Part shown: positions 1-64,000 of the stretch, piece after piece
How positions within the stretch are numbered: the first letter of the stretch is position 1
Layout: every line of letters begins with the position of its first letter
DNA from: an uncultured Rhodobacterales bacterium
GTDB lineage: Bacteria; Pseudomonadota; Alphaproteobacteria; Rhodobacterales; Rhodobacteraceae
Reading direction: 5' to 3'
Assembly (NCBI GenBank): GCA_964632495.1
Contig: CAZWDS010000001.1
Span: forward strand, 21,318-85,317
DNA length: 64,000 nt
Notes under the pieces: model-generated
What the model was told of the DNA's origin: nothing
Databases searched by the model: none
What the model saw: the letters and a program-made list of their open reading frames with translations, nothing else
Made by a program: the position numbers and the translations under genes

Positions 1-1
1 A

Positions 2-343
2 ATTATCGCCCCGACTGACTTGGGTGTGCTTTCGGTGGATGTGCCCGGTGCACTTCCGTCGGATGCTGACATCATTGGTCTTGAGGCCAGAGTCACACTC
101 TACCCCGGCCGTCCGATTTTGCTCGATCATGTCGGACAGCCTGCATTGATCGAACGAAACCAGCCTGTTGTTGTTTTCTTTCAAAACCGCGGACTGACCA
201 TTGCTACGGACGGCCGCGCGCTTTCTCGCGGTGCCCAAGGCGACGTTGTGCGCGTCATGAACTTGTCCAGCCGTCACACTGTCAGCGGCAGAGTACAAGC
301 CGACGGTAGTGTCGTTGTCCTTTCCAGAGAGATTTTGAGATGA
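2..343 (+). CDS. flgA: FlgA, P-ring assembly chaperone (C-terminal part; 5' end lies outside the window)
   Basis: The frame is open to the left edge. The C-terminal segment GRPILLDHV...VVVFFQNRGLTIATDGRALSRGAQGDVVRVMNLSSRHTVSGRV is typical of FlgA. Its stop overlaps the flgH start (ATGA at 340-343). Confidence 0.75.
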   Translation: MIAPTDLGVLSVDVPGALPSDADIIGLEARVTLYPGRPILLDHVGQPALIERNQPVVVFFQNRGLTIATDGRALSRGAQGDVVRVMNLSSRHTVSGRVQADGSVVVLSREILR

Positions 344-1062
344 AACTCCTACCTATATTCGTCGCGTTTGTCTTGACTCAGGGTTGCAGTCGTTTGGAAG
401 ACGTAGGTCGCCCCCCAGAATTTACACCAGCCAATCAATCGGCCGAAGTACGCGCCATGGGCTTTCCGGCCTATGCCGCGAATGACCCACGTCAGAATGC
501 TGAAGGTCCCTCGCTTTGGACTGGTGCGCGCGGCTCTCTTCTTGGTGATCGCCGCGCAGGTCAAGCCGGGGACATCATGACCGTTGTTATCGAAATCGAC
601 GAAAGCGCTCAAATCTCGAATGCTTCATCACGGTCACGCAACGGGTCCGAAACGTCGGGAGTCACCGAACTTCTTGGCTTGCCCCAAATTGTTGATCGCG
701 TTTTACCAGGCGATGCGTCATTGGCAAATGCGGGCGAATTCAATTCAACGTCATCCAGTGATGGACAAGGATCGGTCAGTCGCAGCGAGTCGTTGGAGCT
801 ACGTGTGGCCGCGACGGTTACCGATGTCCTACGAAACGGAGTGCTTCGCATTCAAGGGAGCCAAGAGGTTCGGGTCAACTTCGAAATACGAGAATTGTTG
901 GTGACGGGTTACGTACGGCCAGAAGATATATCGCGACGAAATGAAATCACTTACGACAAGATCGCTTCTGCACGAATTTCTTATGGCGGCCGTGGGCAAA
1001 TCACCGATGTTCAACAACCTCGATATGGCCAGCAAGTCGCTGACATCATCCTTCCATTCTGA
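340..1062 (+). CDS. flgH: FlgH, flagellar L-ring lipoprotein
   Basis: Lipoprotein signal with lipobox (FVLTQGC). Conserved FlgH core (SLWTG...GDIMTVVIEI...LRIQGSQEVRVNFE...LVTGYVRPEDI). Flagellar context. Confidence 0.9.
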   Translation: MKLLPIFVAFVLTQGCSRLEDVGRPPEFTPANQSAEVRAMGFPAYAANDPRQNAEGPSLWTGARGSLLGDRRAGQAGDIMTVVIEIDESAQISNASSRSRNGSETSGVTELLGLPQIVDRVLPGDASLANAGEFNSTSSSDGQGSVSRSESLELRVAATVTDVLRNGVLRIQGSQEVRVNFEIRELLVTGYVRPEDISRRNEITYDKIASARISYGGRGQITDVQQPRYGQQVADIILPF

Positions 1063-1071
1063 GTTTATTTC

Positions 1072-1548
1072 ATGGCTAAACTATTACCCATCATTCTTCT
1101 TCTTATTGGCGTCGGTGTGGGCGGTGGTGCCGGCATGTTCGTGAAACCGGACGAGCCTGTTTGTGAGGGCGAGGCTTGTGAGGAAACCACCGAACACATC
1201 GAAGAAGAAGGCGATCCGGCAGAAGAACCAAGCTATATTGCCATGAAGAACCAATTTGTGGTGCCGGTAATCGAAGATGAGTTGGTCAAGTCACTTGTGG
1301 TTCTATCGATCTCACTAGAGACGGGCCCCAACGATACGCAATACGTCTTTAGCCGAGAACCCAAGATCCGCGACACGTTTCTACAGGTCCTCTTCGATCA
1401 CGCACATGTCGGAGGCTTTGACGGGGCTTTCACAGAGAGTGGGCGCTTATCCCTTTTGCGGGTGGCACTGCTTGAGGCGGTGCATACTGTGGTTGGCGGA
1501 ACGGTCTCAGATATCTTGATCACCGATATCGTGCGTCAAGAGATGTGA
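1072..1548 (+). CDS. FliL-family basal-body-associated membrane protein (paralog 1)
   Basis: N-terminal TM helix (LLPIILLLIGVGVGGGAG) followed by a FliL-like periplasmic domain (FVVPVIEDELVKSLVVLSISLE...IRDTFLQVL). It follows flgH. Confidence 0.6.
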   Translation: MAKLLPIILLLIGVGVGGGAGMFVKPDEPVCEGEACEETTEHIEEEGDPAEEPSYIAMKNQFVVPVIEDELVKSLVVLSISLETGPNDTQYVFSREPKIRDTFLQVLFDHAHVGGFDGAFTESGRLSLLRVALLEAVHTVVGGTVSDILITDIVRQEM

Positions 1549-1932
1549 CAGTATATTCAAAGCTTCTAAGTCGCGCGCCTCTCTTTCATTCTTTTGCCGT
1601 TCATCCGCTTGATCTCTCAAAGATTCCACAACAACGTGTTCGGCTATAACGCGCCCGCAGACCTTGGCCGTCGCAGCATAATTTGCACGGCATTTTGCCA
1701 AGCGCATTTGCCGTTGTCGCAGTTCTTGATCGCGCCAAACCATCCATTTCTCCAGAACCAAGGCTTGATCAACTGAGCTGACTTTTGGATTGTTATTTCT
1801 CAGTTCCTCTACTCTTTGACTCGCCTCGTCTTGAAGGGCTGCCGCTTGATTCAATTTGAATGCCGCGTCCCTTTCGCGAACACGCGTCAATTCAATTAGT
1901 GGTGCCAGATCTTCTACATTTAAACGCCGCAC
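1507..1932 (-). CDS. 141-aa coiled-coil protein at the distal end of the flhB operon (possible FliJ-like export component)
   Basis: GTG start overlaps the flhB stop by 1 nt. Charged heptad-rich sequence of FliJ-like size. No recognisable catalytic motif. Confidence 0.45.
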   Translation of the reverse strand: MRRLNVEDLAPLIELTRVRERDAAFKLNQAAALQDEASQRVEELRNNNPKVSSVDQALVLEKWMVWRDQELRQRQMRLAKCRANYAATAKVCGRVIAEHVVVESLRDQADERQKNEREARDLEALNILSHLLTHDIGDQDI

Positions 1933-3023
1933 TAGAAATTTCCTTTTCTAGCTTTTTCGCGAATAGCATCCGCAAACCGAATTGCCGCAGCAATTGCTTG
2001 ATAATGATCAGTCGAAATTTCGCTGCCAATTTCAACAGAAGCATGCAATGCACGCGCCGTCGGCGGATCGCGATAGATAGGCACTCCGCTTTCGTTTGCT
2101 GTTTTCCGAATCCGCGCCGCAACCTCGTCGACGCCTTTCGCGACACAAACAGGTGCGGTACCACGTGACCTTACCCACTTTAGCGCAACCGCATAATGCT
2201 CAGGATTGACGACCACAACATCCGCGTCCGGAACATCTTGCAACATTTGGTTCGTGGCAATGTCATAGGCTTTCTGGCGACGCGCTTGCTTTGTATGCGG
2301 ATCCCCTTCGGTTTCCTTGTTCTCGTCCCTTAGTTCTTGCAATGACATTCGTTGCTTTCGAAAGAACTGAGCCCGTTGCCAAGCCAGATCGGTCGCCGCG
2401 AAAACAAGAATGGCGATCGCCGCCGCAACCAGAAAATCAAAGCAAAGTTCGGCTGTCAAAGTCAGGTTCGATGCAACAGGAAGAGACGGCATCGAAAGAA
2501 TCTCGTCCAGATGGGATTGAAAAACAACTCCCAGAACCACGCTATACACAATGAGCTTCAGAAAGCTCTTAAAGAAATTGAATATCCCGTCACGGCCATA
2601 TTTTTGTTTCGCATTACTGACGGGAGATATGCGGCTGAGTTTCGGTTTCAGTTTGGTAGACGCAAAGACCAACGCACCTTGTGCAAACGCAGTTAAAAGA
2701 GCGAAAGCCGTCGGCAGGGCAAACCAAAGAAAGACGCTTGCAAGAAGAGACCAGAATATTCTGCCATAACCGTGGCGTCCTCCCACCCCAAAAACCGCAT
2801 CGGTAAACACTTCAGGCGAGTCTAGAAAGATGATCAGTCCGGCGCCAATCTGATTTACTGAATGCAGGCCTAAGAAAATCGCAGTGGTCAGAACCCCCAA
2901 GTAGACAGAGAATGTTATGAGGTCTTGAGAGATCGGAACCTCACCGCGCTTTCGCGCCTCTTCTATTTTCCGTGGCGTCGCCTCAAAGGGCTTTTCTGAT
3001 CCCTCTTCTTCGTCCGCCATCAC
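1932..3023 (-). CDS. flhB: FlhB, flagellar type III export switch protein
   Basis: N-terminus EKPFEATPRKIEEARKRGEVP. Four TM segments. Autocleavage-site region VVVVNPEHYAVALKW (NP(T/E)H motif). Confidence 0.92.
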   Translation of the reverse strand: MMADEEEGSEKPFEATPRKIEEARKRGEVPISQDLITFSVYLGVLTTAIFLGLHSVNQIGAGLIIFLDSPEVFTDAVFGVGGRHGYGRIFWSLLASVFLWFALPTAFALLTAFAQGALVFASTKLKPKLSRISPVSNAKQKYGRDGIFNFFKSFLKLIVYSVVLGVVFQSHLDEILSMPSLPVASNLTLTAELCFDFLVAAAIAILVFAATDLAWQRAQFFRKQRMSLQELRDENKETEGDPHTKQARRQKAYDIATNQMLQDVPDADVVVVNPEHYAVALKWVRSRGTAPVCVAKGVDEVAARIRKTANESGVPIYRDPPTARALHASVEIGSEISTDHYQAIAAAIRFADAIREKARKGNF

Positions 3024-3796
3024 CGCACCCCGAACGGGGAATGAACACGAGCCGCGAAGTGATCAGCCCAAATCCAAAGTATCAATGGCGCTGTCAAAGC
3101 CAGCAAAAAAAGCGCTCCCAACGTGATCGCAGGTGCACCGACGAAGGCGACCATAAGTTGTGGCATCGCACGGTTGATGACGCCCAAAGCCAAATTATAA
3201 AGAAGTGAAACAGCGACAAAGGGTGCCGCCAAAGTAAAAGCAAACGAAAACGCAGCTGATACCGCATCAACAACCCATCTTGCCAAATCGTCGCTTCCAA
3301 TGGGATCGACCGGGTTAATCAGTTCATAGGACATGATGAACATCATCGAAATTTGAACGTGCAAACCAAGTTCCGCGGCAAGCGCCAAAGCCGCCAGTAG
3401 AAGAATGAAGCCAATCGCCGGTTGTGGATCAACAGACGCACCGCCCAACAGTTGCGAAAGGGATGTTGATTGTGCCGAGATCGTTGCGGCAACTTGAAGC
3501 CCCACCAAAATGAGCCTTAACGAAAGGCCAAGAGCTAGCCCTGTGATCACTTCGGTCAGGGCCAGGATTATAAACAGACGCTCTAAGTCAATAACCGCCT
3601 GAAGTTCGGGTAGAACAGCGGGCGCGACCACCAAGGTAAAGGCGATTGTCGCAGCAAGACGGACTCGCACAGGGACCATCATTTCACCAAAGGCCGGCAC
3701 AAGCGCGATAGCCGCACCAACACGCAGAAAGACCAAAAAAACTGGCTGCAGAAACTGAGGTGCGAGACCAAAGAGCTCGGCCAGTGCATCGGTCAT
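3020..3796 (-). CDS. fliR: FliR, flagellar export apparatus membrane protein
   Basis: 258-aa polytopic membrane protein between flhA and flhB, with 4-nt overlaps on both sides. FliR-like N-terminus (FLVFLRVGAAIALVPAFGE). Confidence 0.9.
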   Translation of the reverse strand: MTDALAELFGLAPQFLQPVFLVFLRVGAAIALVPAFGEMMVPVRVRLAATIAFTLVVAPAVLPELQAVIDLERLFIILALTEVITGLALGLSLRLILVGLQVAATISAQSTSLSQLLGGASVDPQPAIGFILLLAALALAAELGLHVQISMMFIMSYELINPVDPIGSDDLARWVVDAVSAAFSFAFTLAAPFVAVSLLYNLALGVINRAMPQLMVAFVGAPAITLGALFLLALTAPLILWIWADHFAARVHSPFGVR

Positions 3797-5856
3797 GTTG
3801 GAACAAGCCCAACAAGTGATGGGCGCGCCTCGCTTCCAAGTTCTTCAAACGACAGCACTGGATTGGTGATCCCTTTGGCCGCCAGCAAAGTTCGAAGAAA
3901 GCGCCGCCGCCTTACAGATGTGATGATCGCGGGAAAGTGCCCGGCTTCACTGGCGCGGTTGAGCTTCTCGGTCACACCGCTCGTCAGTTTCTGGAAGAGA
4001 TCAGGCGGTAATGCCACATCACCGCCGTTCGATTCATCCAGTTGATGCATCGCGAATGCCGCTTCCCATTCTGGCGATAGCTGGATCAATGGGATTGTGC
4101 CATCGCTTGATTTAACTTCGGCTACGATTTGAAAAGCCAATCGCTGACGAACATGTTCGCAGATCGAATCTGGGCTTGCCCCGACGCTACGCCCTTCTGA
4201 TACCGCTTCGACAATCATGGGCAGGTTTCGGATAGAAACACGCTCTTCCAGAAGCAAACGCAAGACTGACAAAAGTAATTCCGTCGGGACCTTGTCCGGG
4301 ATAAGTTCGTCAAACAAGCGTCTGTTAGCCTCGCTGCGCGCCACATCCGTTAGACTGCACAGTTCATCCAACAGTCGACGCATTGCCTTTAGGCTTAGAA
4401 TTCGTGGCAGGTTCGTCTTGATGACTTCCAACAGATGGGTGGCCAAGACCTCTGCAGGATTGACCACGGTCGCGCCCGCTAGCGCGGCGCTGTCGGCGTC
4501 GGCGTGCACCAACCATCGCGCTGGCGCACCGTAAACTGGTTCTTTGACATCACGACCAGCGGGAATGGCCATATCTTCGGGCGGCAAAAGCGCAAGAACT
4601 CTGGACGGGTCAAGATTGTCGCGAGCCTGTTCTACGCCTTGCACACGGATCACGTATTCTCCCGGTACAAGACCAGCGTCGTCTGTTAATCGAATCTCCG
4701 GCAAAATCACTCCAAACATTGTCGCCACATGTTGGCGCATGTTTACAATGCGGGCATCAAGGCCTGTCACGGGATCTAGAATCATAGGGACCAGATCTTG
4801 AGAGAATTCGACGTGAATTTCATCCAGATCCAGAACATCCCCCATGGTCTTTTCATGGGGGGTCCCATCGTCTTCAACCTCATCAATAGATTGATCGGTC
4901 TCTGGCTTGACTGAGATTCGCCACGCGATGGTCCCAAGAATTACAGCGCCCCCAAGAAACGGAAGAAACGGCAACCCGGGGAAAAGAGCAAAGACCGCCA
5001 TCAACGCTGCCACCGTCGCCAAGGCGGGAGGATATTTCCCAAGTTGCGCAAGTACAGCCAAATCCGCGGAACCACGCGCACCACCCCGTGACAACAATAG
5101 TGCGGTAGCAATCGAAATAATGACTGCTGGAATTTGGCTGACCAAACCGTCGCCAACTGTCAGAATTGCATAGGTTTCGAACGCACGTCCGATCTCCATG
5201 TCATGAACCGCAACGCCGATGATCAACCCCATGACGATATTGAGAAGCGTGATCAGAAGACCGGCAATAGCGTCCCCCTTCACGAATTTCGACGCACCAT
5301 CAAGTGAGCCAAGAAAGGTCGTTTCTGCCTGTTCAATTTCGCGCCGTCTTTTTGCCTCGGTGTGATCGATCGCACCAGCCGACATGTCGCTGTCAATTGC
5401 CAGTTGCTTTCCCGGCATTCCGTCCAAAGCAAAACGGGCCCCCACTTCGGCCATTCGTGCAGCGCCCTTTGTGATGACCATAAAGTTCACAATCATCAGA
5501 ACTCCGAACACCACAAGCCCTAGGAATAGACTTCCGCCCATAATAAAATTTGCAAAACCTTCAATGACTTCACCGGCAGCGCCCGTGCCCGTGTGCCCCT
5601 GACCGATGATTAGCTTGGTTGACGAAATGTTTAAGGAAAGTCGCAGCATTAGCGAAGCGAGCAGGACGGTCGGGAAAGACGAAAAATCCAGCGGGCGTTC
5701 TACAAATATTGTGATCGAAAATATGAGGATCGCGAACGAGAACGAAGCGGCCAATCCAATGTCCAATACCCAGGACGGCATTGGCAAAACCATCATGACG
5801 ATAATAGCCATCAGCGCTAGCGTCATCAGTATCGTAGGGCTGAAAATATGCTTCAT
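3793..5856 (-). CDS. flhA: FlhA, flagellar export gate protein
   Basis: 687 aa. Conserved FHIPEP region (FPTVLL..SLMLRLSLNISSTKLII, GGSLFLGLVVF, RFALDGMPGKQLAIDSD) and a cytoplasmic C-domain. Confidence 0.95.
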   Translation of the reverse strand: MKHIFSPTILMTLALMAIIVMMVLPMPSWVLDIGLAASFSFAILIFSITIFVERPLDFSSFPTVLLASLMLRLSLNISSTKLIIGQGHTGTGAAGEVIEGFANFIMGGSLFLGLVVFGVLMIVNFMVITKGAARMAEVGARFALDGMPGKQLAIDSDMSAGAIDHTEAKRRREIEQAETTFLGSLDGASKFVKGDAIAGLLITLLNIVMGLIIGVAVHDMEIGRAFETYAILTVGDGLVSQIPAVIISIATALLLSRGGARGSADLAVLAQLGKYPPALATVAALMAVFALFPGLPFLPFLGGAVILGTIAWRISVKPETDQSIDEVEDDGTPHEKTMGDVLDLDEIHVEFSQDLVPMILDPVTGLDARIVNMRQHVATMFGVILPEIRLTDDAGLVPGEYVIRVQGVEQARDNLDPSRVLALLPPEDMAIPAGRDVKEPVYGAPARWLVHADADSAALAGATVVNPAEVLATHLLEVIKTNLPRILSLKAMRRLLDELCSLTDVARSEANRRLFDELIPDKVPTELLLSVLRLLLEERVSIRNLPMIVEAVSEGRSVGASPDSICEHVRQRLAFQIVAEVKSSDGTIPLIQLSPEWEAAFAMHQLDESNGGDVALPPDLFQKLTSGVTEKLNRASEAGHFPAIITSVRRRRFLRTLLAAKGITNPVLSFEELGSEARPSLVGLVPT

Positions 5857-6633
5857 CTAGCGCGCCTCTACCAAAGGTTTCGGCGAGGCAAAATTGATGA
5901 GGCGCCCGGTGGTATGATCATTCAGCTGGACAAGCGAGCCGCGCCTAGCCGGTGACCCTTGCTGCAACAGAGGGTAACGATTGACGCGCGCAATGATGTC
6001 CAACGGCGCTGTAGGCTGTGGAACGTCTGCAATAACCAGCTCGACTGGTACCACCTCGCTCAGCCGGGATCGAATGCGCTCAAATCGGGCAGCATACTTG
6101 TTAGCGAACTTTGGCGTGCGAGAATGATAGGCGCCCGCTGCTTTCGTCCAATCCCCAAACTCATTGTAAAGGTCACCTAAGAATGATGCAGCGTACCGCG
6201 CATTTGCCATTGGATCGAACATCTCTTCGACTGATTGAAATGCATGGCCATGCCAACGATAATTGATCTGAAAACAGCCTACATCGAAACTACGAGCGCC
6301 TCTTGCAAAGTGTCTATCTACATATGCCTGTGCTTCGCCGCGCGTATCGAACCATTTTCCGGCCCCTTCCATATTGACCGTCCAGGGCCAGGGCAAGAAA
6401 CCCTCAGAGTTTTTTCGCCCAGTTTCTGTCAAAGAAATCGCGCGTAAAACTTCTAGCGGAACGCCACTTTCTTGTGAAATGGCCAGTGCCGCACGTTCGC
6501 AAATCGATGCCCCCGAACGCCGATCAACTTTGGCAATTGAACTACACGGAAAGGCAATCATAAAAACTAATGTCGCAACGGCAGCTATGCGTCGCATTTG
6601 ATTGGAATTAGACATATTCAGCATTCTGCTCAT
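5857..6633 (-). CDS. Flagellum-associated lytic transglycosylase (SLT domain)
   Basis: Signal-like N-terminus, then an SLT catalytic region (GVPLEVLRAISLTETGR...PWPWTVN...GCFQINYRWH). It lies immediately upstream of flhA on the same strand. Confidence 0.8.
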   Translation of the reverse strand: MSRMLNMSNSNQMRRIAAVATLVFMIAFPCSSIAKVDRRSGASICERAALAISQESGVPLEVLRAISLTETGRKNSEGFLPWPWTVNMEGAGKWFDTRGEAQAYVDRHFARGARSFDVGCFQINYRWHGHAFQSVEEMFDPMANARYAASFLGDLYNEFGDWTKAAGAYHSRTPKFANKYAARFERIRSRLSEVVPVELVIADVPQPTAPLDIIARVNRYPLLQQGSPARRGSLVQLNDHTTGRLINFASPKPLVEAR

Positions 6634-6685
6634 ATCAGGTCGCTGATTTTGGCGACTCCGTCATATTTTAGGGCATCGTCTCTTT

Positions 6686-8974
6686 TTATTTCATGAACGA
6701 TGTTGAATCACTGGAAAGCTCAGTCTCGGATAGAAGTGATTTCGCATGTGCACGCAATTGTTGCGACGAGACGATCAATTGCCCGTTCGCCGGTTCTTCT
6801 GTCACTTCTTCCGATACCTCAGCGGGCAAAGCGAGTAATCTGGCCGCATCCGACAGAACACCGCTGGTCCCTTCGATGTTGCGTTCGGCAATCCAATTCC
6901 AATTGCCTGCGCGAATAGCAGATTGTGCTGCCTCTTCGATCAGCCCATCTGACTCAAATGCTTTGATCGCAGAGTCATTCTCGCCAACACTGCTAAGCAG
7001 TCTTCCAAGCTGCAGTGCGACTTTCGCGTTCTCTTGTGCGGTTAGCAATTCCACGGCTTCATTGGTCCGGCCGTTTGCCGAAAGAATATCGCTTGCAGTT
7101 TCGACCTCCTCGATCGTTTGCGGCTCATCAATCAGGTACTTCTGTGCTCGCGAAGCAAGCCCGATCGACAACAGCTTTCTTGCGACCAACAACCTATCCC
7201 TGGATTCAATATCTTGAACCTCGAATAGCTTGGAAAACGCGAGCTCCGCCCTGAGGAACGCGCTGTCCTCAGCATCTTTAGCGGCTTGAACAACGCCAGA
7301 TGCAGCAAGGTCTTGGCGTGTCGCGTGGTTCAGACCTGGCGTGTCTTCAGCTAGCGCCAGCCGCAATTCGTCGAACTGACCCAAAGCGACGCGGCCGCGA
7401 AGACCCGCTAGGTTCAATAGAGACGCGACTTCGGTGCCCTCCGTCGCTCTTGCAAGAGAGGGCGCGTCTTCAACCCAAGCGGGATTAGGCGCCATTCTCC
7501 GCCGCTCGGCATCTTCTAAAAGCTCCAGAAGAGCTTCAGCCGCTGTGACATCCGTTCCGTTCGAGATCTCAACAAGCGTTTCACGTGCGAGTTCGGGGCG
7601 AGTCCCTTCAAGTTCAAGCCGCGCCGTAACAAGTTCGCTCTCATTGGATTGCAGTCCACCTCTTGCTACAGCACTCACAGCATTCCTGGCTTCGGTATCT
7701 AATCCAACTTCCCGAAGCCTCTCTGCGAGTACCGGACCAAGGTGAGCGCGATGGTGCGGTGCCAGTCCTGAAAAAGTTGCCAAGATACTATCGGTCGAAT
7801 CCGGGACGTCGCTTTTTTCAATCGGGCGCGCCAAGGCAGCCCAAAGGGCGATCTGTCCATCACAGTAAATCTGGCCATCCAATATGTGAGTATCACTCTC
7901 TCCATGGTCGACGATATCCGCAAGTGCTTGAAGAAGCTGCTTGGAGCGGCCATCATTCATAAATCTTGTCGCGACGTGTGCTTCAGATCCAAATCCAAGA
8001 GAGATATAAAAACGGGCAAGGCTTCGTGCGCCTTCATGTGTCACTTGCCCATTCTCTGAAAACGCAGAACGCCGGAGCTGGCCAATTTCACTTATTCCAG
8101 AGTCATGGCTCCAAGTCACAACATCCACTTCACTATCTGAGAAGCAAACTGTTCCACCACGGGTTGGGGAATGCGAACGATCTGCAGGCGCGATCGCCCG
8201 ATCAAGACTGGTCTCAATTTTTATGTTCGAACGGTCGGAAAGTAATTCGCTTGTTGTACCTCTAGGGTCAATATTTCGATCGTTTTGAAGCTCTGGACCC
8301 GCCGCGACCAATCCTTGTGATGCAGCACGCGATAACTGACGACTTATCATTTCCACAGCCTGACTTTTGGTTTCATGGGAAACGTCGAAACCAAGCGTAT
8401 CCATCAGTCCTGAATTCGGATCGAAGTTCCTCCGCGTCAATCTTCCCGAATCTGAACTTTGGAATTCCGTCGCACTTAAGTATTCTGAATTTTCAGGCCG
8501 AGGAGCAGGTGTTGAAGCTTCTTCTGTCACTGCCAGGCTCTGATTTATTTCCGGATGGAATGGATGTGATGGCTGCCGTAGCGCTTCATCATTTTCAGTG
8601 CCAACCGAAACTCTACTAATCGAATCTCTAATCTCAACGACCAAACTACCGTCACCAAAGGGATAGACATCTGTATCACATGCACAGGATAAATTGATCG
8701 AGAACCCATTGCCTGCCCCCTCTTCTGAAATCGCTTCGATTCTCGGATCTTTCCTAGCAATTGCAGCGTCGAAATCTCTTATTGAATACCCCGAAGTTTC
8801 GAATCGTAGATTCAGACGACTTTCCAAGCGAATGACTGACCATTCCGGACGCGATTGAAACGTTAAGACAAGACGTGTTGCATTGGGTGAATGACCGATA
8901 CTAACAAGCACATCGTCCGCGATAACCGCATTAGGAAAAAAGTTAACAAGAAGAATGCACAAAAGCCGTCTCAT
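6686..8974 (-). CDS. Secreted 762-aa protein of unknown function in the motA-flhA operon
   Basis: Signal peptide (MRRLLCILLVNFFPNAVIADD). Beta-rich N-module, acidic/Ser-rich linker, and an Ala/Leu/Glu-rich helical-repeat C-half. Its start overlaps the motA stop (8971-8974). Confidence 0.7.
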   Translation of the reverse strand: MRRLLCILLVNFFPNAVIADDVLVSIGHSPNATRLVLTFQSRPEWSVIRLESRLNLRFETSGYSIRDFDAAIARKDPRIEAISEEGAGNGFSINLSCACDTDVYPFGDGSLVVEIRDSISRVSVGTENDEALRQPSHPFHPEINQSLAVTEEASTPAPRPENSEYLSATEFQSSDSGRLTRRNFDPNSGLMDTLGFDVSHETKSQAVEMISRQLSRAASQGLVAAGPELQNDRNIDPRGTTSELLSDRSNIKIETSLDRAIAPADRSHSPTRGGTVCFSDSEVDVVTWSHDSGISEIGQLRRSAFSENGQVTHEGARSLARFYISLGFGSEAHVATRFMNDGRSKQLLQALADIVDHGESDTHILDGQIYCDGQIALWAALARPIEKSDVPDSTDSILATFSGLAPHHRAHLGPVLAERLREVGLDTEARNAVSAVARGGLQSNESELVTARLELEGTRPELARETLVEISNGTDVTAAEALLELLEDAERRRMAPNPAWVEDAPSLARATEGTEVASLLNLAGLRGRVALGQFDELRLALAEDTPGLNHATRQDLAASGVVQAAKDAEDSAFLRAELAFSKLFEVQDIESRDRLLVARKLLSIGLASRAQKYLIDEPQTIEEVETASDILSANGRTNEAVELLTAQENAKVALQLGRLLSSVGENDSAIKAFESDGLIEEAAQSAIRAGNWNWIAERNIEGTSGVLSDAARLLALPAEVSEEVTEEPANGQLIVSSQQLRAHAKSLLSETELSSDSTSFMK

Positions 8975-9840
8975 GCAGCATCCTGCTTTGTATTTTTCAT
9001 TGCTTCTTCAAGATCCCCGAACGTCGGGCGCACGCCGTGAGGTGCGTTTTGACGCCCGACCTCGATGCATATTGCGGTTGCATGGTTGTGCAAGTTTGCA
9101 ACTAGAACCTCGCGAATCATTTCATAGAAATGGTGATCTTCTTCCGCGACGCCGCCCAACCGAGCCGCAAATGGTCCTGCAAATCCATAGGCTAAAAAGA
9201 CACCCAAGAAGGTTCCAACCAAAGCGCCACCAATCAGCTTTCCCAAGATCTCGGGCGGCTGATCGATCGAGCTCATGGTCTTGATCACACCCAGTACCGC
9301 AGCAACAATGCCTAATGCAGGAAGACCATCTGCCAGAGCTTGCATCGCGTGACTTGAATGCTGCTGGTGGTGCAAGTTCGCTTCCAGGCGCTTGTTCAGG
9401 ACCTCTTCCACTTGCATCGGGTCGTTATAGTTCATCGACGCAGACCGAAGTGTATCGCAGATTATCTCTATTGCTTCATGGTCAGCCAGTATTTTGGGGT
9501 AAGAACTGAAGATCGAAGAGTTTTCCGGTTCTTCGATGTGTTCTTCCAAGCCTACGGGATTCTGGCGAGCCAAACGTAAAAGCTCGAACAAAAGAACCAA
9601 AAGATCGCGATAGTCCTCTGCCTTCCACTTCGCTCCCTTGAAGACTTTGCCGACATCTTTGACCGCCTGCTTTGCACCAGAGCCACTGTTCGAAATCAAG
9701 AACGCCCCAAGCCCGGCCCCCCCGATCATCATCATCGCGAAAGGAAGCGACTTGAGTATAATTGCCATATTTGCACCGGCAGCAAGGTATCCGCCGAAGA
9801 CCATCACGAAAATGATAATTATTCCAATAATTCCGATCAA
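8971..9840 (-). CDS. motA: MotA, flagellar stator proton-channel protein
   Basis: 289 aa. N-terminus MIGIIGIIIIFVMVFGGY, four TM segments, and the conserved C-terminal TM3/4 region (LPALGIVAAVLGVIKTM...GALVGTFLGVFLAYGF). Confidence 0.9.
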   Translation of the reverse strand: MIGIIGIIIIFVMVFGGYLAAGANMAIILKSLPFAMMMIGGAGLGAFLISNSGSGAKQAVKDVGKVFKGAKWKAEDYRDLLVLLFELLRLARQNPVGLEEHIEEPENSSIFSSYPKILADHEAIEIICDTLRSASMNYNDPMQVEEVLNKRLEANLHHQQHSSHAMQALADGLPALGIVAAVLGVIKTMSSIDQPPEILGKLIGGALVGTFLGVFLAYGFAGPFAARLGGVAEEDHHFYEMIREVLVANLHNHATAICIEVGRQNAPHGVRPTFGDLEEAMKNTKQDAA

Positions 9841-9905
9841 AGTCGGCGTTCCCCCGGTGAACGAAAGTTTCGAACCCCTTTTCGCAGACGTCAGTTAACA
9901 ACGCG

Positions 9906-10544
9906 TCACTGTTTCACTGATGGCTCCGATGGATCTGGCACTATTTCACGGGGAACGTCCGCATTCCGCCCAGCCAGAACAACGCTGATCGAATACGCCA
10001 GGTCTGGATCCAGTCCGGCCAAAATTGCAGCAGCAGAATCCGAGCGCATTCGGCCAAGGAAGCCAGCCGCAAAGCTTGGCTCCATCCTCTCGAACAAGGC
10101 AGCGGCTTGTTCTGGCTTCATATTTTCGTATACGGCCGTCAATTGGCCGATGTCGGTTTCCGCCGCTTTGTCCGCTTGCGCCATGGTTGCACGCAAGGTT
10201 TCCTCAGCCACTTCAAGACGTTTTAGATCTTTTGCAACGGCGCCTTCGATAAGTGTCAGGGCTTGAATGCGCGCTTCCAATTCGGCCTCACGCTCGGCCA
10301 CGCGCTCTTCGCGCTCTTTCGTCTCAGCCAAAAGTTTGATCAGATCAGGCGCCAGGTCTTTGACCTCGGTATCAACGACATGCTCGTCGCTCGTATTGGC
10401 TTGAATTTGTTCTTTAAGTTCCAGGGCAATTGCTGCGCCTGTGCCGCTAAGGCGCAGCAACGCAGAACCAATAAGTACCAACGCTACGATCGTAAGAGCA
10501 CCACGGCCCGAAGCCCAGGCCCGTTTGGGCATCTTGCGTTTCAT
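9906..10544 (-). CDS. motE: MotE-family protein (MgtE_N-like repeats; putative periplasmic chaperone)
   Basis: N-terminal anchor/signal, a coiled coil, then MKPEQAAALFERMEPSFAAGFLGRMRSDSAAAILAGLDP, typical of the COG3334/MotE family. Confidence 0.65.
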   Translation of the reverse strand: MKRKMPKRAWASGRGALTIVALVLIGSALLRLSGTGAAIALELKEQIQANTSDEHVVDTEVKDLAPDLIKLLAETKEREERVAEREAELEARIQALTLIEGAVAKDLKRLEVAEETLRATMAQADKAAETDIGQLTAVYENMKPEQAAALFERMEPSFAAGFLGRMRSDSAAAILAGLDPDLAYSISVVLAGRNADVPREIVPDPSEPSVKQ

Positions 10545-10933
10545 TCCGCGGCCTCCTGTAATCCGGTTCGGCGCGTTTGAAACAGCGTTTTGTCCAAAGC
10601 AATCACTTCACCTTCTTCTTCGCAGGTCATCGAAGTTTTCTCGGTATCGACCGGCAAGTCGTGCATCGAAGCGACCAACAATTCCAATCGCTGCGCAACG
10701 CCTTCCGCGCGACCCGTCATCGAATCGAGCGATTCCGCAGACGATGTTGTGGCTGAACGAGCCGTTTCCAAGGCGTTAGTCATGTCATCAACCTGCGATG
10801 ATAAAACAGCAATTGCCCCGCCCACACCTTTCTCAAGATCAGTGAAGCGGCTCAAACGACGCGACAGGACAATGCAGTAAAGACCAGCGCCCAAGGCACC
10901 GGCAATCAGCAAAATATCGGCGATCATCTCCAT
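10541..10933 (-). CDS. 130-aa single-pass membrane coiled-coil protein, unknown function, flagellar operon
   Basis: One N-terminal TM helix (IADILLIAGALGAGLYCIVL), then a helical Ser/Ala/Glu-rich segment. 4-nt overlap with the motE start, and 8 nt downstream of fliL. Confidence 0.55.
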   Translation of the reverse strand: MEMIADILLIAGALGAGLYCIVLSRRLSRFTDLEKGVGGAIAVLSSQVDDMTNALETARSATTSSAESLDSMTGRAEGVAQRLELLVASMHDLPVDTEKTSMTCEEEGEVIALDKTLFQTRRTGLQEAAE

Positions 10934-10941
10934 AGTCGGCC

Positions 10942-11418
10942 TCAGTTCAGTACAAATTCCATTACAAGCAAGTCGCGAACCCGGTCACCGCCTACGACCA
11001 GATCGATGCGTCGGCGCATCTGCGAACGCAGCGTCAAAAGAGCCGACGGATCTTCGATTTCAGCAACCGTCAGGGATTGAAGGTAGGTATTCAGAACATC
11101 CACTACCCGCGGCAGCAATTTTTCGATATCCGATTGGCCGTTTGGATCGACTTCAAGTTCGGCGCGAAACCGAAGATGTCGCCGCTCGGACGGGCCGCCA
11201 ACTGACACCGTCATTGGCTCAACCGGAATAAACGCCAGATCATCACTCAGCATATCGTGCGTAGCGGCTTCTTCTCCACCGCTCCCGCCAAGCATGCCAG
11301 ACGTAAAAGCAAAGGCGCCACCACCACCGACCAAAGCCAAAACAAGCCCAATGACTAAGCCACCACGCTTTTTCTTGGGGGTTTCACCTTCGTCTTCGAT
11401 GTCTTCTTCGCCGGCCAT
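10942..11418 (-). CDS. fliL: FliL, flagellar basal-body-associated protein (paralog 2)
   Basis: Acidic N-terminus and a TM helix. Canonical FliL domain (FIPVEPMTVSV...RHLRFRAELEVD...LLPRVVDVLNTYLQSL...LLVMEFVLN). Confidence 0.85.
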   Translation of the reverse strand: MAGEEDIEDEGETPKKKRGGLVIGLVLALVGGGGAFAFTSGMLGGSGGEEAATHDMLSDDLAFIPVEPMTVSVGGPSERRHLRFRAELEVDPNGQSDIEKLLPRVVDVLNTYLQSLTVAEIEDPSALLTLRSQMRRRIDLVVGGDRVRDLLVMEFVLN

Positions 11419-11455
11419 AAATGCTCCTCTTCCTCTGGTCTTAACCCCATTCTGA

Positions 11456-11470
11456 CTAACCGAATGTTAA
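11456..11470. promoter_or_regulatory. CtrA-box-like motif CTAA-N7-TTAA in the fliL/fliF divergent region
   Basis: Read directly: CTAACCGAATGTTAA. It has one mismatch to TTAA-N7-TTAA. An extra TTAA lies at 11441-11444. Confidence 0.25.
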
Positions 11471-13131
11471 GGCCCCACTGCGATGGTTCATTTGAATTTT
11501 CGATAAACCCGGAGAATCTCTTGGATCAGTTGGTTTCGGTTTGGACAGGTCTCGACTTGCGAAAGCGCGTTACGGTCGTAATTGCGACAGTCTCAATGTT
11601 CGCTGCTGTCTATCTTATGGCCCAAATGGCTTCTAAGCCGCGACTGGCATTGCTATATGCAGGCCTAGATCCGTTGGCTGCTGGTGAAGTTGTAACCGCC
11701 CTGGAAGGTCGCGGTGCTGTTGTCGATATTCGTGGGTCGGCGATCTATGTCGATGCGGCGCAACGCGACGCTCTGCGGTTGGCTCTTGCTGGCGAAGGCC
11801 TGCCTCAGAATGGATCCCAAGGATATGAACTACTGGATTCGCTCAGCGGATTTGGGACAACGGCGCAAATGTTTGATGCGGCTTATTGGCGAGCCAAAGA
11901 AGGCGAACTTGCGCGAACCATAACATCCAATCGGCAATTCGTGGCGGCGCGCGTCCACATATCAAACCCGTCTAGCGATCCGTTTCGCCAAGGCCAGGTC
12001 GGCTCGGCTTCTGTTTCCGTTACATTGGCGTCCGGAAGCATGTCTGCGCAGCAGGCCACGGCCTTGCGCTATCTTGTGGCGTCCGCGATCAGTGGTTTGG
12101 ATCCGGCCAATGTATCCGTCATCGATGGGGCAACTGGGCTTATTCCAAACTCGGACGATCCCACGACGATGGCCTCTGGTGCCAGTGACAATCGCGCGGA
12201 CACGATACGCCAAAGTGTGACCAGGCTTTTGGAAGCGCGTGTTGGGATCGGAAAAGCCGTGGTCGAAGTAACTGTTGATCCGGTCACCATCCGCGAAGAA
12301 ATCACAGAGCGCCGTTTTGAGCCTGACAGTCGCGTGCCCATCAGTTCAAATTCCGAAGAAACGACAACACGGTCTACGAACGCCGGTGGAAACTCCGTCA
12401 CTGTTGCGTCCAACCTGCCAAACGGTGACGCTGGTGGGTCCTCGGGATCGTCGGAAAGCAGTGAAACTCGTTCACGCGAAACGGTGAACTTTGAAGTGTC
12501 CGAAACACAGCGCGCAGTTACCAGCGAACCAGGTTCGGTCAAACGTGTCAGCGTTGCTGTGTTGGTTGACGGCGTTCGCACGACCGCGGCAGATGGAACG
12601 ACCACCTGGGAACCGCGCAGCGAGGCTGAGCTTGGCGATCTTCGCCAACTAGTCACATCGGCGATCGGGTTCGATGAAACGCGCGGCGATCAAGTGACAA
12701 TCCGGACGATGGAATTCGAGCCTTTGCCCGAACTGGCACCATCGCAGCCGATTTCCTTTATGGATCGCTTTGCAATCGACGTTATGGGCTTGGTGCAGAT
12801 GGCCGTCGCAGCGCTTGTATCGCTGATCCTTGGATTGTTTGTAGTCAAGCCAATCCTTACACGGGCACCTGCCCGACCCACGGCGCAACTTCAGGCACCC
12901 GAACAAAGAGATTTAGACGAGAACGTCCTGGGCGACCTTCCTGCGCTTGATGGCGAGATTGGCGGTATTGGCGACTTTGCTCCCCTCGATGACCTGCCCT
13001 CGTTTGATAGTATCCAGGGCGGCGGCGGAGATCCGGCCGAGCGCCTGCGTCAACTCATTGAACAAAAGCAGGACGAAACAGTCGAAGTTCTGAACCAATG
13101 GATGAATGACCCGCAAGAGGCGGCCAGATGA
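11464..13131 (+). CDS. fliF: FliF, flagellar MS-ring protein
   Basis: FliF N-domain (RKRVTVVIATVSMFAAVYLM...LLYAGLDPLAAGEVVTALE...IYVDAAQRDALRLALAGEGLPQ), a C-terminal TM and an acidic tail. An alternative in-frame TTG start at 11521 has a better SD (GGAG at 11511-11514). Confidence 0.9.
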   Translation: MLRPHCDGSFEFSINPENLLDQLVSVWTGLDLRKRVTVVIATVSMFAAVYLMAQMASKPRLALLYAGLDPLAAGEVVTALEGRGAVVDIRGSAIYVDAAQRDALRLALAGEGLPQNGSQGYELLDSLSGFGTTAQMFDAAYWRAKEGELARTITSNRQFVAARVHISNPSSDPFRQGQVGSASVSVTLASGSMSAQQATALRYLVASAISGLDPANVSVIDGATGLIPNSDDPTTMASGASDNRADTIRQSVTRLLEARVGIGKAVVEVTVDPVTIREEITERRFEPDSRVPISSNSEETTTRSTNAGGNSVTVASNLPNGDAGGSSGSSESSETRSRETVNFEVSETQRAVTSEPGSVKRVSVAVLVDGVRTTAADGTTTWEPRSEAELGDLRQLVTSAIGFDETRGDQVTIRTMEFEPLPELAPSQPISFMDRFAIDVMGLVQMAVAALVSLILGLFVVKPILTRAPARPTAQLQAPEQRDLDENVLGDLPALDGEIGGIGDFAPLDDLPSFDSIQGGGGDPAERLRQLIEQKQDETVEVLNQWMNDPQEAAR

Positions 13132-13730
13132 CGCTTCAGAACATTTTGGAGACTTTTGAGACCGAAAGCAGTGCCTCGGTCGCCCTTTCCGGACAACCCG
13201 ATCCGAAGGAACTGGAAGCGATCCGGGCGGAGGCGTTCGAAAGCGGCTATTCTTCTGGCTGGGAAGACGCTCAAAAGGCAGATGGCGCAGCACGTGAACG
13301 TGTGGAAGCAGAATTTGAACGCAACATCCAGAATTTGATCTTTACCTATTCAGAAGCCGTCGATTGCGTACGTGGAGAATTGAAGAGTTTTCTAAGCGCC
13401 ATCATCAACGGCTTCCTCCCCGAGATCGTCCCGGATCTTACGCGCGAGCACGTCCGAAACGAGCTTTTGAAACTGGCAGACGACCTTGTCGAAGCTCCTG
13501 TTGAAATCGTCTGCTCGCCCGACAGCAAGGCGCTTCTGGAAGAGCTTCTTCATTCCAATGCAGCTTTGGAAATTCGCTTGATCGAAGATGGGTCTTTGGC
13601 CGCACGCCAAGTCTACATCCGCATAGCCGAGCGTGAAATCGAAGTGAATGTCACGCCGCTGATCGAAGCATTGCGTGTTCAACTTCGGGCTGTTGCCGAA
13701 GACGTCACAGAAAGGACATCCCATGGCTGA
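13128..13730 (+). CDS. FliH-like flagellar assembly protein
   Basis: 200 aa, with ATGA overlap to the fliF stop. Has the AFESGYSSGWEDAQK motif and a charged helical N-half, as in FliH. Positioned between fliF and fliN. Confidence 0.55.
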   Translation: MTLQNILETFETESSASVALSGQPDPKELEAIRAEAFESGYSSGWEDAQKADGAARERVEAEFERNIQNLIFTYSEAVDCVRGELKSFLSAIINGFLPEIVPDLTREHVRNELLKLADDLVEAPVEIVCSPDSKALLEELLHSNAALEIRLIEDGSLAARQVYIRIAEREIEVNVTPLIEALRVQLRAVAEDVTERTSHG

Positions 13731-14007
13731 AGACCTTAATTTAAGTGGACTGGCCGAGTCGCGTTTTGCACAAGTCCCTATCGAAATAACGATTTCGGTT
13801 GGTATGGCGCGACCGCTTGTCAAAGACCTATTATCGCTGGAAGAAGATGCCATTCTACCTTTGGATCGAACACTTGAAGACCCAGTCGAACTTTTCATCG
13901 GCGACAAACTAATCGGTCGCGGGCAACTTGAAGAAATTGATGGCGAGGGTTCTGGAAAATTAGGCGTACGTATCGTCGAGATCGCCCAACCCAAAGAAAA
14001 CAACTAA
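13723..14007 (+). CDS. fliN: FliN, flagellar C-ring/switch protein
   Basis: SpoA-type domain (VPIEITISVGMARPLVKDLLSLEEDAILPLDRTLEDPVELFIGDKLIGRGQL). ATG at 13723 is preceded by AAAGGA and overlaps the upstream stop. The track ORF start at 13675 is judged too early. Confidence 0.88.
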   Translation: MAEDLNLSGLAESRFAQVPIEITISVGMARPLVKDLLSLEEDAILPLDRTLEDPVELFIGDKLIGRGQLEEIDGEGSGKLGVRIVEIAQPKENN

Positions 14008-14008
14008 A

Positions 14009-14758
14009 GTGCGGTGTGCTTGGTGGTATCAGGGTCTGACCGTCTTTGCCGTGGCTTTCGTGACAATGGTCTGTCTTGCGTTACCAGCCAATGCGCAAGA
14101 TTTCACGCTATCCTTTTCAGAAGACGGATCATTGACCGCGCGATCTGTGCAACTTCTCATTCTGCTCACAGTCCTAAGCCTGGTTCCAGCTCTGGCCATA
14201 ATGTTCACCTGCTTCCCCTTTATGGTGACCGTATTGTCGATCTTGCGGCAAGGAATTGGTCTACAGCAATCTCCGCCCAACATGCTGATTGTCAGCCTGG
14301 CGTTGTTCCTGACATACTTCGTTATGGAACCCGTCTTTTTGTCCGCGTGGCAAAATGGGATAAATCCCCTTCTTGAAGGTCAGATTTCAGGCGAAGCTGC
14401 GGCGGAAGAAACGATTGCCCCTTTTCGCGTTTTCATGATGGGACGCGTGCAGGCAGACACGATGTCAATTTTGGCGGATCTACGTCCTGAAACCTCCAAT
14501 ATCACACCTGAAACAGCGCCTTTATCTGTGCTTGTTCCTTCCTTTCTTCTCAGCGAAATTGAGCGTGCCTTTCAAATTGGCTTTCTGATTTTTCTTCCCT
14601 TTCTCATAATTGATCTAGTTGTAGCGGCTATTCTTATGTCGATGGGAATGATGATGGTTCCACCGGTAATAGTTTCGTTACCCTTCAAACTCGCATTTTT
14701 CGTCGTAGCCGACGGATGGAGTCTTGTTAGCGGCGCACTTGTTCGAAGTTATTTTTGA
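14009..14758 (+). CDS. fliP: FliP, flagellar export apparatus protein
   Basis: Signal-like N-terminus. Conserved FliP motifs (TVLSLVPALAIMFTCFPFMVTVLSILRQGIG, FLPFLIIDLVVAAILMSMGMMMVPP). Confidence 0.93.
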   Translation: MRCAWWYQGLTVFAVAFVTMVCLALPANAQDFTLSFSEDGSLTARSVQLLILLTVLSLVPALAIMFTCFPFMVTVLSILRQGIGLQQSPPNMLIVSLALFLTYFVMEPVFLSAWQNGINPLLEGQISGEAAAEETIAPFRVFMMGRVQADTMSILADLRPETSNITPETAPLSVLVPSFLLSEIERAFQIGFLIFLPFLIIDLVVAAILMSMGMMMVPPVIVSLPFKLAFFVVADGWSLVSGALVRSYF

Positions 14759-15101
14759 AACATAAGCTCGCTCAAACTCCATTCAGGAGCCAACTTTACC
14801 AAAGCGATCTACATTACCGTTGGCAGAAATGCCGTCAGATCAGTAGAGAATGAAGATCGCGGTCGAGTTTTACGACACCTGTTTCGAACACGCTCAGTTT
14901 ATTCGCGATTTGGATTAACAATTCTCGTAAGAACGCTTGAAACAGATTAAAGTAAATTCAGTACACTATCGGTCATATTGGATTGAATACCAAAATATTG
15001 ATCAACTTGAATAGGGAGCGATTGATCCCATCGCATTCTATCGAAATAAAGTCGATACAATCACCGGAAACCATACGCGAAAGTTGAGGTTTTCTATTCC
15101 G

Positions 15102-16199
15102 CTATCGCACCACGAATTCCGCGTGCAATGCACCTGCTGCTTTGATCGTCTTCAATATATCAATCATATCACGCGGAGATACGCCCAAGGCATTTAAACC
15201 TGCGACGACCTCAGAAAGAGTCGTTCCGTCCGGCACTTCCGCCATTCCAACTCCTGGTTCCTCAATAATGTCCGCTTGGGTTCTTGGCACAACGATTGTT
15301 TCACCTTCAGCAAATGGATTTGGTTGGACAACAAACGGAGTCTCTTCGATTCGAAGAGTTAGATTGCCTTGGCTGACCGCGACTCGTGAAATGCGAACAT
15401 CTTCCCCCATCACGATCGTACCCGATCTTTGGTCTACGACAACGCGCGCGCGCTGCTCAGGCTCAACAAGCAGCGATTCAATGGCACTAAGAGCGTGCGC
15501 CGGAGATGTTGTTCCAGTCGCCGCGACCTTTACCACAACCGTTCCCGGATCGGTCATAGTGGCAACACGGCGACCAAATGCCGAGTTCACGGTGTTTTCG
15601 ATCCGAGCTGCTGTCGTAAAGTCTGGAGATCTCAAAGCCATACGAATCTCACGCAAAGACGAAAAGTCGAACGGGACTTCACGTTCAACACGCGCTCCCG
15701 CAGGAACCGACCCAGACGTCGGAACACCTTGAACGACACTGGCGCCATCTCCTTCAACGGACGCACCGCCTGCGATGACCGTTCCCTGGCCAACCGCGTA
15801 AATTAGCCCATCCGCCGCATTCAACGGTGTCATGACCAAGGTTCCGCCTAGTAAACTGCTTGCGTCACCTATCGCTGAAACGGTCAAATCAATGCGGCTA
15901 CCGGCACGTGCGAATGGGGGAAGCTCTGCTGTTACCAAGACAGCCGCAACGTTTCGAGGTCGAAACTGCTCGCCAGTTACATTTACCCCAAGTCGTTCGA
16001 GTATGTTGGACATGATTTCTTCTGTGAACGGCGCGTTGCGAATACCATCACCACTGCCGTTCAAACCGACGACCAGTCCATAGCCAATTAAATCGTTCCC
16101 GCGCACCCCATCGAATTCGACCAAGTCCTTGATCCGAACTTCAGTGGCGCAGACAGACGTCGCCCACAGCGCGGCGCAGAGAATAAGGAATGTTCTCAC
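15102..16199 (-). CDS. flgI: FlgI, flagellar P-ring protein
   Basis: Signal peptide plus RIKDLVEFDGVRGNDLIGYGLVVGLNGSGD and the C-terminal LVAGLNALGVSPRDMIDILKTIKAAGALHAE. Confidence 0.95.
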   Translation of the reverse strand: MRTFLILCAALWATSVCATEVRIKDLVEFDGVRGNDLIGYGLVVGLNGSGDGIRNAPFTEEIMSNILERLGVNVTGEQFRPRNVAAVLVTAELPPFARAGSRIDLTVSAIGDASSLLGGTLVMTPLNAADGLIYAVGQGTVIAGGASVEGDGASVVQGVPTSGSVPAGARVEREVPFDFSSLREIRMALRSPDFTTAARIENTVNSAFGRRVATMTDPGTVVVKVAATGTTSPAHALSAIESLLVEPEQRARVVVDQRSGTIVMGEDVRISRVAVSQGNLTLRIEETPFVVQPNPFAEGETIVVPRTQADIIEEPGVGMAEVPDGTTLSEVVAGLNALGVSPRDMIDILKTIKAAGALHAEFVVR

Positions 16200-17206
16200 T
16201 ACAAATACCTCGTCAAAGAAAGTCCTGATAACCGCGCCGTTATGGCGTAAAGTGTTTGCAGTTGCGTCTCAACCGATTGAAGCTCCACCGCAGTCTCGTA
16301 GGGATCAACAGATATGAGATTTGAACGCGCCACCTTTAATGACTCGGTCTCTGCCATAACTTCGACGCGGGCACGGCTCAATTGCCCTTCGCTCGCCCCT
16401 ATTTGAGCTTGCAAATCAACGATACCATCGCCCGCTTCGATCAAGTTTAATCCAGACAACCGAGCCAAATTTCCACGTTCAGTAGTATCACCTGGCAAAA
16501 CGTCCCGCGCCAATAGACTGCTCATCGCAAGACCGCTCAAAAATTCCCTGATAGACCGGTCATCGGCGGTCACCGTAGATGCGGCAATCTCTCCGTCCGA
16601 CAATCGAGGGCCTGAAGACGGCTGGGGGCCACCGATATAACCAACTGTGTCGTACCCGCCACCCATCTGAAACCAGTCACTGACAACCTGGGCCACATCG
16701 TTTGCAGTGGTCGCACCGGCAGTTGTGATTTCGACTTCAATTGCAGAAAGAATTGTGTCTGCATCAGCGACCGCAGGACGGTCTGTTGCAATGCCAGAGA
16801 AATTCGTGCGCCCACCGGATTGTGTATTAAGATTTGCAAGCGCCGAGTCGAAGCGAGACAGCGCATCATGACCGGCGGTGACCACCAAAGTTGGGTCGCC
16901 AGACTCTTGAACAAGCATCAAAGTCGATGAAATGTCACCAAGAGTGCGAAAGGTATTCAAGGTGGATTGCTGATCTCGAATGACAAGTTCGCGCTCGGAA
17001 ATGACGACCAAGTAACTTTCTGCCTTCAGCAATCCCCGTTCTACCCCAGTCAACGGGTTGAAATTACCTTTGAACCGGTCCGCAAGATTCGAGTCAATAC
17101 CACTCGAAAGCTCGTTAGTGAGCCGCGTGAGGTCTTGTCTGATAGTGCTGGTGTCTCGCCGAAGTTGCAGGTTTCTTGCAAGATCGCCAATCGATGTAAC
17201 ATGCAT
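16199..17206 (-). CDS. flgL: FlgL, hook-filament junction protein (HAP3)
   Basis: Flagellin-type N- and C-terminal helices (LRRDTSTIRQDLTRLTNELSSG...ETAVELQSVETQLQTLYAITARL). Positioned after flgK. Confidence 0.75.
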   Translation of the reverse strand: MHVTSIGDLARNLQLRRDTSTIRQDLTRLTNELSSGIDSNLADRFKGNFNPLTGVERGLLKAESYLVVISERELVIRDQQSTLNTFRTLGDISSTLMLVQESGDPTLVVTAGHDALSRFDSALANLNTQSGGRTNFSGIATDRPAVADADTILSAIEVEITTAGATTANDVAQVVSDWFQMGGGYDTVGYIGGPQPSSGPRLSDGEIAASTVTADDRSIREFLSGLAMSSLLARDVLPGDTTERGNLARLSGLNLIEAGDGIVDLQAQIGASEGQLSRARVEVMAETESLKVARSNLISVDPYETAVELQSVETQLQTLYAITARLSGLSLTRYL

Positions 17207-17209
17207 GAA

Positions 17210-18667
17210 TTATAGTCCGATCAAGATTTGAATCAGTTCGTCCGCAGTCTGGACGACACGAGCGTTCGCGGCATAGGCTTGTTCAATCAACAATAGTTTT
17301 TGCATTTCCTGGTCGGTATCCACACCATCGGCCAGCATAGAAGCCTCTAGGCTTTCGAACCGCGCAACCTCAAACGAGACGCGAGCGCTGCTGCCAACAA
17401 GAGATTGTCCAGCCAAGGACGTAAGGGAAGTTGCGAAACCAGAGACGTCTTTATCACCTGCCGAGAAGGTGCCGCCGATGGACGCCCGGGCTTCTGATAG
17501 GACTTCGACCATATCGTTTAATAGCGAAGCATCTCCTACTGCCCCTGGTACAGTTGCGCCGAGCCCATCCCGGATGCGCCAGATGCTGCCAGCGGATGCT
17601 GGGTCAACCAATTCGTTGATCTCAACTCGACCTGCAAGACCGATGACGTCCAATACGTCCAATGCGGCACCTCCGTCCGTGAACAATCCAGGATCACCGA
17701 TGGCGAGTGTCGGATCCAATGCTGGATCTTCGAAGCGCGAGACCAGGTCGCGTGCAAGCTCATCTACATTAGCCTGGATACCTACGGCACTTTCGTCTCG
17801 AAGTTCGAAAAGGCTGGCCAATGCGCCTCCGGCAATCGCAGATAAGTTGCCAGATGTTGCAACCGGCGCCCCGTCGATTGTAAGCCCTGAAAGAGCGCCA
17901 GACGCTAAGGTCATGTCTGCAATAATTGGTGCCGTAGCTTCGAAACCTATTTCCACAGGCTCGATATCGAGCAGCATGGCACCACCCATCGTGTACAGCG
18001 CAATAACATCGTTTCCACGATCAAGCTTGCGAATTGGCACAAGTTCACTGATGTCATCCACCAGTTTCTGGCGTTGATCCAAAAGCGTTGGATAATCGCG
18101 ATCGTGTGCTTTGGCGCGCTGAATTTGTTCGTTCAGTTCCGCGATCTGTTCAAGCGATGTATTCAGTCGATTGATTTCAAGTTCAATGCGTGCGTCCGCG
18201 CCTTCCCGAAGGGTGCGAACACCGTCGGATATGTCGTTGAGTTTAGTGGCCAAGGATGATGCTGCGTGGACAACACTATTTAGACGTGCATCTGAATCAG
18301 GTCGAGACGCGGCTTCCAAAAGGCTTGTTTCAAAGGTGCCGACTCGTGCAGCAAGACTTCCTGGCGTTTCGGGCGTTCCGATCAGGTCAAGAACATTCGT
18401 GCTGAATTCGAAAGCAATCTGCGCACTACCCGAAGCGGCGGACGCAAGCCGTTTGTCCCGCAATACTGCCTCGTCCACCAATCGCGAGATGCCATCAACC
18501 TGCACACCTGCACCCGAGCCACCAGCGGAACGCGGGCTGAGTTCGATTTCGCGGCGTGCGTACCCTTCCGTCAAAGCGTTCGAAACGTTCGAGCTGACGA
18601 CCTGCGCCGACCGGGAGGCTGCGGCCAGCCCGGTCAACGCGTTTGCAAGTGCACCTGAAATACTCAT
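17210..18667 (-). CDS. flgK: FlgK, hook-associated protein 1
   Basis: N-terminus MSISGALANALTGLAAASRSAQVVSSNVSNALTEGY. C-terminus LLLIEQAYAANARVVQTADELIQILI. Confidence 0.85.
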   Translation of the reverse strand: MSISGALANALTGLAAASRSAQVVSSNVSNALTEGYARREIELSPRSAGGSGAGVQVDGISRLVDEAVLRDKRLASAASGSAQIAFEFSTNVLDLIGTPETPGSLAARVGTFETSLLEAASRPDSDARLNSVVHAASSLATKLNDISDGVRTLREGADARIELEINRLNTSLEQIAELNEQIQRAKAHDRDYPTLLDQRQKLVDDISELVPIRKLDRGNDVIALYTMGGAMLLDIEPVEIGFEATAPIIADMTLASGALSGLTIDGAPVATSGNLSAIAGGALASLFELRDESAVGIQANVDELARDLVSRFEDPALDPTLAIGDPGLFTDGGAALDVLDVIGLAGRVEINELVDPASAGSIWRIRDGLGATVPGAVGDASLLNDMVEVLSEARASIGGTFSAGDKDVSGFATSLTSLAGQSLVGSSARVSFEVARFESLEASMLADGVDTDQEMQKLLLIEQAYAANARVVQTADELIQILIGL

Positions 18668-18676
18668 GACCTATGA

Positions 18677-19981
18677 CTACCGTTTAATGTTTGTGGTTTC
18701 CTGAAGCATTTCATCAACTGTCTGGATTACCTTGGCGTTCGATGAATAGGCACGCTGTGTCTGGATCAATTGCGTCAATTCGCCCGCGACATCCGTTGAG
18801 CTTTCTTCAAGAGCGTAGCTGACAATATCGCCAGTCGGCCCATCAGCGGCGTCCCAAAGGAAAACCGTGCCACTTTCGCTGGAGGTCGAATAGATCTGAT
18901 TGTCACCTGCTTTGAGGCCATTTGGATTTGACACATCGATCAAGGGGATTTGGTAAATTGTCCTTGTGATCCCGATGTCAAAATTTGCCGAGACATAGCC
19001 ATTGGCATCAATATCAACCGAGATCAGGTTACCCACGGGCGAGCCGTCTTTCGAGATTGAGGTCGGTGCAAAGCTGTCGGACAGTTGTGTCAGTCCGGTT
19101 CCTGTCCCAACCGCACCGATGTTCAAAGAGATGTTTCCTCCAGCGACAGCCATCGTAAATTCGCCTGTCGTGTCGTCATAGGCACCGCCCGTTATGGGTG
19201 TGACAGACGCAATTGTGCCACCAGATGCACGCGTGTCATCGAATACAATGGTATATTGACCAATCACCGCGCCGGCAGACGCGGAATCGGTCATGGTCAT
19301 CGTCCAAGTATTCGAGGATCCGGCTGCTGCGGGCACAGTTGGTGCAAACGTGATGCCAATGCTTTGCGATGTACCCAAGTTGTCGAAGTACTCAACCGAA
19401 AGCGGCAAACTGTCACCGGAAGACCCGAATTCCGTTTCCGTAGCAGGAAGGTTGACGCCAAGAGAAATGGCCGTTGTTGGTTCTGACGTGAACTGGTTCA
19501 CATTGATTTGCACCGGTTCCAGCCCGTCACTGGTGTCACGGGCGAACGTTGGGATTGTTCCGTCTGCATCGGCTGGCCAACCCATCAAAGTCACACCAAC
19601 TGGCGTGCGCAAGAAACCGTCTTCATCCGTTCGAAACGACCCGGTCGTGGCCAAAAACAACGGATAATCCCCAATCGAATTCAGAACCGAACTTTCGGTT
19701 GTGACCGGAAAGAACCCGCGCCCGCGTACTGCGATGTCTGTTGGATTATCCGTAGACGCAAGCGACCCGGTTTGATCAATCATGCGCTGTGTTGTGACGC
19801 GCACGCCGCCAGCGGAATATGTGCCCTCGCCACTTTCAATCACAAGCGACGAAAAATCAGCGACCGCCCTTTTGTATCCATATGTTGCGGAGTTCGCGAT
19901 GTTGTCAGCGATGGTTGCAAGTCGACTGGCATTCGCTGCCAACCCTGCCACACCCGCGTTCAACGAAGAAGAAATCGTCAT
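18677..19981 (-). CDS. flgE: FlgE, flagellar hook protein
   Basis: N-terminus MTISSSLNAGVAGLAANASRLATIADNIANSATYGYK. C-terminus LIQTQRAYSSNAKVIQTVDEMLQE. Confidence 0.9.
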   Translation of the reverse strand: MTISSSLNAGVAGLAANASRLATIADNIANSATYGYKRAVADFSSLVIESGEGTYSAGGVRVTTQRMIDQTGSLASTDNPTDIAVRGRGFFPVTTESSVLNSIGDYPLFLATTGSFRTDEDGFLRTPVGVTLMGWPADADGTIPTFARDTSDGLEPVQINVNQFTSEPTTAISLGVNLPATETEFGSSGDSLPLSVEYFDNLGTSQSIGITFAPTVPAAAGSSNTWTMTMTDSASAGAVIGQYTIVFDDTRASGGTIASVTPITGGAYDDTTGEFTMAVAGGNISLNIGAVGTGTGLTQLSDSFAPTSISKDGSPVGNLISVDIDANGYVSANFDIGITRTIYQIPLIDVSNPNGLKAGDNQIYSTSSESGTVFLWDAADGPTGDIVSYALEESSTDVAGELTQLIQTQRAYSSNAKVIQTVDEMLQETTNIKR

Positions 19982-20032
19982 GCTTCAGCCTTTCTGCTGT
20001 ATGCCCCTGCCCATCCTGATATCCGAATGGCT

Positions 20033-20047
20033 TTAACGGGCAGCTAA
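20033..20047. promoter_or_regulatory. CtrA-box-like motif TTAA-N7-CTAA upstream of flgE
   Basis: Read directly: TTAACGGGCAGCTAA, in the 90-bp motB-flgE spacer. It has one mismatch to TTAA-N7-TTAA. Confidence 0.25.
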
Positions 20048-20071
20048 CATCTAAATTGTGAATTAGTTTCG

Positions 20072-20917
20072 CTAGGTTTTGTGCCGGAGCAGAATGATCT
20101 CGATCCGGTTATTTCGGATAGACAGCGTGTCACGAACGACAGGTTGTCGATCTGCATACCCCGTCACCCGCTGCATGCGGTCTTCGCTTAAGCCACTTTC
20201 AATCAGCAGTTTTCGAACCGCATTTGCCCGAGCTGATGATTGCTCCCACACCGGGTTTTCGCGTGCTGCCAGAGGTACACTGGCCAGATAACCCTGAACT
20301 GCGATGTCATTCGCAGCCACCCGAAAAACCTCGGCCACCGAAAAGACAACGTCGACCAAAACATCGCTGGGGACTGCGCCGCTTAAAAAAAGCGGTGCAT
20401 CCGGAATATCAAACACCTCAATGATCAAGCCTTCATCTGTCAGTTTGGTCACCACATGGCGCTGCAAAAGATCGCTGACCAAGCTTTCACCGCTTTTCGC
20501 CGAAAGCTTTTTTTCCAGGTCTTCCAGTTGATCCGCCTGTCCCTCGCCCCCTTCGCCTTCGCTTTCCGGACTAACCCCACTGTCGCCCTGGTTCGACTCA
20601 GACGCTGATGGCAAAGACACGCCTGCGCCGGTTCCGTTGCTGGCCAAAGTGTTTTCGGTGAAGACGCTGTCGCCACCAAATGCGCCATCCCCCCCGCCAG
20701 ACACCTTGTTCACCGGAATCGTCGGGTTGAAATAGTCGGCAATACCCTTGCGCTGTTTTTCTGTCGTCGCACCCAGAAGCCACATTAACAAAAAGAACGC
20801 CATCATCGCCGTCACAAAGTCAGCATAAGCCACCTTCCAGGCGCCACCATGGTGACCGCCTGCAATGACTTTCTTCCGCCTGATGATAATCGGCGCCGGT
20901 TGGTCCGACATGTCCAC
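20072..20917 (-). CDS. motB: MotB, flagellar stator protein with OmpA-like peptidoglycan-binding domain
   Basis: GGAWKVAYADFVTAMMAFFLLMWLL plug/TM region with the conserved Asp. C-terminal OmpA-like segment (RANAVRKLLIESGLSEDRMQRVTGYADRQP). Confidence 0.85.
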   Translation of the reverse strand: MDMSDQPAPIIIRRKKVIAGGHHGGAWKVAYADFVTAMMAFFLLMWLLGATTEKQRKGIADYFNPTIPVNKVSGGGDGAFGGDSVFTENTLASNGTGAGVSLPSASESNQGDSGVSPESEGEGGEGQADQLEDLEKKLSAKSGESLVSDLLQRHVVTKLTDEGLIIEVFDIPDAPLFLSGAVPSDVLVDVVFSVAEVFRVAANDIAVQGYLASVPLAARENPVWEQSSARANAVRKLLIESGLSEDRMQRVTGYADRQPVVRDTLSIRNNRIEIILLRHKT

Positions 20918-21069
20918 TCCTCACAACAGAGGTCTTTTCTTAGCGCCCCACGCATGAACATTCGTTTAAAGTCAGCGCGTTTGCGGCGATCCAGTGGTGC
21001 TTCGCTGTGCAAAGCACTAGAAAACCGCCTGCGGTTGGATTAGGCCAATGAGCAAAGGGAGTATCATCT

Positions 21070-22854
21070 GTGTCGACACCAAAGCTTCGTAGTCAGGAAT
21101 GGTTCAACAATCCGGAGAACCAGGAAATGACAGCGCTCTATCTCGAGCGGTACCTGAACTACGGGCTGACACGGGAAGAACTGCAATCCGGAAAGCCCAT
21201 CATCGGAATTGCGCAAACAGGCAGCGATCTATCGCCTTGCAACCGGCATCACGTCGAACTGGCCAAGCGTGTGCGCGATGGGATCATCTCGGCAGGCGGT
21301 ACGGTTATGGAATTCCCCGTTCATCCCATTCAGGAAACCGGCAAACGCCCCACAGCCTCGCTGGATCGCAACCTTGCCTATCTGTCCCTGACCGAGTCGC
21401 TTTACGGTTATCCCATTGATGCCGCCGTCTTGACCATCGGATGCGACAAGACCACCCCTGCCCTTTTGATGGCTGCCTCAACCGTGAATATCCCCGCCAT
21501 CGCCATGTCCGTCGGCCCCATGCTGAACGGCTGGTTCCGAGGCGAGCGTACCGGGTCCGGCACCATCGTCTGGAAGGCGCGCGAATTGCTAGCGGCAGGC
21601 GAGATTGACGATGATGGCTTCATGGAGCTTGTCGCCTCTTCCGCGCCTTCGACCGGCTATTGCAACACTATGGGCACCGCCACGACAATGAACTCGCTAG
21701 CCGAAGCTTTGGGCATGCAACTGCCCGGCTCTGCCGCAATCCCTGCGCCTTACCGCGAACGCGGGCAGATCGCTTACGAAACTGGCCGTCAGATCGTCGA
21801 GATGATCAAGGCCGACCGTCGCCCCTCCGACATCATGACGCGCGAAGCGTTCGAAAACGCGATCGTCGTGAACTCGGCAATCGGGGGTTCGACCAACGCG
21901 CCTATTCACCTAGCTGCCATCGCACGGCACCTTGGCGTGCCCTTGGAAAATGACGACTGGCAGGACCTTGGCCACAAGATTCCGCTTCTGGTCAATCTTC
22001 AACCCGCTGGTGAATATCTGGGCGAGGATTATCACCGTGCAGGTGGCGTGCCCGCCGTGATTGGCGAACTTTTGGAAGCCGGGCTGCTACCGCATCCTGA
22101 TGCGATGACGGCCAATGGCAAAACGATTGCCGAAAATTGTGCCGACAAGCGCAGCGTGAACACCGATGTCATCAAAAAGGTCGCCGACCCGATGTTGCAG
22201 AATGCCGGGTTCATCAATCTCAAGGGCAACTTGTTTGACAGTGCGATTATGAAAACCAGCGTAATCTCGAAAGAATTTCGCGACCGCTATCTGTCAAACC
22301 CAGATGACCCCGAGGCCTTCGAAGGCCGCGCCATCGTCTTCGATTCCATCGAGCATTATCACCACGCCATCGACGATCCCGCGCTTGAAATCGACGAGCA
22401 CTGCATCCTGATTATGCGCGGCGCTGGCCCCATCGGATATCCTGGCGGCGCCGAAGTCGTGAACATGCGGCCCCCGGCATACTTGCTGAAAAAGGACATC
22501 CATTCGCTGCCTTGCGTCGGAGACGGGCGGCAGTCCGGCACCTCTGGCTCGCCCTCAATCCTGAACGCCTCGCCCGAGGCCGCGGCAGGTGGTGGATTGG
22601 CCTTGGTTCAAACCGGCGACCGGGTTCGGATCGACCTGAACGCCTGCACCGCAAACATGCTGGTCAAAGATGCCGAACTTGAAAAACGTCGCGCCGCTCT
22701 GCCGGATCGTCCTTTCTCGCCAGAAAGCCAATCGCCGTGGCAGGAAATCTTCCGCGAAAAAACGGCTCAGTTCGCCGAAGGCATGGTCCTGAAAGGCGCA
22801 CCCGAGTTCCAGGACATCGCCCGCACCAAAGGCGTGCCCCGCGACAACCACTAG
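21070..22854 (+). CDS. IlvD/Edd-family dehydratase (sugar-acid or dihydroxy-acid dehydratase)
   Basis: 594 aa. GTG start with a GGGAG SD. Motifs CNRHH, CDKTTPA, and [15 protein letters not shown]. Confidence 0.9.
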
Positions 22855-22860
22855 AGCGGT

Positions 22861-24378
22861 CTAAGCAGGTGTGAACAGGTCGCGATAGGTGTCGCGCAGA
22901 ATGTTCTTTTGAACCTTGCCCATCGTATTGCGCGGCAACGCTTCTACGATCAGGATCTGGCGCGGATGCTTGAACCGCGCCAGCGCCTCTGTCGCCGCAC
23001 CTTCGATCTGCGCAACGTCCGGTTCTTCCCCCGCAACCGGCACGATCAACCCCACAACGGTTTCTCCGAAATCCGGATGCGGCACGCCGATCACAGCGCT
23101 TTCCAACACTCCGGGCTGTTCATCCAGCACAAGTTCGATCTCCTTCGGATAGATGTTGTAACCGCCCGAGATGATCAGATCCTTGTCCCGCCCAACGATA
23201 TGCACATACCCGTCCGCATCAACCCGGCCCAGATCGCCGGTGATAAAGAACCCATCCTCGCGCAGCTCGGCCGCCGTTTTCTCTGGCATCTGCCAATAGC
23301 CTTTGAACACATTCGGGCCGCGAACCTCGATCTGGCCAATGTCGCCCTCCGGCACCACATCGCCTGTTACCGGATCGATGATCTTCAACTCGACCCCCGG
23401 AAGCGGCATGCCAACCGTCCCCGCCCGCCGCTCGCCATTGTAAGGGTTAGACGTGTTCATATTGGTTTCCGTCATCCCATAGCGTTCCAGAATGCGGTGC
23501 CCGGTGCGCGTTTCAAACTGAACATGCGTTTCAGCCAAAAGCGGAGCACTTCCCGACACGAACAACCGCATATGCGCCGACAGTTCCTTGGTGAAACGCG
23601 CATCATCCAAAAGTCGCGTATAAAACGTAGGCACACCCATCATCACACTCGCCTTGGGCAAAAGATCAATAATCTGATCCAGATCGAACTTCGTCAAAAA
23701 GATCATCGACCCACCGCTGGCCAGCGTGACATTTGTCGCCACGAAAAGCCCATGAGTGTGAAAGATCGGCAGCGCGTGCAGCAAGACATCGCGGTCGGTG
23801 AACGCCCAATAATCGGCAAGCGTGTTTGCATTCGACAACAGATTGCCCTGCGTCAGCATCGCGCCCTTCGACCGCCCTGTCGTGCCCGAGGTATAAAGAA
23901 ATGCCGCCAGATCATCCTCGTCACGCTCAACCGTCACGAAAGACGCAGGCTTGGTGTTTGCTGCGTCAATGAAAGCTCCGGTCCCATCGCCATTTAACGA
24001 CAGAAGCTGCGCCCCAAGCGGCGTACTGATCGGCGACAAGGTCTCGACATCTTTGCCCGCACAGACAACCAGCTTCGCGCCAGAATCCTCGATGAAATAG
24101 GACAACTCGCTCACCGTGTAAGCCGTGTTCAACGGCAAAAACACCACCCCGGTTCGCGCACAAGCCGCATACAAAGCCAGTGCCTCCGGCGACTTGTCGA
24201 TCTGCGCCGCCAACCGATCCCCGGGAACCAAACCCGCATCGCTTAACACATGCGCAAACTGGGCAGCCTTCGCCAGAAATGCGTCGTGCGTGACAACCGT
24301 TCCATCCGCCAAATGCAGAAACGCGGACGATTGCCCCGCATATCGTCCGAACAAAGTGTCATAAAGCGGATTGGTCAC
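22861..24378 (-). CDS. matB: Malonyl-CoA synthetase (AMP-binding superfamily)
   Basis: AMP-binding motifs (LYTSGTTGRSKGAML; GDLGRVDADGYVHIVGRDKDLIISGGYNIYPKEIE). The N-terminal region resembles rhizobial MatB. Start overlaps the stop of the upstream malonyl-CoA decarboxylase gene. Confidence 0.85.
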   Translation of the reverse strand: MTNPLYDTLFGRYAGQSSAFLHLADGTVVTHDAFLAKAAQFAHVLSDAGLVPGDRLAAQIDKSPEALALYAACARTGVVFLPLNTAYTVSELSYFIEDSGAKLVVCAGKDVETLSPISTPLGAQLLSLNGDGTGAFIDAANTKPASFVTVERDEDDLAAFLYTSGTTGRSKGAMLTQGNLLSNANTLADYWAFTDRDVLLHALPIFHTHGLFVATNVTLASGGSMIFLTKFDLDQIIDLLPKASVMMGVPTFYTRLLDDARFTKELSAHMRLFVSGSAPLLAETHVQFETRTGHRILERYGMTETNMNTSNPYNGERRAGTVGMPLPGVELKIIDPVTGDVVPEGDIGQIEVRGPNVFKGYWQMPEKTAAELREDGFFITGDLGRVDADGYVHIVGRDKDLIISGGYNIYPKEIELVLDEQPGVLESAVIGVPHPDFGETVVGLIVPVAGEEPDVAQIEGAATEALARFKHPRQILIVEALPRNTMGKVQKNILRDTYRDLFTPA

Positions 24379-25637
24379 TGGCCTTTCTCCTCAGCCAAAA
24401 TCTTCTTCCCACTCCCGGCAAGAGAGCGCATTTCAGACGACGCAGACATCTTCCCTGACGTGGCAAATCGTTCGTGGTTCTGAGACACTTTCCCAAGGTC
24501 ATAAAGATAATTCACCATGACTCCACTAGATTGACCCATACCCTTGTCCGACACATCCGCACCCGCGTGAACCTTGTGAACCTGCGCCCCGTTTCCAAGA
24601 TGGAACCGCGCAACAGGATCGCGCGGCGCACCACCGTCGCGTTTCGCATCCAACAGATAATGCGCGGCCAAGGCCCGAATACGATCATCCTCGGTCGGGG
24701 CCGGATCAACGCCCTCTTCTGTCAGCCAAGCGTTCAAGCCGGGAATAGGCGACAGCGTGACATAGTTTTTCAAACCCGGCAGCTCCATCGCAAGATCAAG
24801 CGCCACTTGTTTGATCAGCGAATTCCCGAACGAGATATTCGCAAGCCCCGCCTGACAATTCGAAATCGAATAGAAAACAGCAGTGTCCGCGTCATCGGCC
24901 ACGATACCTTCCCGGTCTTCAGACAACAAATCTTGAACCGAATTCGGAATACCCTTGGTCAAAGCAACCTCAACAAAGATCAACGGCTCGTCCGCCATCG
25001 CCGGATGGAAAAACGCAAAACAACGCCGATCCGCAGGCACCAGACGGCGTCTCAGATCCTCCCAACTATCAATGGCATGCACGGCTTCATAAGCGATGAT
25101 CTTATCCAGAATATGCGCGGGGCTTTCCCAGTTGATCGGACGCAACACCAGAAACCCGCGATTGAACCACGAACTAAACAGATGCTGAAAGTCGTAATCC
25201 AACGCTGCAAGCGCGGCATCGTTTTTGGTAAGCCTCAGAAGATGCGACCGCATCGACACCAACTGTCCCGTCGCCTGTGGCACGCGATTTAAGCGTCGGA
25301 TCAACTCTTGTCGCTTGGGTTCAGCGGCTTCGGCAAACCGTTGATACGCCTTTCGGCTTGGATTTTGTTCATACGCCTCCAGCGTTTCTCGCACCGCGCT
25401 TGGATCAAAATCCATGGAGTTGGCAAGATAATCGAAGAAAGCCTTCTTCTCTGCGTCAGTCATGCTCTCGAACCGATCAAGGATCAAACGCCCCAGCTTT
25501 TGCCCTGACATTTCACCATCAGTCCCCACCAGCGCCTCGGCCAATTCCGCCGTCCCGCGCGCATCCGTCCCGGCAATTCCGGGTATGCGCATCCGCCGCT
25601 CAAAGACGGTCGATAATAGATCGGCAAGCATGGTCAT
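24375..25637 (-). CDS. matA: Malonyl-CoA decarboxylase
   Basis: 420 aa of the MCD family (RCFAFFHPAMADEPLIFVEVAL...FYSISNCQAGLANISFGNSLIKQV...ARFHLGNGA). Confidence 0.85.
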   Translation of the reverse strand: MTMLADLLSTVFERRMRIPGIAGTDARGTAELAEALVGTDGEMSGQKLGRLILDRFESMTDAEKKAFFDYLANSMDFDPSAVRETLEAYEQNPSRKAYQRFAEAAEPKRQELIRRLNRVPQATGQLVSMRSHLLRLTKNDAALAALDYDFQHLFSSWFNRGFLVLRPINWESPAHILDKIIAYEAVHAIDSWEDLRRRLVPADRRCFAFFHPAMADEPLIFVEVALTKGIPNSVQDLLSEDREGIVADDADTAVFYSISNCQAGLANISFGNSLIKQVALDLAMELPGLKNYVTLSPIPGLNAWLTEEGVDPAPTEDDRIRALAAHYLLDAKRDGGAPRDPVARFHLGNGAQVHKVHAGADVSDKGMGQSSGVMVNYLYDLGKVSQNHERFATSGKMSASSEMRSLAGSGKKILAEEKGQ

Positions 25638-25787
25638 AGCGACACTCCGTTAACTCTGTTGGGCAACCACGTAACACGAGATCGTTCTTTCCTTGCTGTG
25701 ATGGCGATGTACGGCTAGCGAGTCAATCTTCTTGTATACAAGATGGCTCTTCTTGCGTGCAATAATGCGAACTGCTATCTGTTAAAC

Positions 25788-26444
25788 ATGGAACAGAAAC
25801 GATCCGACCTGATCGCCAACCAAATCGAAGAGCTGATCTTTAACGGCACCTTCAGCGATGGTGAACGTCTGGACGAAGTCCAATTGTCCGCGCGCTTTGA
25901 TGTTTCGCGCACGCCGGTTCGCGAGGCCTTGCTCAAGGTGGCTCAATCCGGGTTGGTCGAACACCTTCCCCGGCGTGGCGTGTTCGTCCGACACCCCGGC
26001 CCGATCGAACTGATCGAAATGTTCGACGTCATGGCCGAACTGGAAGCCGCTTGCGCACGCTTCGCCGCCTCTCGCATTTCAGACGAAGCCATCACAGCTT
26101 TGAAGGATGCAAACATCCGTTGCACCGCGGCGGTCGAAGCCAAAGACACCGAAAGCTACTATCGCGAGAACGAAACCTTTCACGCGCTTCTTTATAAAGA
26201 GTCGGGCAACAGCTTTCTTCAACAAGAGTGCATTCGCCTGCAAAAACGGCTTCAGCCGTTCCGGCGTACGCAATTGCGTTTGCGTGGCCGTTTAAAACAA
26301 TCCATGGCCGAACATGAAAACATCGTCGCGGCCTTGGAGGCAGGCGATGGTGCCAAGGCGGCGAAATTGGTTCGCCGTCATGTCGCCGTTCAGGGCGAAA
26401 AATTCCATCACCTTATGGCCAGCTTGAAAACCGCAGTGGCCTAG
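25788..26444 (+). CDS. GntR/FadR-family transcriptional regulator, divergent from matA
   Basis: wHTH (RLDEVQLSARFDVSRTPVREALLKV) plus an FCD-type C-domain. Start taken at MEQKRSD; the track ORF begins at 25743. Confidence 0.85.
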   Translation: MEQKRSDLIANQIEELIFNGTFSDGERLDEVQLSARFDVSRTPVREALLKVAQSGLVEHLPRRGVFVRHPGPIELIEMFDVMAELEAACARFAASRISDEAITALKDANIRCTAAVEAKDTESYYRENETFHALLYKESGNSFLQQECIRLQKRLQPFRRTQLRLRGRLKQSMAEHENIVAALEAGDGAKAAKLVRRHVAVQGEKFHHLMASLKTAVA

Positions 26445-26636
26445 CACGATCAATCCTGTATCGCAGCCCACCGCTTCCCGGGCACTATATATAGATTCAC
26501 CCCTGAATCCGCACCGACGTAATACCGACGCAATACATACGTAATACCGACGTTGAAAAATCAGTAAAATAAAGCCCCAGCGGGCCATCTGGCGCAAATC
26601 ACCGATCTAAGCTCCGCACGTAGTGCAAAGACGTCG

Positions 26637-27254
26637 TTAATCTCTGTCCATCGAATGGTATTCCCGATTGGGCATCATGTCGCTGGCAATGGCAAAGCGG
26701 TTCGACATGTTGAAAAAGCCAATCACATCGCTCAGATCGAAGATTTCGTCGTTGCTCAGACCAGCATTGCGCAAAGTCTCCCGGTCCGGCTCGTCCACAT
26801 CCCAAGGCGTTGTCGTCAGCTTCCAGGCAAAGTCTAGCATCGCCCTCTCACGCGGCTCCAGCTTGGCAACACGATAGTTCATCACAAGCATCTCGCCCAA
26901 CTCGGGATCCCCCGAAAGCCGCCGAACCGCCTGCCCATGCGCCACAAGACAATAAAAACAACGGTTTGCCGAGGACACAACCACCGCCACCATTTCGCGT
27001 TCCAGCTTCGACAGCTTCGAATCCCCAAGCATCAGCGTGTTGTACATCGCCGCAAAGGACCGCAGTTTGTCCTGATTGGCGGAATACGTGCGCAGCACAT
27101 TCGGCACCATGCCCAGCTTTTCCTCGCAGACAGCAAAGTATGCGGCCATGTCCTCATCCAGTTCGGACGGGTCCGGCAGATCGTAAATTGAGACATGATC
27201 AGGCTGGGGCAAAGCAAAGTTCTCCGTAAAAGCAACAACGATTCGTACAAGCAT
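26637..27254 (-). CDS. AhpD-like / carboxymuconolactone decarboxylase-family peroxidase-related protein
   Basis: CxxC-type motif in SSANRCFYCLVAHG and surrounding AhpD-fold helices. 205 aa. Confidence 0.8.
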   Translation of the reverse strand: MLVRIVVAFTENFALPQPDHVSIYDLPDPSELDEDMAAYFAVCEEKLGMVPNVLRTYSANQDKLRSFAAMYNTLMLGDSKLSKLEREMVAVVVSSANRCFYCLVAHGQAVRRLSGDPELGEMLVMNYRVAKLEPRERAMLDFAWKLTTTPWDVDEPDRETLRNAGLSNDEIFDLSDVIGFFNMSNRFAIASDMMPNREYHSMDRD

Positions 27255-27395
27255 TGAGCGCAGCCTGCCCTATTTAAGCAAGGTGCTGTTTCGCAACTAG
27301 GCATACTGAGCCCAAGCAATAAGACATTGTGACCAAGGACGAAAAAGTGAAACAGTGCCCTGCCTTTGATCTCTAACTGGCAACAGAGAAACAAT

Positions 27396-35532: not shown

Positions 35533-37386
35533 TTACTTTTGAAGGATATCTCGCATCAAAAGAGGCTCTGACAACAACTCGCCCAAGGTGAAATCAGGGT
35601 TCGTTTCGACAAAGTCGTCTGCCATCTTCAGAGGCATCAGAACCCGATAGCCTTCTGCCAAACCCGTGCTGACCAGATTTGCGTCCGGGCCATCACTTGC
35701 CCAATGGGGGACAGCGACCATCTGGTTCGGCGCCTGCAAAACGCTGCGAAAAGCGTGTAGATACACAATCGTCGGCCCGTCGTATCCTTGCGAAGTGTCC
35801 GCTAAGACATCCATCCGACGCAACTGTGAAATCCACACATCGCTTGCTGAAATAAAGATCGCAAGGCCAAGACCAACACCGGTCGTTCCCAAAGCCAACA
35901 TTCCAACTGGGCCAGTTGAAAAATGTTTTACCCCAGCGATCAGGGCCGTCAGCGCCACGGCAAACAGCACAAAGGTCGACAGGATCTGGTGAACACCCGA
36001 GATACCAGACGGCGTGAGCACAGTTTGCAGGATCCCTGCCACGATCCCGACGACAGCAGCGCCTCCTAGAACAAGACCGGGCCGACTTAGGTTTTCTGTC
36101 AAACGCCAAACTAGAACAACGCACAGCGCCGAGAGCAGTGGCAGGGTTGGCATCAGGTAACGCATATTCAAGCCAAGACCACCGTGCCAAGCGCGAATCA
36201 CAAAGGGAAATGACCAAATGACGACAAATACCAAAATGGTCTGGATGGCTCGACGATGCTTGCCCCATGAGGCGAAGATCAAAAACGACAGTAGGCCCAA
36301 CCACGGCATGCTTTGACCAAGCGCTTTCTTGGGCAGCCCCCAAAACCGCAGCGTCCCATCGGCAGCACGCTCTACACCTGCGCGCGGGTCGATGATGGTC
36401 CTTGCGTCAACGAACAGGGCGATGAAACCCGTGTAGAGGCGATGAAGAACGCGTTGGGCTTCCGGCAGAACAATGGCTGTACCAGCCAATACGATGACAA
36501 CGATGCCAGTTACTAGACGCGGGTTGATCCGAGCCTGCGAAACACGCAGTCCAATCAAACAAGTCAAAACCAATCCGGCTCCAAGTCCAACCACGAGATA
36601 GCCATTTAGCGCGACGGCCCCACCATCCTGACCATAAGAAATCGGATTTGGTGAGCCGAATTTGATCTGATTTGCGATTGCCATGATCACGAAAGCGGGT
36701 GCCAATCCCATGGCACCGCCCAAAATAATTGATACAGGTCGGACCGCCAAAGGAACGGTCAAAAGCACGATCACCGGCAAAAGCAAAACGCTATCAAGAC
36801 GAAAAAGAAGTCCAGCGCCTAGGATCAAACCCGAAATCAATGCGTATCTGAACGCTTTCTCGCCAGCTTCCAAAGCTTTGAGGAACCACAGGAAAGCTGC
36901 GCTAGTGGAAAGAACAGAAACAGCGTGCGGCCACAGGCCAAACGCATACTCGCCTATGAAAGTTCCGAAAAAGAACAGCAAAGCTGCGGCCAAGCCAATG
37001 GATTCATCCTTGAAAAGCTGGATGGTCAAGGCTCGCGTCACAAAGACCGTTGCGGCAATGCAGACCGCGTGAAAGACGAGTATGCCACGTACATCCAATA
37101 CCCCGATCAAACCCGCGCCGACAACTGCACTTCCCACAGGATACTGCGGCACCAGCCCTTCGGTTCCATAAACCAAAAGATCAATCCATCTAAGATCTCG
37201 AGATCGAAACTCCTCAAACCCATTTTCGATAAACAGGCTTTGGGAAGACAAAAGCGTATCAGCGGCCGTCACATAGATCACTTCGTCTATGATGTAGAAC
37301 CCTGTAGACGCAAAGCAGGCGCCAAGGATCAACAAGCCAGCCAAGGCTTTCAGAACCCAAGCGCCTGTTCGGTGAACATCGGTCAT
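35533..37386 (-). CDS. GT-C-fold (ArnT/PMT-like) integral-membrane glycosyltransferase
   Basis: 617 aa with more than 10 predicted TM helices. Asp-Glu motif at the end of TM1 (FYIIDEVIYV), as in GT-C enzymes. Soluble C-terminal ~90 aa. 4-nt overlap with the upstream GT2 gene. Confidence 0.7.
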   Translation of the reverse strand: MTDVHRTGAWVLKALAGLLILGACFASTGFYIIDEVIYVTAADTLLSSQSLFIENGFEEFRSRDLRWIDLLVYGTEGLVPQYPVGSAVVGAGLIGVLDVRGILVFHAVCIAATVFVTRALTIQLFKDESIGLAAALLFFFGTFIGEYAFGLWPHAVSVLSTSAAFLWFLKALEAGEKAFRYALISGLILGAGLLFRLDSVLLLPVIVLLTVPLAVRPVSIILGGAMGLAPAFVIMAIANQIKFGSPNPISYGQDGGAVALNGYLVVGLGAGLVLTCLIGLRVSQARINPRLVTGIVVIVLAGTAIVLPEAQRVLHRLYTGFIALFVDARTIIDPRAGVERAADGTLRFWGLPKKALGQSMPWLGLLSFLIFASWGKHRRAIQTILVFVVIWSFPFVIRAWHGGLGLNMRYLMPTLPLLSALCVVLVWRLTENLSRPGLVLGGAAVVGIVAGILQTVLTPSGISGVHQILSTFVLFAVALTALIAGVKHFSTGPVGMLALGTTGVGLGLAIFISASDVWISQLRRMDVLADTSQGYDGPTIVYLHAFRSVLQAPNQMVAVPHWASDGPDANLVSTGLAEGYRVLMPLKMADDFVETNPDFTLGELLSEPLLMRDILQK

Positions 37387-38339
37387 TTAGTGTCGGATGC
37401 CCTGTCCAACTCCATTTTGAGAAGTCGGCTGCGAATATCTGCCGAAAGAACCCGGTTTGCTGCGATGAGATCCGCAATTAACCCGCCCACAAAGGTGACT
37501 GTGCCTGCCGCAACAAAGGCCGAACCGATGACCAGCGACTGAATGTTGCCGCCGCCCTGACCCATCATATAGAGGACCAGGAAACGGGCAAAAGCTACGA
37601 CGCCGGGGATCATCAGGATCAAGGCAAGCAAGGCCAGAAAGCGGAACGGGCTATAAAGAACCGCCACCCGAAGTATCGTTTTTGAGGACCGCCAAACATA
37701 GCTGCCCATAGATTTGATAAGCCGGGATTCACGTGTCGGATCATTGACGTTAATTGGAACCGAGGTGATCGGGATTCCAAGGCGACCAGCCTGAATAATT
37801 GTTTCCAAGGTATAGGTATATCGATCAAACACATACAACTGGATCGCAGCGTCCCGATGAATAGCCCGAAAACCACTTGGTGCATCGCCAATTTCAGTCC
37901 CACTTGCCACGCGAACAACCCAACTGCCCAACCGTTGCAATGCCTGTTTGATTGGAGAAAAATGTTGAATGGCCGTGATCGGGCGTTCACCGACAACGAT
38001 CTGAGCGTCGCCAGCCAGAATGGGCGCTGTCAGATCGGGAATGCCGCTTGCATCGTATTGGTTGTCGCCGTCCGTATTGATGATGACATCGGCACCTGCA
38101 CGTAGTGCCGCCTCAATTCCAGCCATGAACGCAGAGGCAAGGCCTTGGTTGTGAGAGAGATCCACTATGTGATCAACACCGTGCTCCTTGGCGACTTCAA
38201 TCGTACGGTCTGTCGAGCCGTCATTGATGATTTGCCATTCAACAGCATCAAACCCCGGCACTTCGCGGGGAAGGTCGGCAAGGGTACCAGGAAGTGTTTC
38301 TTCCTCGTTGTGGCAAGGGATTTGAATTATGAGTTTCAT
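37383..38339 (-). CDS. GT2 polyprenyl-phosphate glycosyltransferase (DPM1/ArnC/GtrB-like) with two C-terminal TM helices
   Basis: IQIPCHNEEETL...INDGSTDRT...NTDGDNQYD (DxD) GT-A motifs. C-terminal TM pair (FLALLALILMIPGVVAF; VIGSAFVAAGTVTFVGGLIADLI). Confidence 0.85.
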   Translation of the reverse strand: MKLIIQIPCHNEEETLPGTLADLPREVPGFDAVEWQIINDGSTDRTIEVAKEHGVDHIVDLSHNQGLASAFMAGIEAALRAGADVIINTDGDNQYDASGIPDLTAPILAGDAQIVVGERPITAIQHFSPIKQALQRLGSWVVRVASGTEIGDAPSGFRAIHRDAAIQLYVFDRYTYTLETIIQAGRLGIPITSVPINVNDPTRESRLIKSMGSYVWRSSKTILRVAVLYSPFRFLALLALILMIPGVVAFARFLVLYMMGQGGGNIQSLVIGSAFVAAGTVTFVGGLIADLIAANRVLSADIRSRLLKMELDRASDTK

Positions 38340-38429
38340 GGCCCGGATCTTCGCTTCATTATCGAACTACTTGTCGATTGTGACGACAATTTGGCTTTCT
38401 ACGGGGAATTGATGCCAATTCCAGGACAA

Positions 38430-39359
38430 TCAGTGGTGATGTGTGACCATGTCCCAACGGGCCAGCCAAGCTTCTAAAAGCGGTTGAATGACCCGACATA
38501 CATATCCGAAGCGTGACGAAGGGCGCCGTGGACGCCGATGCTGAAACTGAAGCGTGCCCCAGAACCTGCCTTCTAACGTCAACGGCACGGTCAACTGCGC
38601 CCGCATTTCTTGCTTTGAAAGGTGCTCTAGGATTGCAGGTACCGGCTGTGGGAAGGTCAGCAAGGGCAACTCAAACCGGCCAGCGCTATCAAATCTTAAC
38701 ATGACGGCATTTTCTTCAATGTCGTGAATAACACAATGCGGCGGCAGAGCATCTTCGTGCGGAGTTATGGCGAAGTCCATTTCCATACCAAGTGTCTCGG
38801 AGACGCGGCCACGGCGCGATTCAGCGATGACAACTCCGGTGTGCTTATCTTGGTGCCGCAAGACTTGGACACGGTCATATCCTGACAGAATGCGCATTAA
38901 ACTCAGAATCCGCGAGAAAAGTATGTCGAGGCTTTCCGCGCCTTTCATCCGATCTGACACACGGCTAATGTCCCTTATAAGATCAAGCGCAGATACAGGT
39001 GCATCTGGCTCTTTCAGTTCTAGAACGGTACATTTTCCAGCGTCAAAAACCGAAATGTCCATTTCAACACCAGCAACCGTTACTGGCCCAAGAATCTCTG
39101 GTTTCTCATGAATGTTCGGCAGCGTTTGCGCGTTACGGATACTGTGCAAAAGTTCGGCGCCAACGACTTGCTCGACAGATTTTCCGAAGGTTTCATCGAC
39201 CTGCAAGGCCGGGACAAATTCGTTCAGATTTTCACTGACAAGGGCGACTTTCTCAGTCGACCTCTTAAACCCTATCAAAGCTCCAATCGGTTGAATCCCT
39301 CCAACGTCATAACTTGCCGATACTAGATCTGACATTTGGATTTCCGTGCGAGACTGCAA
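38430..39359 (-). CDS. Phytochrome-like PAS(2)-GAF chromophore-binding-module homolog with no PHY or output domain
   Basis: GGIQPIGALIGF (compare IQPHGAL), LSGYDRVQVLRHQDKHTGVVIAESRR (compare FDRVM.Y.F..D..GEVIAE), FWGTLQFQHRRP (compare LWGLIACHH). 309 aa, ending where PHY normally begins. Confidence 0.75.
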   Translation of the reverse strand: MQSRTEIQMSDLVSASYDVGGIQPIGALIGFKRSTEKVALVSENLNEFVPALQVDETFGKSVEQVVGAELLHSIRNAQTLPNIHEKPEILGPVTVAGVEMDISVFDAGKCTVLELKEPDAPVSALDLIRDISRVSDRMKGAESLDILFSRILSLMRILSGYDRVQVLRHQDKHTGVVIAESRRGRVSETLGMEMDFAITPHEDALPPHCVIHDIEENAVMLRFDSAGRFELPLLTFPQPVPAILEHLSKQEMRAQLTVPLTLEGRFWGTLQFQHRRPRRPSSRFGYVCRVIQPLLEAWLARWDMVTHHH

Positions 39360-39556
39360 TGACCCCAGCGACCATGCTGAATGTACCTTATCTGAAGCTT
39401 TTGGCTTTGCAATTTTTGCGTGCCGTCAAAAATAAAAAGCAACCAAGGCGAGAAGAGCGCGTAAGCTGATATTTTTTGTTTGCATCATTTGCCATTGGAC
39501 TTTTGCGCTTGGCCCTTTCAGCCTGCGACAAAGCAAACAGCCCAAGGGAGCCTGCC

Positions 39557-40234
39557 ATGACTTTTGCGCCCCAGCTGCAAGATGGCGACGTTAAAACAGT
39601 TATGGCGGCAATGTCTGCGCGACCAGCGACAGACACTGTCGCCAAGTTTGTGCCGGGTCCCGGCCTTGTGAAACTGGACATGCAATTTGACATCGAAAAA
39701 TTACGCGATGCTTTGGACGAATGTTTGAAACGGGAAAAGATGATGGGTGGTATGCAAGACGAAGGTTTTGCAGCATTGCCGCTGACACAAAAACCTGGAC
39801 AGACAGAATGGACCGAGAATGATCTATCAGGCCGGTACTGGCTGCGGGCCGATGATAGATACGTCGAAGAACCGCGCGAGGATCTAGTGCCCGAAGTCGC
39901 CTTTTCCGAGTTCAATCCCAAGTTCAAAGGCACATACTTTGAAGCGGTCCATACAGAACTATCAAAGCGGTTCCCCATCGGACGCACCCGCGTCTTGTCA
40001 AAGGGTCTCTATAACTGCAACTCGTGGCACCGCGATCCCGAACCTCGTCTGCACATCCCGGTCATCACAAACCCCGGATCCTTGTTTGTCGTGAACCACC
40101 ATGTCACGCATCTGCCTGCAGATGGCTCGGTCTATTTCACCGACACGCGCGCCTACCACACCGCGCTGAACGGTGGCGAAACACGTCGGGTCCATATCGT
40201 GGCGGCGCTGGCGTATGAACAGGTGACAGAATGA
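39557..40234 (+). CDS. Aspartyl/asparaginyl beta-hydroxylase-family cupin (putative 2OG/Fe(II) oxygenase)
   Basis: NSWHRDPEPRLHIPVITNPGSLFVV...GSVYFTDTRAYHTALNGGETRRVHIV matches the HxD...H facial triad spacing of that family. ATG at 39557 has an AGGGAG SD. The track ORF starts at TTG 39476. Confidence 0.65.
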   Translation: MTFAPQLQDGDVKTVMAAMSARPATDTVAKFVPGPGLVKLDMQFDIEKLRDALDECLKREKMMGGMQDEGFAALPLTQKPGQTEWTENDLSGRYWLRADDRYVEEPREDLVPEVAFSEFNPKFKGTYFEAVHTELSKRFPIGRTRVLSKGLYNCNSWHRDPEPRLHIPVITNPGSLFVVNHHVTHLPADGSVYFTDTRAYHTALNGGETRRVHIVAALAYEQVTE

Positions 40235-41283
40235 ACCACTATGCAGGAGCCGCGCGTGCCAACGGCGCGAACCGACCACGGGTCGACTTGCGCAGCGATA
40301 CGGTCACGCAACCCGACGACGGGATGCGTCGCGCGATGTATGACGCCGAAGTCGGCGATGACGTCTACGGTGACGACCCAACCGTGAACCGTCTGGAAGG
40401 AACGGTGGCCGAACGGCTGGGCAAGGACGCAGCCCTGTTTGTGCCAAGCGGAACAATGAGCAACTTGACTGCCCTTCTGTCCCATTGCGGGCGCGGCGAA
40501 GAAATGATCGTCGGGCGGCAATATCATATTGCGGCGGACGAGGCGGCGGGCAGTTCGGTGCTGGGCGGCATCGCGATCTGCACGATTCCGGTGGAAGCCG
40601 ATGGCGGCCTGTCCGCCGACACCATCACAGCCGAAGTCAAACCCGACGACAGCCACAACCCAATCAGCCGATTGGTCTGTCTGGAAAACACCCACGGCGG
40701 CAAGGTCGTGCCATTGGACCGCATGCAGGACGCTGCGGGTGCAGCGCGTGCCGCCGGGTTATCGCTTCATCTGGATGGGGCGCGGTTTTTCAATGCTGTA
40801 GCCGCGCTTGGATGTTCGCCGACGGAATTGGCTGGCACCGTCGATTCCGTGTCGATCTGCCTGTCCAAGGGCCTTGGCACGCCTGCCGGGTCGGTCCTGT
40901 CTGGCCCCAAAGATCTGATCGCCCGCGCCCGCCGATATCGCAAGATGCTGGGGGGCGGGATGCGACAGGCCGGAGTTTTGGCCGCGGCCGGGCTTTATGC
41001 GCTGGACCACAATTCAGCCCGCCTTGCCCAAGATCATGACCGTGCCGCCGCCCTTGCCAAATCCCTGAATGAGATGCAGGCGGGAGACGTCACACAAGCC
41101 ACCAATATGGTCTTCTTGACGCCCCGTGACGGCGCGAACGACACATTGCGCCACCAACTTGCCGAAGCAGGGATCCTGTTGGGCGGCGGATCAACAGGTG
41201 CGATCCGCTTGGCGCTTCACAAAGATATTGACGACGACGCATTGGACTATTTGATTGCCGCGATGCGCGCGGTCTATGAGTGA
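40231..41283 (+). CDS. ltaE: Low-specificity L-threonine aldolase (PLP-dependent)
   Basis: VDLRSDTVTQP...GDDVYGDDPTVNRLE...FVPSGTMSNL...ICLSKGLGTPAGS (PLP Lys). ATGA overlap with the upstream hydroxylase gene. Confidence 0.85.
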   Translation: MNHYAGAARANGANRPRVDLRSDTVTQPDDGMRRAMYDAEVGDDVYGDDPTVNRLEGTVAERLGKDAALFVPSGTMSNLTALLSHCGRGEEMIVGRQYHIAADEAAGSSVLGGIAICTIPVEADGGLSADTITAEVKPDDSHNPISRLVCLENTHGGKVVPLDRMQDAAGAARAAGLSLHLDGARFFNAVAALGCSPTELAGTVDSVSICLSKGLGTPAGSVLSGPKDLIARARRYRKMLGGGMRQAGVLAAAGLYALDHNSARLAQDHDRAAALAKSLNEMQAGDVTQATNMVFLTPRDGANDTLRHQLAEAGILLGGGSTGAIRLALHKDIDDDALDYLIAAMRAVYE

Positions 41284-43725
41284 CTAGCCTCGCACAAGGC
41301 TCATGTCGGGGTCATAGAGCGCCGGATCCGTGATCACTGCCGGAATGCTATCGCCCAGGACATCCACCGTTAAATCGGCCCCGTCCAAACCGGCATCCAC
41401 AAAGGCAAAGGCAAGGTTCTTGCCGACCCGATGACCAAAGCCGCCCGACGTCACGGTGCCCACAACCTTACCGCCTTGCACGACCGAAGCACCACCGGGG
41501 GCAGCGGCGTCTTTGCCGTCCACAATCAGCGCCACAAAGCGCTTGCGATCCGCCTGCTCTAGCCGTTCTTGCAAAGCGGCCTTCCCGACGAAATCCTTGT
41601 CCATCTTCACAAAGCGATCCAGGCCGGTTTCATACGGATCAAACTCGGTCAGAAGATCGGCTTTCCAATGCAGATAGCCTTTTTCAAGTCGCATGGATTC
41701 AACCGCCAAAGATCCAAACATCCGCAATCCTTCCTCCGCGCCTGCCTCGCGCAAGGCAAGATAAGCGGTATAGAGAGAGGCATTCGGCACATGGATCTCA
41801 TAAGCCAACTCGCCCGAGAAACTGACAGCCATGACCGTGGCAGGCGCGATCCCGATGTAACACTCACGCACCGACAGCCACGGAAAACCCACCTTAGACC
41901 AATCCGCCCGACTGACCTTTTGCATCACCGCGCGGGCCTTGGGACCAGCCAGCACAAGGATCGTTTGATCGTTGGTCAGCGAGCGAACCTGCACATCCTC
42001 ATCCGCTCGGATGTTCTGTTGCAACCAATCCATGTCATGGAATTCAGAGGCAGCAGCCGAACCGTACCAAATCCGCTCCGGTCCCCGGTCCGAGGCAGGC
42101 AGGTTGGCAATCGTCGCTTCGGTCTTCACGCAGCCCTGATTGTTCAAGAGGTAGACCAGACCAACCCGCCCCGATTTCTTGGGAACCCGGCCACAGATCA
42201 TCCGGTCAAGGAAACTATGAGCATCATCGCCTGCGATCTCGAAACGGTTGAACCCATTGACCTCACACAGGCCAACAGCGTTTTGCACCGCGTCGATCTC
42301 CTTTGCCACAACCGGAAAGCTTTCATCGAAACGGAACGACGGCGTCACGTGAAAATCTGCCGTCGGCTTGAAGAACTCTGCACGCTCCCACCCATTCACA
42401 ACGGCAAAGTCCGCGCCTTCCGCAGCCAAGACTGGCGTCAAAGGCGTGGTCTTAGCATTGCGTCCGGCGGGGCGATGTTCGTTTGGGAAATGGAATCGAA
42501 ACTCGTTCTGATAATCCTCGATCGCTTTCAACGCGGTTAGTTCAACGGTCGCGTGCCCGGTAAAGCGACGGGGATCAATCACCCAAGTGTCGTAAATGGC
42601 CTCGCCATGCACGATCTGCTGCGCCAGCAACCAACCATGGCCACCGCCCTCGCCCAAACCGGCGCGCAAACCGATAATGCAGAACGCATTCCGCTTGCCC
42701 GGGATCGGACCGACCAAAGGCGCACCGTCAATCGTATAGGTGATTGGCCCGTTCACGATCCGTTTGATGCCGGCTTCCATCAAGGCCGGCATCCGTTCAA
42801 ACGCGCCTTCCAGAACATCCATCACACGGTCCAGATCGTCGGGGCAAAGATCGTTGCTGAACCCCGGGTTGATCCCATCCATGCCCCACGTCTGACAACC
42901 CTGTTCGTAGAACCCAACCAAAAGGCCGTTCTTTTCCTGACGCGAGTAATAGTCACTGATCGGACAACGCAGCAAAGGCATCCGGTGCCCGGCTTCGACA
43001 ATCGCCGGGATGTCCTCGGTGACAAAATACTGATGCTCCATCGAGGCGACGGGATGCGACACACCCATCATCGCGCCCACTTCGTTCACCCGATAGCCGC
43101 AAGCGTTGACCACCACCTCGCAGGCAATGTCGCCCTTGTCGGTGTGCACGATCCAACTGTCGTCCTTCAGCTGCGTCAGCCCCGTGACCGACGTATTCCG
43201 ATAAACCTCGGCCCCTGCTTTACGCGCATGGAACGCCAAGGCCTGACAGAGCTGCGCGGGATCAATGTCACCATCTTCGCCGTCCCAAAGCCCACCCAAA
43301 AGGTTGTCGGTCGAAATCAACGGATGCCGCCGCGCACATTCCTCGGCGTCGATCACCTCAAACTCAACACCCATCCCGCGCGCCATCGAAACGAAATGCC
43401 GATAGCCGTCCATTTGCGCTTCGGTATTGGCCAGACGGATGCCGCCATCGCCGTGGTGATAGCCCACGGGATACTCCGGATCGTCGCGCAGCTTTTTATA
43501 CAATGCAATCGAATGTGACTTCAGACCAACCATCGTCTGGGTCATGCCAAAGTTTGTGACCTGCGCAGCCGAATGCCATGTGGTGCCCGACGTCAACTCG
43601 TCCCGCTCAACAAGAACAACGTCAGTCCAACCTTCTTCGGTCAGGTGATAAAGGGTCGAACACCCTGCAATACCGCCGCCAATGACGACCGCGCGTGTCT
43701 GAGTTTTCATCGTTGGAACCTTCAA
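41284..43725 (-). CDS. Dimethylglycine/sarcosine dehydrogenase-like FAD oxidoreductase fused to a GcvT aminomethyltransferase domain
   Basis: 813 aa. N-terminal GxGxxG (AVVIGGGIAGCS) DAO domain. C-terminal GcvT-type folate-binding region (SFSGELAYEIH...LEKGYLHW). Confidence 0.85.
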   Translation of the reverse strand: MKVPTMKTQTRAVVIGGGIAGCSTLYHLTEEGWTDVVLVERDELTSGTTWHSAAQVTNFGMTQTMVGLKSHSIALYKKLRDDPEYPVGYHHGDGGIRLANTEAQMDGYRHFVSMARGMGVEFEVIDAEECARRHPLISTDNLLGGLWDGEDGDIDPAQLCQALAFHARKAGAEVYRNTSVTGLTQLKDDSWIVHTDKGDIACEVVVNACGYRVNEVGAMMGVSHPVASMEHQYFVTEDIPAIVEAGHRMPLLRCPISDYYSRQEKNGLLVGFYEQGCQTWGMDGINPGFSNDLCPDDLDRVMDVLEGAFERMPALMEAGIKRIVNGPITYTIDGAPLVGPIPGKRNAFCIIGLRAGLGEGGGHGWLLAQQIVHGEAIYDTWVIDPRRFTGHATVELTALKAIEDYQNEFRFHFPNEHRPAGRNAKTTPLTPVLAAEGADFAVVNGWERAEFFKPTADFHVTPSFRFDESFPVVAKEIDAVQNAVGLCEVNGFNRFEIAGDDAHSFLDRMICGRVPKKSGRVGLVYLLNNQGCVKTEATIANLPASDRGPERIWYGSAAASEFHDMDWLQQNIRADEDVQVRSLTNDQTILVLAGPKARAVMQKVSRADWSKVGFPWLSVRECYIGIAPATVMAVSFSGELAYEIHVPNASLYTAYLALREAGAEEGLRMFGSLAVESMRLEKGYLHWKADLLTEFDPYETGLDRFVKMDKDFVGKAALQERLEQADRKRFVALIVDGKDAAAPGGASVVQGGKVVGTVTSGGFGHRVGKNLAFAFVDAGLDGADLTVDVLGDSIPAVITDPALYDPDMSLVRG

Positions 43726-43871
43726 TAAACCTTGGCCAAATTGTCCCCAAATTCAGGCAAAGGCAATCCCGCAGACCGCCTGCGACGTTCAATCCCGAGT
43801 CTTTCCATTGGACAATGGGCCAACGACTGTTAGCAAGGGCCGGTTAACACCAATGGGTCCTCGAAAACCGC

Positions 43872-45494
43872 ATGGCCAAGCTATCGACATACGGGCTATT
43901 TGCCCTAGCTGCCTTGATCGTCACGCTGTGTCTGTTTCCAGTCGTTGCTGTGATGCTGGCGGCCCTGTCCTTGCCGGGCGATACGATCCAAGGTTTGGCG
44001 GCAACGGTATTGCCCCGCTTCACGCTGAACACGATTGGCCTTGTTTTCCTGACCTGTAGCGCCTCGCTTGTCATCGGCGTAAGCGCGGCCTGGTTGGTGA
44101 CGATGACCGAGTTTCCCGGTCGTCGCATCCTTGAAATCTGCCTCGTTCTGCCCTTCGCCTTCCCGGCCTATGTGTTGGCCTACGCCTATACACATGTGCT
44201 GGATCATCCTGGAATCGTGCAATCCACCCTCAGGGACGTGTTCGGATGGGGACCGCGCGATTATTGGTTTCCGGAAATCCGATCTTTCGGCGGGGCCGCC
44301 ATGATGCTGACCATCGTGCTGTACCCCTACGTTTACTTATTGGCGCGCGCATCGTTCCTTAGCCAAAGCGCAGCACAATTTCTGGTGGCCCGCACGCTGG
44401 GGCAAAGCCCGTTCCGAATCTTCCTGAAAGTCTCGCTTCCCATGTCGCGGGCCGCAGCTGTCGGGGGCGTCTTGCTGGTCGCGATGGAAACGATTGCCGA
44501 CTTCGGAACGGTGTCGTTCTTCGGCGTCCAGACCTTCGCAACCGGCATATATCAAAGCTGGTTCTCGATGGCAGACCGCGCAGCCGCCGCGCAACTGGCC
44601 CTTTGCCTTCTCAGCTTTGCGCTGCTTCTGGCTTTTTTTGGCCGCATCACCCGCGACGCTCCGGCGGCCACGCACGGACGCCGCCGCGAGATGATGCCAA
44701 GATTTCAACTCCGTGGCCTCAAAGCCGTCGCCGCCATAACGGCGTGCAGCCTGCCCGTGATCGTGGGCGCGATTATTCCAACCATCGTGTTGATCACCAT
44801 GGCCCATGGATCCGAGCAAGACCTGCTTAGCCGAAGATACCAGCACTTCATCGGTAACAGCCTGACACTTGCCCTGATCGGGGCTGCAATCACGGTCTTC
44901 GCAGCATTAGCCCTCGGTTCCCTTCGACGCAGTTTCCCGGGCCGTCTCAGCAACGGATTCTTTCAGGTGGCGCGCCTTGGCTATGCAGTGCCCGGCGGAG
45001 TAATTGCTGTGGGTTTGCTGGTGCCCATGGCCGCGTTTGACAACCGGTTTGACCAGTTCATGACGGAACGCTTTGGCATTTCGACTGGGCTGCTGGTGAC
45101 TGGCTCTATCGCGCTTTTGCTTGTCACCTATATGGTACGTTTCCTCGCCGCCGCCCTAAGTGCTTATGAAAGCGGGGCCAGCGCGATCAATCGAAATCTT
45201 GATCATGCCGCGCGTGTCTTGGGAAAGTCTCCGGTGAGAACCGCGCTGAAAGTCCACACTCCCTTATTAGCCCCCAGCCTATTAACCGGGGCTTTGATTG
45301 TCTTCGTCGATGTGATGAAAGAGCTTCCGGCCACACTGATTTTACGGCCCTTCAATTTCGACACTCTGGCCGTTCAGGCCTTTCGCCTTGCCTCGGACGA
45401 ACGGCTGACGGGCGCCGCTGTTCCAAGTCTGGTGATTGCCGCGATTGGGCTTTTGCCGACCATCCTTTTGTGCCGACGCATCAGCCGCGACTGA
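43872..45494 (+). CDS. Fused two-domain ABC permease of the Fe(3+)/thiamine type (FbpB-like)
   Basis: 540 aa with two tandem six-TM BPD-transporter halves and EAA-like loops (ARTLGQSPFRIFLKVSLP; ARVLGKSPVRTALKVHTP). Confidence 0.8.
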   Translation: MAKLSTYGLFALAALIVTLCLFPVVAVMLAALSLPGDTIQGLAATVLPRFTLNTIGLVFLTCSASLVIGVSAAWLVTMTEFPGRRILEICLVLPFAFPAYVLAYAYTHVLDHPGIVQSTLRDVFGWGPRDYWFPEIRSFGGAAMMLTIVLYPYVYLLARASFLSQSAAQFLVARTLGQSPFRIFLKVSLPMSRAAAVGGVLLVAMETIADFGTVSFFGVQTFATGIYQSWFSMADRAAAAQLALCLLSFALLLAFFGRITRDAPAATHGRRREMMPRFQLRGLKAVAAITACSLPVIVGAIIPTIVLITMAHGSEQDLLSRRYQHFIGNSLTLALIGAAITVFAALALGSLRRSFPGRLSNGFFQVARLGYAVPGGVIAVGLLVPMAAFDNRFDQFMTERFGISTGLLVTGSIALLLVTYMVRFLAAALSAYESGASAINRNLDHAARVLGKSPVRTALKVHTPLLAPSLLTGALIVFVDVMKELPATLILRPFNFDTLAVQAFRLASDERLTGAAVPSLVIAAIGLLPTILLCRRISRD

Positions 45495-45564
45495 ACATTT
45501 GCCCTTGTCGGATCGCGGATATCGGGTTCTGTCATTTGGCCGGATGATGCACTAAAGCATAGCG

Positions 45565-46377
45565 TCAGATGTCGCTTTCTTTGGCGACATAGCTGGGAAA
45601 GTACGCAGGCGGCATAGGGCCTTTGTTTCGCGTGCCTTGCTGCATCTGCTCCCATCCGTGCGCCAGAATTCCGACGGATCGTGAAAGACAAAAAAGGCCC
45701 CGAGACAGCGGTGGCGGAAAACCAAGTTCGCAGAAAATAACGGCGGTCGCACCGTCGATGTTCATCGCGATGTCGGCATTTCGTTGTCGTCCAATTGCGG
45801 CTTGAATCGCTTCGCCGATGTCAGCGAACCGGCCAGACACAACGTCCTTTCCAGCAGCTTCTCGCACCAGCGCCATCAGCCGAGGCGCGCGGGGATCAAC
45901 GGGTTTGTGAAACCGATGCCCGAACCCCGGAACAATCTTGCCGTTCTGCTCCTGCCATTTTTCCACCGCCTGAAACACCGTCGCCTCAAGTGACAGACCA
46001 CTATCCAAACGACCAGCGATCTCGACATAGAGTTCCGCACATTGCTCCCCTGCTCCACCGTGCACATCGCCAAGCATATTCACACCAGTGGCCATGACAT
46101 TGTTCAAACCGACACCACAAGTCGCCGCCATCCGTGCCGCAGCAATCGAGGGGGCTTGAGGGCCGTGATCGACGCCTGCAACCAACGCGCATTCCAGCAG
46201 CTCGGCTTGGACGGACGTGGGCATTGTGCCTTTCGTCATCAACCAGATCATCTGGCCAAAGCTGACATGTCCAATCAAATCCTCAATCTTATGGCCGCGA
46301 ATGGCGATCCGTCCCGGGGCCATGTCGATGATTGATGTTTGCCACCATTGCCGAATGGCCTGTTCATCTGTGCTCAT
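45565..46377 (-). CDS. Short citrate-synthase-family protein (citryl-CoA lyase-like)
   Basis: 270 aa with GDVHGGAGEQ and GFGHRFHKPVDPRA, the citrate-synthase catalytic His motifs in a truncated-format protein. Confidence 0.75.
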   Translation of the reverse strand: MSTDEQAIRQWWQTSIIDMAPGRIAIRGHKIEDLIGHVSFGQMIWLMTKGTMPTSVQAELLECALVAGVDHGPQAPSIAAARMAATCGVGLNNVMATGVNMLGDVHGGAGEQCAELYVEIAGRLDSGLSLEATVFQAVEKWQEQNGKIVPGFGHRFHKPVDPRAPRLMALVREAAGKDVVSGRFADIGEAIQAAIGRQRNADIAMNIDGATAVIFCELGFPPPLSRGLFCLSRSVGILAHGWEQMQQGTRNKGPMPPAYFPSYVAKESDI

Positions 46378-46429
46378 GGGTTACTCTTTCGATGCGGAGC
46401 CTAAGTCAGATCACCCCTTTTGGATTTGG

Positions 46430-47815
46430 TCAATGCGCGGCAAAGCGGCGGGTTGGCGTGGTTTGAATGAGCTTGGAGTGGCTGTGTACACTAGCAATGA
46501 AGCCGTCCTTGTCCCGCGCGCTTGCAAGCGCGTAGAAATCTGGCCGAACGATCACACCGAAGGTATCGTTTGCCTCCAACCAATCCTTGGCGTCAACGAC
46601 CTCTGGAATAGGCAACTCTAGGGGGTGGCGCACCAGCGCATAGAACCCGTTTGGTGCGGCATCATCGAAACGCCCGATTTGGGGAACAAGCTGGCCTGCC
46701 AAAGGATCATCCACACCAAGCCCAGGGCCCAAAGTTGGCCAGATCGAGATCATTTTGCCTTTGGGCTTCCGACCTTGGACTGTTTGATTGATAAGTTGGC
46801 CAAGTTTGACCGAGCGTTTGATGAAAGCCCGTGCATTAGGATCCCGTTCGCTCTGGTAGCTGTCCAAAATCCGGGCATCCGCGCCGTTGCAGACACACGC
46901 AAGTTTCCAAGCCAAATTACCCGCATCTCGCAAACCCGCGCACATCCCCTGCCCCATGAAGGGCGGCATTTGGTGCGCCACGTCGCCCGCAAGAAACGTC
47001 CGTTCCTTGCGCCAATTGTCTGCAATCCGCGAGCGGAACGTGTAAACGGCGGAACGTTCCAAAGTGGCATCTTGCGGCGTGATCCACCGAGCCAAACGCG
47101 CCCATGTCTCATCAGGGTCAAATTTATCGGGGTCATCTTCAGCAATCCGACACTCCCACCGACGGCGCCGACCAACACCCCGCACATAGGTCGCGGGCGC
47201 ATTGGCGTTGCAATGCTGAATGGAATAGTCGCCAAGATCAGGACGGTCCCGTTTCAGGATCACATCCGCCACCAGCCAACGTTCTTCGAAACCTAAGTCG
47301 CAAAACGCATCGGCCACATGCCCCCGAAACGTCGAGCCAGCCCCATCACAGATCACGGCAAACCGCGCCCGTTCTTCGCTGTTCTGCGTGAGAACGGACA
47401 CTCCGTTGTTGTCTTGACTCAGGCTTTGCACCGAAACGCCCGTGAGAAGTTTCACGTCGGGGAACCGATGCAAACCTTCACGCAAAAGTCCTTCCAAGTC
47501 CGGTTGATGAAACCGATAGCTTTCGTGCCAGCCCATTGGGCCGATTTCAACATCGCGAGACCAATCCACCAGCGTTTTCCCTGCGTCGTCCTTGAACAGC
47601 ATGCCTGGGTTAATCCGCGTCATTGGTCGGACCGCATCGGCCAACCGCGCCGATTGAAACAGCCGCATGACCTCGCCGTCGAAATGGACGGCCCGCGGTA
47701 AATCGTAGATCTCTGGCTGCTTTTCAAAAATCGAAACCCGCAATCCCCGAGAACCCAAAAGGTTGCCCAAGAACGCTCCTGTCGGCCCGCAGCCGATGAT
47801 TGCGACGTCGATCAC
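46430..47815 (-). CDS. FAD-dependent aromatic-ring monooxygenase (MhpA/PheA-like)
   Basis: DVAIIGCGPTGAFLG (GxGxxG), AVICDGAGS, and FLAGDVAHQMPPFMGQGMCAGLRDAGNLAWKL motifs. Confidence 0.85.
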   Translation of the reverse strand: MIDVAIIGCGPTGAFLGNLLGSRGLRVSIFEKQPEIYDLPRAVHFDGEVMRLFQSARLADAVRPMTRINPGMLFKDDAGKTLVDWSRDVEIGPMGWHESYRFHQPDLEGLLREGLHRFPDVKLLTGVSVQSLSQDNNGVSVLTQNSEERARFAVICDGAGSTFRGHVADAFCDLGFEERWLVADVILKRDRPDLGDYSIQHCNANAPATYVRGVGRRRRWECRIAEDDPDKFDPDETWARLARWITPQDATLERSAVYTFRSRIADNWRKERTFLAGDVAHQMPPFMGQGMCAGLRDAGNLAWKLACVCNGADARILDSYQSERDPNARAFIKRSVKLGQLINQTVQGRKPKGKMISIWPTLGPGLGVDDPLAGQLVPQIGRFDDAAPNGFYALVRHPLELPIPEVVDAKDWLEANDTFGVIVRPDFYALASARDKDGFIASVHSHSKLIQTTPTRRFAAH

Positions 47816-48414
47816 AGCTCGTCTGTGCGGGAACCAGGAATGATCTGACCGTCCGCGGTACGATGCCTGCCGTCAGCTTCAATGGTCGCAAGGCCCCAGA
47901 AAATCTCGATACGATGCCCATCCGGGTCCAGGACATAAACCGCCTCGTTCTCGCCCCAAGACCCATCTCCGCGTGGCTGATGCCACGAATGCACAACTGG
48001 TCCACGAATGATCTCTGCACCGTTCTCGCGGATACGATCCAAAGCAACTTGCCAATCTTCGCGGGTGTCACATTCCAAGGCAAAGTGGTGGAAAGACGGC
48101 GGTCCATCCAAGTCATCTTCGGGACGAATAGGGCGCGGCCGATACGTTTTCTTGGGATTGTGCACCAAGACAAGCTCATGATGCGTGTGACCCAACCGCA
48201 GAAAGGTCAGCTCGACTGGGATCGCCGAAACTTCGTTCGCAGCATGTCGTTCAGTCACCTTGAAGCCAAGCACATCACGATAGAATTTGATCGACTTATC
48301 CGTGTCACTGACATCTACGGAAAAGTGCTGCATCCGTGCAATCGGTCCAGGCATGGCGGCGTCGTTATCCCCTTGTTGAGCCCGACCGGTGTACAGTGCT
48401 TCAAGAATGGTCAC
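47812..48414 (-). CDS. VOC-family (glyoxalase / extradiol dioxygenase-fold) protein
   Basis: HFSVDVSDTDKSIKFYRDVLGF...HHFALEC...DPDGHRIEIF, typical paired beta-alpha-beta-beta-beta metal-binding modules. 4-nt overlap with the monooxygenase gene. Confidence 0.75.
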   Translation of the reverse strand: MTILEALYTGRAQQGDNDAAMPGPIARMQHFSVDVSDTDKSIKFYRDVLGFKVTERHAANEVSAIPVELTFLRLGHTHHELVLVHNPKKTYRPRPIRPEDDLDGPPSFHHFALECDTREDWQVALDRIRENGAEIIRGPVVHSWHQPRGDGSWGENEAVYVLDPDGHRIEIFWGLATIEADGRHRTADGQIIPGSRTDEL

Positions 48415-48465
48415 TAGAGGAAGCGCGACACCAAATACGCTGCACGGGTCAAACTTTGATGGAAG

Positions 48466-48541
48466 TGGTGCCTCAAGAGGGACTCGAACCCCCGACCTTG
48501 TCCTTACGAAGGACCTGCTCTACCAGCTGAGCTATTGAGGC
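48466..48541 (-). tRNA. tRNA-Thr (anticodon CGU), CCA encoded
   Basis: Reverse complement GCCTCAATAGCTCAGCTGGTAGAGCAGGTCCTTCGTAAGGACAAGGTCGGGGGTTCGAGTCCCTCTTGAGGCACCA folds as a cloverleaf. It has a 7-bp acceptor stem, GTTCGAGTC T-loop and anticodon loop TTCGTAA. Confidence 0.9.
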
Positions 48542-48585
48542 GTACCGGCGCGCCTGATAGCAGGCTTTGAAGAACGCGAATAGCC

Positions 48586-50157
48586 CTATTTTGCCTCTTT
48601 TCCGGCCGGGTAATCCAACGGCGGAGCGTCTGCATTTGCAGTGGACCGGTCAGCGTCATCCTTCAGCAATTCAATTTCAATCGCGTCTGTTTCGTCCGCT
48701 GGCAGCTCTTCCGCATCTTCGGGTTCACTTGCATCTGTGCCATCTGGATCGTCTGTTGGATCCTTATCGTTAGGTCCTGCAATCTGACCCACAATCAATG
48801 GCAACATCGCGGCCCCTGCAGGAAGCGGTGCGGTGGCGTCTTCGGGTTGCTTCCAGCTTAGGGTATCAAAGCTGTCACAGCCTTCACACACGGGTTCCCA
48901 CTCGCCGTGAATACGGCTGCAATTATCGCAAACCCATTGTGGGCCACGTGGCGCGGTCAAGGCGCGGGCCAGCCAGCCTTTGACAACAGCATCATCGGAT
49001 CCCATGCCACGTTCGATGGCGGCCATAATCGTCAATGCGCGGGCAGACGGTTCTGTCTCGGAAAGATCACCCATGGCGTCGCGCGCGCCCATATAGTCTT
49101 CCGCAGCAATGTGCAGTTCCGCAGCAAGCATCCGAGTTTCGGGATGGCCAGGATGTTGCGACGTCAAAGCACCAAAACGCTTGATGCGCGCGGTCGAGGT
49201 TTCATCAGGCTGAATGCGTGCGAAGGCGGCGGCAAGATCGGGGTGTGGCTGCGCCATCCAAGCTTTTTTCAGCAATCGAGTTGCATTCCGCGGCTTATTT
49301 TTCGCAACAAAGCCATCCGCAGCCAGAACAGCTGCCGGGATTAGGTCGGGCGACTTGCGGTTGGCCTCGATGGCCTTCTCACGCGCTTCGATCGACTTGT
49401 TGTCATCCACAATGTCTTGCGCTTCGCCAAGCGCCAAAACAGCGTCGCGGCGTTTGTGGACGTCACGTGGAAGTGCACCGTGTTTTAGTTTGGCGCCCAA
49501 GGTTTTCCGGGCACCGGACCAATCGTGAGCATTTGCCTGAAGGCTCAGCAACACGTCTTGCGTTTCAAAATGGCCCGGGCGCAAAGCGAACGCCTTTTCA
49601 GCTAACGCCATGGCGGTATCCGTTTTTCCGGCCTGTAGTTGCTGTTTCATCAGACCGCGCACACCGACAAACCGGGTACGGTCGTCGCGTAGCAATTTCT
49701 TATACGCGGTTTCGGCCATCTTGGTTTCGCCTGCTTGCTCGGCCGCCTGAGCCGTCAGAAGCGTCGTCAGCTCGGGGCGGCGCAACAGCTTTTCAGCCTT
49801 GGTGGCCTTTGCGATGGCCTGCTTTCCTTCACCCGAAGCCAAGGCCATCATACCGTCAGCCAAAGCGTCGTAACCCTTACGTTCACGACGCCGGTCAAAG
49901 AAGCGGTCAATGGCCGTCTTATCGCCTGCTGCAAACCGCAGGAACGTGACAATCAGCGAAATGAGTTTGAACAAGACCCAAGCCGCGGCCAGCAGCACCA
50001 AAAGGGCAATCACAGACTCTAGGGGCCCAAGTGTGAACTCGGTGCCTGCAACAGAAATTCGCATACCACCGTCTGCTTCCATCAGCAGACCAGCCCCCCA
50101 AGTTGCTGCTGCAACCAAAGAAACAAAAATAACTATCTTAAGCAGGGACCAAAGCAT
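48586..50157 (-). CDS. hemY: HemY-like membrane protein (HemY_N + TPR)
   Basis: Two N-terminal TM helices (MLWSLLKIVIFVSLVAAATWG...VIALLVLLAAAWVLFKLI), TPR-like repeats, a CxxC...CxxC segment and an acidic tail. Positioned next to hemD. Confidence 0.8.
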   Translation of the reverse strand: MLWSLLKIVIFVSLVAAATWGAGLLMEADGGMRISVAGTEFTLGPLESVIALLVLLAAAWVLFKLISLIVTFLRFAAGDKTAIDRFFDRRRERKGYDALADGMMALASGEGKQAIAKATKAEKLLRRPELTTLLTAQAAEQAGETKMAETAYKKLLRDDRTRFVGVRGLMKQQLQAGKTDTAMALAEKAFALRPGHFETQDVLLSLQANAHDWSGARKTLGAKLKHGALPRDVHKRRDAVLALGEAQDIVDDNKSIEAREKAIEANRKSPDLIPAAVLAADGFVAKNKPRNATRLLKKAWMAQPHPDLAAAFARIQPDETSTARIKRFGALTSQHPGHPETRMLAAELHIAAEDYMGARDAMGDLSETEPSARALTIMAAIERGMGSDDAVVKGWLARALTAPRGPQWVCDNCSRIHGEWEPVCEGCDSFDTLSWKQPEDATAPLPAGAAMLPLIVGQIAGPNDKDPTDDPDGTDASEPEDAEELPADETDAIEIELLKDDADRSTANADAPPLDYPAGKEAK

Positions 50158-50164
50158 GGGACTC

Positions 50165-51496
50165 TCAATTCAGTTTTGCGGACAGGGCATCGACAGCTTG
50201 CAAGGCCGCCTGTCGGTTTTGAGCATCAGTCAACCAACCAGACATAGCTTCTTTCGCTGCGTCAGGAAGAACAGATACTTCGGAAAGTGTCTCAGTAAGG
50301 TTGCCTTCGGATAGTAAGGCTTCGGCACGAGACAATACGGCATCGGCATCGTCACCGTCTTTTGGTTCAAGAGACCTTGCGTTTGTTTGCCGCTTCAGAA
50401 ACGCCGAAAAGCGTTCACCGGTCGAGGCATCTTCAGCAACAGTTTGCGACGTCGCCAAAGCTGATCGTGCGGCCCCTGCAAATCCTTGCTGCAAGGCGAC
50501 CATTGTCGGGACACCTGTTTCGGCGTGCGTGGCCAGTTCCGGCGGGACGTCTTCAAACCCGGCAACCAGTTCATTGAAAGGTGCGCCAGCATCGACTGCA
50601 ACTTTCAATTCGGCAAGAGTTGCCTGCATCACTGCAATCTCAGCGCGACGCGCCGCTTCTGCTTCAGTTGCTTCTGCAGCGGCGGCGGCCTCGACCTGAA
50701 CAGCTTGCGCTGCTGCTGCTGCTTCGGCTTGAACCGCCTGCGCCTTTTCTTCGGCTGCAACAATACGTTCTTCGGCTTCGGCGACCAGATTTTCGAGGTC
50801 TGCTTGAAAGACCGAAAGTTGCTCTGCTGCTTTGTCAGCCTGAGCCGCATTGGAATTGCCGTCATCTATCTCAAGCGCTGCAACACGTTCGCGCAGGCTA
50901 GACAGTTCTTCGGTCAGAGCTGAAAGATCGGCAGACGCTTGAACGCTTGATTGGGACACTGTCTCGGTCAGGGTCGATACGGTACCGGCAACATCCTGCA
51001 CGCTTGTCTGCACTTCAGCGATCTGGGCCTCCAAGCCGGACGTGTCCGGAATTTCGGGCATCTTGGGAATTTCGGATCGCAAAGTCGCGATTTCAGCCGA
51101 CAAACCTTCAAGTCCTGTCGCATTGCCTTCGATTGACTCTGTTAATTGCGCCACATCGTCTGATCGTCCGGACAAACCAGGAATTAAAGACAGCGCTGCA
51201 AAGAAACCTAAGGCACCTGCCACAAGGCCGCCAAACAACATCGGCCAGATCGACGCTTTCTTCGGCGCGGGTTCGGCTGGGGGGAAAGATTCTGAAATCG
51301 CCTCAGAAGCATCCTCTTCAGGCAAATCGAAGTCACTTTCCGTCAAATCGTCGGTGACATCGACAGCCTCTCCTTCCAAGAGAACAGGCTCATCCGGCAA
51401 CGATTCGTTCACTTCATCGAGGATCTCATCATCGATGATATCTTCGATTTCTTCTTGTTTATCAGGCTTTTCCGAGGAATCTGGCGTTGAGGTCAC
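50165..51496 (-). CDS. Alphaproteobacterial mitofilin/Mic60-like (HemX-position) membrane protein
   Basis: Acidic N-terminus, one TM (IWPMLFGGLVAGALGFFAALSLI), a long Ala/Glu coiled coil and a C-terminal mitofilin-like block (FSAFLKRQTNARSLEP...VLSRAEALLSEGNL). It lies between hemD and hemY. Confidence 0.7.
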   Translation of the reverse strand: MTSTPDSSEKPDKQEEIEDIIDDEILDEVNESLPDEPVLLEGEAVDVTDDLTESDFDLPEEDASEAISESFPPAEPAPKKASIWPMLFGGLVAGALGFFAALSLIPGLSGRSDDVAQLTESIEGNATGLEGLSAEIATLRSEIPKMPEIPDTSGLEAQIAEVQTSVQDVAGTVSTLTETVSQSSVQASADLSALTEELSSLRERVAALEIDDGNSNAAQADKAAEQLSVFQADLENLVAEAEERIVAAEEKAQAVQAEAAAAAQAVQVEAAAAAEATEAEAARRAEIAVMQATLAELKVAVDAGAPFNELVAGFEDVPPELATHAETGVPTMVALQQGFAGAARSALATSQTVAEDASTGERFSAFLKRQTNARSLEPKDGDDADAVLSRAEALLSEGNLTETLSEVSVLPDAAKEAMSGWLTDAQNRQAALQAVDALSAKLN

Positions 51497-51579
51497 GCTG
51501 CTACCTTTTCTTACAAACTTGAGAATCTCTGAACTAAGTTGATTTTAAGGCTGGTTCCGGCAGGCAACAAGGTGACCGT

Positions 51580-52257
51580 TCAAAGTAGTTCGGTCACAAG
51601 GTCGCACATAGCGACTGCATCCGGTCTTTCTGCCACTTTGATTTCGGCTTTGATCGGCCAGGCTTTCGCCACAGCCGCACTCATCGCCAGAACTGTCAAA
51701 GGTGCGTTTATAGGATACGCCCCAAGCAAGCTGGCACTGCGCGGCGAAAAGACAGGCGCGATCACGGGTTGAGAGCTTGCGAGCAAAGCCAATGCTTCGG
51801 ACGAAAGCGGCTTTTCTATCTGATCGTAGATAACCGCATTCTTCGCGGGAATACCCTTGGTCGTGAGCGCTTCGGCAAGATCGACACGCGCATGAACGCC
51901 ACGCGCAACCAAGACAGGACTCGATAGCTCGTGCGCTCTGCTTAGAAACGCATCTGCCGTTTCGCCAAGACAGTTTGCAATAGCCCCGAAAGACGCGGCC
52001 AGTTCTGCCGTCGCCTCACCTACGGTCGCGACGTTCTTTCCTTTCAAGGCATCTGCCAGACAACGCACCGCGTTGGCCGAGGTCACAACAATGGTGCCCG
52101 AGTCACACAAATCTAACACGTCACCAACAGGTATAACCTTAAGAACAGGCGAGATGACAGCGGGGAACGGGCGATCCAGCCGGACCCTGCAGTCCTCAAG
52201 AAAAGCTGTGGATTGAGCCAAAGGTCGGGTCAAAAGCAACGTCGGCCCTGTGATCAT
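51580..52257 (-). CDS. hemD: Uroporphyrinogen-III synthase
   Basis: HEM4-like ([10 protein letters not shown]...IVVTSANAV...VATVGEATA...PVFSPRSA). Start taken at MITGPT. The longer track ORF (to 52491) would overlap tsaD. Confidence 0.75.
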
Positions 52258-52332
52258 AACTTGGACGGCTTGCTTGTATGGCGCATAGCCCGGTGTTACC
52301 TGCGAGAGATCAACCACGCAACCCGCACACCC

Positions 52333-53412
52333 ATGACAAAGCTTTTCCTTGGCATCGAATCCAGCTGCGACGACACCGCAGCCGCCGTTGTGGGCGATGA
52401 TCGAACAATCCTGTCGTCCGTCGTTGCTGACCAAAACGCTTTGCACCAAGCCTTCGGCGGCGTGGTACCCGAAATCGCTGCAAGGGCGCATGCCGAAAAA
52501 CTAGACATCGCCGTCGAAACCGCCTTGCGCGACGGGAACGTCCGTTTGTCGGACATCCATGCCGTTGCCGTGACAGCAGGACCAGGCTTGATCGGCGGTG
52601 TCTTGTCGGGCGTGATGTGCGCCAAAGGTATTGCGACAGGAATCGGGAAACCTCTGCTTGGCATCAACCATCTTGCCGGCCATGCGTTGACGCCGCGTCT
52701 GACGGATGGGTTGGATTTTCCTTATCTGATGCTTTTGGTGTCTGGCGGGCATTGCCAACTTCTGATCGTGGAAGGGCCCGACCATTTTCATAGGCTAGGA
52801 GGCACGATCGACGATGCACCGGGCGAGGCATTCGACAAAACTGCGCGTGTTCTTGGCTTGCCGCAACCGGGCGGGCCTTCAGTTGAGAAAGAAGCTAAAA
52901 ACGGCGATCCCAGTCGTTTCCGGTTTCCGCGCCCTCTTCTGGACCGCGCCGGGTGTGACATGAGCTTTTCGGGTTTGAAAACCGCGCTTATTCGCGAACG
53001 GGATACTCGTATCGCTGAAATGGGCGGGTTGACCCAAACAGATCGGGCCGACCTTTGCGCGGGTTTCCAAGCAGCGGTGGCAGACGTGCTCTCAGAGAAA
53101 ACCAACCGCGCACTTGATGTCTACTTGGAACGCATCCCAACAAAGCCAGTGCTTGCGGTGGCAGGTGGCGTCGCCGCAAACTCTGCCATCCGCGCTGGTT
53201 TAGAGACGGTTGCTAAAAATAGAAGTACCCAGTTTGTTGCACCTCCGCTTTCCCTTTGTACAGACAATGCCGCGATGATTGCGTGGGCGGGTGTCGAGCT
53301 GCATCGTATCGGCCATCCCGGCATGTCGCCGCTTGTGCCGCGACCGCGATGGCCACTTGATGATCGACAACCCGCTTTGCTGGGCGCAGGTAAGAAAGGG
53401 GCCAAAGCATGA
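52333..53412 (+). CDS. tsaD: TsaD, tRNA N6-adenosine threonylcarbamoyltransferase
   Basis: [15 protein letters not shown]...HAEKL...[10 protein letters not shown]...[10 protein letters not shown]...SFSGLKT...[12 protein letters not shown]. Start at MTKLFLGIE. Confidence 0.92.
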
Positions 53413-54368
53413 AGGTGTCAGTACTGGGTGCCGGTGCTTTTGGCACCGCTCTTGCCATTGCGCTGTCACGCGACGGCACCGCCGTCACGCTTTGGGGCCG
53501 CGATCAGGGTGACGTCGAAGCCATGCAGCGAAGCCAAACATCTGGTCAGAAATTACCGAATTTCCCGTTGCCCGAAAGTTTGACTGTCACCACCGATGAC
53601 GCGGCTTTTGACGCCGATGTCTGCCTGTTGACCGTGCCTGCGCAAAAGCTTGTGAAATTTGTGGTTAACAACCCAATTTCGAAAAGCGCCAAGTTAATCT
53701 CATGTGCCAAGGGCATAGACCGCAAGACCGGGCTTGGGCCAGTTGCCACTTTGAAAGCCCATTTCCCTGACACCACCGCCGCAGTTCTGACAGGGCCAAG
53801 TTTTGCCGTCGATATCGCGAAGGGTCTGCCGACGGCTCTTGTTCTTGCCAGCGCAAGGGACGAAGACGCGCAAAGTCTTCAGTCTATTTTAACTCGGCCA
53901 ACACTTCGGCTTTATCGGACGACAGATGTCACCGGTGCGGAACTTGGCGGAGCCTTGAAGAACGTTGTCGCCTTAGCTGCAGGCATAACAATCGGCGCTG
54001 GTTTGGGTGACAGTGCGCGCGCCTCTGTCGTGGCCCGGGGTTTCGCGGAACTGAACCGCTTTTCAGAGGCGAAGGGCGCCAAATCAGAGACCATTCAAGG
54101 TCTTTCGGGGCTTGGCGATCTGGTTCTGACGGCAACGTCGGAAAAATCACGCAACTACACAACGGGACTAGCGCTTGGCAAAGGGGAAACCCCAGACGAC
54201 CATGCCACTGTAGAGGGCCTTGCAACCGCACCGACGATTTTGGACGAAGCACGCCGACTAAGCGTTGAAGTGCCTTTAATCGAAACCGTGGCACATGTCG
54301 TCAGCGGGCACCTTGGCATCGAACAAGCAATCGAAGCCTTGTTGTCACGACCTGTTGGAAAGGAGTGA
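53409..54368 (+). CDS. gpsA: GpsA, NAD(P)H-dependent glycerol-3-phosphate dehydrogenase
   Basis: [16 protein letters not shown] Rossmann motif, [12 protein letters not shown] and [14 protein letters not shown] motifs. ATGA overlap with tsaD. Confidence 0.92.
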
Positions 54369-54372
54369 GCAC

Positions 54373-54792
54373 ATGGCCTATTGGCTTTTCAAATCAGAAC
54401 CTTCGAATTGGAGCTGGGACGATCAGATCGCCAAAGGCGAAAAAGGCGAGGAATGGGACGGTGTCCGAAACTATCAGGCGCGCAATATGATGCGTCAGAT
54501 GAAGGTTGGGGATCGCGGGTTTTTCTACCACTCGCAAAAGGACAAAGAAATCGTCGGCATCGTCGAAGTTGTCGCTGCGGCCCACCCCGACAGCACAACA
54601 GACGACGACCGGTGGGAATGCGTGGACATCAAGGCAATCGAACCCTTGAAGACGCCTGTGACCTTGGAACAAATCAAAGCCACCCCGTCATTGGCCGACA
54701 TGGTATTGGTCAACAACACACGACTTTCAGTCCAGCCGGTGACCGAAACGGAATGGACGATAATCTATAAAATGGGGAGTTTGCTTCCTTAA
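54373..54792 (+). CDS. EVE (PUA-like) domain protein
   Basis: MAYWLFKSEPSNWSWDDQ...WDGVRNYQARNMMRQMKVGDRGFFYHSQ...IVGIVEVV. AGGAG SD upstream of the ATG at 54373. Confidence 0.85.
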   Translation: MAYWLFKSEPSNWSWDDQIAKGEKGEEWDGVRNYQARNMMRQMKVGDRGFFYHSQKDKEIVGIVEVVAAAHPDSTTDDDRWECVDIKAIEPLKTPVTLEQIKATPSLADMVLVNNTRLSVQPVTETEWTIIYKMGSLLP

Positions 54793-54849
54793 GGACTGCA
54801 GGCTTGTAAGTGGATAAGTATGGCGCCGCATTTCGCGACGCCCAAGGCG

Positions 54850-55191
54850 TCAGGAATAGACGCTTTCCTTACCAAAGTGTTTGGTCAGCATATAATAGAC
54901 AACAGCACGGTATTTGTTTCGCTCGGACCGGCCATAGGTTTCGATGACGCTGTTGATCGCCTCCATAAGCTGCGGACTATCTGCCAAACCCAGTTTCTTG
55001 ACCAAGAAGCTGTCTTTCACCGTCTCAAGCTCGGCTTTTTGCGATCCTGCAACTGTTGACGCATCAGCATTGTAGATTGACGGACCGCACCCAATAGTGA
55101 CCTTGGTCAACAGATCCATATCTGGCGTCACACCACATTTTTTCTGCAAATCCTCGGCATAAAGCGCGATTAGCTCGTCTCTCTTACCCAT
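54850..55191 (-). CDS. DUF2853-like small conserved protein
   Basis: MGKRDELIALYAEDLQKKCGVTPDMDLLTKVTIGCGPSIYNADASTVAGS...RNKYRAVVYYMLTKHFG resembles that family from memory. Start at the second Met of the track ORF. Confidence 0.65.
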   Translation of the reverse strand: MGKRDELIALYAEDLQKKCGVTPDMDLLTKVTIGCGPSIYNADASTVAGSQKAELETVKDSFLVKKLGLADSPQLMEAINSVIETYGRSERNKYRAVVYYMLTKHFGKESVYS

Positions 55192-55327
55192 AGCGTTCTC
55201 CTCTCTCCTGAAGTTTTCCAAATGCTAGTCCAAGCGAGCATCCTTCGAAAAGGGGAAACACAAAGCAAAGGCGTCAAAATTTTACATGGGCCTGTTCCTG
55301 AGCCGGACTTGGGATTAGAAAACAAAC

Positions 55328-56590
55328 ATGATTGATCCAACAGACCGTGCATTTCTGACGGCGCTTTTTGAAACCGCTGTCGCGGCCGCAGATCCTAAAA
55401 AAGCCCTAGCAGGCGTTTTGCCGGACAAACCAAAGGGTCGGACCATCGTTGTTGGGGCGGGTAAGGGCGCGGCTCAGATGGCGGCGGCCTTCGAAGATCT
55501 TTGGGGCGAGCCGGTCGAAGGTGTCGTTGTCACGCGTTACGGGTACGGCGGTCCGACAAAACACCTTCCGGTTCTGGAAGCCGCGCATCCTGTGCCCGAC
55601 GAATCTGGAGTAAGCGCCACCGCTGCCGTGTTTAAAACTGTGTCCAACTTGTCCAAAGACGACCTTGTTGTCGCATTGATCTGCGGCGGCGGTTCTGCCT
55701 TGTTGCCTGCACCACCGGATGGCCTGGACCTTGCGGACGAGCAGGCTTTCAATAAAGCGCTTTTGACCTCTGGCGCACCGATTTCTGTCATGAACGCGCT
55801 TCGCAAACACATCAGCCTAGTGAAAGGTGGACGTCTTGCAATGGCCGCCAATCCTGCGCGCGTTGTGAGTTTGATTGTCTCTGACGTGCCCGGAGACGAC
55901 CCTGCTCAGGTGGCATCCGGGCCGACAGTGCCAGACGAATTGCGTTTGGCAGATGCGCTAGGACTGATTGATAGCTATCGCATTGCCCTACCTTCCAAGA
56001 TTGAGGCTTACCTAAGATCCGCCCCTGAAACCCCGCACCCAAGCGATCCGATCTTTGCGAATAACACCGTTCAGGTCGTCGCCTCCGCCGGGATGTCGCT
56101 TGCGGCTGCAGCCAAAGCAGCGCGCGAAAAGGGAATAACGCCAGTCATCCTGTCAGATGCGATCGAAGGAGAGGCCAGCGATGTCGGCAGTGTTCATGCC
56201 GCTATTGCGCGGGAAGTTCGACTGAGAAACCAACCATTTCAAACTCCCGTCGTGATCCTGTCGGGCGGGGAAACCACCGTCACGGTACGCGATGAAGCCG
56301 GTCGCGGTGGCAGGAATTCAGAATTTCTGTTGTCCTTCGCCAAAGGCATCGAAGACTTGAATTTGACGGCTTTGGCTGCCGATACAGATGGCATAGATGG
56401 CTCGGAAGACAATGCGGGCGCTTTTGCTGATGGAACGTCACTTGCGCGGATGCGTCAGGTTGGACAAGATCCAGGTGGCCTTCTGTCTCGTCACGACGCT
56501 TGGACCGCGTTTGACGCTGTGGGTGACTTGTTTGTGCCGGGCCCGACCGGCACAAACGTGAACGACTTTCGCGCCATTTTGATCCGCTAG
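55328..56590 (+). CDS. Glycerate 2-kinase / hydroxypyruvate reductase family (MOFRL domain)
   Basis: IVVGAGKGAAQMA...ALICGGGSALL...ISLVKGGRL...ILSGGETTVTV...GGRNSEF...DTDGIDG...TGTNVNDF. Confidence 0.85.
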   Translation: MIDPTDRAFLTALFETAVAAADPKKALAGVLPDKPKGRTIVVGAGKGAAQMAAAFEDLWGEPVEGVVVTRYGYGGPTKHLPVLEAAHPVPDESGVSATAAVFKTVSNLSKDDLVVALICGGGSALLPAPPDGLDLADEQAFNKALLTSGAPISVMNALRKHISLVKGGRLAMAANPARVVSLIVSDVPGDDPAQVASGPTVPDELRLADALGLIDSYRIALPSKIEAYLRSAPETPHPSDPIFANNTVQVVASAGMSLAAAAKAAREKGITPVILSDAIEGEASDVGSVHAAIAREVRLRNQPFQTPVVILSGGETTVTVRDEAGRGGRNSEFLLSFAKGIEDLNLTALAADTDGIDGSEDNAGAFADGTSLARMRQVGQDPGGLLSRHDAWTAFDAVGDLFVPGPTGTNVNDFRAILIR

Positions 56591-56605
56591 TTCGGATGAA
56601 ACACC

Positions 56606-57994
56606 TTAGTAACGATAATGCTCTGGCTTAAAGGGGCCATCTGCCGGAACGCCGATATAGTCTGCTTGATCTTTGTCCAGTTTGCTAAGCTTTGCGCCCA
56701 CACGGTCAAGATGCAGCATCGCAACCTTTTCATCCAAGTGCTTTGGCAGGATGTAGACTTCGTTTTTGTAAGCGTCACCGTTGTTGAAAAGCTCCATCTG
56801 AGCGAGCACCTGATTGGTAAAGCTGGCCGACATCACAAAGCTTGGATGGCCCGTCGCGTTGCCGAGGTTCAAAAGACGACCCTCTGACAACAAAATGATC
56901 CGATTGCCCGACGGCATTTCGATCATGTCGACCTGATCTTTAATGCTGGTCCACTTGTGGTTCTTAAGATTGGCGACCTGAATTTCGTTGTCGAAGTGGC
57001 CAATATTGCCAACGATCGCCATGTCCTTCATTTCGCGCATATGCTCGATCCGAATGACGTCTTTATTGCCCGTGGTGGTGATGAAGATGTCGGCGTCCAG
57101 ATTTTCTTCTAGCAGCACAACTTCGAAGCCGTCCATCGCCGCCTGCAGCGCGCAGATCGGATCGACTTCGGTGACTTTAACGCGCGCCCCAGCACCTTGA
57201 AGCGACGCGGCCGAGCCTTTGCCCACATCGCCGTATCCACAAACAACGGCAACCTTGCCGGCCATCATCGTATCCGTGGCGCGGCGAATGCCATCGACAA
57301 GGCTTTCGCGACACCCGTATTTATTGTCGAACTTCGACTTCGTGACGCTGTCGTTCACATTGATTGCTGGGAATGGCAGTTGGCCCTTCTTTTGAAGATC
57401 ATACAGACGGTGTACGCCTGTGGTCGTTTCTTCGGACACACCCAGAATGTCGGCTTTGGTTTTAGTGAACCAGCCTGGGCTTTCCGCCATTCGCTTCTTG
57501 ATCTGCGCGAAGATGGCTTCTTCTTCTTCCGAGGTAGGGACAGAGATCAGATCGGTTTCACCGGCTTCAACACGCGCACCCAAAAGAACGTAGAGCGTTG
57601 CGTCGCCGCCATCGTCTAGGATCAGGTTCGCCCCCTCGGGGAACATGAAAGACCGGTCTAGATAGTCCCAATGCTCAACCAAGCTTTGACCTTTCACAGC
57701 GAAAACCGGCGTTCCACCTGCCGCAATCGCAGCAGCCGCGTGATCTTGAGTCGAGAAGATGTTGCACGACGCCCAGCGGACGTCGGCGCCCAGTTCGTTC
57801 AGCGTTTCAATCAGTACTGCTGTTTGAATGGTCATGTGAAGCGAGCCGACAATCCGCGCACCCTTCAAAGGTTTCTTGTCTCCGAACTCCTCACGAAGCG
57901 CCATCAACCCCGGCATTTCAGTTTCCGCAATATCCAGTTCCTTGCGGCCGAAATCGGCTAGCGAAATATCTTTGACGACATAGTCTTGGGTCAT
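56606..57994 (-). CDS. ahcY: Adenosylhomocysteinase
   Basis: [31 protein letters not shown]...[15 protein letters not shown]...[10 protein letters not shown]...GHFDNEI. ATG at 57994 has a GGAGAAGG SD. The track ORF begins at GTG 58006. Confidence 0.96.
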
Positions 57995-58060
57995 GACCTT
58001 CTCCACTCAACGGTGATTCTAGGTCACTTAGCACCCGCCTTTGGACCCGGCAACAAAGGT

Positions 58061-58354
58061 TTAGCCGGGAACTCCTGCGGGAACCTTAAGGCCGTCGCGC
58101 CAATTCGTTCCAGTCGCCATAATGCAAGTGACGCCGTCCGAGCGTGTCATCAGAATTGTCCATGTGCCCTTTTCCTCAGACAGCCAGACTTCCAGAACGC
58201 TTTCCGCGTTTCGAAGTCCGCCGCCCGAAAAGGCTTCGCCATATGCCACCTCAAGTCGATCAACGACGGCATCGCGCGGCGCACAGTTGCTTTGAGCGTG
58301 AACAAAAGTTGGGGCCAGCGCTATGGCTAAGGCCAGTGATTTAATCCAAGGCAT
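58061..58354 (-). CDS. Small secreted protein (97 aa), unknown function
   Basis: Clear signal peptide (MPWIKSLALAIALAPTFVHA/QS) and two Cys residues. It lies directly upstream of ahcY on the same strand. Confidence 0.55.
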   Translation of the reverse strand: MPWIKSLALAIALAPTFVHAQSNCAPRDAVVDRLEVAYGEAFSGGGLRNAESVLEVWLSEEKGTWTILMTRSDGVTCIMATGTNWRDGLKVPAGVPG

Positions 58355-58650
58355 TGGTCTCTCCTTACTGCAACCTTTTTGGCTGCGTGATGGTCCGACC
58401 TCCCTTTGGCGCTTATTTCCTAGTTTTGTGCCTTTGTTTTCCTTGCAAACACGTCAACCAGTGCAGGCCATATTCTACCTTCCCTTTCACGCTATTGACG
58501 AACTATGCCGGAATAGCGTTCGGAATTCGGGCTTTTCATGCCGATTTTGTCCTGGCTTTAATTTGTCCCCGTCGCTTGGCACAAGATCTGGCCCTGTTTT
58601 TGAGAAACTGACCACTTGACCCTCAGCACCGGGCCAGATCAAAACGCCCC

Positions 58651-59253
58651 ATGGGTGTGAAGAAATCTGAACCACGGGCATGGCAGCGGATGTTGTCGGG
58701 GCGGCGGCTGGACTTGCTGGACCCAACACCGGTGGACATCGAGATCGAGGACATCGCGCACGGGTTGGCTTTTGTGGCGCGTTGGAATGGCCAAACACAG
58801 GGCGAGTATCCGTATTCCGTCGCCGAGCATTCGCTATTGGTCGAAGCATTATTTGTCAGGATAGACCCGAAAGCGTCGGCAAAGTGGAAGTTGGCCGCCC
58901 TTTTGCACGATGCGCCTGAATACGTTATCGGAGACATGATTTCGCCTGTGAAAACCGCAGTGGGACCTGGGTATTCGGCATTGGACGACCGATTGGCGGC
59001 AGCTATCCACTTGCGATACGGCCTGCCCGCATCTGTTCCCAAGACAATCAAAGCCAAGATAAAACGGGCGGACAAGATCTCGGCATGGTTGGAAGCTACT
59101 CAGATCGCAGGATTTGACGAAAAAGAAGCCACGCGATTTTTCGGACGCCCGAATGCGTCTCTAACTATGGGGCTATCAATCGTACTGCGTCCTCCACTAG
59201 AGACGCGGCATGCCTATGTTTCTCGTGTGCAAGAGCTTCTCAAAGAGATTTAG
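58651..59253 (+). CDS. HD-domain phosphohydrolase (YfbR-like)
   Basis: RAWQRMLSGRRLDLLDP...IEDIAHGLAFVARWNGQT...SVAEHSLLV...LLHDAPEYVIGDMISPVK. Confidence 0.8.
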   Translation: MGVKKSEPRAWQRMLSGRRLDLLDPTPVDIEIEDIAHGLAFVARWNGQTQGEYPYSVAEHSLLVEALFVRIDPKASAKWKLAALLHDAPEYVIGDMISPVKTAVGPGYSALDDRLAAAIHLRYGLPASVPKTIKAKIKRADKISAWLEATQIAGFDEKEATRFFGRPNASLTMGLSIVLRPPLETRHAYVSRVQELLKEI

Positions 59254-59804
59254 CGCGGAGAACGTTTCGCCAAAATGCGCTGCAAAGTACGACGGTGCAT
59301 ATTCAAGCGTCGCGCAGTTTCGCTGACATTTCGGTCGCACAATTCGTAGACGCGCTGGATATGTTCCCAACGGACACGATCCGCGCTCATTGGATTTTCA
59401 GGCGGTGGTGGAAGCTCGTCATCCGTTGCAAGAAGCGCTGCCGTGACATCGTTGGCATCAGCAGGTTTCGACAGGTAATCTGTCGCGCCGATCTTCACCG
59501 CCGCCACAGCAGTCGCGATTGCGCCATAGCCTGTTAGAACAACAATGCGGCTGTCTTCCCGTCGTTCGCGGATGCGTTCCACTACGTCTAGGCCGTTGCC
59601 GTCTTCCAGGCGCAGATCAACGACGGCATATGCCGGGGGACGGGCCGTTGCGATTGCCGTACCGCCAGCCACAGAATCTGCAGTTTCAACCTCAAACCCA
59701 CGCTTTTCCATTGCACGCGCCAGGCGCCGCAGAAAGGGCTCATCATCATCAACAATCAAAAGAGTGGGGTCTGGCCCTACGTCAGCTGGCATAATATTCC
59801 TCAC
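59250..59804 (-). CDS. regA: RegA/PrrA/ActR global redox response regulator
   Basis: Receiver domain (LLIVDDD...VVDLRLEDGNG) and the near-invariant RegA HTH (CDRNVSETARRLNMHRRTLQRILAKRSPR). Confidence 0.92.
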   Translation of the reverse strand: MRNIMPADVGPDPTLLIVDDDEPFLRRLARAMEKRGFEVETADSVAGGTAIATARPPAYAVVDLRLEDGNGLDVVERIRERREDSRIVVLTGYGAIATAVAAVKIGATDYLSKPADANDVTAALLATDDELPPPPENPMSADRVRWEHIQRVYELCDRNVSETARRLNMHRRTLQRILAKRSPR

Positions 59805-59849
59805 AGCATTTAACGATATCTATTGCGCTGACCCGGATGGGTCAAATCT

Positions 59850-60461
59850 TCAAAGGCTGTTAATCAAGCAAGCCGACTTTTCTGCAATAGTCTCAGCACT
59901 GTCATTTCTGGGGAAAACACCGCCAAATCGGTTCCCGGGAAGCATCAGGTAAGTCCAGGTGGAATGATCCATCAGATAGAACTCTCCCTCGCCTTCGCCC
60001 CTTGCAGCATGCACCTGATAAGCCCTAGTCAGTGCCTTGATCTGTTGATCTGAGCCGGTCAGAGCCGTCATGCGGGGGTGCATGGCGTCAGCATAGCTTG
60101 CAAGTACCTCTGGCGTATCGCGTTCGGGATCAATGGTGATGAAAACCAAACCAACGTCCAGCCCCTCTTGTTCAAGCAAATCCACCACCAAAGCGTTTCG
60201 GGCGACATCGAAGGGGCAAATATCTGGGCAGAAGGTATATCCGAAGTAGATCAGAGATGGACGGTCGAGCACATCTGCGTCGGTCACTGTTTCGCCATCA
60301 GTCGAAACCAATTCAAACGGACCGCCAGTACTGTTACCAGGGCCCGAAGAGATACCGCAAGATGCCAACGCCGAACGCGGAGCGAAACCGACATAGACAG
60401 CCGTTCCGCCAATCAAAACGATCAAGAGCGTGGCAGCCAGAAAAGCGGCAATTTTGGTCAT
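59850..60461 (-). CDS. senC: SenC/PrrC, SCO1-family copper chaperone
   Basis: TM anchor, CPDICP (CxxxC) motif and a downstream DHS His. It lies between regA and regB. Start taken at MTKIAAF; the track ORF extends to GTG 60503. Confidence 0.88.
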   Translation of the reverse strand: MTKIAAFLAATLLIVLIGGTAVYVGFAPRSALASCGISSGPGNSTGGPFELVSTDGETVTDADVLDRPSLIYFGYTFCPDICPFDVARNALVVDLLEQEGLDVGLVFITIDPERDTPEVLASYADAMHPRMTALTGSDQQIKALTRAYQVHAARGEGEGEFYLMDHSTWTYLMLPGNRFGGVFPRNDSAETIAEKSACLINSL

Positions 60462-60545
60462 CTGCCTGTTCCGATCACATGTCGCCATGCATTGAACCTT
60501 CACCCGGAAGAAGAATACAACTTACAAGACTGTGAAAGCGACACA

Positions 60546-61922
60546 ATGACCGACGCCTATGAACCTCACGGCCCGCGTTCCAATTGGGTGCGCCTTAGAA
60601 CGCTGATTGTGCTGCGTTGGATTGCGGTTTTCGGTCAACTCGCCGCCATCACTGTTGCCAGCCGATTGTTCAGTTTGGATCTGAACGTCGGTCTTTGCTT
60701 TCTGGCGATTGGCATTTCGATTGTCGCGAACCTAGTTGCCGTTTTCATCTTTCCTGAAAACAAACGTCTGACCGAAAACGAAGTCACCGGGATGTTGATT
60801 TTTGATATCTTGCAACTGGCGTTCTTGATCTTTCTGACCGGCGGTTTGAACAATCCCTTCGCCTTGCTGATCTTGGCGCCTGTCGCCATTTCTGCCATGG
60901 CTTTGAACACGCGAATAACGATTCTGATTGCGGCGCTTTCCGTCGGTTTAGTGACACTCTTGGTCTTCTTTCACCTGCCTCTCAGAACCCAAGACGGTTT
61001 CATTATGCAAATCCCGGATGTGTTCGAATTTGGCTTTCTGGCTGCAATCATCATCGGTGTTGTTTTCCTTTCGGTCTATGCCGGACGGGTCACAAGCGAA
61101 ATGCACGCGATGTCCGAAGCTTTGGCCGCCACGCAAATGGCCTTGGCGCGCGAACAAAAGCTGACCGATCTGGGTGGCGTTGTGGCCGCGGCGGCTCACG
61201 AGTTGGGGACACCATTGGCGACCATCAAACTTGCCAGTGCTGAACTGATCGAAGAGCTGGAAAGCTCGCCCGAATTGCAAGAAGACGCGCGATTAATACG
61301 GGACCAAGCAGTCAGGTGCCGCGATATTTTAAACGCCATGGGACAAGCCGGCAATGACGATCAACACATCCGTCGCGCGCCAATCGGGGCCGTTGTCCGA
61401 GAGGCTGCCGAACCGCATGCGGATCGTGGCAAGACGGTTCACTATGATATCCGAGCGGCATCCGATGAAGACGATTCTCAACCTGTGATAGACCGGCGTC
61501 CCGAGATCATCCACGGATTGCGAAACCTAGTACAAAACGCTGTCGATTTTGCGCGCAAAAACGTTTGGGTGGATGTGACTTGGGACCAAAAAACCCTGGT
61601 TGTCAGGATCGTCGATGATGGTACCGGATTTCCAGCCAACGTCATCAATCGGATTGGCGATCCCTTCGTAAGCCGGCGACGACGACGGCAGCGCCCCGGA
61701 TACGAAGGGATGGGTCTTGGATTATTTATTGCGAAAACGCTACTTGAACGCGCAGGCGCCGAACTGAGCTTTGCCAACGGACGTGATCAGTTTGAACCAG
61801 ATTCGGGTCCCGGCGAACGGGTGGGCGCGGTAATCGAGGCCCGTTGGCAGCGCGAGTATTTCGCCGAAGCACACGATGCTTCCCGTAGCGCCTTGGGCAA
61901 GAACCTCCCCATTGAGGCTTGA
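60546..61922 (+). CDS. regB: RegB/PrrB redox-sensing histidine kinase
   Basis: Six-TM N-domain, H-box AAAHELGTPLATIKL, redox-box Cys (QAVRCRDIL), N/G boxes (LVQNAVDF; DDGTGF; GMGLGLFIA). The track ORF 60078-61922 has a spurious N-extension across senC. Confidence 0.9.
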   Translation: MTDAYEPHGPRSNWVRLRTLIVLRWIAVFGQLAAITVASRLFSLDLNVGLCFLAIGISIVANLVAVFIFPENKRLTENEVTGMLIFDILQLAFLIFLTGGLNNPFALLILAPVAISAMALNTRITILIAALSVGLVTLLVFFHLPLRTQDGFIMQIPDVFEFGFLAAIIIGVVFLSVYAGRVTSEMHAMSEALAATQMALAREQKLTDLGGVVAAAAHELGTPLATIKLASAELIEELESSPELQEDARLIRDQAVRCRDILNAMGQAGNDDQHIRRAPIGAVVREAAEPHADRGKTVHYDIRAASDEDDSQPVIDRRPEIIHGLRNLVQNAVDFARKNVWVDVTWDQKTLVVRIVDDGTGFPANVINRIGDPFVSRRRRRQRPGYEGMGLGLFIAKTLLERAGAELSFANGRDQFEPDSGPGERVGAVIEARWQREYFAEAHDASRSALGKNLPIEA

Positions 61923-61946
61923 GATGTTAACCACCTGTTAACTTGT

Positions 61947-63539
61947 TTGTTCGTAGAAAGGCATCTTGTTGTTCTGGGGGAATTTCTTTTGCTGTTCGAT
62001 CCAGTTGCCGTGTTTTTATTCGTTTCAGGCCTCGGCTTTTCGGCCTTGCTCGCATTTGCAGTCTTCGGCAGGTCCAAATCTAAGTTAGATCGGGATTTAG
62101 ATGCACGTGAGCCGCTTGTTTTCCTTGTTCGCAACAGCGAAGTCATCGACGCAAGCTTTGGTGCAAAACGTATCTTAAGCTCGACCGCAGGCCCGACCAC
62201 TGATTTCGAACGGCTGAAATTATACTTGTCGCTGCATTTCGACGATGAAACCGCTCTGCTGGCACCTTCGGATGCTGTCGGAGATCTGTCGCAAGTTGCC
62301 CGTGACGGTCAATCTCAAGTCTCTCGTGAAACTGCGGGCGAAACGGTTCGCCTGAAGGTCAGCTTTGTCGAAGACAGGAATCCAAACCGGGACGATATTC
62401 ACTCGATCCGCGCTTTGGAAAGCGAACTTTCCATGTTGCGTACGAACACGTCAGCCGCGCCCTTTCTGCTGTGGCGTCAAAATCAAGCTGGCGAGATTAC
62501 GTGGGTCAACCGGGCGTATTTGGAAACGGTTCGTGCCTACTGCGAACCCGGAAGCGATTTGATCTGGCCGTTGCCAAGACTTTTTCCGTCACTTCAGCCT
62601 TTGGTCGACGCAACGGATGGTGAACCGCAACGGATTGCAGTTCACGGAAAAGGGACGACAGAAGACACTTGGTACGATTGTCACATCACATCGATCGGGC
62701 AAGACATTCTTTGCACAGCCATTCCGGCTGATGAAGCTGTGCGTGCAGAAAACCGCCGTCGCGAATTCACTCAGACTCTGACGAAGACATTCGCGGAATT
62801 GGCGATTGGGTTGGCGATATTTGATCGGTCTCGCCGTTTGGTTCTGTTCAATCCTGCACTTTTGGACCTAACCAATCTGCCGACGGATTTCCTGACTTCA
62901 CGACCAAGCATGGTCAGTTTTCTGGATCGACTGCGGGAAAACCGCGTCATGCCGGAACCTCGCGATTATCGCACCTGGCGCACCGCGATTGCCGAATTGG
63001 AAGCCGCTGCTGCAGACGGGACCTATAGCGAAACTTGGTCTCTGCCCGACGGACAAACCTATCACGTCACAGGACGTCCGCATCCCGATGGTGCCGTCGC
63101 ACTATTGTTGGAAGATATCAGTGCGGAAATGTCTCTAACACGCCGTTTTCGGGCAGAGTTGGAGCAATCGCAGGCGGTTCTGGATACTGTCGACGACGCG
63201 GTCGCTCTTTTCTCACCCGCAGGACAATTGATCCTTTCCAATGAGTCTTATCGTCAGCTTTGGCAAACGGACCCCGATGGCACACTTGGTGTGATTGACC
63301 TGACCGAAGTGACCCGGCGCTGGCACGCCCTGACAACCCCTACCCCGGTTTGGGGAGACTTTAGAGATTTTGCTCAGCAGGGTCAGGATCGTGAAGAATG
63401 GTCAGCAACAGTCCAACTTTTGGACGGACGCTCAGTTGCCTGTCGGTTTCTGCCTCAAAAGGCCGGAGCCACAATGGCCGTTTTCCAAATTCAATCGGCA
63501 CAATCCCTTTCGGTCGAGAACCTTCGACAAACCGGCTGA
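61947..63539 (+). CDS. Membrane-anchored multi-PAS protein with no recognisable output domain
   Basis: N-terminal TM (FLLLFDPVAVFLFVSGLGFSALLAFAVFG) followed by about three PAS-like units (LLWRQNQAGEITWVNRAYL; GLAIFDRSRRLVLFNPALLDL; AVALFSPAGQLILSNESYRQLW). No H-box, GGDEF, EAL or HTH was seen. Confidence 0.7.
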   Translation: MFVERHLVVLGEFLLLFDPVAVFLFVSGLGFSALLAFAVFGRSKSKLDRDLDAREPLVFLVRNSEVIDASFGAKRILSSTAGPTTDFERLKLYLSLHFDDETALLAPSDAVGDLSQVARDGQSQVSRETAGETVRLKVSFVEDRNPNRDDIHSIRALESELSMLRTNTSAAPFLLWRQNQAGEITWVNRAYLETVRAYCEPGSDLIWPLPRLFPSLQPLVDATDGEPQRIAVHGKGTTEDTWYDCHITSIGQDILCTAIPADEAVRAENRRREFTQTLTKTFAELAIGLAIFDRSRRLVLFNPALLDLTNLPTDFLTSRPSMVSFLDRLRENRVMPEPRDYRTWRTAIAELEAAAADGTYSETWSLPDGQTYHVTGRPHPDGAVALLLEDISAEMSLTRRFRAELEQSQAVLDTVDDAVALFSPAGQLILSNESYRQLWQTDPDGTLGVIDLTEVTRRWHALTTPTPVWGDFRDFAQQGQDREEWSATVQLLDGRSVACRFLPQKAGATMAVFQIQSAQSLSVENLRQTG

Positions 63540-63584
63540 TCTCGTCTTGCAGGTCCGGTGTCTGGGCGGCACATTGGACGCGAT

Positions 63585-64000: not shown

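Follow-up and report, generated by a model that had tools for sequence, protein, structure and literature searches.

What does a flagellar operon need from a gene that is coupled to motA and that bears no resemblance, on inspection, to any familiar flagellar component? The analysed window, a 64,000-nucleotide stretch of a contig from an uncultured Rhodobacterales bacterium, contains such a gene, which encodes a 762-aa protein (P0001). The family is in fact already known: one member, MotK, was described in 2024 and is required for flagellar rotation, and the gene in the window is a real and conserved member, not a new one. We put at about 0.88 the probability that P0001 is a MotK orthologue, that is, an accessory protein in the periplasm that serves the 'archetypal' flagellum of Rhodobacterales and has a role in recruiting or anchoring the stators. 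This flagellum is Fla2 in Cereibacter sphaeroides and belongs to the fla1-type cluster in Phaeobacter inhibens.

The gene, its operon and its spread

The ORF list and the translation confirm the ORF of the preliminary description of this DNA and its coupling to motA; the strand, not given there, is minus. The ATG start codon (8974-8972) and the TGA stop codon of motA (8973-8971) share the sequence ATGA, and an AGGA ribosome-binding site is located 6 nt 5' of the ATG. The gene is present in a single copy in the genome from which the window comes. The N-terminus of the product, with a basic MRR, a hydrophobic core (mean Kyte-Doolittle value of 2.2) and a cleavage-like site VIA/DD, looks like a Sec signal, and equivalent N-termini are present in each of the 27 full-length homologues of alignment A1, in support of the cleavable-looking signal peptide noticed earlier. 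A lipoprotein was considered and rejected because Cys6 is too close to the N-terminus and is not conserved.

The order of genes in the operon is fliL-pflI-motE-motA-X-sltF-flhA-fliR-flhB, where X is the gene in question (Table 1), and its place between motA and the SLT and flhA genes stands on the evidence of Pfam, TIGR03818 and the ORF list. The TIGR03818 score of MotA exceeds the cut-off of the model. The pflI-like gene was recognised by its match to PF20072 (E = 2.4e-5, slightly under the cut-off) together with its position, which pflI also occupies in the operon of Cereibacter sphaeroides (PMC10954123). As the preliminary description had it, a MotE-family protein is encoded two genes upstream: its MgtE_N match is above the Pfam cut-off of 25.9 bits, the NCBIfam model collar_FlbB is matched weakly as well (E = 3.6e-5), and motE has the same position in C. 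sphaeroides (PMC10954123). The product of this motE-like gene is the predicted binding partner of P0001. The counterpart of the sltF-like gene in Phaeobacter inhibens is sltF PGA1_c35700 (PMC12363192). The motB gene lies 11 kb away from the motK-like gene; among the NCBIfam models, that of MotB scores highest (180 bits, under the cut-off of 277). MotB is another predicted partner, by analogy with the binding of MotK to MotB2 in C. sphaeroides.

Table 1. Genes and protein segments discussed in the text (coordinates in the window; residue numbers refer to P0001)
Feature	Coordinates	Strand	Evidence
flhA, 687-aa ORF, after the SLT gene	3793-5856		named by sequence and operon position
sltF-like lytic transglycosylase gene, downstream neighbour	5857..6633	(-)	Pfam SLT (PF01464), 31.9 bits
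motK-like gene, 762 aa (P0001)	6686..8974	(-)	ORF and translation; homology to the apparent Cereibacter johrii MotK orthologue
TPR-like alpha-helical repeats, residues 280-751, about 26 helices	6722..8137	(-)	AlphaFold2 model, Foldseek, profile
Largely disordered Ser/Glu/Pro-rich linker, residues 118-279	8138..8623	(-)	pLDDT, composition, alignment A1
Conserved short helix within the linker, residues 205-225, consensus ELSRAAAQGL	8300..8362	(-)	alignment A1 and model
N-terminal beta-sandwich, AMIN-like, residues 20-117, CxC at C97/C99	8624..8917	(-)	AlphaFold2 model
Predicted Sec-type signal peptide, residues 1-19, MRRLLCILLVNFFPNAVIA followed by DD	8918..8974	(-)	sequence features; N-termini of homologues
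motA, coupled upstream gene	8971..9840	(-)	TIGR03818, 344 bits; Pfam MotA_N and MotA_ExbB
motE-like gene, 212 aa, equivalent to P. inhibens CP3	9906..10544	(-)	Pfam MgtE_N, 29.4 bits; position
pflI-like gene, 130 aa, DUF6468, equivalent to CP2	10541..10933	(-)	PF20072; position
fliL, first gene of the operon	10942..11418	(-)	Pfam FliL, 46.8 bits
motB	20072..20917	(-)	Pfam MotB_plug, 70 bits; OmpA, 35.7 bits

Searches for homologues yielded 52 close relatives and 3987 cluster representatives (E <= 1e-3), and 143 of the 201 genera in the bacterial family encode a homologue (E <= 1e-10). Conservation and synteny, proposed earlier as a check on the reading of this gene, bear it out: at 80 homologous loci, motA is directly upstream in 78 and fliL-pflI-motE are present in 70, and flhA lies downstream in 66. 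Given these numbers of homologues and the strictly conserved synteny, the ORF is genuine and conserved far beyond chance.

Relationship to MotK and CP4

Sensitive searches place P0001, which had been considered uncharacterised and unlike any known flagellar protein, in the MotK/CP4 family. BLASTP aligns it with a 651-aa protein of Cereibacter johrii (P0055) over 550 residues (28% identity, E = 2e-27), and comparison of the family alignment with the same protein using hhalign gives a probability of 100% (E = 6.9e-44, 565 columns). P0055, from a sister species of C. sphaeroides, served as the MotK reference in our alignments, standing in for MotK of C. sphaeroides Fla2 (RSWS8N_12065, UniProt Q3IY86; Velez-Gonzalez et al. 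2024, PMC10954123), which consists of 652 aa, including a 24-residue signal peptide, and is accompanied by a MotE of 185 aa. We infer that P0055 is a MotK orthologue from the genus, the length (651 against 652 aa) and the identical operon, fliL-pflI-motE(185 aa)-motA-X-slt-flhA, in which its gene follows motA with an ATGA overlap identical to that in the window.

The likeness of P0001 to the Cereibacter protein extends from the sequence and the operon to the succession of a signal peptide, an AMIN-like beta-sandwich, a disordered linker and TPR-like helices. The two proteins further have in common the CxC motif, C277, W288, C371, and the motifs FYLSLGFGAEA and FSxLPxxLRxxLGPxL. They differ in that the identity is only about 28% and P0001 is 110 residues longer. 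The alignment ends near residue 620, and the last ~140 structured residues of P0001, with about four extra helical hairpins (621-751), are aligned with a tail of the Cereibacter protein that is disordered and rich in proline. Most of the listed family members are about 725-870 aa in length and are covered by the profile from end to end, so that the long form seems to be the rule in the family and the protein that was studied in Cereibacter looks like a shorter, divergent variant.

The periplasmic location of MotK was shown experimentally in C. sphaeroides only, where the mutant is flagellated and non-motile; the protein interacts with MotE and with MotB2, and MotA2/MotB2 are required to localise it at the pole (PMC10954123). 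The preliminary guess that P0001 could be a MotC-analogous periplasmic stator partner acting with MotE agrees with the published findings on MotK, its homologue (PMC10954123). The functional part of the early interpretation was therefore a good one, and the 'uncharacterised' label was out of date.

A second line of work has dealt with the same gene under a different name. In Phaeobacter inhibens DSM 17395, CP4 (PGA1_c35690; mSystems 2025) is encoded between motA and sltF in a fla1-type cluster, with CP2 and CP3 upstream, and is essential for motility: six transposon mutants are immotile and still secrete FliC, FlgK and FlgE (PMC12363192). CP4 was found universally in the fla1-type clusters of Rhodobacterales, which agrees with the presence of homologues in 143 of the 201 genera; its function was termed 'enigmatic', and the link to MotK was not made in that study (PMC12363192). 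The gene in the window has the same position between motA and sltF, downstream of pflI-like and motE-like genes, and this position, together with homology across the family, suggests that P0001 corresponds to CP4.

That P0001 has instead diverged from another flagellar protein with an established name (for example FliK, which controls hook length, FlgJ or MotC) seems extremely improbable. The large size, the low-complexity regions and the position in a flagellar operon would fit such an origin, and MotC is likewise a TPR-rich partner of MotE (PMC13023049); yet none of the curated flagellar family models in Pfam and NCBIfam, those for FliK and FlgJ included, matches P0001 at E <= 1, and MotC lacks an N-terminal AMIN-like domain (PMC13023049). 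A Sec signal peptide is, moreover, incompatible with FliK, a substrate of flagellar type III export, and P. inhibens has a separate FliK (PMC12363192). The three identities were rejected given the lack of matching models and, for the type III-exported FliK, the Sec signal.

The result matters mainly for annotation, with the 3987 cluster representatives and about 70% of the genera in the bacterial family concerned. The MotK family has no model in Pfam or NCBIfam, and the databases label its members 'hypothetical' or 'TPR repeat protein', even though work from 2024 demonstrated that MotK acts in the rotation of the motor. One gene has been the subject of two literatures, as MotK in Cereibacter and as CP4 in Phaeobacter, and joining them is useful. 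The way in which an AMIN-like/TPR protein and the MotE ring might recruit or activate MotAB stators is also of interest in the marine Roseobacter group, whose swim-or-stick switch shapes interactions with algae. The motK-like gene in the window itself introduces no new principle.

Domain architecture and the transglycosylase

In the structural models of P0001, a signal peptide precedes a beta-sandwich that looks AMIN-like; a linker, disordered for the most part, then leads to ~470 aa of TPR-like helices. No Pfam model matches the protein over the threshold, and no NCBIfam model does so at E <= 1. A single-sequence search of the PDB sequences produced nothing meaningful.

The N-terminal domain (residues 20-117) is modelled by AlphaFold2 as nine beta-strands with a pLDDT of 86.5. 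In a Foldseek search with this domain, the first PDB match was 4bin, the AMIN domain of AmiC (E = 8.3e-4, TM-score of about 0.5), and the AMIN/B2 domains of PilQ (4aqz, 4av2 and 3jc8) came at ranks 5, 16 and 17, in accord with the weak impression of an AMIN-type module in the preliminary description. The match is modest, with beta-sandwiches of small heat-shock proteins scoring close to the AMIN domains. Neither AMIN (PF11741) nor AMIN-like (PF24837) matches at E <= 1 in Pfam searches with the whole protein or with residues 1-130. An indirect connection to the AMIN family is suggested by distant relatives: across many further families of Alphaproteobacteria, the MotK profile detects the N-domain of motE-adjacent proteins (E from 1e-12 to 1e-5), motE adjoins the gene at 8 of the 8 such loci examined, and one of these relatives (L083) scores 29.7 bits with the AMIN-like model, against a cut-off of 27.

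In AmiC, the AMIN domain directs the amidase to peptidoglycan. This targeting by the top fold match of the N-domain, along with the SLT-domain gene directly downstream (adjacent at 56 of the 80 homologous loci), is what speaks for the earlier alternative that P0001 is a scaffold for SltF; on this reading, its AMIN-like domain would place the enzyme where the rod crosses the peptidoglycan. We regard this as highly unlikely and reject it as the main function, since no SLT gene was detected at at least 10 otherwise syntenic loci among the 80, with flhA downstream (L017, L019-L022, L029, L037, L039, L041 and L055). Also, sltF is found in only 2 of 5 model clusters whereas CP4 is universal (PMC12363192), and a defect in rod penetration would stop the secretion of hook and filament, yet the motK and CP4 mutants make both.

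The linker and the helical C-terminal part that had been described from the sequence are both found; the helical part, however, comprises about 470 aa rather than ~350 aa. The linker has pLDDT values below 50 at residues 120-204, 226-255 and 262-267 of the AlphaFold2 model, and it is variable in length and poorly conserved in alignment A1; the low-confidence stretch 118-204 is rich in Ser, Glu, Thr and Pro (16% Ser, 16% Asp+Glu). Embedded in it is the short conserved helix (modelled at 205-219) with R216, A217, Q220 and G221 invariant in A1, to which the stretch QQLSRGAAAGAV of C. johrii MotK is related. PflA of Campylobacter grips its partner PflB via a flexible linker; the variable linker of MotK bears this one invariant short helix. 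The helical region (14% Ala, 13% Leu, 10% Glu) is modelled mostly with pLDDT of 85-96; C277, W288, C371 and W378 are invariant, and conservation peaks at about 395-550. Consensus TPR proteins are matched at positions 615-688 in the comparison of the family profile with PDB sequences, and the TPR matches of P0001 in Pfam are sub-threshold.

Proposed function and comparison with known systems

By analogy with MotK, FssB and PflA, P0001 most likely functions as a periplasmic spoke or anchor that would form a bridge between the MotE ring and MotB and would either recruit the stators or activate them. Under this scheme, the protein would be exported by the Sec pathway and come to be located at the flagellar pole, where its TPR arm would bind the dimer of MotE, an 'E-ring' protein of the FlgY/FlbB type, as well as the periplasmic part of MotB, with the N-terminal sandwich possibly touching peptidoglycan or some other part of the scaffold. 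Such an assembly would gather stator units of MotA and MotB about the rotor, or keep them open and anchored to the wall, and the loss of P0001 would leave flagella assembled and paralysed.

The last point separates this scheme from the view of P0001 as mainly an assembly factor, a periplasmic TPR chaperone or scaffold for the basal body or the export apparatus, the loss of which would block or reduce assembly. TPR proteins are often assembly chaperones, MotE was introduced in Sinorhizobium as the chaperone of MotC (PMC13023049), and the exoproteome of the CP4 mutant contains a reduced number of flagellar proteins (PMC12363192). Nevertheless, the motK mutant of C. sphaeroides and the fssB mutant of Caulobacter bear filaments and are paralysed (PMC10954123, PMC7885107), secretion of the hook, junction and filament proteins persists in CP4 mutants (PMC12363192), and the localisation of MotK depends on stator proteins (PMC10954123), so that a primary role in assembly appears quite unlikely.

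The closest structural parallel to P0001 comes from a different bacterial phylum's motor scaffold. The best PDB match in a Foldseek search with the whole model is 9hmf_K, a chain of the Campylobacter motor scaffold (E = 2.4e-6), followed by generic TPR proteins. This chain is apparently PflA, given that its 773 aa correspond to PflA residues 16-788 and that chain L (820 aa) corresponds to PflB. In Campylobacter jejuni and Helicobacter pylori, PflA makes up the radial spoke within the proximal disk (PDB 9HMF; PMC12222027, PMC11870540). Like P0001, it combines an N-terminal AMIN-like beta-sandwich, a flexible linker and a long TPR superhelix, and it is periplasmic, required for stator function and a partner of a MotE/FlgY-type ring protein. 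A spoke-like geometry of the Rhodobacterales MotK is suggested by this analogy. There is, however, no detectable sequence similarity between PflA and P0001 and the TM-score is low (0.21); in a profile search of all PDB sequences, PflA was absent and PflB appeared only at E > 1. The PflA system also includes the rim protein PflB, to which the linker of PflA binds. No PflB-like gene is apparent in the operon in the window, and Rhodobacterales are not known to have a rim protein of this kind. Unlike the PflA system, MotK binds MotB directly in vitro.

One can imagine, as a speculation that we consider rather improbable, that MotK is both spoke and stator clamp, a single polypeptide doing the work of the PflA spoke and the PflB rim of Campylobacter. 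The linker helix 205-225 and the four invariant periplasmic cysteines, C97, C99, C277 and C371, would then form a module gripping the periplasmic domain of MotB, possibly stabilised by disulfides, and the ~140-residue structured C-terminal extension of the long form would be the contact with the MotE ring.

Returning to the spoke or anchor reading, related proteins occur elsewhere in Alphaproteobacteria. Mutants of Caulobacter FssB (CC_2058) are paralysed (PMC7885107). FssB and the motE-adjacent proteins of ~1000-1400 aa, which we compared at loci from other Alphaproteobacteria, with Caulobacter known from the literature only, resemble MotK in having a Sec signal, AMIN-like N-module(s) and a TPR region; in contrast to MotK, they are much longer and often contain two tandem AMIN-like modules, and only the N-domain is similar in sequence. 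MotC of Sinorhizobium meliloti is periplasmic, TPR-rich, a MotE partner and needed for rotation; it has no AMIN-like N-domain and is encoded with motB, not motA (PMC13023049). P0001, as a TPR-rich predicted partner of MotE, resembles MotC, whereas the AMIN-like domain and the coupling to motA belong to P0001 only, a distinction that draws on the published description of MotC. A 2026 review treats MotK and MotC as equivalent TPR partners of MotE (PMC13023049), and it has been suggested that MotK, MotC and CC_2058 work with the MotE/FlgY E-ring in the manner of PflA (PMC11870540, PMC13023049).

MotK-like gene in the flagellar operon

The target ORF starts in overlap with motA: its ATG and the motA stop codon share the sequence ATGA, and AGGA lies six bases 5' of the start. 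The names of flhA, fliR and flhB, further along the operon, come from sequence and operon position rather than from a family scan. The charged 141-aa ORF after flhB, without matches at E<=1 in Pfam or NCBIfam, occupies the position of PGA1_c35740 of Phaeobacter inhibens, for which a mutant was never obtained (PMC12363192).

Features of the operon and of the target protein (structural elements from the AlphaFold2 model)
Feature	Position	Strand	Remark
fliL	10942-11418	(-)	first in the operon order
DUF6468 protein, 130 aa	10541-10933	(-)	position of PflI (C. sphaeroides) / CP2 (P. inhibens)
MotE-like MgtE_N protein, 212 aa	9906-10544	(-)	position of MotE (C. sphaeroides) / CP3 (P. inhibens)
motA	8971-9840	(-)	directly upstream of target
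target (motK-like)	6686-8974	(-)	762 residues
SLT-domain transglycosylase (SltF-like)	5857-6633	(-)	after target
flhA, fliR, flhB		(-)	after SLT gene
141-aa ORF	1507-1932	(-)	after flhB
motB	20072-20917		11 kb from target
signal helix	N-terminus of target
nine strands	residues 20-117
low-confidence stretch	residues 120-204, most of 226-267
short helix	residues 205-219		coincides with invariant R216, A217, Q220, G221
~26 helices	residues 280-751		pLDDT mostly 85-96
C-terminal helical extension	residues 622-762 (window 6686-7108)		structured, typical of the family

In Cereibacter sphaeroides, the Fla2 operon fliL2-pflI-motE-motA2-motK ends with the gene for MotK, a 652-aa periplasmic protein (Velez-Gonzalez et al. 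2024, PMC10954123). MotK has a 24-residue signal peptide, an N-terminal domain of eight strands modelled on the AmiC AMIN domain, proline-rich regions that are disordered and a C-terminal part resembling TPRs; it binds MotE and MotB2 and requires MotA2 and MotB2 for polar localisation, and motK mutants possess paralysed flagella (PMC10954123). The same authors noted genes resembling motK after motA in Paracoccaceae and Roseobacteraceae.

The sister species Cereibacter johrii, which we used for comparison instead of the studied C. sphaeroides strain and whose locus (L064) belongs to the 80 compared below, encodes fliL, a 130-aa pflI-like gene, a 185-aa motE, motA, a 651-aa ORF whose start overlaps motA in ATGA, an SLT gene and flhA. 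The target matches this ORF with 28% identity over 550 residues (BLASTP E 2e-27), and a profile of 28 target homologues (A1) aligns to it over 565 columns (hhalign probability 100%, E 6.9e-44). The two proteins have in common a CxC motif in the beta domain, an LSRxAAxG helix, C277, W288, a YLSLGFGAEA block, C371, W378 and FSxLPxxLRxxLGPxLxE. Because of these matches and landmarks, we file the target, on sequence grounds, as a MotK family member. The preliminary description had called it uncharacterised, which does not hold, given that the literature already describes the family, where it sits in Rhodobacterales operons and its PflA-like architecture.

Conservation and distant relatives

The target gene is real and strongly conserved. 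A word-seeded search yielded 52 full-length homologues (725-800 aa) from Silicimonas, Boseongicola, Roseovarius and further Paracoccaceae/Rhodobacteraceae, labelled hypothetical or TPR proteins in the databases; the target itself has only below-threshold TPR matches in Pfam and none in NCBIfam. In a search of 1.84 billion proteins, the A1 profile, built from 28 of the 52, matched 3987 cluster representatives at E<=1e-3; at the stricter limit of E<=1e-30 there were 2326. Matches at E<=1e-10 occur in 143 of the 201 genera in the family to which the window belongs, each genus being represented by one genome; the window's genome carries one copy. To compare gene order, the operon proteins of the window were searched by tblastn in the best 80 of 163 related loci from an A1 scan of a genome collection. 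In these 80, motA directly precedes the motK homologue in 78 (the other two end at contig edges), fliL-pflI-motE is found in 70 and flhA lies downstream in 66.

The target had also been suggested to be a scaffold for the adjacent transglycosylase, whose gene is present in 56 of these 80 loci. However, at least 10 flhA-bearing loci have no SLT gene detectable by tblastn, and flhA there comes straight after motK or beyond a gap. The SltF-like transglycosylase is thus an optional operon member, and its absence there argues against a target function tied to this enzyme.

In a class-wide sample of 250 genomes, matches to the MotK profile were obtained in 60 from other families, nearly always within profile positions ~5-175 and in open frames of ~1000-1400 aa. 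Eight of these loci (L082-L089) were examined: each has motE a few kb away at most, and the complete fliL-pflI-motE-motA order is seen in one. Their ORFs adjoining motE encode exported proteins of 830-1350 aa (e.g. L083:6236-9712, L082:6394-9906), in which the profile recognises the N-terminal domain only; four of the eight start with a second similar AMIN-like module in tandem, one passes the threshold of Pfam AMIN-like, and TPR matches are also seen. These proteins look like long relatives of the FssB/CC_2058 type. MotK, Caulobacter FssB/CC_2058 and similar proteins have been proposed to be related from structure (PMC10954123, PMC13023049, PMC11870540), and the N-domain matches in motE-adjacent proteins lend this proposal sequence-level support. 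Caulobacter fssB mutants are likewise paralysed (PMC7885107).

Predicted structure and putative mechanism

All sequence features listed in the preliminary description are present, although the helical C-part spans ~470 residues, not 350, and the strand, which it did not give, is (-). The AlphaFold2 model of the target with A1 has a mean pLDDT of 77; residues 1-130, modelled separately with 35 N-domain sequences (A2), reach 86.5. In Foldseek searches of the PDB, 9hmf chain K ranked first for the whole target and E. coli AmiC (4bin, E 8.3e-4) for the N-domain. The PilQ AMIN/B2 domains 4aqz, 4av2 and 3jc8 rank 5, 16 and 17 (TM 0.53-0.56), with small heat-shock-protein sandwiches scoring close to the AMIN matches. 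The suspected AMIN-type module is therefore supported at the level of the predicted fold, but Pfam AMIN does not match the target.

C97, C99, C277 and C371 are invariant in the 28-sequence A1 alignment; the CxC pair is missing from a few more distant members (L013, L016, L020, L023). Disulfides between these cysteines are possible in this periplasmic protein.

The analysis shows homology, context and fold; the mechanism is inferred from MotK, FssB and PflA. The target would be exported by Sec to the periplasm, bind MotE through its TPR arm and contact the periplasmic region of MotB, with the AMIN-like domain touching peptidoglycan or another scaffold element; the outcome would be stator recruitment or activation. 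A 2026 review, like the preprint on which it draws, equates MotE with the FlgY/FlbB E-ring protein (PMC13023049, PMC11870540); the window's MotE-like protein weakly matches the FlbB collar model of spirochaetes (E 3.6e-5), which fits this proposal. Candidate interaction or stabilising elements are residues ~395-550 (the most conserved surface), the invariant linker helix and the four cysteines. This likely role agrees, via MotK, with the initially preferred guess of a MotC-analogous periplasmic stator partner. The residual value of the finding lies in annotation and in the question of mechanism.

Comparison with CP4, PflA and the studied MotK

In P. inhibens DSM 17395, CP4 (PGA1_c35690) lies between motA (PGA1_c35680) and sltF (PGA1_c35700), downstream of the pflI-like CP2 and motE-like CP3; motility was lost with six transposon insertions in CP4, secretion of FliC, FlgK and FlgE persisted in the mutant, and all fla1-type clusters of Rhodobacterales are described as having CP1-4 (PMC12363192). 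By position and family-wide homology, the target gene is the CP4 equivalent. That paper mentions neither MotK nor MotE, terms CP2/CP3 enigmatic and leaves the MotE/PflI literature uncited.

The whole-target match to 9hmf chain K (E 2.4e-6, 836 aligned columns) precedes generic TPR proteins (APC/C subunits, Ctr9, BBS4, IFT proteins). 9HMF is the periplasmic motor scaffold of Campylobacter jejuni (PMC12222027); chain L (820 residues) is PflB, and the length of chain K (773 residues) fits PflA minus a 15-residue signal. A profile search of PDB sequences gave no match between PflA and the target. PflA consists of an N-terminal beta-sandwich, an unstructured linker and a superhelix of 16-17 TPRs (PMC11870540, PMC12222027), a domain plan like that of the target. 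The low TM-score (0.21) is what flexible solenoids would be expected to give.

In the C-terminal extension a GDWxWI motif (W692, W694) is conserved, the last helix is long, and a C-terminal FTN is frequent. Cereibacter MotK is alignable only to residue ~620 of the target and has a proline-rich disordered tail in place of the last structured hairpins. In contrast, most family members listed from the A1 search of 1.84 billion proteins are ~725-870 aa long and align over the entire profile, so the target appears, judging from these alignments, to be the common long form of the family.

Follow-up and report, generated by a model that had tools for sequence, protein, structure and literature searches.

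We consider it likely that the locus described here brings together three units that evolved separately and adjoin one another in one narrow clade only, a GT2/GT-C glycosyltransferase cassette having been inserted into the spacer between a PAS-GAF gene and a TupBCA-like (hereafter tup-like) operon. The sensor-controlled glycosylation module that a preliminary description had seen in these genes is probably an accident of gene insertion. According to the scenario that we favour, GT2 and GT-C would form a translationally coupled two-gene cassette with its own upstream box and probably its own promoter, while the PAS-GAF protein would be a stand-alone, fast-evolving derivative of a bacteriophytochrome CBD that has lost its bilin pocket, and whose conserved partner would be the downstream tup-like operon. 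The relevant features of the window (i.e. the whole stretch of 64,000 nucleotides that was analysed) are the following:

38433-39335, minus strand: PAS_2-GAF gene, 301 aa from ATG (ORF 38430-39359)
38340-38429, minus strand: 90-bp spacer separating PAS-GAF from GT2, with two inverted repeats and the upstream box of the GT cassette
38378-38391, minus strand: conserved box, AATTGTCGTCACAA, 51 nt before the ATG of GT2
37383-38339, minus strand: GT2 gene, 318 aa, GT-A domain and two C-terminal TM helices
35533-37386, minus strand: GT-C gene, 617 aa, about 13 TM helices and a small C-terminal alpha/beta domain
35457-35489, minus strand: direct repeat of the putative tup-like leader, GGAAATTCTGCAAG-N5-GGAAATTTTGCAAG, located in front of the tupB-like permease gene and overlapping its TTG start
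32382-35463, minus strand: TupB/C/A-like oxyanion ABC uptake operon, its last gene encoding an HTH-PBP regulator (Pfam/NCBIfam and synteny)

The three genes of the original proposal are confirmed as real, far beyond chance, and lie co-directionally on the minus strand (ORFs 38430-39359, 37383-38339 and 35533-37386) as first described, with the 90-bp spacer upstream of GT2 and the 4-nt overlap (ATGA) between GT2 and the 617-aa gene both found as reported. Homologues, as well as the collection's own 301-aa entry, place the start of the PAS-GAF gene at the ATG at 39335 and not at the TTG at 39359. The tup-like operon is context and stands outside the GT module.

Genomic context of the PAS-GAF gene

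When the neighbourhood was compared across relatives, the PAS-GAF gene, which had been taken to be paired with the glycosyltransferases, proved not to be syntenic with them. Using tblastn together with a family HMM, a search that found 6 of 6 positive controls, we detected it near GT-C in none of 65 loci, and at least 5 PAS-GAF loci are devoid of GT genes. In these latter (G003, G017, L119, L127 and L128), the PAS-GAF homologue lies directly upstream of the tup-like permease gene, with no GT genes between. The three closest loci, namely the window, L020 and L021, retain the full trio, and one further genome (G001) keeps PAS-GAF, GT2 and the permease together, its GT-C homologue being located 1.06 Mb away.

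In 9 of the 10 informative short-PAS-GAF loci, the first gene after PAS-GAF that is not a GT gene belongs to the tup-like operon and has the same orientation. The genes of this operon are matched by the TupA (2.8e-63) and TupB (1.8e-49) models, both below the equivalog cut-offs. PAS-GAF homologues beside this operon range down to 31-36% identity and have differing upstream flanks. The PAS-GAF gene belongs with the neighbouring tungstate-type transporter, which is its conserved partner, and not with the glycosyltransferases. In 7 loci, a block of about 50 nt in the tup leader is preserved irrespective of which gene precedes it (GT-C, GT2 or PAS-GAF). The direct repeat would be part of this conserved leader, or an operator, of the tup-like genes, and it marks where the cassette insertion ends on the downstream side.

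In the PAS-GAF tree, the GT-bearing loci fall into one clade (support 96/91) with the direct-tup loci outside, which argues that the cassette entered an older PAS-GAF-tup junction. The exception is G003, which has no GT genes and sits on a long branch inside the GT-bearing clade, so that its GT genes may have been lost instead of never having been inserted. The cassette would have been inserted once, in the ancestor of the sub-clade, GT-C being later lost from the G001 locus.

Whether synteny also reflects a working relationship is another matter. The PAS-GAF protein may work together with the TupBCA-like transporter and its HTH-PBP regulator, for instance as a ligand-binding or partner protein, which would account for the location of its gene, the GT cassette interrupting the unit; this is in our opinion a serious possibility, though somewhat short of an even one. 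The persistence of the arrangement in 9 of 10 informative loci, at such low identity and with changing upstream flanks, speaks for it. However, all these genomes come from one bacterial family, so that inherited synteny may suffice as an explanation; a conserved leader belonging to the tup operon itself immediately precedes the permease gene; a distant PAS-GAF homologue (P0074, 30% identity) is found in another genomic context; and no mechanism is evident, because the PAS-GAF protein has no DNA-binding or catalytic domain.

The GT2/GT-C pair

The architecture assigned to the GT2 enzyme at the outset, that of ArnC, GtrB and DPM1, was borne out. The protein matches Pfam Glycos_transf_2 (PF00535, 8.4e-19), carries two C-terminal hydrophobic segments by hydropathy (at about 225-260 and 266-295), and has ArnC (4e-8) and the Pyrococcus DPMS (2e-7) as its nearest solved relatives. 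Its D90-G-D92, a DXD-type motif, aligns with the D-A-D of ArnC, the alignment extending into the TM region. None of its top NCBIfam matches (AglJ, Dol-P-hexose transferase, PpgS and ArnC) reaches its cut-off, the best of them, AglJ, scoring 77.6 bits where 325 are required, and no equivalog model that names a sugar was reached, PpgS, ArnC and PgfS scoring far below their cut-offs. Collectively, these sequence features predict a polyprenyl-phosphate sugar synthase.

For the 617-aa protein, structure prediction supports the GT-C fold that had been proposed from the sequence. The AF2 model (pLDDT 90.7, pTM 0.91) shows about 13 TM helices, and the top 23 Foldseek matches in the PDB are all GT-C enzymes, headed by ArnT (5f15; E 1e-7), followed by AglB, STT3, PglB, ALG12, EmbC and Pmt4. 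The Asp-Glu motif noted after TM1 corresponds to D34-E35 and is invariant in 47 homologues. Among family models, hmmscan assigned the protein to no Pfam family, a six-frame search of the genome gave PMT_2 (PF13231) at 28.3 bits (cut-off, 26.1), NF047440 reached 62 bits (cut-off, 200), and no ArnT model of Pfam or NCBIfam matched. Among the 47 homologues, 18 match PMT_2 and 16 match YfhO. The family was encountered in 24 of 400 genera.

The idea that both enzymes work as a pair is supported by their widely conserved adjacency. Of the 65 GT-C genome loci, 35 carry GT2 directly upstream, 4 otherwise adjacent and 7 within 6 kb, and 14 have none; the upstream side is cut in the remaining 5. GT2 identity across loci is 60-96%, and the ATGA overlap recurs in L020, L021 and L022. 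No plasmid matches were obtained for the pair, which is chromosomal and not phage-borne. No third gene recurs beside it across the 65 loci as a whole; the neighbours most often seen at other pair loci are a further GT2 (11 loci), GT4 (9 + 7), a Wzx-like Polysacc_synt protein (8) and a methyltransferase (6). Within the 64,000-nt window itself, no polysaccharide genes flank the pair. The GtrA-like flippase that was to be sought elsewhere in the genome (PF04138) was not found in this 92%-complete assembly, the same model being detected in 8 of 14 controls.

From these data we infer that the pair most likely adds sugar to a cell-surface sugar polymer. At the cytoplasmic face, GT2 would transfer a sugar from its nucleotide-activated form to polyprenyl (undecaprenyl) phosphate, a flippase would then move the lipid-linked sugar across the membrane, and GT-C, through its invariant D34-E35 loop, would transfer it to an acceptor on the periplasmic side. 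This acceptor would most likely be a surface polysaccharide, with side-chain glycosylation of the O-antigen, EPS or capsule type, as for Gtr or GacI/GacL. That the pair instead modifies lipid A or the LPS core, in the manner of ArnC/ArnT, LgmA/LgmB or RgtE/RgtA-D, appears to us unlikely, though worth keeping in mind given that ArnT is the best structural match of GT-C and ArnC the best solved relative of GT2, and that some homologues bear the source names 'RgtA/B/C/D-like domain' or 'Ara4N transferase-like'. Yet the likeness to ArnT is at the level of the fold (TM about 0.5, 12-13% identity), with other GT-C enzymes scoring nearly equally, the cut-offs of the ArnT, Rgt and ArnC equivalog models are not reached, and polysaccharide-assembly genes adjoin the pair in other genomes. 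Homologous pairs are also found in Erythrobacter, Novosphingobium, Altererythrobacter, Qipengyuania and Tsuneonella, and their presence in Sphingomonadales, an order that has no LPS and makes glycosphingolipids instead, likewise argues against an LPS acceptor.

The spacer and the PAS-GAF protein as a putative sensor

Both inverted repeats reported for the spacer, TTGTCG-N7-CGACAA (38371-38389) and GGAATTG-N4-CAATTCC (38405-38422), are literally present, but the role in attenuation or transcript processing suggested for them found no support. As RNA structures they are not beyond chance: the spacer folds at -20.6 kcal/mol, compared with -21.65 +/- 3.54 kcal/mol for shuffles (z = +0.30), each hairpin loses one arm in relatives without compensation in the alignment, and the spacer has no Rfam match. 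No minus-strand terminator-like site was predicted in it, so that read-through from PAS-GAF into GT2 is conceivable.

What is conserved in the spacer is the box AATTGTCGTCACAA (family consensus about ATTGTTGCCACAT), which overlaps the left arm of the TTGTCG hairpin. In a leave-one-out PWM analysis run over the whole 10-14 kb locus of 47 loci, the box, 51-62 nt upstream of GT2 and on the same strand, was the best match of the entire locus in 10 loci, these being from unrelated contexts, against an expectation of about 0.2. At 38386-38358 there is a promoter-like TCGTCA-17-GATAAT. The box is a probable promoter or operator element travelling with the GT2/GT-C cassette. Other genomic copies of its 12-mer core look intragenic.

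The PAS-GAF protein, initially regarded as a light-sensor-like module, does have the fold of a phytochrome CBD. It matches PAS_2 (7.6e-10) and GAF (1e-5) in Pfam and the Agp2 CBD by sequence (1e-19), and its AF2 model (pLDDT 92.2) superimposes on BphP CBDs with Foldseek TM scores of 0.75-0.83. The bilin pocket, PHY domain and output, however, are lost. On Agp2 numbering, the pocket shows Y165L, F192M, D196I, Y205P, R242P, H248I and H278Q, and R211 is deleted; losses of the DIP Asp and of the pocket Arg, His and Tyr residues are common to the whole short PAS-GAF family, from which the N-terminal Cys segment for biliverdin attachment (C13, about 14 residues) is also absent. The protein stops after GAF, at residue 301, with no PHY domain or output module, whereas its full-length relatives are about 850 aa long, with HWE-type kinase and receiver domains; one full-length HWE-type BphP-like gene of this kind is present in this genome (contig C35). 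Given these losses in the pocket and beyond the GAF domain, light sensing by the PAS-GAF protein is unlikely. The short form was encountered in 2 of 400 genera.

A remaining role for the protein in sensing can be imagined in two forms. In the first, which we regard as improbable, a bilin-blind PAS-GAF protein of this narrow, uncultured Paracoccaceae clade would sense a small molecule (oxyanion or cofactor state) and not light, being ancestrally coupled to tup and later influencing the GT pair by read-through; if true, the decoration of surface glycans would thereby depend on metal or oxyanion status. In the second, that of the preliminary description, PAS-GAF would sense light or a ligand and control surface remodelling by GT2/GT-C, and the hairpins of the spacer would attenuate or process a shared transcript. 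The co-directional genes, the 90-bp gap with no predicted terminator, and the retention of the trio in the window, L020 and L021 and of PAS-GAF with GT2 in G001 are consistent with it, and the latter pattern leaves room for a lineage-specific functional recruitment. Nevertheless, this reading is largely refuted already by synteny (PAS-GAF at none of 65 GT-C loci, and without GT genes in at least 5 genomes), and the loss of bilin pocket and output, the unconserved hairpins and the conserved upstream box that the cassette brings along make it very improbable. Lastly, that the ORF is a functionless, decaying remnant of a bacteriophytochrome gene is hardly credible: although it changes 2-10 times faster than the genes around it (dN 0.336 versus 0.031-0.158) and has lost all chromophore residues and C-terminal domains, an uninterrupted frame of about 285-307 aa is kept in at least 12 clusters (E < 1e-30), pN is far below pS (0.27 versus 0.67, against L020), its fold is confidently predicted, and non-pocket motifs such as WG and HRRPRxPxxR are kept in the family.

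Comparison with known systems

The PAS-GAF protein shares its PAS_2-GAF architecture and fold with the CBDs of Agp2, DrBphP and RpBphP2, and its closest full-length relatives are the HWE-kinase BphPs of Rhodobacterales, of about 850 aa. It differs from BphPs in having no Cys segment, in the deletion or replacement of the DIP region, in the loss of the equivalents of Arg242, His248, His278, Tyr165 and Tyr205, in ending without PHY or output, and in its conserved place upstream of a tup-like operon.

With ArnC/ArnT, the window pair has in common a GT2 of GT-A domain and C-terminal TM helices, to which ArnC is the nearest solved relative, a partner for which ArnT is the best structural match, and a donor that would be synthesised in the cytoplasm but consumed in the periplasm. 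Unlike that system, it meets no ArnT or ArnC equivalog model, its GT-C resembles ArnT in fold only (12-13% identity, TM about 0.5), it has no arnA, arnB, arnD, arnE or arnF neighbours, and the contexts of the pair in other genomes point to polysaccharide rather than lipid A.

A GtrB-type GT2 acting with a GT-C enzyme constitutes a framework for post-polymerisation glycosylation outside the cytoplasm (PMC11127046). Compared with GtrA/GtrB/GtrC, the pair has a GtrA-family flippase neither adjacent nor elsewhere in the genome recovered, has no recurrent third gene in 65 loci, and is chromosomal, being neither phage-borne nor matched on plasmids. In being a GtrB-type GT2 with a GT-C partner, it is like GtrA/GtrB/GtrC, GacI/GacL and CsbB/YfhO; polysaccharide genes adjoin homologous pairs elsewhere, and the YfhO model matches 16 of the 47 homologues of its GT-C. 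Overall, the pair is an ordinary new addition to the known GT2/GT-C kind.

The GT2/GT-C pair as one unit

Three minus-strand open reading frames (ORFs) were recovered at the positions assigned to them by the preliminary description, which had read them as a candidate module in which a PAS-GAF, phytochrome-like protein might control surface glycosylation by a GT2 and a GT-C enzyme:

38430-39359, minus strand: PAS-GAF ORF, from the ORF scan, with Pfam matches to PAS_2 (7.6e-10) and GAF (1e-5)
37383-38339, minus strand: GT2 ORF, with a Pfam match to Glycos_transf_2 (8.4e-19)
35533-37386, minus strand: 617-aa GT-C ORF, with zero Pfam matches by hmmscan

An ATGA overlap joins GT2 to the 617-aa gene, while the start of PAS-GAF is placed at the ATG at 39335 by its homologues and by a 301-aa entry in the collection. 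Directly 5' of PAS-GAF lies a 199-aa minus-strand ORF (39388-39987), Ser/Arg-rich and without a family match, which overlaps a called plus-strand gene of 225 aa (39557-40234) that is itself ATGA-coupled to a threonine-aldolase-like gene. This ORF was ruled out as an upstream extension of the operon, being a shadow of the 225-aa gene, and PAS-GAF therefore opens the strand after a divergent 197-bp intergenic region.

The profile of the 617-aa protein gave nothing meaningful against the PDB by sequence, and matches came from fold comparison alone. The AlphaFold model, built from an alignment of 47 of the 54 homologues found, was confident (pLDDT 90.7, pTM 0.91), and its top 23 PDB fold matches were GT-C enzymes without exception, led by ArnT (E 1e-7, TM 0.47-0.55) and followed by AglB, STT3, PglB, ALG12, EmbC and Pmt4. 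The D34-E35 pair, directly after TM1, is invariant in the same alignment. Several homologues are named GT39, PMT_2 or 'RgtA/B/C/D-like' in their sources; PMT_2 was matched by 18 of the 47 and YfhO by 16, and in a six-frame genome search the 617-aa gene itself scored barely over the PMT_2 cut-off (28.3 vs 26.1 bits). The source genome holds a second PMT_2-type GT-C (G000:C149:2795-3247; open frame 519 aa). As for GT2, its closest solved structures are ArnC (4e-8) and the Pyrococcus Dol-P-Man synthase (2e-7); D90-G-D92 aligned to the D-A-D of ArnC, the alignment extends into the membrane helices, and two hydrophobic stretches span roughly residues 225-260 and 266-295. The best NCBIfam matches (AglJ, Dol-P-hexose transferase, PpgS, ArnC and PgfS) all fell far under the equivalog cut-offs. 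Given the fold, the D34-E35 pair and the GT2 evidence, the structural claims made for both enzymes, an ArnC-like GT2 with two C-terminal TM helices and a GT-C fold with Asp-Glu after TM1, therefore hold.

With each species represented by one genome, 65 loci with a GT-C homologue were found, in which GT2 was (i) immediately upstream on the same strand (n = 35), (ii) immediately downstream (n = 2), (iii) divergent (n = 2), (iv) elsewhere within 6 kb (n = 7), or (v) absent (n = 14), the upstream side being cut off in the remaining 5. The ATGA overlap recurs in the loci L020 and L021 and in a Silicimonas locus (L022). Cultivable strains that carry the pair include Boseongicola aestuarii CECT 8489, Silicimonas algicola DSM 103371, Jannaschia aquimarina GSW-M26 and Cognatishimia maritima DSM 28223. 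The proposed pairing is thus borne out, and GT2 and GT-C form one unit, in which GT2 is far more conserved than GT-C (identity 60-96% vs 30-74%). Among 400 genera that were sampled within the bacterial family, 24 (about 6%) have the GT-C family, so that the cassette is accessory; no GT-C homologue was found in the plasmid collection. Homologous pairs are also present outside the order, in Erythrobacter, Novosphingobium, Altererythrobacter, Qipengyuania and Tsuneonella (Sphingomonadales). Some genomes (G186:C4:4199-8082; L041) carry two tandem GT-C paralogues behind a single GT2, an arrangement which suggests that one lipid-linked donor feeds two transferases.

PAS-GAF and the tup-like operon

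PAS-GAF was detected within 6 kb of GT-C in none of the 65 loci, whether the search used tblastn or a profile HMM built on the short PAS-GAF family, which recovered 6/6 positive controls. When conservation of the trio was followed across relatives, it was known, besides the window, in two close metagenomic relatives only (L020 and L021; GT-C identity 74% and 63%). In G001, which belongs to the same genus, PAS-GAF (38%) is followed by GT2 (86%) and then the permease, without GT-C (L015; G001:C3:369000-386000), and its sole GT-C homologue (43%) lies 1.06 Mb off, beside aspS and without GT2 (L018/L027). GT genes are missing from five further loci, those of G003 (also of this genus), G017 (from a different genus), L119, L127 and L128, where PAS-GAF (31-36% identity) precedes the same TupB-like permease by 52-128 bp; this permease is the first gene of the oxyanion uptake (tup-like) operon at 32382-35463 on the minus strand. 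Overall, this operon with its HTH-PBP regulator directly follows the short PAS-GAF family in 9 of 10 informative loci (including L016, L017, L119, L127 and L128), down to 31-36% identity; only one distant homologue (P0074; 30%) stands in a different context. We found no description of this neighbourhood link. PAS-GAF therefore does not belong to the GT cassette; the place it keeps in relatives points instead to a possible link with the tup-like operon.

In a maximum-likelihood tree of PAS-GAF, every GT-bearing locus fell in a single clade (support 96/91), with L127, L119, G017 and L128 outside it and G003 within it on a long branch. With one GT-bearing clade and direct PAS-GAF/tup loci outside, the simplest history would be an ancestral PAS-GAF/tup junction, a single insertion of the GT cassette into it, with GT-C later lost at this locus in G001. 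About 50 nt before the permease gene are kept in 7 loci, whichever gene lies upstream (GT-C, GT2 or PAS-GAF); the leader thus stayed with the tup operon when the cassette came in on its upstream side. Within this leader the direct repeat GGAAATTYTGCAAG occurs twice (35457-35489, minus strand), as GGAAATTCTGCAAG-N5-GGAAATTTTGCAAG, just upstream of the tupB-like permease and overlapping its TTG start, and the repeat is a likely operator for the HTH-PBP regulator encoded at the operon end. The operon components matched TupA (2.8e-63) and TupB (1.8e-49) at scores below the equivalog cut-offs. A second juxtaposition of the cassette with this transporter type, in a different orientation, was seen in an unrelated Rhodobacteraceae MAG (L062, about 970-6260), where a GT2/GT-C pair without PAS-GAF is divergent from another tup-like operon (permease 54%, ATPase 48% and binding protein 45% identity).

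The PAS-GAF protein resembles Agp2 by sequence (1e-19), and its model (pLDDT 92.2; TM 0.75-0.83 to the chromophore-binding domains of BphPs) predicts a true phytochrome chromophore-binding-domain fold. The bilin pocket is lost, however, as follows.

Agp2 residues and their counterparts in PAS-GAF
Cys13 segment: absent
Y165: L
F192: M
D196 (DIP motif): I
Y205: P
R211: deleted
R242: P
H248: I
H278: Q

The short family (about 285-307 aa; 12 clusters under 1e-30) shows these losses throughout, whereas the full-length HWE-kinase BphPs (about 850 aa), its closest long relatives, keep the pocket residues. PAS-GAF further lacks both a PHY domain and an output module, and light sensing is thus unlikely. 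Short forms occur in 2 of 400 genera sampled. The source genome carries a full-length BphP-like gene (G000:C35:7015-7818; open frame 858 aa) and no PF01126 heme oxygenase; a heterodimer of the short form with a full-length BphP was rejected as a general explanation, as G001 and G003 hold the short form only. Compared with L020, dN was 0.336 for PAS-GAF, above GT-C (0.158), permease (0.072) and GT2 (0.031), and pN (0.27) was far under pS (0.67), so that PAS-GAF is fast-evolving yet constrained, the dN/dS values being rough owing to saturated dS.

The spacer and the box upstream of GT2

Both inverted repeats reported in the 90-bp spacer between PAS-GAF and GT2 (38340-38429), TTGTCG-N7-CGACAA and GGAATTG-N4-CAATTCC, are present. 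An attenuator or processing role for them found no support: the spacer RNA folds at -20.6 kcal/mol vs -21.65 +/- 3.54 for shuffles (z = +0.30), and arms are lost without compensation in relatives, the right arm of the first in L021 and G001 and the left arm of the second in L020, L021 and G001. No terminator-like site was predicted on the minus strand of the spacer, and Rfam gave zero matches over 35300-39700 at E <= 1.

The spacer also holds a conserved DNA box, AATTGTCGTCACAA, at 38378-38391 (also written ATTGTCGTCACA; family consensus about ATTGTTGCCACAT). A leave-one-out matrix was scored over each locus in full (10-14 kb): in 10 of the 47 loci, whose contexts are unrelated, the top match fell 51-62 nt before the GT2 start and in the orientation of that gene, against about 0.2 expected by chance. 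The 'hairpin' is thus half of a cis-element travelling with the cassette, which is probably a promoter or operator. Readings of the box as a site of sigma-70, RpoH, Pho or LexA type were tried and none was adopted, the spacing to candidate -10 elements being inconsistent between loci. The 12-mer core has 6 copies in the genome vs 0 for the reversed control; no regulon is claimed for the box, as the other genomic copies look intragenic.

Acceptor and relation to known systems

Neighbour clustering of the GT-C loci revealed no recurrent third gene beside the pair and no adjoining flippase, and a search for a GtrA-like flippase elsewhere in the source genome (92% complete) found no gene of the GtrA family. 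Recurrent neighbours in other loci were further GT2 genes (11 loci), GT4 genes (9 + 7), Wzx-like Polysacc_synt (8 loci) and methyltransferases (6). Sphingomonadales make glycosphingolipids in place of LPS. Because of these neighbours and of the pairs in LPS-less Sphingomonadales, we favour a surface polysaccharide over lipid A as the acceptor. The cassette occurs in marine alphaproteobacteria, whose dealings with phages, grazers and algal hosts are shaped by their surface glycans.

For annotation, adjacency alone hinted at a sensor-controlled module, but comparative genomics does not bear it out, and neither the sensor link nor the hairpin roles are supported. The pocket-less phytochrome-domain family kept beside a tungstate-type uptake operon is a by-product that may be worth its own study. 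The GT2/GT-C reading is supported: the pair is an accessory glycosylation cassette, uncharacterised and patchy in its distribution, of known mechanism class (for the Gtr-type framework and its variants, see PMC11127046), and as that class is textbook, the pair widens a known kind without founding a new one.

Follow-up and report, generated by a model that had tools for sequence, protein, structure and literature searches.

Our results demonstrate that an intact gene in the window (the whole 64,000-nucleotide stretch of DNA analyzed here, from an uncultured Rhodobacterales bacterium) encodes a stand-alone protein that keeps the PAS-GAF chromophore-binding fold of phytochromes. We favor, with modest confidence, the view that this protein is a light-independent interaction scaffold, a "pseudo-phytochrome" that descends within the Paracoccaceae from an Agp2-type PAS-GAF domain. 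Its ancestor would have been an Agp2-type bacteriophytochrome of the architecture PAS-GAF-PHY-HWE_HK-REC, of which only the PAS-GAF chromophore-binding domain was kept. PHY, the kinase, the receiver, the biliverdin-attachment Cys and 9 of the 10 signature pocket features have been lost, and the present protein would neither bind bilin nor sense light any longer. Because nearly all pigment-holding features are lost, a light-blind scaffold is the most likely identity of the protein.

The PAS-GAF gene and its start

The gene and the elements discussed below are as follows.

38430..39335, minus strand: stand-alone PAS-GAF coding sequence, 301 amino acids; ATG at 39335, stop TGA at 38430-38432
39015..39302, minus strand: PAS_2 (phytochrome-type PAS) domain, residues 12-107 of the 301-residue protein (20-115 of the 309-residue open reading frame)
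38529..38930, minus strand: GAF domain with degenerate bilin pocket, residues 136-269 (144-277 of the 309-residue frame)
38439..38516, minus strand: long C-terminal helix, residues 274-299, from the AlphaFold2 secondary structure
39385..39415, minus strand: promoter-like element, AAATTGCAA, 5' of the PAS-GAF gene
39407-39412, minus strand: -35-like TTGCAA within the promoter-like element, 16-nucleotide spacer to the -10-like hexamer
39385-39390, minus strand: -10-like TAAGGT within the promoter-like element

The list of open reading frames gives an intact frame at 38430..39359 (minus strand), of 309 residues when read from TTG. The TTG at 39359 adds eight residues to the protein that starts at the ATG at 39335. 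Because the leader and this ATG are kept in the DNA alignment of homologous loci, and because the homologues, 285 to 301 residues long, all begin at the equivalent ATG, we take 39335 as the true start; judging from the alignment, the eight additional residues are probably untranslated. The promoter-like element is kept in position and sequence in 9 of 11 aligned loci. Its 9-mer occurs as a single copy in the window, which alone is not significant.

Domains and fold

PAS_2 (Pfam PF08446) matches the protein with 39.9 bits (E value of 7.6e-10; cut-off, 21.4), and this domain contains the IQP knot motif (residues 14-16) and a helix with the conserved residues H64, R67 and N68. A GAF match (PF01590; 26.5 bits; E value of 1e-5; cut-off, 22.4) follows directly. 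PHY (PF00360) finds no Pfam match in the protein even at E values up to 10, nor does Pfam find a histidine kinase, GGDEF or similar output domain. In the AlphaFold2 model the last GAF helix closes the protein, whose final residue is 301. The C-terminal helix occupies the place where the PHY-connecting spine of a phytochrome would go on, and it bears the family-specific conserved residues R275, P285, L287 and L291. Against the NCBIfam equivalog model for BphP (NF041576) the protein scores 32 bits, relative to a cut-off of 1040.

A phmmer search of the PDB aligned residues 20-280 to the photosensory module of Agp2 (residues 22-285 there; E value of about 1e-19). The AlphaFold2 model has a pLDDT of 87.6 and a pTM of 0.85; the underlying alignment contained true phytochromes and may bias the model toward their fold. 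Foldseek returned TM-scores of 0.75 to 0.83 to bacteriophytochrome PAS-GAF structures over the full length of the model, one example being 4E04_A (0.82/0.81 over 301 columns). All 34 short sequences have the Gln of the IQP motif, and the lasso region is similar in length, with residues 11-20 modelled at a pLDDT of 88; these features indirectly support a predicted figure-of-eight knot, in which the N terminus would pass through the GAF lasso.

An earlier reading of the DNA, made from the sequence alone, had aligned the protein by eye along its whole length with the chromophore-binding domain of bacteriophytochromes, and Pfam, phmmer and Foldseek confirm that alignment; the strings that it quoted (GGIQPIGAL, GYDRVQVLRHQDKHTGVVIAE and FWGTLQFQH) are all found in the frame. 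Its statement that the protein ends where PHY and the kinase would begin agrees with the missing PHY match and the terminal GAF helix. The profile searches and structural model that it had proposed as checks bear it out as well, with PAS_2 and GAF above their cut-offs, PHY unmatched and a bacteriophytochrome-like fold. A generic GAF protein devoid of PAS_2 similarity, the outcome that it had named as contrary, is ruled out by the significant PAS_2 match and the whole-length alignment to phytochrome chromophore-binding domains.

The bilin pocket

The protein in the window retains 1 of 10 signature bilin-pocket features in the pocket tables of our alignment. Among all hits, 4 or fewer are kept in 37 of 40 short sequences, and 9 or more in 86 of 89 sequences of at least 700 residues. 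The sequence-only reading had found no Cys ahead of the IQP motif. Indeed there is none in the 13 preceding residues or in the 8 further codons to the upstream stop (21 in all), whereas the N-terminal attachment Cys is present in 87 of 89 full-length hits, which have 21 to 42 residues before IQP. That reading was also right that the DIP motif is absent, but the segment aligned with PASDIP is DFAITP rather than FAITPH, with the Asp (Agp2 D196, DrBphP D207; Asp in 88 of 89 full-length hits) replaced by Ile. Likewise, neither Cys nor His stands at the Cys-His site, although the register had been misplaced: Cph1/plant-type phytochromes have a GAF Cys before the conserved His (Cph1 C259-H260; I247-H248 in Agp2), and the aligned pair is the Ala-Ile of PAIL, not LEH. 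In Agp2 numbering the changes are Y165 to L, D196 to I, R242 to P, H248 to I, Y251 to H and H278 to Q; at the R211 position some alignments place a Cys and others a gap. Thus, the D-ring His (Agp2 H278, DrBphP H290) has become Gln, and the neighboring H279 is the retained His.

In full-length phytochromes the pocket positions are the most conserved part of the protein (mean conservation of 0.82 versus 0.47 elsewhere; P = 2e-6), whereas those positions rank lowest in the short family (0.32 versus 0.45; P = 0.004). This indicates that the pocket has been abandoned and not retuned, and that, since it is free to vary, it offers no conserved site for a replacement ligand. Two readings had been proposed beforehand, a repurposed scaffold and a sensor with a noncovalent or alternative ligand; these values favor the former and disfavor the latter. 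GAF domains are generic small-molecule binders, so a bilin, another tetrapyrrole or a small molecule might still be held noncovalently in the GAF pocket and pass a conformational signal to a partner. The modelled retention of the fold and of the pocket-forming secondary structure would fit such a ligand or light sensor, as would the Arg-rich motifs AESRRG and FQHRRPR, conserved in the closest subclade. We nevertheless consider it improbable, given that substitutions have removed the attachment Cys, the DIP Asp, both pocket His, both propionate-anchoring Arg and the Tyr triad, that pocket residues vary from member to member, and that the Arg-rich motifs are not kept across the clade; the lack of a heme oxygenase among the 20 window ORFs tested speaks weakly in the same direction, as it concerns the window only.

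Work by Vuillet et al. in 2007 is said to have described the chromophore-less ("achromo") RpBphP4 of Rhodopseudomonas palustris as a phytochrome turned redox sensor. Like the PAS-GAF protein as we read it, RpBphP4 is a phytochrome homologue without the bilin-attachment Cys and light sensing that is retained as a functional gene. Given this precedent, the PAS-GAF protein could be a thiol redox sensor acting through a Cys on its C-terminal helix, and 10 of the 15 clade members in the alignment indeed have Cys280 (in YVCR). It is Ser, Leu or Phe in the other five, however, and the aligned members have no second conserved Cys; no conserved redox-active Cys pair is evident. RpBphP4 moreover keeps PHY and a histidine-kinase output, whereas the PAS-GAF protein has neither, and hence no kinase to turn a redox change into a signal. 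We regard this proposal as quite improbable.

Origin, distribution and selection

PAS-GAF homologues of 278 to 314 residues were found at identities from 99% down to about 25%. About 30 clusters of short sequences form one clade, and when the clade is bounded by confirmed positional orthologs it holds 29 short sequences and no long ones. At the level of sequence comparison, this supports a single origin of the short family, putatively from the PxWDIP/FHH subclade of HWE-kinase phytochromes. The closest full-length relatives in an exhaustive search are Agp2-type phytochromes of the architecture PAS_2-GAF-PHY-HWE_HK-REC. The phylogenetic tracing called for by the sequence-only reading thus yielded one clade, which is restricted to one marine group, the Paracoccaceae. 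Searches of GTDB genomes with the narrow PAS-GAF alignment and of JGI metagenomes with the clade alignment found nothing, and a further word-indexed protein search recovered only two of the distant short forms, each on a very small contig. A 283-residue frame lying 5' of a 76%-identical permease (locus L016) was considered as a hyper-diverged member of the family and rejected, being an Arg/Ala/Gly-rich wrong-frame artefact without HMM signal.

The PAS-GAF gene is the fastest-evolving gene of its neighborhood: orthologs are 30 to 64% identical, versus 55 to 96% for neighboring genes, and it evolves 3 to 8 times faster than they do. Its dN/dS is 0.18 to 0.21, versus 0.02 to 0.12 for neighbors, values that are approximate because dS is near saturation. 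Some orthologs are no longer recognized by Pfam. The fast evolution and the failing Pfam recognition could suggest a decaying, functionless relic or a bphP gene that was truncated recently. This explanation is very improbable and largely refuted, since the frames are intact and of constant length in about 30 clusters, dN/dS is about 0.2, and the start, leader, promoter-like element, fold core and knot motif are all conserved. In addition, neither the window nor any of 15 related loci shows a remnant of PHY, kinase or a full-length bphP; full-length phytochromes match the short-gene loci only through their own residues from about 20 to 320, and the next gene follows about 90 bp downstream. A recent truncation, which the sequence-only reading had raised against itself, is thereby set aside. 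These data show that the gene is intact and under purifying selection, though fast-evolving. Conservation specific to the family falls on H64, R67 and N68, on S115, K121, D122 and D128, and on R270, P272, R275 and P285.

The neighboring transporter operon

The only persistent genomic partner of the PAS-GAF gene is the TupABC-like oxyanion transporter operon next to it, which includes a TunR-like regulator. The features of this region, with genes assigned by Pfam and NCBIfam, are as follows; the first four make up the conserved downstream block (32382..35463).

34756-35463, minus strand: TupB-like permease
34059-34769, minus strand: ABC ATPase
33257-34078, minus strand: TupA-like binding protein
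32382-33260, minus strand: HTH_17/PBP_like (TunR-like) regulator
35533..38339, minus strand: insert of variable content that separates the PAS-GAF gene from the transporter operon
37383-38339, minus strand: polyprenyl-phosphate-type GT2 glycosyltransferase, in the variable insert
35533-37386, minus strand: GT-C-like membrane protein, 617 amino acids, in the variable insert
35476..35523, minus strand: operator-like inverted repeat, CTTGTCAGAAT-N23-GGAAATTCTGCAAG, 5' of the gene for the TupB-like permease

The PAS-GAF gene lies 5' of the permease/ATPase/PBP_like_2/HTH_17-PBP_like run in 9 of the 9 Paracoccaceae loci that extend far enough to be placed. Its upstream flank is variable, with at least five contexts, and the GT2/GT-C insert is absent from three loci (L005, L010 and L015) and reduced to GT2 alone in three others (L004, L007 and L012). 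The adjacency is weak evidence of a functional link because synteny of the downstream block runs more than 10 kb past the operon. The operator-like element is kept in all family loci, whatever gene precedes the permease, and related inverted repeats occur at unrelated permease loci; as far as conservation can tell, this shows that the operon is served by an operator and promoter of its own, 3' of the PAS-GAF gene. Furthermore, the PAS-GAF gene is absent from 80 of 80 other loci with permeases 57 to 77% identical. Because of the separate operator and these 80 loci, a functional link is unproven, and the idea that the protein is an obligatory subunit of the TupABC-like operon is unsupported. The association may reflect inherited gene order only.

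An operator common to the PAS-GAF promoter and the transporter was considered because both regions have GGAAA..TGCA-like strings. We rejected it because GGAAA occurs in 2 of 7 independent PAS-GAF upstream regions, the spacing is off by 2 nucleotides from that of the transporter operator, and the conserved core of the upstream region, A[A/G]TTGCAA, is simply -35-like. As for other elements between the genes, Rfam finds no riboswitch, only a tRNA, in the window, and a terminator scan stayed at background level.

Candidate partners and modes of action

Beyond the fold core, conservation falls on the PAS helix and on the GAF and C-terminal helices, and these helices form the dimer interface in phytochromes, an assignment made by homology to phytochrome structures. 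This conservation suggests that the PAS-GAF protein most likely works as a dimer that contacts other proteins, whether as a regulator or as an adaptor. The HTH_17/PBP_like (TunR-like) regulator or the transporter is the leading candidate for its partner, as a weak guess; the alternative is a partner encoded elsewhere in the genome, either a histidine kinase that lacks a sensor or a full-length phytochrome.

The latter would make the protein a trans-acting partner that heterodimerizes through its GAF helical bundle with such a phytochrome or kinase, that is, a "split" or dominant-negative phytochrome tuning kinase activity, with the transporter functionally unrelated. The placement of the family-specific residues on helices homologous to the dimer interface fits this proposal, and so does the ancestry among HWE-kinase phytochromes. 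A distant short PAS-GAF protein (P0070; 304 residues) is flanked by a sensor-less REC-HisKA-HATPase protein and a single-domain response regulator, and another single-domain response regulator is divergently adjacent in L012. P0070 falls outside the short clade, however, two-component neighbors occur at only 1 of 9 placed orthologous loci, and the only kinase or phytochrome in the 64-kb window is a RegB-like kinase at a distance of about 21 kb. We therefore rate this alternative as appreciable but unlikely.

For the scaffold that we favor, a more specific proposal, rather unlikely as it stands, is that a predicted knotted chromophore-binding domain, stripped of pigment, PHY and kinase, has been reused as a light-independent regulatory subunit in one of two forms. 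In the first, it would control the uptake of tungstate/molybdate-type oxyanions through the TunR-like regulator or the ABC ATPase. In the second, it would supply the sensor half of a "split" phytochrome as a detachable piece, docking onto sensor-less kinases. The unusually fast evolution of the PAS-GAF gene would then reflect coevolution with the partner. Either form, if true, would be a previously undescribed recycling of a photoreceptor fold.

Comparison with known phytochromes

The common view of phytochromes is that of light sensors with nearly invariant pocket residues. The PAS-GAF family represents the opposite fate, its fold having stayed under selection for long after it lost the pigment site, the tongue of PHY and the output, and is a natural example of a "pseudo-receptor." It could show which surfaces of the phytochrome core signal from protein to protein without light, and it offers compact natural scaffolds, predicted to be pigment-free and knotted, for folding and engineering studies, a significance limited by the narrow taxonomic range. 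It also cautions that proteins with PAS_2 and GAF should not be annotated as photoreceptors by default. The sequence-only reading had called output-less, pocket-divergent phytochrome modules poorly characterized, which fits our literature search, where no description of such modules was found.

Agp2-type (bathy) bacteriophytochromes, represented by Agrobacterium fabrum Agp2 (PDB 6G1Y), give the best match in both sequence and structure over the PAS-GAF region, and they share with the protein the motifs IQP, S-x-N, H..RNA, GYDRV, AE and WG. In contrast to them, the protein has no PHY, kinase, receiver or N-terminal Cys, its N terminus before IQP is shorter (13 residues), and 9 of 10 pocket features are replaced. 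Engineered PAS-GAF fragments and near-infrared fluorescent proteins (such as PDB 4E04, 2O9B and 5VIK) cover the same two domains and share their fold, at TM-scores that reach 0.82. Those proteins were truncated in the laboratory and still bind biliverdin covalently, whereas the PAS-GAF protein was shortened in nature and lacks the residues for binding.

Light-independent function of a phytochrome has a precedent in RpBphP2 and RpBphP3 of R. palustris, which, according to PMC6879726, are needed for low-light regulation of LH4 while light sensing is dispensable. This apo-bacteriophytochrome signaling (Fixen et al. 2014, as related there) requires the scaffold independently of light-quality sensing. 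Both proteins are full-length, bilin-competent photoreceptors with kinase outputs, unlike the PAS-GAF protein.

Knotless phytochromes and cyanobacteriochromes are also natural reductions of the PAS-GAF-PHY module (PMC11880981), but they drop PAS, or PAS and PHY, and keep a bilin-binding GAF domain and outputs. The PAS-GAF protein keeps PAS and GAF and has dropped the bilin-binding residues and all output.

In public records, members of the PAS-GAF family are named "hypothetical protein," and one JGI record says bacteriophytochrome kinase.

Identity of the PAS-GAF protein

The gene was recovered as an intact frame by an ORF finder. Its homologs, all of 285 to 301 aa, start at the codon that corresponds to ATG 39335, and DNA alignments of related loci show that this ATG and its 5' leader are conserved. 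Because the two observations agree, the product is almost certainly the shorter form.

38430 to 39359, minus strand: intact PAS-GAF ORF, 309 aa, TTG start
38430 to 39335, minus strand: almost certain product, 301 aa, ATG start

Pfam matched PAS_2 (39.9 bits, E 7.6e-10, cut-off 21.4) and GAF (26.5 bits, E 1e-5, cut-off 22.4) and found no PHY domain, even at E<=10. In phmmer searches of PDB sequences, residues 20 to 280 aligned with residues 22 to 285 of the photosensory module of Agp2, the bathy bacteriophytochrome of Agrobacterium fabrum (E ~1e-19), and 98 distinct phytochrome-type chains were matched. The AlphaFold2 model is confident (pLDDT 87.6, pTM 0.85) and resembles bacteriophytochrome and plant PAS-GAF structures over its whole length (TM-scores of 0.75 to 0.83). 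At the level of fold, the protein belongs to the phytochrome PAS-GAF superfamily, with all three defining features that were examined present (the fourth being the knot). It is no bacteriophytochrome photoreceptor: the attachment Cys, the DIP motif, the pocket His, Tyr and Arg, the PHY domain and the output are missing, and the NCBIfam BphP equivalog gives 32 bits, below its cut-off of 1040. We hold these identity assignments with high confidence.

The four differences listed by the sequence-only reading (no Cys before IQP, no GAF Cys-His, no DIP, no PHY domain or output) are all real, and two of its motif strings needed correction. PASDIP is indeed lost, but the aligned stretch is DFAITP, not FAITPH; the GAF Cys-His site is also lost, but the Cph1 site aligns with the Ala-Ile of PAIL rather than with LEH.

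Degeneration of the bilin pocket

Ten pocket features were scored in Agp2 numbering (the N-terminal Cys, Y165, D196, I197, P198, R211, R242, H248, Y251 and H278). The window protein retains one of them, Pro198; its D-ring histidine (Agp2 H278, DrBphP H290) is replaced by Gln, with the adjacent H279 kept. Among the matches of an exhaustive HMM search, 73 of the 89 with at least 700 aa have all ten features and 86 have at least nine. Four or fewer are found in 37 of the 40 matches of at most 320 aa, and the three exceptions are contig-truncated pieces of ordinary phytochromes. Bilin-contact positions are the most conserved in the full-length set (0.82 versus 0.47, p=2e-6) and fall below the rest of the protein in the short, stand-alone family (mean 0.32 versus 0.45, Mann-Whitney p=0.004). 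Because these positions are under-conserved, the pocket of the short family appears, from sequence, to have been abandoned and not retuned to a new conserved ligand. We infer that the window protein is light-blind and bilin-free, and a residual sensor of ligand or light is a less likely reading. A thiol redox sensor is also less likely, since Cys280 occurs in just 10 of 15 aligned members.

P0112, a full-length PAS-GAF-PHY-HWE_HK-REC protein of 844 aa, lacks the N-terminal Cys and has a half-degenerate pocket (5/10 features, PALDLS, FQH). It could represent either a full-length relative without chromophore or a step on the way to the short family.

Selection, origin and distribution

With nine full-length relatives as tblastn queries, no PHY-like or kinase-like sequence was found downstream of the gene in the window or related loci; these relatives match solely through their own residues ~20 to 320, and the next gene starts ~90 bp past the stop. 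A word-indexed search returned nine clusters of 285 to 301 aa, with identity down to 36% and a score gap between short clusters (>=234 bits) and ordinary phytochromes (<=102 bits). An exhaustive profile search (2412 matches at E<=1e-3) added ~25 short, full-length clusters of 278 to 314 aa. By the Nei-Gojobori method, dN/dS is 0.18 to 0.21 for the PAS-GAF gene and 0.02 to 0.12 for GT2, p225, LtaE, the permease and the 617-aa membrane protein in the same genome pairs, all values being approximate with dS near saturation. The PAS-GAF gene is the fastest-evolving of its neighbourhood, with 54 to 64% identity where GT2, p225 and LtaE have 89 to 96%, and 30 to 42% where its neighbours have 55 to 87% (permease, 76 to 86%). 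It is a selected, fast-evolving and lineage-restricted gene. A truncation accident or pseudogene is ruled out by the lack of any PHY or kinase trace in the window and related loci, the many intact short homologs and the dN/dS; a functionless relic is less likely.

P0184 (L015 10001-10864), a positional ortholog, has its DIP loop deleted. The family HMM finds it at E 8e-86, yet no Pfam model does, so that some members of the family escape standard annotation altogether.

The nearest full-length relatives have ~820 to 860 aa and the Agp2-type architecture PAS_2-GAF-PHY-HWE_HK-REC. In a neighbour-joining tree, for which long-branch attraction is a caveat, all confirmed positional orthologs fall in a single clade, made up of 29 short proteins and no long one. 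All named sources are Paracoccaceae MAGs (CBDDII010000003.1 and MGR3514746.1, 'Paracoccaceae bacterium'; MCV6591689.1, Silicimonas sp.), and the named proteins are labelled 'hypothetical protein' at NCBI. The window's flagellar genes, RegB/SenC/RegA-type cluster and giant RTX/LamG protein are consistent with a Paracoccaceae-type chromosome.

340 to 14758: flagellar cluster with FlgH, FliR-type export protein, FlhA/FHIPEP, FliF, FliP and SLT; no Pfam match for the 762-aa (6686-8974) and 200-aa (13128-13730) ORFs
59250 to 61922: redox two-component cluster of the PrrBCA/RegBA type, with RegA-like response regulator (REC and Fis-type HTH), SenC/SCO1 and RegB-like kinase (6TM PilS-like, HisKA and HATPase)

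Genomic neighbourhood and the transporter operon

In nine of nine loci long enough (the window, L009, L006, L007, L004 [= L008], L005, L010, L012 and L015), the PAS-GAF gene is closely followed, on its own strand, by genes for a TupB-like permease, an ABC ATPase, a TupA-like PBP_like_2 protein and an HTH_17/PBP_like (TunR-like) regulator. An optional GT2 gene, with or without that for the 617-aa membrane protein, intervenes, and every GT2-bearing locus has a strongly conserved AATTGTCGTCACAATCG element upstream of GT2. The flank upstream of the PAS-GAF gene takes at least five arrangements: p225 and LtaE-type aldolase; rhodanese; methyltransferase and DnaK/DnaJ; single-domain response regulator; and ABC exporters.

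35476 to 35523, minus strand: operator-like inverted repeat upstream of the permease gene, CTTGTCAGAAT-N23-GGAAATTCTGCAAG
35533 to 38339, minus strand: variable insert, polyprenyl-phosphate-type GT2 and 617-aa GT-C-like membrane protein (LA_3751/3752 family)
39385 to 39415: PAS-GAF's own conserved promoter-like element, TTGCAA, 16 nt, TAAGGT

The permease inverted repeat (general form TGCAnnnTTTCC ... GGAAAnnnTGCA) and leader are conserved in every family locus, independent of the preceding gene. Related repeats precede permease homologs in unrelated metagenome loci (L019, L020, L021, L025, L030, L066 and L092). The repeat may serve as the operator of the TunR-like regulator, whose gene closes the operon. 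In 80 further loci with permeases 57 to 77% identical, no PAS-GAF relative was found (0/80), permissive HMM thresholds included. The apparent linkage is tempered by this absence, the gene's own promoter-like element and the permease's own operator; the transporter therefore does not need the PAS-GAF protein, which may or may not act on the system. The TunR-like regulator or the transporter is the leading candidate for its partner, with low confidence.

Right beyond the operon lies a giant RTX/Laminin_G repeat protein of 1525 to 1572 aa (window 27652-32331, plus strand; also in L004, L010 and L015), with a CMD-family protein and IlvD after it, so that the downstream block is syntenic over >10 kb. 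On the other side, p225 (39557-40234, plus strand; 225 aa) is 83 to 92% conserved across loci and matches no recognised family, a sub-threshold Asp/Arg-hydroxylase match alone being found. The last 4 nt of its gene are shared with the beginning of that for a GntG/LtaE-type PLP aldolase (40231-41283, plus strand). This suggests translational coupling of the two, which may serve beta-hydroxy amino-acid metabolism.

Proposed mode of action

Beyond the phytochrome core, three elements show family-specific conservation:

PAS helix: H64, R67, N68
First GAF helix: S115, K/R121, D122, D128
Stretch into and along the long C-terminal helix: R270, P272, R275, P285, L287, L291

The two GAF elements presumably map by homology to the helical-bundle dimer interface of bacteriophytochromes. 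Because of this mapping, the protein would most likely act as a dimer that mediates protein-protein interactions, in the role of regulator or adaptor. That it is an interaction scaffold and not a pocket-ligand sensor we propose with moderate confidence.

The main rival reading has the protein act in trans, its partner being a kinase or full-length phytochrome encoded elsewhere in the genome. In favour of this reading, the neighbours of P0070, a more distant short PAS-GAF protein, are a REC-HisKA-HATPase protein devoid of a sensor and a single-domain response regulator. P0070 (304 aa; L013 8917-9831, L014 1682-2596) stands alone and lies outside the window protein's clade; its pocket is partly kept (Y205, R242, Y251, HH), with no Cys and no DIP. 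The arrangement of this locus resembles a phytochrome-type two-component system that has been 'split'.

Comparison with known systems

The window protein is a degenerate, chromophore-less phytochrome derivative, and its minimal architecture is new. RpBphP4 and RpBphP2/P3 are the closest functional precedents. RpBphP4, reportedly described by Vuillet et al. in 2007 as a chromophore-less phytochrome homolog, shares the lack of chromophore but is full-length with a kinase output. RpBphP2/P3, which are required independently of light (PMC6879726), are full-length with kinase outputs, unlike the output-less window protein. Knotless phytochromes and cyanobacteriochromes are natural streamlinings that retain bilin binding (PMC11880981), whereas the window protein is without pigment-binding residues. 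Full-text literature searches, of incomplete coverage, turned up no account of a naturally occurring PAS-GAF family that lacks an output and has a degenerate pocket. The family would interest those who work on phytochromes and pseudo-receptors; its taxonomic range is narrow, and it opens no long-standing question.

Several proteins of ~486 to 506 aa (P0170-P0178), some on megabase-size contigs, have PAS_2-GAF-PHY and no output domain, and appear to be natural photosensory-module-only phytochromes.
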